From Mytilus trossulus (Eukaryota): a stretch of 64,000 nucleotides of DNA. Position 1 is the stretch's first letter, and every line of letters starts with the position of its first letter. The notes under the pieces were generated by a model. That model did not search any database and had not been told where the DNA came from. It worked only from the letters and a program-made list of their open reading frames with translations. The stretch is from positions 33,914,001 through 33,978,000 of the forward strand of contig NC_086378.1 of NCBI RefSeq assembly GCF_036588685.1. Reading direction: 5' to 3'. Below are positions 1-64,000 of this stretch, in pieces. The translations under genes and the position numbers were made by a program.

Positions 1-23
1 GAATCTACAGATTTTGTGTGTAA

Positions 24-81
24 AAGTCCGTGCATTTTGTTTTGAAATTTTCTCTCTTTATGTAGGCAAATGCACGGACTT
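24..81. repeat. 14-bp perfect inverted repeat with 30-nt spacer; present in every unit
   Basis: AAGTCCGTGCATTT (24-37) and AAATGCACGGACTT (68-81). Confidence 0.9.
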
Positions 82-182
82 GTTGATCTTTGAACGTATT
101 CATAAACCTTCAGAAATATAAATTCTCAAATAAATACAAGAGTAAGAGTAAGGAAGTTAATTAAAAAGAAAGCCAGATATTT

Positions 183-251
183 AAAAAAAAAAAGGGGGGG
201 GGGGGGGGGGGGGGGGGGGGTAATAGCGAGAGAGAGAGAGAGAGAGAGAGA
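183..251 (+). repeat. A11-G27-(GA)12 homopurine tract in the H2B-H4 spacer
   Basis: Direct reading; shorter form (about G14-15, (GA)5) in units after the first gap. Confidence 0.9.
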
Positions 252-386
252 AAATAGTTGCGGATCAGGATCAGGGAAAACAAGAAAACGGTTGAAAAAT
301 TCATGAACATTAGAGAAAAGAATAGAAGTGGGAGCAAGCTTTGATTTCAAGATTTTGTTTAAAACGATGTACAACAAATCTAAGAT

Positions 387-422
387 TCTTTTTGAAAAAT
401 GTTGGTGGCCCTGAAAAGGGCC
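387..422 (-). terminator. H4 3' histone stem-loop (SLBP site) plus purine-rich HDE; repeated in every unit
   Basis: GGCCCTTTTCAGGGCC (407-422) then ACCA and AAAAAGA (387-393) on the sense strand. Confidence 0.95.
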
Positions 423-448
423 GTTGTTGATATTAGCTGGGTGGCTGT

Positions 449-945
<497 letters not shown>

Positions 946-2358
946 CTTTTTCATTCTAGGTCTGAAAAATATAATAATTCATATCAGACAGTAAATTTTT
1001 AAGAAAAAACTATAATTGAACAGAAAAAAACTTTCAATCGGAATAAAAATGACTGCAGGAGACAAAAAAAGTTCCAAAATGTTGAAAAGTTTTCATTTTA
1101 AGATAGAAAAGTATGATAAATAAATGATAAATGAAAATCACTTTAGACAGTCAAAATTATAAAGATAATTATTTGCTTTCTCTGAACAGACATTTTTATT
1201 CAATGTCAATACACATTTCAACTTAATGGAATGGAATTTAGTTGGGGAAAAAATAAACCTCACAGACATATCTAGGAATACTGGTTATCTATTTGTCTAT
1301 TTCATGTACCCAGAAATTGGATACATCACAGGATTTTACATGCTTGCAGTTTTCTACCTGTCTTTCATAACTCAACATCATCTGTCAAAGCTGTGCTTGC
1401 CATCCATCAAAGATCTGCTGCAGGTACTTCAGATCATAAATGAGAGAATGTATGAATAAAACTGTTATTGTTATTACTATTAAAGAATATTTTTTTTAGG
1501 TATTACAGTGAAGAAAAGAGATGCCCCTGACTGCGGGTAAAACTTCTTATGTGTGCATCTTCCTTTCAATTTTATTTTTAAACGCCATTCTATATTTATC
1601 CACAGTATGACGATGACAATTTCATCAGCCAATCCAATAAAAATGTTAATGCGCACACATGTACTTACTATTCTGAAGACATCTTTTAGCCAGAAAAGTT
1701 TATAATAAGTCTGAAAACTACTTTTTATCATATAAAAAAGCTTATAAGTGCAAGATATATGCTTACATGGACTTCCTACAGTGAAATTTTGTGGGGACTA
1801 CTTGGACCCGTACCGAAATTATATTAATTTAAATAGAAATTTCATGATTTTGTAAACTAGCAGCAAGACAAGACTCTAAAGTGGACAAAATATATTACTA
1901 CATACATGATAAAAAAATTCTTTACAATTCTGACTGAAAAAGAGCTCTAAATTTTTGATAAAAGTACCCTGTAATATCAGCTTTTCTAAAAGAAATATAC
2001 AAATTAATGATTTATACAAGATATTTAAACTCTAACTTAAAAAAAAAGGTTATATTTTGGCCAGTTGGTGGTTCTCTTTCTTTGGTCTAGACTACTGGTG
2101 TAAATAATACATCAAAAGAAGACAAGAAAAAACAAGCGAAGAAAAGAAAAGAACAGAAGTACAGATAGAAACATTCATATGTTGATCTTTTTTTATATAA
2201 TGTACTATTTAATATTCTACACACAAGGACATACATGTACCATGATAAACAAACACCCCCCTTTTTTTTGTGATGAGACTTGCGTGTATATATATATCAT
2301 AAAATTTATTTTTTGTCTATGTATTGCTTTGCATATAGATGGATTCAACAAGAAGAAA

Positions 2359-2363
<5 letters not shown>

Positions 2364-2393
<30 letters not shown>
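2364..2393 (+). repeat. (GA)15 microsatellite downstream of H3
   Basis: Direct reading; about (GA)7 in later units. Confidence 0.9.
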
Positions 2394-2396
<3 letters not shown>

Positions 2397-2450
2397 GGAA
2401 AAGAGGGGTTCAGCTATGTTTCTAATTTTCATGTACAACAATTTATAGAT

Positions 2451-2486
2451 TCTTTTTGAAAAATATTGGTGGCCCTGAAAAGGGCC
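2451..2486 (-). terminator. H3 3' histone stem-loop plus HDE; repeated in every unit
   Basis: GGCCCTTTTCAGGGCC (2471-2486) ACCA...AAAAAGA. Confidence 0.95.
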
Positions 2487-2515
2487 GTTATGTTTTGGTG
2501 AAAAAATCACACTTC

Positions 2516-3125
<610 letters not shown>

Positions 3126-4140
3126 TTTACTGAAAAACTGCTCAACCCAAGCTGACAGTAAAAATGCCCCCTTTTTTCATTCAAAATTACAGTTTCTGAT
3201 CATCATCCCTCATTGCTCAACAATAGTAAATTAGTGTCACGGTTTCAATATGATAAATCTGAAGAAGAAAAAAATAATAATGAAAAAAGGTCAAAATACA
3301 TGCAGAAACATTAAGGAAAGGAAAGAAAAATAAAACAGGAAAAAATAAAAATAAAATGCAGTTTGAACACTAACAAAGCGAAATAAGAAATGCAAAAACA
3401 GAAACAAATGGAATTACACATTCCCGACATGACATTGTACGGATCGGCTGAGTTTCTCTATTGTTGTATTATGTCATATTTATGTATATTTAATATAAAA
3501 AAAGAAGATGTGGTATGATTTTCATTTGGGCTGGGCACATTTGTCACATTGTCTGATTGTCGGTGTGCTTACATCGATTCCACATCTTTAATACACAAAC
3601 AATAAATAAATAAAGACAGAAAGACAGAGAGAGATGCCGAAAAAAAATGGAAAAAGGAAAAGAATGGAAAGTACATATCATATATAAAAGTGTTGACGAA
3701 AGAGATACTGTTAACAAAAACTATAAATAATTATAATAATTAAAAAACACACACCTTCTCATATGAATCTAAGCATGCTCGCATCAATAACCAAGAGAGA
3801 GAAAGAAGAGAGCAGACTAGTATTAAATATAAATGCTATCAGTGGTTTTTTTTTTCCCCCGACAAACTTTTTATGATTTAACTGAGCTACTAGTGGGTTC
3901 AGAGTCAGAAATTACGACAATAAATGTTCTCATGAAGAAGACTGAAAAAGTTACTAGACTTAGTGTTATGCTATAAGAACTGTACTTAAATGGGATGCGT
4001 TAGAGAGAGAAGAAAAGAAGAATGACGGAAGAAGGGACATTTATATTTTAGACATTTTTTATTTGTTATGTAGTAGAATATATTTTTTTTAATTATGTAT
4101 GGGGAATAAAGTATTACTAAGATGTACAACAATTTTAGAC

Positions 4141-4176
4141 TCTTTTTGAAAAATATTGGTGGCCCTGAAAAGGGCC
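4141..4176 (-). terminator. H2A 3' histone stem-loop plus HDE; repeated in every unit
   Basis: GGCCCTTTTCAGGGCC (4161-4176) ACCA...AAAAAGAG. Confidence 0.95.
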
Positions 4177-4209
4177 GTTGTTAAGTGAGTAATCTGATAT
4201 ATCCACTTT

Positions 4210-4863
<654 letters not shown>

Positions 4864-5238
4864 ATGCCACCCAAAGTAGGAACTAAAGGAGCCAAGAAGG
4901 CCGTCACCAAGGCAAAGACTGCCAGACCCGGCGGTGACAAGAAAAGGAGGAGGAAGAGACGTGAATCCTATGCTATCTACATCTACAAAGTCTTGAGACA
5001 AGTTCACCCCGACACCGGAGTGTCCTCAAAGGCAATGTCCATCATGAACAGCTTCGTCAACGATATCTTCGAGAGAATCGCAGCAGAGGCTTCCCGATTG
5101 GCACACTACAACAAAAGATCTACCATCACATCTCGGGAGATCCAGACCGCTGTCCGTCTTCTCTTACCCGGAGAATTGGCCAAGCACGCTGTCAGTGAAG
5201 GTACCAAAGCCGTCACTAAATACACCAGCAGCAAGTAA
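4864..5238 (+). CDS. H2B: Histone H2B
   Basis: ATG at 4864 (ORF track extends upstream to a TTG); 124 aa [12 protein letters not shown]...AVTKYTSSK. Confidence 0.99.
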
Positions 5239-5266
5239 ACAGTCTGAAGTTTATAACTTCACAAAC

Positions 5267-5302
5267 GGCCCTTTTCAGGGCCACCAACATTTTTCAAAAA
5301 GA
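5267..5302 (+). terminator. H2B 3' histone stem-loop plus HDE; repeated in every unit
   Basis: GGCCCTTTTCAGGGCC (5267-5282) ACCA...AAAAAGA. Confidence 0.95.
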
Positions 5303-5855
5303 ATTTACAATTGTTGTACATCATGTCAAACTTCTAAACAAAGCTATAAATCCCAACCCCCAGCTATAACTACTTTCAAACTATTTCAATAGTATATGGT
5401 TACTTTTCTCTTCTTTCTATCTGTATAACAAATATGTGTATTTCACTCATTCTGTAGTATTTAATTTGTCAAAACTACAAAGCGTAAATACATAAATCAT
5501 GAAGAACAAAACAGTGCTTTCATTCCAATTAATAGAGTTGATAAATTTACGATTTCTTTTGCTTTTCGAGAGAGAAAAAAATATTGCGAGAATTATTTTA
5601 CACGGAAACAAGAACATTACCTAATCTTAAACCACGCAAAAACTCTATAATTGAATATAACAGAATCTACAGATTTTGTGTGTAAAAGTCCGTGCATTTT
5701 GTTTTGAAATTTTCTCTCTTTATGTAGGCAAATGCACGGACTTGTTGATCTTTGAACGTATTCATAAACCTTCAGAAATATAAATTCTCAAATAAATACA
5801 AGAGTAAGAGTAAGGAAGTTAATTAAAAAGAAAGCCAGATATTTAAAAAAAAAAA

Positions 5856-5886
<31 letters not shown>

Positions 5887-6113
5887 AATAGCGAGAGAGA
5901 GAGAGAGAGAGAGAGAAAATAGTTGCGGATCAGGATCAGGGAAAACAAGAAAACGGTTGAAAAATTCATGAACATTAGAGAAAAGAATAGAAGTGGGAGC
6001 AAGCTTTGATTTCAAGATTTTGTTTAAAACGATGTACAACAAATCTAAGATTCTTTTTGAAAAATGTTGGTGGCCCTGAAAAGGGCCGTTGTTGATATTA
6101 GCTGGGTGGCTGT

Positions 6114-6431
<318 letters not shown>

Positions 6432-7658
6432 CTATTTGTGGTGATTAGTTAAATAATACTTTCCGTCTAACAGCGACTCTTTATATATCACCAACGCGGC
6501 CGTAAAAGAAGTATCACACATTTTCAGTTAACTGTTGTCTGATTGGCTTACGTTGTTTTATTCCGGGAGGTAACTCTGTACTGCCTTAAACTGTGTACAC
6601 TTTCAATCCACTTTTTCATTCTAGGTCTGAAAAATATAATAATTCATATCAGACAGTAAATTTTTAAGAAAAAACTATAATTGAACAGAAAAAAACTTTC
6701 AATCGGAATAAAAATGACTGCAGGAGACAAAAAAAGTTCCAAAATGTTGAAAAGTTTTCATTTTAAGATAGAAAAGTATGATAAATAAATGATAAATGAA
6801 AATCACTTTAGACAGTCAAAATTATAAAGATAATTATTTGCTTTCTCTGAACAGACATTTTTATTCAATGTCAATACACATTTCAACTTAATGGAATGGA
6901 ATTTAGTTGGGGAAAAAATAAACCTCACAGACATATCTAGGAATACTGGTTATCTATTTGTCTATTTCATGTACCCAGAAATTGGATACATCACAGGATT
7001 TTACATGCTTGCAGTTTTCTACCTGTCTTTCATAACTCAACATCATCTGTCAAAGCTGTGCTTGCCATCCATCAAAGATCTGCTGCAGGTACTTCAGATC
7101 ATAAATGAGAGAATGTATGAATAAAACTGTTATTGTTATTACTATTAAAGAATATTTTTTTTAGGTATTACAGTGAAGAAAAGAGATGCCCCTGACTGCG
7201 GGTAAAACTTCTTATGTGTGCATCTTCCTTTCAATTTTATTTTTAAACGCCATTCTATATTTATCCACAGTATGACGATGACAATTTCATCAGCCAATCC
7301 AATAAAAATGTTAATGCGCACACATGTACTTACTATTCTGAAGACATCTTTTAGCCAGAAAAGTTTATAATAAGTCTGAAAACTACTTTTTATCATATAA
7401 AAAAGCTTATAAGTGCAAGATATATGCTTACATGGACTTCCTACAGTGAAATTTTGTGGGGACTACTTGGACCCGTACCGAAATTATATTAATTTAAATA
7501 GAAATTTCATGATTTTGTAAACTAGCAGCAAGACAAGACTCTAAAGTGGACAAAATATATTACTACATACATGATAAAAAAATTCTTTACAATTCTGACT
7601 GAAAAAGAGCTCTAAATTTTTGATAAAAGTACCCTGTAATATCAGCTTTTCTAAAAGA

Positions 7659-7758
7659 NNNNNNNNNNNNNNNNNNNNNNNNNNNNNNNNNNNNNNNNNN
7701 NNNNNNNNNNNNNNNNNNNNNNNNNNNNNNNNNNNNNNNNNNNNNNNNNNNNNNNNNN
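7659..7758. other. Assembly gap (100 N)
   Basis: Run of N; separates unit variant A from variant B. Confidence 0.99.
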
Positions 7759-8092
7759 ATAGAAACATTTATATGTTGATCTTTTTTATATAATGTACTA
7801 TTTAATATTCTACACACAAGGACATACATGTACCATGATAAACAAACACCCCCCTTTTTTTTGTGATGAGACTTGTGTGTATATATATATCATAAAATTT
7901 ATTTTTTGTCTATGTATTGCTTTGCATATAGATGGATTCAACAAGAAGAAATAAAAGAGAGAGAGAGAGATGGGGAAAAGAGGGGTTCGGCTATGTTTCT
8001 AATTTTCATGTACAACAATTTATAGATTCTTTTTGAAAAATATTGGTGGCCCTGAAAAGGGCCGTTATGTTTTGGTGAAAAAATCACACTTC

Positions 8093-8650
<558 letters not shown>

Positions 8651-9790
8651 TTAAATCTGATTGGACTGATTTGTAAGGGACTTTGACAGTTTTCAATCCA
8701 TTTTTTACTGAAAAACTGCTCAACCCAAGCTGACAGTAAAAATGCCCCCTTTTTTCATTCATAATTACAGTTTCTGATCATCCCTCATAGCTCAACAATA
8801 GTAAATTAGTGTCACGGTTTCAATATGATAAATCTGAAGAAGAAAAATAATAATAATGAAAAAAGGTCAAAATACATGCAGAAACATTAAGGAAAGGAAC
8901 GAAAAATAAAAACAGGAAAAAATAAAAATAAAATGCAGTTATAACACAAACAAAGCGAAATAAAAATAAAAAACAGAAACAAATGGAATTACACATTCCC
9001 GACATGACATTGTGCGGATCGGCTGAGTTTCTTTATTGTTGTATTATGTCATATTTATGTATATTTAATATAAAAAAAGAAGATGTGGTATGATTTTCAT
9101 TTGGGCTGGGCACATTTGTCACATTGTCTGATTGTCGGTGTGCTTACATCAATTCCACATCTTTAATACACAAACAATAACTAAATAAAGACAGAAAGAC
9201 AGAGAGAGAGATGCTGAAAAAAATGGAAAAAGGAAAAGAATGGAAAGTACATATCATATATAAAAGTGTTGACGAAAGAGATAATGTTAACAAAAACTAT
9301 AAATAATTATAATAATAAAAAAAAACCACACACCTTCTCAGATGAATCTAAGCATGCTCGCATCAATAACCAAGAGAGAGAAAGAAGAGAGCAGACTAGT
9401 ATTAAATATAAATACTATCAGTGGTTTTTTTTTCCCCCCGACAAACATTATATGATTTAACTGAGCTACTTGTGGGTTCAAAGAGTCAGAAAGTACGACA
9501 ATAAATGTTCTGATGAAGAAGACTGAAAAAGTTACTAGACTTAGTGTTATGCTATAAGAACTGTACTTAAATGGGATGCGTTAGAGAGAGAAGAAAAGAA
9601 GAATCACGGAAGAAGGGACATTTATATTTTAGACATTTTTTATTTGTTATGTAGTAGAATATATTTTTTTCAATTATGTATGGGGAATAAAGTATTACTA
9701 AGATGTACAACAATTTTAGACTCTTTTTGAAAAATATTGGTGGCCCTGAAAAGGGCCGTTGTTAAGTGAGTAATCCGATATATCCACTTT

Positions 9791-10174
<384 letters not shown>

Positions 10175-10444
10175 CTATTTGGTTGATCGACACTGAGTAA
10201 AGTGATACAATTTTTCTTCAAAATTTAGCTTATATACCCACTAAACGGATTGAACGATGTTTTTATTATACACCAATCAGAACGAAGCTCTCTGCGAGCA
10301 GTTAGGCTACCGAACATTCAACATGTTATGGGTGCTCTCTCCGAGGTTCGCGTTTAATAAAATCTTTCAATCCGTTTTGCCCAGTATATAAACAAATTGA
10401 AAATAATTTTTCACCATTACTTATTTGATTATCAAACCAGTAAC

Positions 10445-10819
10445 ATGCCACCCAAAGTAGGAACTAAAGGAGCCAAGAAGGCCGTCACCAAGGCAAAGAC
10501 TGCCAGACCCGGCGGTGATAAGAAAAGGAGGAGGAAGAGACGTGAATCCTATGCTATCTACATCTACAAAGTCTTGAGACAAGTTCACCCCGACACCGGA
10601 GTGTCCTCAAAGGCAATGTCCATCATGAACAGCTTCGTCAACGATATCTTCGAGAGAATCGCAGCAGAGGCTTCCCGATTGGCACACTACAACAAAAGAT
10701 CTACCATCACATCCCGGGAGATCCAGACCGCTGTCCGTCTTCTCTTACCCGGAGAATTGGCCAAGCACGCTGTCAGTGAAGGTACCAAAGCCGTCACTAA
10801 ATACACCAGCAGCAAGTAA
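10445..10819 (+). CDS. H2B: Histone H2B
   Basis: Identical 124-aa H2B. Confidence 0.99.
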
Positions 10820-11671
10820 ACAGTCTGAAGTTTATAACTTCACAAACGGCCCTTTTCAGGGCCACCAACATTTTTCAAAAAGAATTTACATTTGTTGTAC
10901 ATCAATGTCAAACTTCTAAACAAAGCTATAAATCCCAACCCCAGCTATAACCACTTTCAAACTATTTCAATAGTATATGGTTACTTTTCTCTTCTTTCTA
11001 TCTGTATAACAAATATACGTGTATTTCACTCATTCTGTAGCATTTAATTTGTCTGTCAAAACTACAAAGCGTAAATACATAAATCATGAAGAACAAAACA
11101 GTGCTTTCATTCCAATTAATAGAGTTGATAAATTTACGATTTCTTTTGCTTTTCGAGAGAAAAAAAATATTGCGAGAATTATTTTACACGGAAACAAGAA
11201 CATTACCTAATCTTAAACCACGCAAAAAAAAACCTCTATAATTGAATATAACAGAATCTACAGATTTTGTGTGTAAAAGTCCGTGCATTTTGTTTTGAAA
11301 TTTTCTCTCTTCATGTAGGCAAATGCACGGACTTGATCTTTGAACGTATTCATAAACCTTCAGAAATATAAATTCTCAAATAAATACAAGAGTAAGAGTA
11401 AGGAAGTTAATTAAAAAGAAAGCCAGATATTTAAAAAAAAAAAGGGGGGGGGGGGGGTATAACGAGAGAGAGAAAATAGTTGCGGATCAGGATCAGGGAA
11501 AACAAGAAAAACGGTTGAAAAATTCATGAACATTAGAGAAAAGAATAGAAGTGGGAGCAAGCTTTGATTTCAAGATTTTGTTTAAAACGATGTACAACAA
11601 ATCTAAGATTCTTTTTGAAAAATGTTGGTGGCCCTGAAAAGGGCCGTTGTTGATATTAGCTGGGTGGCTGT

Positions 11672-11989
<318 letters not shown>

Positions 11990-13709
11990 CTATTTGTGGT
12001 GATTAGTTAAATAATACTTTCCGTCTAACAGCGACTCTTTATATATCACCAACGCGGCCGTAAAAGAAGTATCACACATTTTCAGTTAACTGTTGTCTGA
12101 TTGGCTTACGTTGTTTTATTCCGGGAGGTAACTCTGTACTGCCTTAAACTGTGTACACTTTCAATCCACTTTTTCATTCTAGGTCTGAAAAATATAATAA
12201 TTCATATCAGACAGTAAATTTTTAAGAAAAAACTATTATTTCAATCGGAATAAAAATGACTGAAGGAGACAAAAAAAGTTCCAAAATGTTGAAAAGTTTT
12301 CATTTTAAGATAGAATAGTATGATAAATAAATGATAAATGAAAATCACTTTAGACAGTCAAAATTATAAAGATAATTATTTGCTTTCTCTGAACAGACAT
12401 TTTCATTCAATGACAATACACATTTCAACTTAATGGAATGGAATTTAGTTGGGGGAAAAAATAAACCTCACAGACATATCTAGGAATACTGGTTATCTAT
12501 TTGTCTATTTGATGTATCCAGAAATTGGATACATCACAGGATTTTACATGCTTGCAGTTTTCTACCTGTCTTTCATAACTCAACATCATCTGTCAAAGCT
12601 GTGCTTGCCATCCATCAACGATCTGCTGCAGGTACTTCAGATCATAAATGGGAGAATGTATGAATAAAACTGTTACTGTTATTACTATTAAAAGATTTTT
12701 TTTTCTAGGTATTACAGTGAAGAAAAGAGATGCCCCTGACTGCGGGTAAAACTTCTTATGTGTGCATCTTCCTTTCAATTTTATTTTTAAACGCCATTCT
12801 ATATTTATCCACAGTATGACGATGACAATTTCATCAGCCAATCCAATAAAAATGTTAATGCGCACACATGTACTTACTATTCTGAAGACTTCTTTTAGCC
12901 AGAAAAGTTTATAATAAGTCTGAAAACCACTTTTTATCATATAAAAAAGCTTATAAGTGCAAGATATATGCTTACATGGACTTCCTACATTGAAATTTTG
13001 TGGGGACTACTTGGACCCGTACCGAAATTATATTAATTTAAAATAGAAATTTCATGATTTTGTTAACTAGCAGCAAGACAAGACTCTAAAGTGGACAAAA
13101 TATATTACTACATACATGATAAAAAAATTCTTTACAATTCTGACTGAAAAAGAGCTCTAAATTTTTGATAAAAGTACCCTGTAATATCAGCTTTTCTAAA
13201 AGAAATATTCAAATTAATGAATTATACAAGATATTTAAACTCTAACTTAAAAAAAAAGGTTATATTTTGGCCAGTTGGTGGTTCTCTTTCTTTGGTCTAG
13301 ACTACTGGTGTAAATAATACATCAAAAGAAGACAAGACAAAACAAGCGAAGAAAAGAAAAGAACAGAAGTACAGATAGAAACATTTATATGTTGATCTTT
13401 TTTTATATAATGTACTATTTAATATTCTACACACAAGGACATACATGTACCATGATAAACAAACACCCCCCTTTTTTTTGTGATGAGACTTGTGTGTATA
13501 TATATATCATAAAATTTATTTTTTGTCTATGTATTGCTTTGCATATAGATGGATTCAACAAGAAGAAATAAAAGAGAGAGAGAGAGATGGGGAAAAGAGG
13601 GGTTCGGCTATGTTTCTAATTTTCATGTACAACAATTTATAGATTCTTTTTGAAAAATATTGGTGGCCCTGAAAAGGGCCGTTATGTTTTGGTGAAAAAA
13701 TCACACTTC

Positions 13710-14225
<516 letters not shown>

Positions 14226-15406
14226 TCACCACTTACATAAAGCTGGCGTTGATTGGTCCGCATATCTTAAATCTGATTGGACTGATTTGTAAGGGACTTT
14301 GACAGTTTTCAATCCATTTTTTACTGAAAAACTGCTCAACCCAAGCTGACAGTAAAAATGCCCCCTTTTTTCATTCATAATTACAGTTTCTGATCATCCC
14401 TCATAGCTCAACAATAGTAAATTAGTGTCACGGTTTCAATATGATAAATCTGAAGAAGAAAAATAATAATAATGAAAAAAGGTCAAAATACATGCAGAAA
14501 CATTAAGGAAAGGAACGAAAAATAAAAACAGGAAAAAATAAAAATAAAATGCAGTTATAACACAAACAAAGCGAAATAAAAATAAAAAAACAGAAACAAA
14601 TGGAATTACACATTCCCGACATGACATTGTGCGGATCGGCTGAGTTTCTTTATTGTTGTATTATGTCATATTTATGTATATTTAATATAAAAAAAGAAGA
14701 TGTGGTATGATTTTCATTTGGGCTGGGCACATTTGTCACATTGTCTGATTGTCGGTGTGCTTACATCAATTCCACATCTTTAATACACAAACAATAACTA
14801 AATAAAGACAGAAAGACAGAGAGAGAGATGCTGAAAAAAATGGAAAAAGGAAAAGAATGGAAAGTACATATCATATATAAAAGTGTTGACGAAAGAGATA
14901 ATGTTAACAAAAACTATAAATAATTATAATAATAAAAAAAAACCACACACCTTCTCAGATGAATCTAAGCATGCTCGCATCAATAACCAAGAGAGAGAAA
15001 GAAGAGAGCAGACTAGTATTAAATATAAATACTATCAGTGGTTTTTTTTCCCCCCGACAAACATTATATGATTTAACTGAGCTACTTGTGGGTTCAAAGA
15101 GTCAGAAAGTACGACAATAAATGTTCTGATGAAGAAGACTGAAAAAGTTACTAGACTTAGTGTTATGCTATAAGAACTGTACTTAAATGGGATGCGTTAG
15201 AGAGAGAAGAAAAGAAGAATCACGGAAGAAGGGACATTTATATTTTAGACATTTTTTATTTGTTATGTAGTAGAATATATTTTTTTCAATTATGTATGGG
15301 GAATAAAGTATTACTAAGATGTACAACAATTTTAGACTCTTTTTGAAAAATATTGGTGGCCCTGAAAAGGGCCGTTGTTAAGTGAGTAATCCGATATATC
15401 CACTTT

Positions 15407-15790
<384 letters not shown>

Positions 15791-16060
15791 CTATTTGGTT
15801 GATCGACACTGAGTAAAGTGATACAATTTTTCTTCAAAATTTAGCTTATATACCCACTAAACGGATTGAACGATGTTTTTATTATACACCAATCAGAACG
15901 AAGCTCTCTGCGAGCAGTTAGGCTACCGAACATTCAACATGTTATGGGTGCTCTCTCCGAGGTTCGCGTTTAATAAAATCTTTCAATCCGTTTTGCCCAG
16001 TATATAAACAAATTGAAAATAATTTTTCACCATTACTTATTTGATTATCAAACCAGTAAC

Positions 16061-16435
16061 ATGCCACCCAAAGTAGGAACTAAAGGAGCCAAGAAGGCCG
16101 TCACCAAGGCAAAGACTGCCAGACCCGGCGGTGATAAGAAAAGGAGGAGGAAGAGACGTGAATCCTATGCTATCTACATCTACAAAGTCTTGAGACAAGT
16201 TCACCCCGACACCGGAGTGTCCTCAAAGGCAATGTCCATCATGAACAGCTTCGTCAACGATATCTTCGAGAGAATCGCAGCAGAGGCTTCCCGATTGGCA
16301 CACTACAACAAAAGATCTACCATCACATCCCGGGAGATCCAGACCGCTGTCCGTCTTCTCTTACCCGGAGAATTGGCCAAGCACGCTGTCAGTGAAGGTA
16401 CCAAAGCCGTCACTAAATACACCAGCAGCAAGTAA
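16061..16435 (+). CDS. H2B: Histone H2B
   Basis: Identical 124-aa H2B. Confidence 0.99.
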
Positions 16436-17288
16436 ACAGTCTGAAGTTTATAACTTCACAAACGGCCCTTTTCAGGGCCACCAACATTTTTCAAAAAGAA
16501 TTTACATTTGTTGTACATCAATGTCAAACTTCTAAACAAAGCTATAAATCCCAACCCCAGCTATAACCACTTTCAAACTATTTCAATAGTATATGGTTAC
16601 TTTTCTCTTCTTTCTATCTGTATAACAAATATACGTGTATTTCACTCATTCTGTAGCATTTAATTTGTCTGTCAAAACTACAAAGCGTAAATACATAAAT
16701 CATGAAGAACAAAACAGTGCTTTCATTCCAATTAATAGAGTTGATAAATTTACGATTTCTTTTGCTTTTCGAGAGAAAAAAAATATTGCGAGAATTATTT
16801 TACACGGAAACAAGAACATTACCTAATCTTAAACCACGCAAAAAAAACCTCTATAATTGAATATAACAGAATCTACAGATTTTGTGTGTAAAAGTCCGTG
16901 CATTTTGTTTTGAAATTTTCTCTCTTCATGTAGGCAAATGCACGGACTTGATCTTTGAACGTATTCATAAACCTTCAGAAATATAAATTCTCAAATAAAT
17001 ACAAGAGTAAGAGTAAGGAAGTTAATTAAAAAGAAAGCCAGATATTTAAAAAAAAAAAGGGGGGGGGGGGGGGTATAACGAGAGAGAGAAAATAGTTGCG
17101 GATCAGGATCAGGGAAAACAAGAAAAACGGTTGAAAAATTCATGAACATTAGAGAAAAGAATAGAAGTGGGAGCAAGCTTTGATTTCAAGATTTTGTTTA
17201 AAACGATGTACAACAAATCTAAGATTCTTTTTGAAAAATGTTGGTGGCCCTGAAAAGGGGCCGTTGTTGATATTAGCTGGGTGGCTGT

Positions 17289-17606
<318 letters not shown>

Positions 17607-19330
17607 CTATTTGTGGTGATTAGTTAAATAATACTTTCCGTCTAACAGCGACTCTTTATATATCACCAACGCGGCCGTAAAAGAAGTATCACACATTTTC
17701 AGTTAACTGTTGTCTGATTGGCTTACGTTGTTTTATTCCGGGAGGTAACTCTGTACTGCCTTAAACTGTGTACACTTTCAATCCACTTTTTCATTCTAGG
17801 TCTGAAAAATATAATAATTCATATCAGACAGTAAATTTTTAGAAGAAAAAACTATTATTTCAATCGGAATAAAAATGACTGAAGGAGACAAAAAAAGTTC
17901 CAAAATGTTGAAAAGTTTTCATTTTAAGATAGAATAGTATGATAAATAAATGATAAATGAAAATCACTTTAGACAGTCAAAATTATAAAGATAATTATTT
18001 GCTTTCTCTGAACAGACATTTTCATTCAATGACAATACACATTTCAACTTAATGGAATGGAATTTAGTTGGGGAAAAAAATAAACCTCACAGACATATCT
18101 AGGAATACTGGTTATCTATTTGTCTATTTGATGTATCCAGAAATTGGATACATCACAGGATTTTACATGCTTGCAGTTTTCTACCTGTCTTTCATAACTC
18201 AACATCATCTGTCAAAGCTGTGCTTGCCATCCATCAACGATCTGCTGCAGGTACTTCAGATCATAAATGGGAGAATGTATGAATAAAACTGTTACTGTTA
18301 TTACTATTAAAGATTTTTTTTTCTAGGTATTACAGTGAAGAAAAGAGATGCCCCTGACTGCGGGTAAAACTTCTTATGTGTGCATCTTCCTTTCAATTTT
18401 ATTTTTAAACGCCATTCTATATTTATCCACAGTATGACGATGACAATTTCATCAGCCAATCCAATAAAATTGTTAATGCGCACACATGTACTTACTATTC
18501 TGAAGACTTCTTTTAGCCAGAAAAGTTTATAATAAGTCTGAAAACCACTTTTTAATCATATAAAAAAGCTTATAAGTGCAAGATATATGCTTACATGGAC
18601 TTCCTACATTGAAATTTTGTGGGGACTACTTGGACCCGTACCGAAATTATATTAATTTAAATAGAAATTTCATGATTTTGTTAACTAGCAGCAAGACAAG
18701 ACTCTAAAGTGGACAAAATATATTACTACATACATGATAAAAAAAATTCTTTACAATTCTGACTGAAAAAGAGCTCTAAATTTTTGATAAAAGTACCCTG
18801 TAATATCAGCTTTTCTAAAAGAAATATTCAAATTAATGAATTATACAAGATATTTAAACTCTAACTTAAAAAAAAAGGTTATATTTTGGCCAGTTGGTGG
18901 TTCTCTTTCTTTGGTCTAGACTACTGGTGTAAATAATACATCAAAAGAAGACAAGACAAAACAAGCGAAGAAAAGAAAAGAACAGAAGTACAGATAGAAA
19001 CATTTATATGTTGATCTTTTTTTATATAATGTACTATTTAATATTCTACACACAAGGACATACATGTACCATGATAAACAAACACCCCCCCTTTTTTTTT
19101 GTGATGAGACTTGTGTGTATATATATATCATAAAATTTATTTTTTGTCTATGTATTGCTTTGCATATAGATGGATTCAACAAGAAGAAATAAAAGAGAGA
19201 GAGAGAGATGGGGAAAAGAGGGGTTCGGCTATGTTTCTAATTTTCATGTACAACAATTTATAGATTCTTTTTGAAAAATATTGGTGGCCCTGAAAAGGGC
19301 CGTTATGTTTTGGTGAAAAAATCACACTTC

Positions 19331-19846
<516 letters not shown>

Positions 19847-21023
19847 TCACCACTTACATAAAGCTGGCGTTGATTGGTCCGCATATCTTAAATCTGATTG
19901 GACTGATTTGTAAGGGACTTTGACAGTTTTCAATCCATTTTTTACTGAAAAACTGCTCAACCCAAGCTGACAGTAAAAATGCCCCCTTTTTTCATTCATA
20001 ATTACAGTTTCTGATCATCCCTCATAGCTCAACAATAGTAAATTAGTGTCACGGTTTCAATATGATAAATCTGAAGAAGAAAAATAATAATAATGAAAAA
20101 AGGTCAAAATACATGCAGAAACATTAAGGAAAGGAACGAAAAATAAAAACAGGAAAAAATAAAAATAAAATGCAGTTATAACACAAACAAAGCGAAATAA
20201 AAATAAAAAAACAGAAACAAATGGAATTACACATTCCCGACATGACATTGTGCGGATCGGCTGAGTTTCTTTATTGTTGTATTATGTCATATTTATGTAT
20301 ATTTAATATAAAAAAAGAAGATGTGGTATGATTTTCATTTGGGCTGGGCACATTTGTCACATTGTCTGATTGTCGGTGTGCTTACATCAATTCCACATCT
20401 TTAATACACAAACAATAACTAAATAAAGACAGAAAGACAGAGAGAGAGATGCTGAAAAAAATGGAAAAAGGAAAAGAATGGAAAGTACATATCATATATA
20501 AAAGTGTTGACGAAAGAGATAATGTAACAAAAACTATAAATAATTATAATAATAAAAAAAAACCACACACCTTCTCAGATGAATCTAAGCATGCTCGCAT
20601 CAATAACCAAGAGAGAGAAAGAAGAGAGCAGACTAGTATTAAATATAAATACTATCAGTGGTTTTTTTTCCCCCCGACAAACATTATATGAAACTGAGCT
20701 ACTTGTGGGTTCAAAGAGTCAGAAAGTACGACAATAAATGTTCTGATGAAGAAGACTGAAAAAGTTACTAGACTTAGTGTTATGCTATAAGAACTGTACT
20801 TAAATGGGATGCGTTAGAGAGAGAAGAAAAGAAGAATCACGGAAGAAGGGACATTTATATTTTAGACATTTTTTATTTGTTATGTAGTAGAATATATTTT
20901 TTTCAATTATGTATGGGGAATAAAGTATTACTAAGATGTACAACAATTTTAGACTCTTTTTGAAAAATATTGGTGGCCCTGAAAAGGGCCGTTGTTAAGT
21001 GAGTAATCCGATATATCCACTTT

Positions 21024-21407
<384 letters not shown>

Positions 21408-21677
21408 CTATTTGGTTGATCGACACTGAGTAAAGTGATACAATTTTTCTTCAAAATTTAGCTTATATACCCACTAAACGGATTGAACGATGTTTTTATT
21501 ATACACCAATCAGAACGAAGCTCTCTGCGAGCAGTTAGGCTACCGAACATTCAACATGTTATGGGTGCTCTCTCCGAGGTTCGCGTTTAATAAAATCTTT
21601 CAATCCGTTTTGCCCAGTATATAAACAAATTGAAAATAATTTTTCACCATTACTTATTTGATTATCAAACCAGTAAC

Positions 21678-22053
21678 ATGCCACCCAAAGTAGGAACTAA
21701 AGGAGCCAAGAAGGCCGTCACCAAGGCAAAGACTGCCAGACCCGGCGGTGATAAGAAAAGGAGGAGGAGAGAGACGTGAATCCTATGCTATCTACATCTA
21801 CAAAGTCTTGAGACAAGTTCACCCCGACACCGGAGTGTCCTCAAAGGCAATGTCCATCATGAACAGCTTCGTCAACGATATCTTCGAGAGAATCGCAGCA
21901 GAGGCTTCCCGATTGGCACACTACAACAAAAGATCTACCATCACATCCCGGGAGATCCAGACCGCTGTCCGTCTTCTCTTACCCGGAGAATTGGCCAAGC
22001 ACGCTGTCAGTGAAGGTACCAAAGCCGTCACTAAATACACCAGCAGCAAGTAA
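21678..22053 (+). pseudogene. H2B: Histone H2B copy with +1 frameshift (possibly a sequencing error)
   Basis: 376 nt instead of 375; aggaggaagagacgt reads aggaggagagagacgt near 21768. Confidence 0.6.
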
Positions 22054-22905
22054 ACAGTCTGAAGTTTATAACTTCACAAACGGCCCTTTTCAGGGCCACC
22101 AACATTTTTCAAAAAGAATTTACATTTGTTGTACATCAATGTCAAACTTCTAAACAAAGCTATAAATCCCAACCCCAGCTATAACCACTTTCAAACTATT
22201 TCAATAGTATATGGTTACTTTTCTCTTCTTTCTATCTGTATAACAAATATACGTGTATTTCACTCATTCTGTAGCATTTAATTTGTCTGTCAAAACTACA
22301 AAGCGTAAATACATAAATCATGAAGAACAAAACAGTGCTTTCATTCCAATTAATAGAGTTGATAAATTTACGATTTCTTTTGCTTTTCGAGAGAAAAAAA
22401 ATATTGCGAGAATTATTTTACACGGAAACAAGAACATTACCTAATCTTAAACCACGCAAAAAAAACCTCTATAATTGAATATAACAGAATCTACAGATTT
22501 TGTGTGTAAAAGTCCGTGCATTTTGTTTTGAAATTTTCTCTCTTCATGTAGGCAAATGCACGGACTTGATCTTTGAACGTATTCATAAACCTTCAGAAAT
22601 ATAAATTCTCAAATAAATACAAGAGTAAGAGTAAGGAAGTTAATTAAAAAGAAAGCCAGATATTTAAAAAAAAAAAGGGGGGGGGGGGGGGTATAACGAG
22701 AGAGAGAAAATAGTTGCGGATCAGGATCAGGGAAAACAAGAAAAACGGTTGAAAAATTCATGAACATTAGAGAAAAGAATAGAAGTGGGAGCAAGCTTTG
22801 ATTTCAAGATTTTGTTTAAAACGATGTACAACAAATCTAAGATTCTTTTTGAAAAATGTTGGTGGCCCTGAAAAGGGCCGTTGTTGATATTAGCTGGGTG
22901 GCTGT

Positions 22906-23223
<318 letters not shown>

Positions 23224-24940
23224 CTATTTGTGGTGATTAGTTAAATAATACTTTCCGTCTAACAGCGACTCTTTATATATCACCAACGCGGCCGTAAAAG
23301 AAGTATCACACATTTTCAGTTAACTGTTGTCTGATTGGCTTACGTTGTTTTATTCCGGGAGGTAACTCTGTACTGCCTTAAACTGTGTACACTTTCAATC
23401 CACTTTTTCATTCTAGGTCTGAAAAATATAATAATTCATATCAGACAGTAAATTTTTAAGAAAAAACTATTATTTCAATCGGAATAAAAATGACTGAAGG
23501 AGACAAAAAAAGTTCCAAAATGTTGAAAAGTTTTCATTTTAAGATAGAATAGTATGATAAATAAATGATAAATGAAAATCACTTTAGACAGTCAAAATTA
23601 TAAAGATAATTATTTGCTTTCTCTGAACAGACATTTTCATTCAATGACAATACACATTTCAACTTAATGGAATGGAATTTAGTTGGGGAAAAAATAAACC
23701 TCACAGACATATCTAGGAATACTGGTTATCTATTTGTCTATTTGATGTATCCAGAAATTGGATACATCACAGGATTTTACATGCTTGCAGTTTTCTACCT
23801 GTCTTTCATAACTCAACATCATCTGTCAAAGCTGTGCTTGCCATCCATCAACGATCTGCTGCAGGTACTTCAGATCATAAATGGGAGAATGTATGAATAA
23901 AACTGTTACTGTTATTACTATTAAAGATTTTTTTTTCTAGGTATTACAGTGAAGAAAAGAGATGCCCCTGACTGCGGGTAAAACTTCTTATGTGTGCATC
24001 TTCCTTTCAATTTTATTTTTAAACGCCATTCTATATTTATCCACAGTATGACGATGACAATTTCATCAGCCAATCCAATAAAAATGTTAATGCGCACACA
24101 TGTACTTACTATTCTGAAGACTTCTTTTAGCCAGAAAAGTTTATAATAAGTCTGAAAACCACTTTTTATCATATAAAAAAGCTTATAAGTGCAAGATATA
24201 TGCTTACATGGACTTCCTACATTGAAATTTTGTGGGGACTACTTGGACCCGTACCGAAATTATATTAATTTAAATAGAAATTTCATGATTTTGTTAACTA
24301 GCAGCAAGACAAGACTCTAAAGTGGACAAAATATATTACTACATACATGATAAAAAAATTCTTTACAATTCTGACTGAAAAAGAGCTCTAAATTTTTGAT
24401 AAAAGTACCCTGTAATATCAGCTTTTCTAAAAGAAATATTCAAATTAATGAATTATACAAGATATTTAAACTCTAACTTAAAAAAAAAGGTTATATTTTG
24501 GCCAGTTGGTGGTTCTCTTTCTTTGGTCTAGACTACTGGTGTAAATAATACATCAAAAGAAGACAAGACAAAACAAGCGAAGAAAAGAAAAGAACAGAAG
24601 TACAGATAGAAACATTTATATGTTGATCTTTTTTTATATAATGTACTATTTAATATTCTACACACAAGGACATACATGTACCATGATAAACAAACACCCC
24701 CCTTTTTTTTGTGATGAGACTTGTGTGTATATATATATCATAAAATTTATTTTTTGTCTATGTATTGCTTTGCATATAGATGGATTCAACAAGAAGAAAT
24801 AAAAGAGAGAGAGAGAGATGGGGAAAAGAGGGGTTCGGCTATGTTTCTAATTTTCATGTACAACAATTTATAGATTCTTTTTGAAAAATATTGGTGGCCC
24901 TGAAAAGGGCCGTTATGTTTTGGTGAAAAAATCACACTTC

Positions 24941-25456
<516 letters not shown>

Positions 25457-26637
25457 TCACCACTTACATAAAGCTGGCGTTGATTGGTCCGCATATCTTA
25501 AATCTGATTGGACTGATTTGTAAGGGACTTTGACAGTTTTCAATCCATTTTTTACTGAAAAACTGCTCAACCCAAGCTGACAGTAAAAATGCCCCCTTTT
25601 TTCATTCATAATTACAGTTTCTGATCATCCCTCATAGCTCAACAATAGTAAATTAGTGTCACGGTTTCAATATGATAAATCTGAAGAAGAAAAATAATAA
25701 TAATGAAAAAAGGTCAAAATACATGCAGAAACATTAAGGAAAGGAACGAAAAATAAAAACAGGAAAAAATAAAAATAAAATGCAGTTATAACACAAACAA
25801 AGCGAAATAAAAATAAAAAAACAGAAACAAATGGAATTACACATTCCCGACATGACATTGTGCGGATCGGCTGAGTTTCTTTATTGTTGTATTATGTCAT
25901 ATTTATGTATATTTAATATAAAAAAAGAAGATGTGGTATGATTTTCATTTGGGCTGGGCACATTTGTCACATTGTCTGATTGTCGGTGTGCTTACATCAA
26001 TTCCACATCTTTAATACACAAACAATAACTAAATAAAGACAGAAAGACAGAGAGAGAGATGCTGAAAAAAATGGAAAAAGGAAAAGAATGGAAAGTACAT
26101 ATCATATATAAAAGTGTTGACGAAAGAGATAATGTTAACAAAAACTATAAATAATTATAATAATAAAAAAAAACCACACACCTTCTCAGATGAATCTAAG
26201 CATGCTCGCATCAATAACCAAGAGAGAGAAAGAAGAGAGCAGACTAGTATTAAATATAAATACTATCAGTGGTTTTTTTTCCCCCCGACAAACATTATAT
26301 GATTTAACTGAGCTACTTGTGGGTTCAAAGAGTCAGAAAGTACGACAATAAATGTTCTGATGAAGAAGACTGAAAAAGTTACTAGACTTAGTGTTATGCT
26401 ATAAGAACTGTACTTAAATGGGATGCGTTAGAGAGAGAAGAAAAGAAGAATCACGGAAGAAGGGACATTTATATTTTAGACATTTTTTATTTGTTATGTA
26501 GTAGAATATATTTTTTTCAATTATGTATGGGGAATAAAGTATTACTAAGATGTACAACAATTTTAGACTCTTTTTGAAAAATATTGGTGGCCCTGAAAAG
26601 GGCCGTTGTTAAGTGAGTAATCCGATATATCCACTTT

Positions 26638-27021
<384 letters not shown>

Positions 27022-27291
27022 CTATTTGGTTGATCGACACTGAGTAAAGTGATACAATTTTTCTTCAAAATTTAGCTTATATACCCACTAAACGGATTGA
27101 ACGATGTTTTTATTATACACCAATCAGAACGAAGCTCTCTGCGAGCAGTTAGGCTACCGAACATTCAACATGTTATGGGTGCTCTCTCCGAGGTTCGCGT
27201 TTAATAAAATCTTTCAATCCGTTTTGCCCAGTATATAAACAAATTGAAAATAATTTTTCACCATTACTTATTTGATTATCAAACCAGTAAC

Positions 27292-27666
27292 ATGCCACCC
27301 AAAGTAGGAACTAAAGGAGCCAAGAAGGCCGTCACCAAGGCAAAGACTGCCAGACCCGGCGGTGATAAGAAAAGGAGGAGGAAGAGACGTGAATCCTATG
27401 CTATCTACATCTACAAAGTCTTGAGACAAGTTCACCCCGACACCGGAGTGTCCTCAAAGGCAATGTCCATCATGAACAGCTTCGTCAACGATATCTTCGA
27501 GAGAATCGCAGCAGAGGCTTCCCGATTGGCACACTACAACAAAAGATCTACCATCACATCCCGGGAGATCCAGACCGCTGTCCGTCTTCTCTTACCCGGA
27601 GAATTGGCCAAGCACGCTGTCAGTGAAGGTACCAAAGCCGTCACTAAATACACCAGCAGCAAGTAA
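27292..27666 (+). CDS. H2B: Histone H2B
   Basis: Identical 124-aa H2B. Confidence 0.99.
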
Positions 27667-28518
27667 ACAGTCTGAAGTTTATAACTTCACAAACGGCCCT
27701 TTTCAGGGCCACCAACATTTTTCAAAAAGAATTTACATTTGTTGTACATCAATGTCAAACTTCTAAACAAAGCTATAAATCCCAACCCCAGCTATAACCA
27801 CTTTCAAACTATTTCAATAGTATATGGTTACTTTTCTCTTCTTTCTATCTGTATAACAAATATACGTGTATTTCACTCATTCTGTAGCATTTAATTTGTC
27901 TGTCAAAACTACAAAGCGTAAATACATAAATCATGAAGAACAAAACAGTGCTTTCATTCCAATTAATAGAGTTGATAAATTTACGATTTCTTTTGCTTTT
28001 CGAGAGAAAAAAAATATTGCGAGAATTATTTTACACGGAAACAAGAACATTACCTAATCTTAAACCACGCAAAAAAAACCTCTATAATTGAATATAACAG
28101 AATCTACAGATTTTGTGTGTAAAAGTCCGTGCATTTTGTTTTGAAATTTTCTCTCTTCATGTAGGCAAATGCACGGACTTGATCTTTGAACGTATTCATA
28201 AACCTTCAGAAATATAAATTCTCAAATAAATACAAGAGTAAGAGTAAGGAAGTTAATTAAAAAGAAAGCCAGATATTTAAAAAAAAAAAGGGGGGGGGGG
28301 GGGGTATAACGAGAGAGAGAAAATAGTTGCGGATCAGGATCAGGGAAAACAAGAAAAACGGTTGAAAAATTCATGAACATTAGAGAAAAGAATAGAAGTG
28401 GGAGCAAGCTTTGATTTCAAGATTTTGTTTAAAACGATGTACAACAAATCTAAGATTCTTTTTGAAAAATGTTGGTGGCCCTGAAAAGGGCCGTTGTTGA
28501 TATTAGCTGGGTGGCTGT

Positions 28519-28836
<318 letters not shown>

Positions 28837-30157
28837 CTATTTGTGGTGATTAGTTAAATAATACTTTCCGTCTAACAGCGACTCTTTATATATCACCAAC
28901 GCGGCCGTAAAAGAAGTATCACACATTTTCAGTTAACTGTTGTCTGATTGGCTTACGTTGTTTTATTCCGGGAGGTAACTCTGTACTGCCTTAAACTGTG
29001 TACACTTTCAATCCACTTTTTCATTCTAGGTCTGAAAAATATAATAATTCATATCAGACAGTAAATTTTTAAGAAAAAACTATTATTTCAATCGGAATAA
29101 AAAATGACTGAAGGAGACAAAAAAAGTTCCAAAATGTTGAAAAGTTTTCATTTTAAGATAGAATAGTATGATAAATAAATGATAAATGAAAATCACTTTA
29201 GACAGTCAAAATTATAAAGATAATTATTTGCTTTCTCTGAACAGACATTTTCATTCAATGACAATACACATTTCAACTTAATGGAATGGAATTTAGTTGG
29301 GGAAAAAATAAACCTCACAGACATATCTAGGAATACTGGTTATCTATTTGTCTATTTGATGTATCCAGAAATTGGATACATCACAGGATTTTACATGCTT
29401 GCAGTTTTCTACCTGTCTTTCATAACTCAACATCATCTGTCAAAGCTGTGCTTGCCATCCATCAACGATCTGCTGCAGGTACTTCAGATCATAAATGGGA
29501 GAATGTATGAATAAAACTGTTACTGTTATTACTATTAAAGATTTTTTTTTCTAGGTATTACAGTGAAGAAAAGAGATGCCCCTGACTGCGGGTAAAACTT
29601 CTTATGTGTGCATCTTCCTTTCAATTTTATTTTTAAAACGCCATTCTATATTTATCCACAGTATGACGATGACAATTTCATCAGCCAATCCAATAAAAAT
29701 GTTAATGCGCACACATGTACTTACTATTCTGAAGACTTCTTTTAGCCAGAAAAGTTTATAATAAGTCTGAAAACCACTTTTTATCATATAAAAAAGCTTA
29801 TAAGTGCAAGATATATGCTTACATGGACTTCCTACATTGAAATTTTGTGGGGACTACTTGGACCCGTACCGAAATTATATTAATTTAAATAGAAATTTCA
29901 TGATTTTGTTAACTAGCAGCAAGACAAGACTCTAAAGTGGACAAAATATATTACTACATACATGATAAAAAAATTCTTTACAATTCTGACTGAAAAAGAG
30001 CTCTAAATTTTTGATAAAAGTACCCTGTAATATCAGCTTTTCTAAAAGAAATATTCAAATTAATGAATTATACAAGATATTTAAACTCTAACTTAAAAAA
30101 AAAGGTTATATTTTGGCCAGTTGGTGGTTCTCTTTCTTTGGTCTAGACTACTGGTGT

Positions 30158-30257
30158 NNNNNNNNNNNNNNNNNNNNNNNNNNNNNNNNNNNNNNNNNNN
30201 NNNNNNNNNNNNNNNNNNNNNNNNNNNNNNNNNNNNNNNNNNNNNNNNNNNNNNNNN
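30158..30257. other. Assembly gap (100 N) at the array inversion point
   Basis: Run of N; orientation flips across it. Confidence 0.99.
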
Positions 30258-31401
30258 TTGTAAAGAAGTTTTTTATCATGTATGTAGTAATATATTTTGT
30301 CCACTTAGAGTCTTGTCTTGCTGCTAGTTAACAAAATCATGAAATTTCTATTTAAATTAATATAATTTCGGTACGGGTCCAAGTAGTCCCCACAAAATTT
30401 CAATGTAGGAAGTCCATGTAAGCATATATCTTGCACTTATAAGCTTTTTTATATGATATAAAGTGGTTTCAGACTTATTATAAACTTTTCTGGCTAAAAG
30501 AAGTCTTCAGAATAGTAAGTACATGTGTGCGCATTAACATTTTTATTGGATTGGCTGATGAAATTGTCATCGTCATACTGTGGATAAATATAGAATAGGC
30601 GTTTAAAAATAAAATTGAAAGGAAGATGCACACATAAGAAGTTTTACCCGCAGTCAGGGGCATCTCTTTTCTTCACTGTAATACCTAGAAAAAAAAATCT
30701 TTAATAGTAATAACAGTAACAGTTTTATTCATACATTCTCCCATTTATGATCTGAAGTACCTGCAGCAGATCGTTGATGGATGGCAAGCACAGCTTTGAC
30801 AGATGATGTTGAGTTATGAAAGACAGGTAGAAAACTGCAAGCATGTAAAATCCTGTGATGTATCCAATTTCTGGATACATCAAATAGACAAATAGATAAC
30901 CAGTATTCCTAGATATGTCTGTGAGGTTTATTTTTTCCCCAACTAAATTCCATTCCATTAAGTTGAAATGTGTATTGTCATTGAATGAAAATGTCTGTTC
31001 AGAGAAAGCAAATAATTATCTTTATAATTTTGACTGTCTAAAGTGATTTTCATTTATCATTTATTTATCATACTATTCTATCTTAAAATGAAAACTTTTC
31101 AACATTTTGGAACTTTTTTTGTCTCCTTCAGTCATTTTTATTCCGATTGAAATAATAGTTTTTTCTTAAAAATTTACTGTCTGATATGAATTATTATATT
31201 TTTCAGACCTAGAATGAAAAAGTGGATTGAAAGTGTACACAGTTTAAGGCAGTACAGAGTTACCTCCCGGAATAAAACAACGTAAGCCAATCAGACAACA
31301 GTTAACTGAAAATGTGTGATACTTCTTTTACGGCCGCGTTGGTGATATATAAAGAGTCGCTGTTAGACGGAAAGTATTATTTAACTAATCACCACAAATA
31401 G

Positions 31402-31717
<316 letters not shown>

Positions 31718-32567
31718 ACAGCCACCCAGCTAATATCAACAACGGCCCTTTTCAGGGCCACCAACATTTTTCAAAAAGAATCTTAGATTTGTTGTACATC
31801 GTTTTAAACAAAATCTTGAAATCAAAGCTTGCTCCCACTTCTATTCTTTTCTCTAATGTTCATGAATTTTTCAACCGTTTTTCTTGTTTTCCCTGATCCT
31901 GATCCGCAACTATTTTCTCTCTCTCGTTATACCCCCCCCCCCCCCCTTTTTTTTTTAAATATCTGGCTTTCTTTTTAATTAACTTCCTTACTCTTACTCT
32001 TGTATTTATTTGAGAATTTATATTTCTGAAGGTTTATGAATACGTTCAAAGATCAAGTCCGTGCATTTGCCTACATGAAGAGAGAAAATTTCAAAACAAA
32101 ATGCACGGACTTTTACACACAAAATCTGTAGATTCTGTTATATTCAATTATAGAGGTTTTTTTTGCGTGGTTTAAGATTAGGTAATGTTCTTGTTTCCGT
32201 GTAAATAATTCTCGCAATATTTTTTTTCTCTCGAAAAGCAAAAGAAATCGTAAATTTATCAACTCTATTAATTGGAATGAAAGCACTGTTTTGTTCTTCA
32301 TGATTTATGTATTTACGCTTTGTAGTTTTGACAGACAAATTAAATGCTACAGAATGAGTGAAATACACGTATATTTGTTATACAGATAGAAAGAAGAGAA
32401 AAGTAACCATATACTATTGAAATAGTTTGAAAGTGGTTATAGCTGGGGTTGGGATTTATAGCTTTGTTTAGAAGTTTGACATTGATGTACAACAAATGTA
32501 AATTCTTTTTGAAAAATGTTGGTGGCCCTGAAAAGGGCCGTTTGTGAAGTTATAAACTTCAGACTGT

Positions 32568-32940
32568 TTACTTGCTGCTGGTGTATTAGTGACGGCTTTG
32601 GTACCTTCACTGACAGCGTGCTTGGCCAATTCTCCGGGTAAGAGAAGACGGACAGCGGTCTGGATCTCCCGGGATGTGATGGTAGATCTTTTGTTGTAGT
32701 GTGCCAATCGGGAAGCCTCTGCTGCGATTCTCTCGAAGATATCGTTGACGAAGCTGTTCATGATGGACATTGCCTTTGAGGACACTCCGGTGTCGGGGTG
32801 AACTTGTCTCAAGACTTTGTAGATGTAGATAGCATAGGATTCACGTCTCTTCCTCCTCCTTTTCTTATCACCGCCGGTCTGGCAGTCTTTGCCTTGGTGA
32901 CGGCCTTCTTGGCTCCTTTAGTTCCTACTTTGGGTGGCAT
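32568..32940 (-). pseudogene. H2B: Histone H2B copy with two 1-nt deletions (probably assembly errors)
   Basis: 373 nt versus 375; otherwise matches H2B. Confidence 0.55.
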
Positions 32941-33161
32941 GTTACTGGTTTGTATAATCAAGTAAGTAATGGTGAAAAATTATTTTCAATTTGTTTATAT
33001 ACTGGGCAAAACGGATTGAAAGATTTTATTAAACGCGAACCTCGGAGAGAGCACCCATAACATGTTGAATGTTCGGTAGCCTAACTGCTCGCAGAGAGCT
33101 TCGTTCTGATGGTGTATAATAAAAACATCGTTCAAATCCGTTTAGTGGGTATATAAGCTAA

Positions 33162-33620
<459 letters not shown>

Positions 33621-34731
33621 TAACAACGGCCCTTTTCAGGGCCACCAATATTTTTCAAAAAGAGTCTAAAATTGTTGTACATCTTAGTAATACTTTATTC
33701 CCCATACATAATTGAAAAAATATATCTACTACATAACAAATAAAAAATGTCTAAAATATAAATGTCCCTTCTTCCGTGATTCTTCTTTTCTTCTCTCTCT
33801 AACGCATCCCATTTAAGTACAGTTCTTATAGCATAACACTAAGTCTAGTAACTTTTTCAGTCTTCTTCATCAGAACATTTATTGTCGTACTTTCTGACTC
33901 TTTGAACCCACAAGTAGCTCAGTTAAATCATATAATGTTTGTCGGGGGAAAAAAAAACCACTGATAGTATTTATATTTAATACTAGTCTGCTCTCTTCTT
34001 TCTCTCTCTTGGTTATTGATGCGAGCATGCTTAGATTCATCTGAGAAGGTGTGTGGTTTTTTTTTATTATTATAATTATTTATAGTTTTTGTTAACATTA
34101 TCTCTTTCGTCAACACTTTTATATATGATATGTACTTTCCATTCTTTTCCTTTTTCCATTTTTTTCAGCATCTCTCTCTCTGTCTTTCTGTCTTTATTTA
34201 GTTATTGTTTGTGTATTAAAGATGTGGAATTGATGTAAGCACACCGACAATCAGACAATGTGACAAATGTGCCCAGCCCAAATGAAAATCATACCACATC
34301 TTCTTTTTTATATTAAATATACATAAATATGACATAATACAACAATAAAGAAACTCAGCCGATCCGCACAATGTCATGTCGGGAATGTGTAATTCCATTT
34401 GTTTCTGTTTTTTTATTTTATTTCGCTTTGTTTGTGTTATAACTGCATTTTATTTTATTTTTTCCTGTTTTTATTTTTCGTTCCTTTCCTTAATGTTTCT
34501 GCATGTATTTTGACCTTTTTTCATTATTATTATTTTTCTTCTTCAGATTTATCATATTGAAAACCGTGACACTAATTTACTATTGTTGAGCTATGAGGGA
34601 TGATCAGAAACTGTAATTATGAATGAAAAAAGGGGGCATTTTTACTGTCAGCTTGGGTTGAGCAGTTTTTTCAGTAAAAAATGGATTGAAAACTGTCAAA
34701 GTCCCTTACAAATCAGTCCAATCAGATTTAA

Positions 34732-35298
<567 letters not shown>

Positions 35299-37007
35299 TG
35301 ATTTTTTCACCAAAACATAACTGGCCCTTTTCAGGGCCACCAATATTTTCAAAAAGAATCTATAAATTGTTGTACATGAAAATTAGAAACATAGCCGAAC
35401 CCCTCTTTTCCCCATCTCTCTCTCTCTCTTTTATTTCTTCTTGTTGAATCCATCTATATGCAAAGCAATACATAGACAAAAAATAAATTTTATGATATAT
35501 ATATACACACAAGTCTCATCACAAAAAAAAAGGGGGGTGTTTGTTTATCATGGTACATGTATGTCCTTGTGTGTAGAATATTAAATAGTACATTATATAA
35601 AAAAAGATCAACATATAAATGTTTCTATCTGTACTTCTGTTCTTTTCTTTTCTTCGCTTGTTTTGTCTTGTCTTCTTTTGATGTATTATTTACACCAGTA
35701 GTCTAGACCAAAGAAAGAGAACCCACCAACTGGCCAAAATATAACCTTTTTTTTTTAAGTTAGAGTTTAAATATCTTGTATAATTCATTAATTTGAATAT
35801 TTCTTTTAGAAAGCTGATATTACAGGGTACTTTTATCAAAAATTTAGAGCTCTTTTTCAGTCAGAATTGTAAAGAATTTTTTTATCATGTATGTAGTAAT
35901 ATATTTTGTCCACTTTAGAGTCTTGTCTTGCTGCTAGTTAACAAAATCATGAAATTTCTATTTAAATTAATATAATTTCGGTACGGGTCCAAGTAGTCCC
36001 CACAAAATTTCAATGTAGGAAGTCCATGTAAGCATATATCTTGCACTTATAAGCTTTTTTATATGATAAAAAGTGGTTTTCAGACTTATTATAAACTTTT
36101 CTGGCTAAAAGAAGTCTTCAGAATAGTAAGTACATGTGTGCGCATTAACATTTTTATTGGATTGGCTGATGAAATTGTCATCGTCATACTGTGATAAATA
36201 TAGAATGCGTTTAAAAATAAAATTGAAAGGAAGATGCACACATAAGAAGTTTTACCCGCAGTCAGGGGCATCTCTTTTCTTCACTGTAATACCTAGAAAA
36301 AAAAAATCTTTAATAGTAATAACAGTAACAGTTTTATTCATACATTCTCCCATTTATGATCTGAAGTACCTGCAGCAGATCGTTGATGGATGGCAAGCAC
36401 AGCTTGACAGATGATGTTGAGTTATGAAAGACAGTAGAAAACTGCAAGCATGTAAAATCTGTGATGTATCCAATTTCTGGATACATCAAATAGACAAATA
36501 GATAACCAGTATTCCTAGATATGTCTGTGAGGTTTATTTTTTCCCCAACTAAATTCCATTCCATTAAGTTGAAATGTGTATTGTCATTGAATGAAAATGT
36601 CTGTTCAGAGAAAGCAAATAATTATCTTTATAATTTTGACTGTCTAAAGTGATTTTCATTTATCATTTATTTATCATACTATTCTATCTTAAAATGAAAA
36701 CTTTTCAACATTTTGGAACTTTTTTTGTCTCCTTCAGTCATTTTTATTCCGATTGAAATAATAGTTTTTTCTTAAAAATTTACTGTCTGATATGAATTAT
36801 TATATTTTTCAGACCTAGAATGAAAAAGTGGATTGAAAGTGTACACAGTTTAAGGCAGTACAGAGTTACCTCCCGGAATAAAACAACGTAAGCCAATCAG
36901 ACAACAGTTAACTGAAAATGTGTGATACTTCTTTTACGGCCGCGTTGGTGATATATAAAGAGTCGCTGTTAGACGGAAAGTATTATTTAACTAATCACCA
37001 CAAATAG

Positions 37008-37325
<318 letters not shown>

Positions 37326-38176
37326 ACAGCCACCCAGCTAATATCAACAACGGCCCTTTTCAGGGCCACCAACATTTTTCAAAAAGAATCTTAGATTTGT
37401 TGTACATCGTTTTAAACAAAATCTTGAAATCAAAGCTTGCTCCCACTTCTATTCTTTTCTCTAATGTTCATGAATTTTTCAACCGTTTTTCTTGTTTTCC
37501 CTGATCCTGATCCGCAACTATTTTCTCTCTCTCGTTATACCCCCCCCCCCCCCCTTTTTTTTTTAAATATCTGGCTTTCTTTTTAATTAACTTCCTTACT
37601 CTTACTCTTGTATTTATTTGAGAATTTATATTTCTGAAGGTTTATGAATACGTTCAAAGATCAAGTCCGTGCATTTGCCTACATGAAGAGAGAAAATTTC
37701 AAAACAAAATGCACGGACTTTTACACACAAAATCTGTAGATTCTGTTATATTCAATTATAGAGGTTTTTTTTGCGTGGTTTAAGATTAGGTAATGTTCTT
37801 GTTTCCGTGTAAAATAATTCTCGCAATATTTTTTTTCTCTCGAAAAGCAAAAGAAATCGTAAATTTATCAACTCTATTAATTGGAATGAAAGCACTGTTT
37901 TGTTCTTCATGATTTATGTATTTACGCTTTGTAGTTTTGACAGACAAATTAAATGCTACAGAATGAGTGAAATACACGTATATTTGTTATACAGATAGAA
38001 AGAAGAGAAAAGTAACCATATACTATTGAAATAGTTTGAAAGTGGTTATAGCTGGGGTTGGGATTTATAGCTTTGTTTAGAAGTTTGACATTGATGTACA
38101 ACAAATGTAAATTCTTTTTGAAAAATGTTGGTGGCCCTGAAAAGGGCCGTTTGTGAAGTTATAAACTTCAGACTGT

Positions 38177-38552
<376 letters not shown>

Positions 38553-38822
38553 GTTACTGGTTTGATAATCAAATAAGTAATGGTGAAAAATTATTTTCAA
38601 TTTGTTTATATACTGGGCAAAACGGATTGAAAGATTTTATTAAACGCGAACCTCGGAGAGAGCACCCATAACATGTTGAATGTTCGGTAGCCTAACTGCT
38701 CGCAGAGAGCTTCGTTCTGATTGGTGTATAATAAAAACATCGTTCAATCCGTTTAGTGGGTATATAAGCTAAATTTTGAAGAAAAATTGTATCACTTTAC
38801 TCAGTGTCGATCAACCAAATAG

Positions 38823-39206
<384 letters not shown>

Positions 39207-40398
39207 AAAGTGGATATATCGGATTACTCACTTAACAACGGCCCTTTTCAGGGCCACCAATATTTTTCAAAAGAGTCTAAAATTGTTGTACATCTTAGTA
39301 ATACTTTATTCCCCATACATAATTGAAAAAAATATATTCTACTACATAACAAATAAAAAATGTCTAAAATATAAATGTCCCTTCTTCCGTGATTCTTCTT
39401 TTCTTCTCTCTCTAACGCATCCCATTTAAGTACAGTTCTTATAGCATAACACTAAGTCTAGTAACTTTTTCAGTCTTCTTCATCAGAACATTTATTGTCG
39501 TACTTTCTGACTCTTTGAACCCACAAGTAGCTCAGTTAAATCATATAATGTTTGTCGGGGGGAAAAAAAACCACTGATAGTATTTATATTTAATACTAGT
39601 CTGCTCTCTTCTTTCTCTCTCTTGGTTATTGATGCGAGCATGCTTAGATTCATCTGAGAAGGTGTGTGGTTTTTTTTTATTATTATAATTATTTATAGTT
39701 TTTGTTAACATTATCTCTTTCGTCAACACTTTTATATATGATATGTACTTTCCATTCTTTTCCTTTTTCCATTTTTTTCAGCATCTCTCTCTCTGTCTTT
39801 CTGTCTTTATTTAGTTATTGTTTGTGTATTAAAGATGTGGAATTGATGTAAGCACACCGACAATCAGACAATGTGACAAATGTGCCCAGCCCAAATGAAA
39901 ATCATACCACATCTTCTTTTTTTATATTAAATATACATAAATATGACATAATACAACAATAAAGAAACTCAGCCGATCCGCACAATGTCATGTCGGGAAT
40001 GTGTAATTCCATTTGTTTCTGTTTTTTTATTTTTATTTCGCTTTGTTTGTGTTATAACTGCATTTTATTTTTATTTTTTCCTGTTTTTATTTTTCGTTCC
40101 TTTCCTTAATGTTTCTGCATGTATTTTGACCTTTTTTCATTATTATTATTTTTCTTCTTCAGATTTATCATATTGAAACCGTGACACTAATTTACTATTG
40201 TTGAGCTATGAGGGATGATCAGAAACTGTAATTATGAATGAAAAAAGGGGGCATTTTTACTGTCAGCTTGGGTTGAGCAGTTTTTCAGTAAAAAATGGAT
40301 TGAAAACTGTCAAAGTAACTGTCAAAGTCCCTTACAAATCAGTCCAATCAGATTTAAGATATGCGGACCAATCAACGCCAGCTTTATGTAAGTGGTGA

Positions 40399-40914
<516 letters not shown>

Positions 40915-41639
40915 GAAGTGTGATTTTTTCACCAAAACATAACGGCCCTTTTCAGGGCCACCAATATTTTTCAAAAAGAATCTATAAATTGTTGTACATG
41001 AAAATTAGAAACATAGCCGAACCCCTCTTTTCCCCATCTCTCTCTCTCTCTTTTATTTCTTCTTGTTGAATCCATCTATATGCAAAGCAATACATAGACA
41101 AAAAATAAATTTTATGATATATATATACACACAAGTCTCATCACAAAAAAAAGGGGGGTGTTTGTTTATCATGGTACATGTATGTCCTTTGTGTAGAATA
41201 TTAAATAGTACATTATATAAAAAAAGATCAACATATAAATGTTTCTATCTGTACTTCTGTTCTTTTCTTTTCTTCGCTTGTTTTGTCTTGTCTTCTTTTG
41301 ATGTATTATTTACACCAGTAGTCTAGACCAAAGAAAGAGAACCACCAACTGGCCAAAATATAACCTTTTTTTTTAAGTTAGAGTTTAAATATCTTGTATA
41401 ATTCATTAATTTGAATATTTCTTTTAGAAAAGCTGATATTACAGGGTACTTTTATCAAAAATTTAGAGCTCTTTTTCAGTCAGAATTGTAAAGAATTTTT
41501 TTATCATGTATGTAGTAATATATTTTGTCCACTTTAGAGTCTTGTCTTGCTGCTAGTTAACAAAATCATGAAATTTCTATTTAAATTAATATAATTTCGG
41601 TACGGGTCCAAGTAGTCCCCACAAAATTTCAATGTAGGA

Positions 41640-42295
41640 AGTCCATGTAAGCATATATCTTGCACTTATAAGCTTTTTTATATGATAAAAAGTGGTTTTC
41701 AGACTTATTATAAACTTTTCTGGCTAAAAGAAGTCTTCAGAATAGTAAGTACATGTGTGCGCATTAACATTTTTATTGGATTGGCTGATGAAATTGTCAT
41801 CGTCATACTGTGGATAAATATAGAATGGCGTTTAAAAATAAAATTGAAAGGAAGATGCACACATAAGAAGTTTTACCCGCAGTCAGGGGCATCTCTTTTC
41901 TTCACTGTAATACCTAGAAAAAAAAATCTTTAATAGTAATAACAGTAACAGTTTTATTCATACATTCTCCCATTTATGATCTGAAGTACCTGCAGCAGAT
42001 CGTTGATGGATGGCAAGCACAGCTTTGACAGATGATGTTGAGTTATGAAAGACAGGTAGAAAACTGCAAGCATGTAAAATCCTGTGATGTATCCAATTTC
42101 TGGATACATCAAATAGACAAATAGATAACCAGTATTCCTAGATATGTCTGTGAGGTTTATTTTTTCCCCAACTAAATTCCATTCCATTAAGTTGAAATGT
42201 GTATTGTCATTGAATGAAAATGTCTGTTCAGAGAAAGCAAATAATTATCTTTATAATTTTGACTGTCTAAAGTGATTTTCATTTATCATTTATTT
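41640..42295 (+). mobile_element. Putative decayed hAT-superfamily transposase C-terminal fragment in the H3-H4 spacer (every unit; about 1120-1780 minus in unit 1)
   Basis: Manual translation across stops and frameshifts gives DVSNFW...YFFP(TNS)..VEMC/SLNENVCSEKANN..NFDCLK*FSFIIY, resembling the hAT dimerisation motif FW..P.L..A..P..S..ER.FS......R..L; not confirmed by search. Confidence 0.4.
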
Positions 42296-42630
42296 ATCAT
42301 ACTATTCTATCTTAAAATGAAAACTTTTCAACATTTTGGAACTTTTTTTGTCTCCTTCAGTCATTTTTATTCCGATTGAAATAATAGTTTTTTCTTAAAA
42401 ATTTACTGTCTGATATGAATTATTATATTTTTCAGACCTAGAATGAAAAAGTGGATTGAAAGTGTACACAGTTTAAGGCAGTACAGAGTTACCTCCCGGA
42501 ATAAAACAACGTAAGCCAATCAGACAACAGTTAACTGAAAATGTGTGATACTTCTTTTACGGCCGCGTTGGTGATATATAAAGAGTCGCTGTTAGACGGA
42601 AAGTATTATTTAACTAATCACCACAAATAG

Positions 42631-42948
<318 letters not shown>

Positions 42949-43799
42949 ACAGCCACCCAGCTAATATCAACAACGGCCCTTTTCAGGGCCACCAACATTT
43001 TTCAAAAAGAATCTTAGATTTGTTGTACATCGTTTTAAACAAAATCTTGAAATCAAAGCTTGCTCCCACTTCTATTCTTTTCTCTAATGTTCATGAATTT
43101 TTCAACCGTTTTTCTTGTTTTCCCTGATCCTGATCCGCAACTATTTTCTCTCTCTCGTTATACCCCCCCCCCCCCCTTTTTTTTTTTAAATATCTGGCTT
43201 TCTTTTTAATTAACTTCCTTACTCTTACTCTTGTATTTATTTGAGAATTTATATTTCTGAAGGTTTATGAATACGTTCAAAGATCAAGTCCGTGCATTTG
43301 CCTACATGAAGAGAGAAAATTTCAAAACAAAATGCACGGACTTTTACACACAAAATCTGTAGATTCTGTTATATTCAATTATAGAGGTTTTTTTTGCGTG
43401 GTTTAAGATTAGGTAATGTTCTTGTTTCCGTGTAAAATAATTCTCGCAATATTTTTTTTCTCTCGAAAAGCAAAAGAAATCGTAAATTTATCAACTCTAT
43501 TAATTGGAATGAAAGCACTGTTTTGTTCTTCATGATTTATGTATTTACGCTTTGTAGTTTTGACAGACAAATTAAATGCTACAGAATGAGTGAAATACAC
43601 GTATATTTGTTATACAGATAGAAAGAAGAGAAAAGTAACCATATACTATTGAAATAGTTTGAAAGTGGTTATAGCTGGGGTTGGGATTTATAGCTTTGTT
43701 TAGAAGTTTGACATTGATGTACAACAAATGTAAATTCTTTTTGAAAAATGTTGGTGGCCCTGAAAAGGGCCGTTTGTGAAGTTATAAACTTCAGACTGT

Positions 43800-44174
43800 T
43801 TACTTGCTGCTGGTGTATTTAGTGACGGCTTTGGTACCTTCACTGACAGCGTGCTTGGCCAATTCTCCGGGTAAGAGAAGACGGACAGCGGTCTGGATCT
43901 CCCGGGATGTGATGGTAGATCTTTTGTTGTAGTGTGCCAATCGGGAAGCCTCTGCTGCGATTCTCTCGAAGATATCGTTGACGAAGCTGTTCATGATGGA
44001 CATTGCCTTTGAGGACACTCCGGTGTCGGGGTGAACTTGTCTCAAGACTTTGTAGATGTAGATAGCATAGGATTCACGTCTCTTCCTCCTCCTTTTCTTA
44101 TCACCGCCGGGTCTGGCAGTCTTTGCCTTGGTGACGGCCTTCTTGGCTCCTTTAGTTCCTACTTTGGGTGGCAT
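43800..44174 (-). CDS. H2B: Histone H2B
   Basis: Identical 124-aa H2B. Confidence 0.99.
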
Positions 44175-44444
44175 GTTACTGGTTTGATAATCAAATAAGT
44201 AATGGTGAAAAATTATTTTCAATTTGTTTATATACTGGGCAAAACGGATTGAAAGATTTTATTAAACGCGAACCTCGGAGAGAGCACCCATAACATGTTG
44301 AATGTTCGGTAGCCTAACTGCTCGCAGAGAGCTTCGTTCTGATTGGTGTATAATAAAAACATCGTTCAATCCGTTTAGTGGGTATATAAGCTAAATTTTG
44401 AAGAAAAATTGTATCACTTTACTCAGTGTCGATCAACCAAATAG

Positions 44445-44828
<384 letters not shown>

Positions 44829-46009
44829 AAAGTGGATATATCGGATTACTCACTTAACAACGGCCCTTTTCAGGGCCACCAATATTTTTCAAAAAGAGTC
44901 TAAAATTGTTGTACATCTTAGTAATACTTTATTCCCCATACATAATTGAAAAAAATATATTCTACTACATAACAAATAAAAAATGTCTAAAATATAAATG
45001 TCCCTTCTTCCGTGATTCTTCTTTTCTTCTCTCTCTAACGCATCCCATTTAAGTACAGTTCTTATAGCATAACACTAAGTCTAGTAACTTTTTCAGTCTT
45101 CTTCATCAGAACATTTATTGTCGTACTTTCTGACTCTTTGAACCCACAAGTAGCTCAGTTAAATCATATAATGTTTGTCGGGGGGAAAAAAAACCACTGA
45201 TAGTATTTATATTTAATACTAGTCTGCTCTCTTCTTTCTCTCTCTTGGTTATTGATGCGAGCATGCTTAGATTCATCTGAGAAGGTGTGTGGTTTTTTTT
45301 TATTATTATAATTATTTATAGTTTTTGTTAACATTATCTCTTTCGTCAACACTTTTATATATGATATGTACTTTCCATTCTTTTCCTTTTTCCATTTTTT
45401 TCAGCATCTCTCTCTCTGTCTTTCTGTCTTTATTTAGTTATTGTTTGTGTATTAAAGATGTGGAATTGATGTAAGCACACCGACAATCAGACAATGTGAC
45501 AAATGTGCCCAGCCCAAATGAAAATCATACCACATCTTCTTTTTTTATATTAAATATACATAAATATGACATAATACAACAATAAAGAAACTCAGCCGAT
45601 CCGCACAATGTCATGTCGGGAATGTGTAATTCCATTTGTTTCTGTTTTTTTATTTTTATTTCGCTTTGTTTGTGTTATAACTGCATTTTATTTTTATTTT
45701 TTCCTGTTTTTATTTTTCGTTCCTTTCCTTAATGTTTCTGCATGTATTTTGACCTTTTTTCATTATTATTATTTTTCTTCTTCAGATTTATCATATTGAA
45801 ACCGTGACACTAATTTACTATTGTTGAGCTATGAGGGATGATCAGAAACTGTAATTATGAATGAAAAAAGGGGGCATTTTTACTGTCAGCTTGGGTTGAG
45901 CAGTTTTTCAGTAAAAAATGGATTGAAAACTGTCAAAGTCCCTTACAAATCAGTCCAATCAGATTTAAGATATGCGGACCAATCAACGCCAGCTTTATGT
46001 AAGTGGTGA

Positions 46010-46525
<516 letters not shown>

Positions 46526-48240
46526 GAAGTGTGATTTTTTCACCAAAACATAACGGCCCTTTTCAGGGCCACCAATATTTTTCAAAAAGAATCTATAAAT
46601 TGTTGTACATGAAAATTAGAAACATAGCCGAACCCCTCTTTTCCCCATCTCTCTCTCTCTCTTTTATTTCTTCTTGTTGAATCCATCTATATGCAAAGCA
46701 ATACATAGACAAAAAATAAATTTTATGATATATATATACACACAAGTCTCATCACAAAAAAAAGGGGGGTGTTTGTTTATCATGGTACATGTATGTCCTT
46801 GTGTGTAGAATATTAAATAGTACATTATATAAAAAAAGATCAACATATAAATGTTTCTATCTGTACTTCTGTTCTTTTCTTTTCTTCGCTTGTTTTGTCT
46901 TGTCTTCTTTTGATGTATTATTTACACCAGTAGTCTAGACCAAAGAAAGAGAACCACCAACTGGCCAAAATATAACCTTTTTTTTTAAGTTAGAGTTTAA
47001 ATATCTTGTATAATTCATTAATTTGAATATTTCTTTTAGAAAAGCTGATATTACAGGGTACTTTTATCAAAAATTTAGAGCTCTTTTTCAGTCAGAATTG
47101 TAAAGAATTTTTTTATCATGTATGTAGTAATAATTTTGTCCACTTTAGAGTCTTGTCTTGCTGCTAGTTAACAAAATCATGAAATTTCTATTTAAATTAA
47201 TATAATTTCGGTACGGGTCCAAGTAGTCCCCACAAAATTTCAATGTAGGAAGTCCATGTAAGCATATATCTTGCACTTATAAGCTTTTTTATATGATAAA
47301 AAGTGGTTTTCAGACTTATTATAAACTTTTCTGGCTAAAAGAAGTCTTCAGAATAGTAAGTACATGTGTGCGCATTAACATTTTTATTGGATTGGCTGAT
47401 GAAATTGTCATCGTCATACTGTGGATAAATATAGAATGGCGTTTAAAAATAAAATTGAAAGGAAGATGCACACATAAGAAGTTTTACCCGCAGTCAGGGG
47501 CATCTCTTTTCTTCACTGTAATACCTAGAAAAAAAAATCTTTAATAGTAATAACAGTAACAGTTTTATTCATACATTCTCCCATTTATGATCTGAAGTAC
47601 CTGCAGCAGATCGTTGATGGATGGCAAGCACAGCTTTGACAGATGATGTTGAGTTATGAAAGACAGGTAGAAAACTGCAAGCATGTAAAATCCTGTGATG
47701 TATCCAATTTCTGGATACATCAAATAGACAAATAGATAACCAGTATTCCTAGATATGTCTGTGAGGTTTATTTTTTCCCCAACTAAATTCCATTCCATTA
47801 AGTTGAAATGTGTATTGTCATTGAATGAAAATGTCTGTTCAGAGAAAGCAAATAATTATCTTTATAATTTTGACTGTCTAAAGTGATTTTCATTTATCAT
47901 TTATTTATCATACTATTCTATCTTAAAATGAAAACTTTTCAACATTTTGGAACTTTTTTTGTCTCCTTCAGTCATTTTTATTCCGATTGAAATAATAGTT
48001 TTTTCTTAAAAATTTACTGTCTGATATGAATTATTATATTTTTCAGACCTAGAATGAAAAAGTGGATTGAAAGTGTACACAGTTTAAGGCAGTACAGAGT
48101 TACCTCCCGGAATAAAACAACGTAAGCCAATCAGACAACAGTTAACTGAAAATGTGTGATACTTCTTTTACGGCCGCGTTGGTGATATATAAAGAGTCGC
48201 TGTTAACGGAAAGTATTATTTAACTAATCACCACAAATAG

Positions 48241-48559
<319 letters not shown>

Positions 48560-49412
48560 ACAGCCACCCAGCTAATATCAACAACGGCCCTTTTCAGGGC
48601 CACCAACATTTTTCAAAAAGAATCTTAGATTTGTTGTACATCGTTTTAAACAAAATCTTGAAATCAAAGCTTGCTCCCACTTCTATTCTTTTCTCTAATG
48701 TTCATGAATTTTTCAACCGTTTTTCTTGTTTTCCCTGATCCTGATCCGCAACTATTTTCTCTCTCTCGTTATACCCCCCCCCCCCCCCTTTTTTTTTTTA
48801 AATATCTGGCTTTCTTTTTAATTAACTTCCTTACTCTTACTCTTGTATTTATTTGAGAATTTATATTTCTGAAGGTTTATGAATACGTTCAAAGATCAAG
48901 TCCGTGCATTTGCCTACATGAAGAGAGAAAATTTCAAAACAAAATGCACGGACTTTTACACACAAAATCTGTAGATTCTGTTATATTCAATTATAGAGGT
49001 TTTTTTTTGCGTGGTTTAAGATTAGGTAATGTTCTTGTTTCCGTGTAAAATAATTCTCGCAATATTTTTTTTCTCTCGAAAAGCAAAAGAAATCGTAAAT
49101 TTATCAACTCTATTAATTGGAATGAAAGCACTGTTTTGTTCTTCATGATTTATGTATTTACGCTTTGTAGTTTTGACAGACAAATTAAATGCTACAGAAT
49201 GAGTGAAATACACGTATATTTGTTATACAGATAGAAAGAAGAGAAAAGTAACCATATACTATTGAAATAGTTTGAAAGTGGTTATAGCTGGGGTTGGGAT
49301 TTATAGCTTTGTTTAGAAGTTTGACATTGATGTACAACAAATGTAAATTCTTTTTGAAAAATGTTGGTGGCCCTGAAAAGGGCCGTTTGTGAAGTTATAA
49401 ACTTCAGACTGT

Positions 49413-49787
49413 TTACTTGCTGCTGGTGTATTTAGTGACGGCTTTGGTACCTTCACTGACAGCGTGCTTGGCCAATTCTCCGGGTAAGAGAAGACGGACA
49501 GCGGTCTGGATCTCCCGGGATGTGATGGTAGATCTTTTGTTGTAGTGTGCCAATCGGGAAGCCTCTGCTGCGATTCTCTCGAAGATATCGTTGACGAAGC
49601 TGTTCATGATGGACATTGCCTTTGAGGACACTCCGGTGTCGGGGTGAACTTGTCTCAAGACTTTGTAGATGTAGATAGCATAGGATTCACGTCTCTTCCT
49701 CCTCCTTTTCTTATCACCGCCGGGTCTGGCAGTCTTTGCCTTGGTGACGGCCTTCTTGGCTCCTTTAGTTCCTACTTTGGGTGGCAT
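49413..49787 (-). CDS. H2B: Histone H2B
   Basis: Intact 124-aa H2B. Confidence 0.99.
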
Positions 49788-50019
49788 GTTACTGCTGGTT
49801 TGATAATCAAATAAGTAATGGTGAAAAAATTATTTTTCAATTTGTTTATATACTGGGCAAAACGGATTGAAAGATTTTATTAACGCGAACCTCGGAGAGA
49901 GCACCCATAACATGTTGAATGTTCGGTAGCCTAACTGCTCGCAGAGAGCTTCGTTCTGATTGGTGTATAATAAAAACATCGTTCAATCCGTTTTAGTGGG
50001 TATATAAGCTAAATTTTGA

Positions 50020-50449
<430 letters not shown>

Positions 50450-51738
50450 AAAGTGGATATATCGGATTACTCACTTAACAACGGCCCTTTTCAGGGCCAC
50501 CAATATTTTTTCAAAAAGAGTCTAAAATTGTTGTACATCTTAGTAATACTTTATTCCCCATACATAATTGAAAAAAATATATTCTACTACATAACAAATA
50601 AAAAATGTCTAAAATATAAATGTCCCTTCTTCCGTGATTCTTCTTTTCTTCTCTCTCTAACGCATCCCATTTAAGTACAGTTCTTATAGCATAACACTAA
50701 GTCTAGTAACTTTTTCAGTCTTCTTTCATCAGAACATTTATTGTCGTACTTTCTGACTCTTTGAACCCACAAGTAGCTCAGGTTAAATCATATAATGTTT
50801 GTCGGGGGGAAAAAAAAACCACTGATAGTATTTATATTTAATACTAGTCTGCTCTCTTCTTTCTCTCTCTTGGTTATTGATGCGAGCATGCTTAGATTCA
50901 TCTGAGAAGGTGTGTGGTTTTTTTTTTATTATTATAATTATTTATAGTTTTTGTTAACATTATCTCTTTCGTCAACACTTTTATATATGATATGTACTTT
51001 CCATTCTTTTCCTTTTTCCATTTTTTTCAGCATCTCTCTCTCTGTCTTTCTGTCTTTATTTAGTTATTGTTTGTGTATTAAAGATGTGGAATTGATGTAA
51101 GCACACCGACAATCAGACAATGTGACAAATGTGCCCAGCCCAAATGAAAATCATACCACATCTTCTTTTTTTATATTAAATATACATAAATATGACATAA
51201 TACAACAATAAAGAAACTCAGCCGATCCGCACAATGTCATGTCGGGAATGTGTAATTCCATTTGTTTCTGTTTTTTTATTTTTATTTCGCTTTGTTTGTG
51301 TTATAACTGCATTTTATTTTTATTTTTTCCTGTTTTTATTTTCGTTCCTTTCCTTATGTTTCTGCATGTATTTTGACCTTTTTTCATTATTATTATTTTT
51401 TCTCTTCAGATTTATCATATTGAAACGTGACACTAATTTACTATTGTTGAGCTATGAGGGATGATCAGAAACTGTAATTATGAATGAAAAAAGGGGGCAT
51501 TTTTACTGTCAGCTTGGGTTGAGCAGTTTTTCAGTAAAAAATGGATTGAAAACTGTCAAAGTCCTTACAAATCAGTCCAATCAGATTTAAGATATGCGGA
51601 CCAATCAACGCCAGCTTTATGTAAGTGGTGAATCCAATCGTCACCGTGATTTCAATCCTCCCGGCAAGCACAAAAAACACATTCACCGAAATTTTCAAGT
51701 ATTCTTTCTGTAGCAAATCGTCCACAGAGCTAATAATC

Positions 51739-52148
<410 letters not shown>

Positions 52149-53876
52149 GAAGTGTGATTTTTTCACCAAAACATAACGGCCCTTTTCAGGGCCACCAATA
52201 TTTTTCAAAAAGAATCTATAAATTGTTGTACATGAAAATTAGAAACATAGCCGAACCCCTCTTTTCCCATCTCTCTCTCTCTCTTTTATTTCTTCTTGTT
52301 GAATCCATCTATATGCAAAGCAATACATAGACAAAAAAATAAATTTTATGATATATATATACACACAAGTCTCATCACAAAAAAAAGGGGGGTGTTTGTT
52401 TATCATGGTACATGTATGTCCTTGTGTGTAGAATATTAAATAGTACATTATATAAAAAAAGATCAACATATAAATGTTTCTATCTGTACTTCTGTTCTTT
52501 TCTTTTCTTCGCTTGTTTTGTCTTGTCTTCTTTTGATGTATTATTTACACCAGTAGTCTAGACCAAAGAAAGAGAACCACCAACTGGCCAAAATATAACC
52601 TTTTTTTTTAAGTTAGAGTTTAAATATCTTGTATAATTCATTAATTTGAATATTTCTTTAGAAAAGCTGATATTACAGGGTACTTTTATCAAAAATTTAG
52701 AGCTCTTTTTTCAGTCAGAATTGTAAAGAATTTTTTATCATGTATGTAGTAATATATTTTGTCCACTTTAGAGTCTTGTCTTGCTGCTAGTTAACAAAAT
52801 CATGAAATTTCTATTTAAATTAATATAATTTCGGTACGGGTCCAAGTAGTCCCCACAAAATTTCAATGTAGGAAGTCATGTAAGCATATATCTTGCACTT
52901 ATAAGCTTTTTTATATGATAAAAAGTGGTTTTCAGACTTATTATAAACTTTTCTGGCTAAAAGAAGTCTTCAGAATAGTAAGTACATGTGTGCGCATTAA
53001 CATTTTTATTGGATTGGCTGATGAAATTGTCATCGTCATACTGTGGATAAATATAGAATGGCGTTTAAAAATAAAATTGAAAGGAAGATGCACACATAAG
53101 AAGTTTTACCCGCAGTCAGGGGCATCTCTTTTCTTCACTGTAATACCTAGAAAAAAAAAATCTTTAATAGTAATAACAGTAACAGTTTTTATTCATACAT
53201 TCTCCCATTTATGATCTGAAGTACCTGCAGCAGATCGTTGATGGATGGCAAGCACAGCTTTGACAGATGATGTTGAGTTTATGAAAGACAGGTAGAAAAC
53301 TGCAAGCATGTAAAATCCTGTGATGTATCCAATTTCTGGATACATCAAATAGACAAATAGATAACCAGTATTCCTAGATATGTCTGTGAGGTTTATTTTT
53401 TCCCCAACTAAATTCCATTCCATTAAGTTGAAATGTGTATTGTCATTGAATGAAAATGTCTGTTCAGAGAAAGCAAATAATTATCTTTATAATTTTGACT
53501 GTCTAAAGTGATTTTCATTTATCATTTATTTATCATACCTATTCTATCTTAAAATGAAAACTTTTCAACATTTTGGAACTTTTTTTGTCTCCTTCAGTCA
53601 TTTTTATTCCGATTGAAATAATAGTTTTTTCTTAAAAATTTACTGTCTGATATGAATTATTATATTTTTCAGACCTAGAATGAAAAAGTGGATTGAAAGT
53701 GTACACAGTTTAAGGCAGTACAGAGTTACCTCCCGGAAATAAAACAACGTAGCCAATCAGGACAACAGTTAACTGAAAATGTGTGATACTTTCTTTTACG
53801 GCCGCGTTGGTGATATATAAAGAGTCGCTGTTAGACGGAAAGTATTATTTAACTAATCACCACAAATAGTTAAAAC

Positions 53877-54192
<316 letters not shown>

Positions 54193-55019
54193 ACAGCCAC
54201 CCAGCTAATATCAACAACGGCCCTTTTCAGGGCCACCAACATTTTTCAAAAAGAATCTTAGATTTGTTGTACATCGTTTTAAACAAAATCTTGAAATCAA
54301 AGCTTGCTCCACTTCTATTCTTTTCTCTAATGTTCATGAATTTTTCAACCGTTTTTTCTTGTTTTCCCTGATCTCGTTATACCCCCCCCCCCCCCTTTTT
54401 TTTTTTAAATATCTGGCTTTCTTTTTAATTAACTTCCTTACTCTTACTCTTGTATTTATTTGAGAATTTATATTTCTGAAGGTTTATGAATACGTTCAAA
54501 GATCAAGTCCGTGCATTTGCCTACATGAAGAGAGAAAATTTCAAAACAAAATGCACGGACTTTTACACACAAAATCTGTAGATTCTGTTATATTCAATTA
54601 TAGAGGTTTTTTTTTGCGTGGTTTAAGATTAGGTAATGTTCTTGTTTCCGTGTAAAATAATTCTCGCAATATTTTTTTTCTCTCGAAAAGCAAAAGAAAT
54701 CGTAAATTTATCAACTCTATTAATTGGAATGAAAGCACTGTTTTGTTCTTCATGATTTATGTATTTACGCTTTGTAGTTTTGACAGACAAATTAAATGCT
54801 ACAGAATGAGTGAAATACACGTATATTTGTTATACAGATAGAAAGAAGAGAAAAGTAACCATATACTATTGAAATAGTTTGAAAGTGGTTATAGCTGGGG
54901 TTGGGATTTATAGCTTTGTTTAGAAGTTTGACATTGATGTACAACAAATGTAAATTCTTTTTGAAAAATGTTGGTGGCCCTGAAAAGGGCCGTTTGTGAA
55001 GTTATAAACTTCAGACTGT

Positions 55020-55394
55020 TTACTTGCTGCTGGTGTATTTAGTGACGGCTTTGGTACCTTCACTGACAGCGTGCTTGGCCAATTCTCCGGGTAAGAGAAG
55101 ACGGACAGCGGTCTGGATCTCCCGGGATGTGATGGTAGATCTTTTGTTGTAGTGTGCCAATCGGGAAGCCTCTGCTGCGATTCTCTCGAAGATATCGTTG
55201 ACGAAGCTGTTCATGATGGACATTGCCTTTGAGGACACTCCGGTGTCGGGGTGAACTTGTCTCAAGACTTTGTAGATGTAGATAGCATAGGATTCACGTC
55301 TCTTCCTCCTCCTTTTCTTATCACCGCCGGGTCTGGCAGTCTTTGCCTTGGTGACGGCCTTCTTGGCTCCTTTAGTTCCTACTTTGGGTGGCAT
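55020..55394 (-). CDS. H2B: Histone H2B
   Basis: Identical 124-aa H2B. Confidence 0.99.
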
Positions 55395-55664
55395 GTTACT
55401 GGTTTGATAATCAAATAAGTAATGGTGAAAAATTATTTTCAATTTGTTTATATACTGGGCAAAACGGATTGAAAGATTTTATTAAACGCGAACCTCGGAG
55501 AGAGCACCCATAACATGTTGAATGTTCGGTAGCCTAACTGCTCGCAGAGAGCTTCGTTCTGATTGGTGTATAATAAAAACATCGTTCAATCCGTTTAGTG
55601 GGTATATAAGCTAAATTTTGAAGAAAAATTGTATCACTTTACTCAGTGTCGATCAACCAAATAG

Positions 55665-56048
<384 letters not shown>

Positions 56049-57229
56049 AAAGTGGATATATCGGATTACTCACTTAACAACGGCCCTTTTCAGGGCCACC
56101 AATATTTTTCAAAAAGAGTCTAAAATTGTTGTACATCTTAGTAATACTTTATTCCCCATACATAATTGAAAAAAATATATTCTACTACATAACAAATAAA
56201 AAATGTCTAAAATATAAATGTCCCTTCTTCCGTGATTCTTCTTTTCTTCTCTCTCTAACGCATCCCATTTAAGTACAGTTCTTATAGCATAACACTAAGT
56301 CTAGTAACTTTTTCAGTCTTCTTCATCAGAACATTTATTGTCGTACTTTCTGACTCTTTGAACCCACAAGTAGCTCAGTTAAATCATATAATGTTTGTCG
56401 GGGGGAAAAAAAACCACTGATAGTATTTATATTTAATACTAGTCTGCTCTCTTCTTTCTCTCTCTTGGTTATTGATGCGAGCATGCTTAGATTCATCTGA
56501 GAAGGTGTGTGGTTTTTTTTTATTATTATAATTATTTATAGTTTTTGTTAACATTATCTCTTTCGTCAACACTTTTATATATGATATGTACTTTCCATTC
56601 TTTTCCTTTTTCCATTTTTTTCAGCATCTCTCTCTCTGTCTTTCTGTCTTTATTTAGTTATTGTTTGTGTATTAAAGATGTGGAATTGATGTAAGCACAC
56701 CGACAATCAGACAATGTGACAAATGTGCCCAGCCCAAATGAAAATCATACCACATCTTCTTTTTTTATATTAAATATACATAAATATGACATAATACAAC
56801 AATAAAGAAACTCAGCCGATCCGCACAATGTCATGTCGGGAATGTGTAATTCCATTTGTTTCTGTTTTTTTATTTTTATTTCGCTTTGTTTGTGTTATAA
56901 CTGCATTTTATTTTTATTTTTTCCTGTTTTTATTTTTCGTTCCTTTCCTTAATGTTTCTGCATGTATTTTGACCTTTTTTCATTATTATTATTTTTCTTC
57001 TTCAGATTTATCATATTGAAACCGTGACACTAATTTACTATTGTTGAGCTATGAGGGATGATCAGAAACTGTAATTATGAATGAAAAAAGGGGGCATTTT
57101 TACTGTCAGCTTGGGTTGAGCAGTTTTTCAGTAAAAAATGGATTGAAAACTGTCAAAGTCCCTTACAAATCAGTCCAATCAGATTTAAGATATGCGGACC
57201 AATCAACGCCAGCTTTATGTAAGTGGTGA

Positions 57230-57745
<516 letters not shown>

Positions 57746-59462
57746 GAAGTGTGATTTTTTCACCAAAACATAACGGCCCTTTTCAGGGCCACCAATATTT
57801 TTCAAAAAGAATCTATAAATTGTTGTACATGAAAATTAGAAACATAGCCGAACCCCTCTTTTCCCCATCTCTCTCTCTCTCTTTTATTTCTTCTTGTTGA
57901 ATCCATCTATATGCAAAGCAATACATAGACAAAAAATAAATTTTATGATATATATATACACACAAGTCTCATCACAAAAAAAAGGGGGGTGTTTGTTTAT
58001 CATGGTACATGTATGTCCTTGTGTGTAGAATATTAAATAGTACATTATATAAAAAAAGATCAACATATAAATGTTTCTATCTGTACTTCTGTTCTTTTCT
58101 TTTCTTCGCTTGTTTTGTCTTGTCTTCTTTTGATGTATTATTTACACCAGTAGTCTAGACCAAAGAAAGAGAACCACCAACTGGCCAAAATATAACCTTT
58201 TTTTTTAAGTTAGAGTTTAAATATCTTGTATAATTCATTAATTTGAATATTTCTTTTAGAAAAGCTGATATTACAGGGTACTTTTATCAAAAATTTAGAG
58301 CTCTTTTTCAGTCAGAATTGTAAAGAATTTTTTTATCATGTATGTAGTAATATATTTTGTCCACTTTAGAGTCTTGTCTTGCTGCTAGTTAACAAAATCA
58401 TGAAATTTCTATTTAAATTAATATAATTTCGGTACGGGTCCAAGTAGTCCCCACAAAATTTCAATGTAGGAAGTCCATGTAAGCATATATCTTGCACTTA
58501 TAAGCTTTTTTATATGATAAAAAGTGGTTTTCAGACTTATTATAAACTTTTCTGGCTAAAAGAAGTCTTCAGAATAGTAAGTACATGTGTGCGCATTAAC
58601 ATTTTTATTGGATTGGCTGATGAAATTGTCATCGTCATACTGTGGATAAATATAGAATGGCGTTTAAAAATAAAATTGAAAGGAAGATGCACACATAAGA
58701 AGTTTTACCCGCAGTCAGGGGCATCTCTTTTCTTCACTGTAATACCTAGAAAAAAAAATCTTTAATAGTAATAACAGTAACAGTTTTATTCATACATTCT
58801 CCCATTTATGATCTGAAGTACCTGCAGCAGATCGTTGATGGATGGCAAGCACAGCTTTGACAGATGATGTTGAGTTATGAAAGACAGGTAGAAAACTGCA
58901 AGCATGTAAAATCCTGTGATGTATCCAATTTCTGGATACATCAAATAGACAAATAGATAACCAGTATTCCTAGATATGTCTGTGAGGTTTATTTTTTCCC
59001 CAACTAAATTCCATTCCATTAAGTTGAAATGTGTATTGTCATTGAATGAAAATGTCTGTTCAGAGAAAGCAAATAATTATCTTTATAATTTTGACTGTCT
59101 AAAGTGATTTTCATTTATCATTTATTTATCATACTATTCTATCTTAAAATGAAAACTTTTCAACATTTTGGAACTTTTTTTGTCTCCTTCAGTCATTTTT
59201 ATTCCGATTGAAATAATAGTTTTTTCTTAAAAATTTACTGTCTGATATGAATTATTATATTTTTCAGACCTAGAATGAAAAAGTGGATTGAAAGTGTACA
59301 CAGTTTAAGGCAGTACAGAGTTACCTCCCGGAATAAAACAACGTAAGCCAATCAGACAACAGTTAACTGAAAATGTGTGATACTTCTTTTACGGCCGCGT
59401 TGGTGATATATAAAGAGTCGCTGTTAGACGGAAAGTATTATTTAACTAATCACCACAAATAG

Positions 59463-59780
<318 letters not shown>

Positions 59781-60599
59781 ACAGCCACCCAGCTAATATC
59801 AACAACGGCCCTTTTCAGGGCCACCAACATTTTTCAAAAAGAATCTTAGATTTGTTGTACATCGTTTTAAACAAAATCTTGAAATCAAAGCTTGCTCCCA
59901 CTTCTATTCTTTTCTCTAATGTTCATGAATTTTTCAACCGTTTTTCTTGTTTTCCCTGATCCTGATCCGCAACTATTTTCTCTCTCTCGTTATACCCCCC
60001 CCCCCCCCCTTTTTTTTTTTAAATATCTGGCTTTCTTTTTAATTAACTTCCTTACTCTTACTCTTGTATTTATTTGAGAATTTATATTTCTGAAGGTTTA
60101 TGAATACGTTCAAAGATCAAGTCCGTGCATTTGCCTACATGAAGAGAGAAAATTTCAAAACAAAATGCACGGACTTTTACACACAAAATCTGTAGATTCT
60201 GTTATATTCAATTATAGAGGTTTTTTTTGCGTGGTTTAAGATTAGGTAATGTTCTTGTTTCCGTGTAAAATAATTCTCGCAATATTTTTTTTCTCTCGAA
60301 AAGCAAAAGAAATCGTAAATTTATCAACTCTATTAATTGGAATGAAAGCACTGTTTTGTTCTTCATGATTTATGTATTTACGCTTTGTAGTTTTGACAGA
60401 CAAATTAAATGCTACAGAATGAGTGAAATACACGTATATTTGTTATACAGATAGAAAGAAGAGAAAAGTAACCATATACTATTGAAATAGTTTGAAAGTG
60501 GTTATAGCTGGGGTTGGGATTTATAGCTTTGTTTAGAAGTTTGACATTGATGTACAACAAATGTAAATTCTTTTTGAAAAATGTTGGTGGCCCTGAAAA

Positions 60600-60699
60600 N
60601 NNNNNNNNNNNNNNNNNNNNNNNNNNNNNNNNNNNNNNNNNNNNNNNNNNNNNNNNNNNNNNNNNNNNNNNNNNNNNNNNNNNNNNNNNNNNNNNNNNN
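60600..60699. other. Assembly gap (100 N)
   Basis: Run of N; sequence jumps from the H2B stem-loop to the H4 upstream spacer. Confidence 0.99.
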
Positions 60700-61424
60700 G
60701 CATCTCTTTTCTTCACTGTAATACCTAGAAAAAAAAATCTTTAATAGTAATAACAGTAACAGTTTTATTCATACATTCTCCCATTTATGATCTGAAGTAC
60801 CTGCAGCAGATCGTTGATGGATGGCAAGCACAGCTTTGACAGATGATGTTGAGTTATGAAAGACAGGTAGAAAACTGCAAGCATGTAAAATCCTGTGATG
60901 TATCCAATTTCTGGATACATCAAATAGACAAATAGATAACCAGTATTCCTAGATATGTCTGTGAGGTTTATTTTTTCCCCAACTAAATTCCATTCCATTA
61001 AGTTGAAATGTGTATTGTCATTGAATGAAAATGTCTGTTCAGAGAAAGCAAATAATTATCTTTATAATTTTGACTGTCTAAAGTGATTTTCATTTATCAT
61101 TTATTTATCATACTATTCTATCTTAAAATGAAAACTTTTCAACATTTTGGAACTTTTTTTGTCTCCTTCAGTCATTTTTATTCCGATTGAAATAATAGTT
61201 TTTTCTTAAAAATTTACTGTCTGATATGAATTATTATATTTTTCAGACCTAGAATGAAAAAGTGGATTGAAAGTGTACACAGTTTAAGGCAGTACAGAGT
61301 TACCTCCCGGAATAAAACAACGTAAGCCAATCAGACAACAGTTAACTGAAAATGTGTGATACTTCTTTTACGGCCGCGTTGGTGATATATAAAGAGTCGC
61401 TGTTAGACGGAAAGTATTATTTAA

Positions 61425-61760
<336 letters not shown>

Positions 61761-62612
61761 ACAGCCACCCAGCTAATATCAACAACGGCCCTTTTCAGGG
61801 CCACCAACATTTTTCAAAAAGAATCTTAGATTTGTTGTACATCGTTTTTAAACAAAATCTTGAAATCAAAGCTTGCTCCCACTTCTATTCTTTTCTCTAA
61901 TGTTCATGAATTTTTCAACCGTTTTTCTTGTTTTCCCTGATCCTGATCCGCAACTATTTTCTCTCTCTCGTTATACCCCCCCCCCCCCCTTTTTTTTTTT
62001 AAATATCTGGCTTTCTTTTTAATTAACTTCCTTACTCTTACTCTTGTATTTATTTGAGAATTTATATTTCTGAAGGTTTATGAATACGTTCAAAGATCAA
62101 GTCCGTGCATTTGCCTACATGAAGAGAGAAAATTTCAAAACAAAATGCACGGACTTTTACACACAAAATCTGTAGATTCTGTTATATTCAATTATAGAGG
62201 TTTTTTTTTGCGTGGTTTAAGATTAGGTAATGTTCTTGTTTCCGTGTAAAATAATTCTCGCAATATTTTTTTTCTCTCGAAAAGCAAAAGAAATCGTAAA
62301 TTTATCAACTCTATTAATTGGAATGAAAGCACTGTTTTGTTCTTCATGATTTATGTATTTACGCTTTGTAGTTTTGACAGACAAATTAAATGCTACAGAA
62401 TGAGTGAAATACACGTATATTTGTTATACAGATAGAAAGAAGAGAAAAGTAACCATATACTATTGAAATAGTTTGAAAGTGGTTATAGCTGGGGTTGGGA
62501 TTATAGCTTTGTTTAGAAGTTTGACATTGATGTACAACAAATGTAAATTCTTTTTGAAAAATGTTGGTGGCCCTGAAAAGGGCCGTTTGTGAAGTTATAA
62601 ACTTCAGACTGT

Positions 62613-62987
62613 TTACTTGCTGCTGGTGTATTTAGTGACGGCTTTGGTACCTTCACTGACAGCGTGCTTGGCCAATTCTCCGGGTAAGAGAAGACGGACA
62701 GCGGTCTGGATCTCCCGGGATGTGATGGTAGATCTTTTGTTGTAGTGTGCCAATCGGGAAGCCTCTGCTGCGATTCTCTCGAAGATATCGTTGACGAAGC
62801 TGTTCATGATGGACATTGCCTTTGAGGACACTCCGGTGTCGGGGTGAACTTGTCTCAAGACTTTGTAGATGTAGATAGCATAGGATTCACGTCTCTTCCT
62901 CCTCCTTTTCTTATCACCGCCGGGTCTGGCAGTCTTTGCCTTGGTGACGGCCTTCTTGGCTCCTTTAGTTCCTACTTTGGGTGGCAT
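62613..62987 (-). CDS. H2B: Histone H2B
   Basis: Identical 124-aa H2B. Confidence 0.99.
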
Positions 62988-63257
62988 GTTACTGGTTTGA
63001 TAATCAAATAAGTAATGGTGAAAAATTATTTTCAATTTGTTTATATACTGGGCAAAACGGATTGAAAGATTTTATTAAACGCGAACCTCGGAGAGAGCAC
63101 CCATAACATGTTGAATGTTCGGTAGCCTAACTGCTCGCAGAGAGCTTCGTTCTGATTGGTGTATAATAAAAACATCGTTCAATCCGTTTAGTGGGTATAT
63201 AAGCTAAATTTTGAAGAAAAATTGTATCACTTTACTCAGTGTCGATCAACCAAATAG

Positions 63258-63641
<384 letters not shown>

Positions 63642-64000
63642 AAAGTGGATATATCGGATTACTCACTTAACAACGGCCCTTTTCAGGGCCACCAATATTT
63701 TTCAAAAAGAGTCTAAAATTGTTGTACATCTTAGTAATACTTTATTCCCCATACATAATTGAAAAAAATATATTCTACTACATAACAAATAAAAAATGTC
63801 TAAAATATAAATGTCCCTTCTTCCGTGATTCTTCTTTTCTTCTCTCTCTAACGCATCCCATTTAAGTACAGTTCTTATAGCATAACACTAAGTCTAGTAA
63901 CTTTTTCAGTCTTCTTCATCAGAACATTTATTGTCGTACTTTCTGACTCTTTGAACCCACAAGTAGCTCAGTTAAATCATATAATGTTTGTCGGGGGGAA

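Follow-up and report, generated by a model that had tools for sequence, protein, structure and literature searches.

The window, by which we mean the whole stretch of 64,000 nucleotides analysed here, is filled (1..64000) by a tandem array of H4-H3-H2A-H2B quartets with a repeat unit of ~5.6 kb. The array is homogenised, and neither H1 nor 5S was found within these 64 kb. Near 30 kb the quartets change orientation at an inverted repeat of ~1.7 kb, made up of H4 with flanking sequence (28437-31799, similarity ratio 0.935), and an assembly gap of Ns lies near 60590. Seven of the 34 histone ORFs matched by their start motif, in scattered copies, are altered in length, probably through homopolymer errors. 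Each histone gene ends in a cassette consisting of a stem-loop, an HDE and a third element further downstream. The relevant features are listed below.

367..422, minus strand: H4 cassette (stem-loop 407-422, 11-mer 367-377)
2431..2486, minus strand: H3 cassette (stem-loop 2471-2486, 11-mer 2431-2441)
4122..4176, minus strand: H2A cassette (stem-loop 4161-4176, 11-mer 4122-4132)
4864..5238, plus strand: H2B coding sequence, intronless, 124 amino acids by translation
5267..5282, plus strand: H2B histone stem-loop, 16 nt, the SLBP site by sequence (RF00032, 42.4 bits at 5262-5306)
5283..5287, plus strand: ACCAA tail of H2B by sequence; predicted cleavage after about 5287, following the rule of a 4-5 nt tail (PMC7491329)
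5293..5302, plus strand: H2B HDE core TTCAAAAAGA (mean pairwise identity 0.93, 20 families)
5303..5310, plus strand: variable spacer of H2B (length 6-10 nt depending on the family, loosely RTCT over the first 4 nt)
5311..5316, plus strand: distal core TTGTTG of H2B, the invariant part of the third element (identity 0.98; TGTTG in 20/20 families)
5317..5321, plus strand: TACAT tail of the H2B 11-mer, partly conserved (identity 0.50)

The preliminary description had placed an 11-mer, TTGTTGTACAT, at 367-377 (H4), 2431-2441 (H3), 4122-4132 (H2A) and 5311-5321 (H2B), and these four coordinates are correct. The window holds 46 exact copies of TTGTTGTACAT, as compared to a mean of 2.45 and a maximum of 7 in shuffled sequence with one mismatch permitted. 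Forty-four of them sit behind a stem-loop matched by Rfam RF00032, and 44 RF00032 matches in the window exceed the gathering score; of the remaining two copies, one follows a stem with an extra C and the other a stem broken by an assembly gap. The distance from stem to 11-mer is 28 nt in H2A and H2B and 29 nt in H3 and H4. This spacing, also part of the original claim, applies to most of the 46 copies, but three are shifted by 1 nt due to homopolymer indels, and the range widens to 26-29 nt across 19 families. Since the array is homogenised, the 46 copies amount to only four independent sequences. Therefore, independent cases were sought genome-wide in the 1.3-Gb assembly.

A pattern combining the HDE with the 11-mer gave 479 matches in the genome and none in the reversed control. 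A search by a stem-loop variant alone gave 270 matches genome-wide, and the loci examined come from the matches listed; reading 30 loci and 24 further regions yielded 32 distinct cassettes. In cassettes from this stem-loop-only search, TTGTT or TGTTG was present at the expected place in 25/25 with an HDE and in 0/7 without one. TGTTG occurs in 19/19 families (shuffle mean 0.19, maximum 3, 5000 shuffles) and in 20/20 once a Tc1-like family is added, although two of these 20, H1 and the Tc1-like family, were found by motif-containing patterns and are hence biased. Its position is invariably downstream and in sense orientation, at 26-29 nt past the stem in 19 families, and the HDE core ends 19-20 nt past the stem in 19/19. 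Across the 20 families, TTGTTG is better conserved than the HDE core (mean pairwise identity 0.98 versus 0.93), and the stem-loop reaches 0.85. The two ends of the spacer, which ranges from 6 to 10 nt in length, show 0.51 and 0.47, and identity on either side of the cassette does not exceed background (0.28 upstream, in the UTR, and 0.32 beyond TACAT). Stem sequences differ between families with every base pair retained, a pairing that the search pattern itself favours.

The exact 11-mer is present in 7/20 families. The invariant element is the hexamer TTGTTG and not the whole 11-mer, so that the element described as invariant does exist, with TGTTG in all families, but is smaller than had been stated. 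Because two conservation peaks flank a variable spacer, selection is favoured over block copying, which bears out the earlier preference for selection over gene conversion. That description would have taken an absence from other clusters or related species as a refutation, which did not come about, as the element is present in other clusters and in related mussels. We conclude that TTGTTG(TACAT) is a real, selected and lineage-specific extension of the known histone-type 3' signal. Some loci carry altered cassettes: the HDE and 11-mer are kept behind non-canonical stems at L399 and L414, both are still present where the stem is absent (L404, L413, L415), and at L420 they persist where an insertion has moved the stem away.

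Histone-type genes ahead of the cassette comprise H1, H2A.X and an H1-family protamine-like gene. Many non-histone ORFs end in it as well, mostly with the stop codon 22-62 nt before the stem, and dispersed non-histone loci outside the array carry the motif. Among these genes are Mutator-like transposases, a Tc1-like DDE transposase and a BEN-domain protein; one further cassette ORF has a weak GDSL-like match. Each copy of a tandem, intronless family of ~105 amino acids (L051-L053, L061, L068, L122), which has 21 unnamed homologues and no Pfam match, is followed by the cassette. At a distance of 50 nt behind the Tc1-like DDE_3 transposase (L387:498-1340, L390) come a variant stem, the HDE and the distal motif, with a 10-nt spacer. 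In at least four KolobokP families, the transposase ORF ends in a full cassette and is convergent with a His-Me nuclease. The loci are as follows:

L019, L043, L017, L128, L408 (contigs G000 C1, C4, C5, C9, C10, C48): KolobokP cassette loci

The L128 element is bounded by 451-bp terminal direct repeats (4113-4563 and 8531-8981) with ends GG..CC, in keeping with the 450-660 bp terminal direct repeats and RR..YY ends by which KolobokP is recognised. In L128/L019, the transposase matches PF20700 (E 1.8e-65) and the His-Me finger nuclease PF05551 (E 4.2e-10), and L128 matches KolobokP-6_MyEd of the PMC9587614 supplement by eye. Capture is the probable route by which the cassette came to the non-histone genes. 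At another locus (L016), a full cassette at 2976-3030 lies 1.9 kb from an ORF (4908-5573) with a weak Pox_A32 ATPase match (E 0.0015, below the cut-off), possibly part of a Polinton-like element.

An exact-text search of the KolobokP supplement of PMC9587614, in which line breaks may hide further cassettes, retrieved at least eight, all in the mytilid part and seven of them with TGTTG; in these consensus sequences the cassette ends the transposase. TGTTG is present in KolobokP-6_MyEd, KolobokP-7_MyEd and KolobokP-7_MoPh (Modiolus), and one Perna example, KolobokP-3_PeVi, has a cassette without it. No cassette was seen by eye in the end of KolobokP 5_MyEd or in the 1_BaPl, 1_PeVi and 2_PeVi consensus sequences of the same supplement. 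The cassette-bearing KolobokP elements may form one clade.

Metagenomes were scanned by stem-loop plus HDE, which gave 118 loci with 97 distinct complete cassettes. The mussel motif is found in 13/16 cassettes with a mussel-like HDE context and in 2/81 others. When loci were grouped by shared record prefixes, which are not necessarily species, other extensions emerged: TACCG in 5/5 families of one group, including a DDE_3 transposase (0/1000 shuffles, 0/110 outside loci); TGTCA in 4/6 families of another, with one short locus dropped (15/1000 shuffles, 0/108 outside); TGACA in 4/5 families of a third (2/1000 shuffles, 1/111 outside); and TGTTA in 4/4 families of a mussel-like group (0/1000 shuffles). 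A group with TTCGAAACA, reduced to three families, was not significant (200/1000 shuffles), and one mixed group had no shared motif (999/1000 shuffles). Hence, 4/6 groups, one of them mussel-like, have a significant extension of their own that is common to unrelated substrates. Among the metagenome contigs are transposase-like ORFs of other animals with a perfect stem-loop and HDE at their end, namely a DDE_3 (L193) and a weak ISXO2 match (L227). Three other ORFs of this kind (L189, L276, L218) may be Tc1- or Harbinger-like, judging by resemblance alone. A scan of IMG/VR gave 49 matches, none with a full stem.

Raw RNA reads amounting to about 6% of a run came from a single library made from a related species, a sample in which the 3' end is not resolved. 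Sense depth over H2B was 431-745 across most of the coding sequence, 7.8 at 5238-5293 and 0 at 5294-5405. The depth over H2A dropped to about 3 past the stem, in a UTR that differs in the read species. The motif is near absent from abundant mature H2B RNA. Reads over a KolobokP copy were mostly antisense across the transposase (about 16-44x versus 1-5x in central bins), and no read end was found at its stem, so that a processed transposase mRNA gains no support from these reads. At L128:5650-7200, 31 reads show a back-joint from 7125 to 5675, a pattern compatible with copies that are rearranged or deleted.

How can a third conserved block at this position be accounted for? We propose that the 5' arm of U7 snRNA pairs with a site in two parts, of which TTGTTG(TACAT) is the distal one, a proposal for which we regard the balance as even. 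It is favoured because the motif travels with the HDE, is fixed in strand and distance, and differs between lineages; such lineage-specificity is as expected for a fast-evolving RNA guide. In this mechanism, SLBP would bind the stem and U7 would pair first with the A-rich core TTCAAAAAGARTCT. A variable stretch of 2-6 nt would then bulge out and the U7 5' end would pair with TTGTTGTACAT, roughly doubling duplex stability, after which CPSF73 would cut 4-5 nt past the stem. Any gene using the pathway, transposases included, would need the motif.

Several precedents exist. The U7 5' end pairs with the loosely conserved HDE (PMC3884669), a 21-bp U7 duplex functions in vitro (PMC3884669, PMC7491329), and in known systems the 5' arm pairs beyond the purine core (PMC3884669, PMC7491329). 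The preliminary statement that a third element is not explained by the canonical model was therefore too strong. For this A-U-rich duplex, a modelled 29-nt arm pairs at -28.0 kcal/mol as against -13.4 for the core alone, values that show the gain only, since the arm was designed on these very data. It was also noticed, post hoc, that the conserved block often has CAT at its end, opposite which the first nucleotides of the snRNA would lie. Several findings count against the U7 site. The conservation dip in the spacer and its length of 6-10 nt also suit a separate protein site; the implied arm of ~29 nt would make U7 longer than the recorded 57-70 nt (PMC5054213); and 2/6 metagenome groups lack a significant motif, as the Perna example lacks TGTTG.

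U7 is fast-evolving and has not been identifiable outside four groups (PMC5054213). In nine genome searches, several with match lists examined in part, we found no U7 gene with either a long or a short arm. Rfam RF00066 gave no match in the genome and none in the controls either, and patterns joining the complement of the 11-mer to a U-rich Sm-like run returned solely further cassettes or chance matches. Long-arm patterns gave one match, a stem-less cassette (L018); 19 matches, all examined, without a U7 and with the H1 cassette as the best; and 39 matches, again without a U7 in the 30 loci examined, the other nine being identical tandem copies. Short-arm patterns likewise revealed no U7 among 14 matches, all examined, in 40 of 85 matches examined with flanks, in 40 of 91 matches examined, or in about 38 loci among the matches listed from a repeat-dominated set of 596. 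Adding a promoter consensus from U2 only gave 95 matches, with no U7 in up to 50 loci examined. None was found within 200 kb around the U2 genes, with Rfam run on 150 kb of those, or at loose read ends among the rows listed. One pair of loci (L345/L346) resembles a U7 core plus Sm site but was rejected, having neither promoter nor strong hairpin and lying behind a splice-acceptor-like run. The U2 genes (L099-L108) have a common upstream motif, AYACCNYNTC, near -59, from which a promoter model for mussel snRNAs could be seeded.

The assembly may lack the U7 gene, the core or Sm site of U7 may be unlike our patterns, or its arm may deviate from an exact complement. If the gene is in the assembly and its Sm site is ordinary, it cannot have an exact long arm. 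Since a short-arm U7 was likewise not found, the search does not discriminate between long- and short-arm models. Extended U7 pairing, one of the possibilities raised at the outset, is the best fit, and because no U7 gene was found we rate it no higher than even and keep a GU-rich protein site in consideration.

Such a site, for CstF64 or another UGUU-binding protein, would lie on the downstream cleavage product and aid cleavage or couple it to termination; we consider this unlikely, although it is the alternative that survives best. At poly(A) sites, CFIm recognises UGUA ahead of the cut and CstF a U/G-rich run behind it, and CstF64 belongs to the histone cleavage complex (PMC9756948). By sequence, a U/GU-rich run of the kind expected for a CstF64 downstream element does lie downstream of the predicted cut. 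The hexamer looks like a protein site in being invariant while its spacing ranges from 6 to 10 nt, and the genome searches turned up no complementary U7. On the other hand, the motifs at the same place in other animals differ and are non-GU, which one conserved protein would not predict, and cleavage proceeds without CstF64 both in vitro and in Drosophila cells (PMC7491329).

A DNA-level site for termination, pausing or a locus-body factor, its fixed distance being due to chance, is improbable. TGTACA is palindromic in the core histone copies, but conservation does not follow the palindrome (TGTA in 11/20 families), and the motif is kept in one orientation only, only with an HDE, and at dispersed non-histone loci outside the array; the last point in particular weakens the locus-body factor suggested earlier. 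We see about as little reason to assume that the third element has no function and that the 55-nt cassette was copied or converted as a block, with the 11-mer hitch-hiking. The array is indeed homogenised, and the non-histone genes probably captured the cassette, so that families are not fully independent. However, stems and spacers vary between families, the latter in sequence and length, while TTGTTG stays at 0.98 identity, and the motif is kept in Modiolus (PMC9587614). Very little speaks for intramolecular pairing with CAACA beside the stem, gating the cleavage site or HDE access: TGTTG is paired in most predicted folds, with a probability of ~0.5 for H4 and H2B with their ACCAACA tail, but the partner varies by family (-41 to +52) and there is no conserved helix. 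Least credible is the CFIm25 UGUA site for an alternative polyadenylated isoform put forward in the preliminary description: UGUA occurs in all four core histones and an AATAAA lies 68 nt past the H2A stem, but TGTA is found in 11/20 families only, no AATAAA or ATTAAA is present up to 384 nt from either the H4 or the H2B stem, and read-through depth past the H2B cassette is zero. An snRNA 3' box (Integrator) fits poorly, since at 10 U2 loci the 67 nt following the gene do not contain the motif.

Returning to the two-part U7 site, a wider scenario may be put forward tentatively, in which U7 reads a site of ~29 nt, the KolobokP, Tc1-like and orphan families have captured the signal, and their mRNAs carry no poly(A) tail, are bound by SLBP and are coupled to S phase. 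No literature report of the third motif or of histone-ended transposases was found; the original Mytilus histone papers, where a mention is possible, lay outside this search. The available parts of PMC12210499, PMC13525598, PMC6210712, PMC5011920 and PMC12360213 do not describe the third element, and the main text of the KolobokP paper (Kojima and Bao 2022, PMC9587614), as far as available, contains no mention of histone or stem-loop. The conserved distal block provides an 11-nt handle for finding the mussel U7 and a test of the possibility of bipartite U7 pairing; should a protein bind it instead, the model as it stands would be missing a factor. The retention of the block in transposase genes implies that use of the U7 pathway is selected for, and their cassettes argue against the view that histone mRNAs alone are processed in this way (PMC5054213). 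If the two-part U7 site and transposon capture are both true, the pathway would be a general invertebrate mode of expression and not restricted to histones. If the two-part site is true, the distal motif of each lineage would spell out the 5' end of its own U7.

With regard to known systems, L128 resembles the KolobokP DNA transposons (PMC9587614) in its 451-bp terminal direct repeats, Mutator-like transposase and convergent His-Me nuclease. The mussel motif resembles the U/GU-rich downstream element of poly(A) sites in being GU-rich and lying about 21-25 nt downstream of the predicted cut, but there is no upstream poly(A) signal, and its sequence is invariant within a lineage and different between lineages. 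As with the U7 5' arms of vertebrates, sea urchin and Drosophila, the proposed pairing reaches past the purine core and differs from lineage to lineage (PMC5054213, PMC3884669), whereas the implied mussel arm of ~29 nt would contain an internal bulge, and no such gene was found in the genome. The closest likeness is to the metazoan replication-dependent histone 3' signal. The cassette shares with it the 16-nt stem-loop (RF00032, SLBP), the ACC(C/A)A tail, the intronless genes and a purine-rich core ending 19-20 nt past the stem, the HDE read by the U7 snRNP. In contrast to that signal, the mussel cassette continues, 6-10 nt past the core, with a second invariant block that is better conserved than the core itself, and serves many non-histone ORFs.
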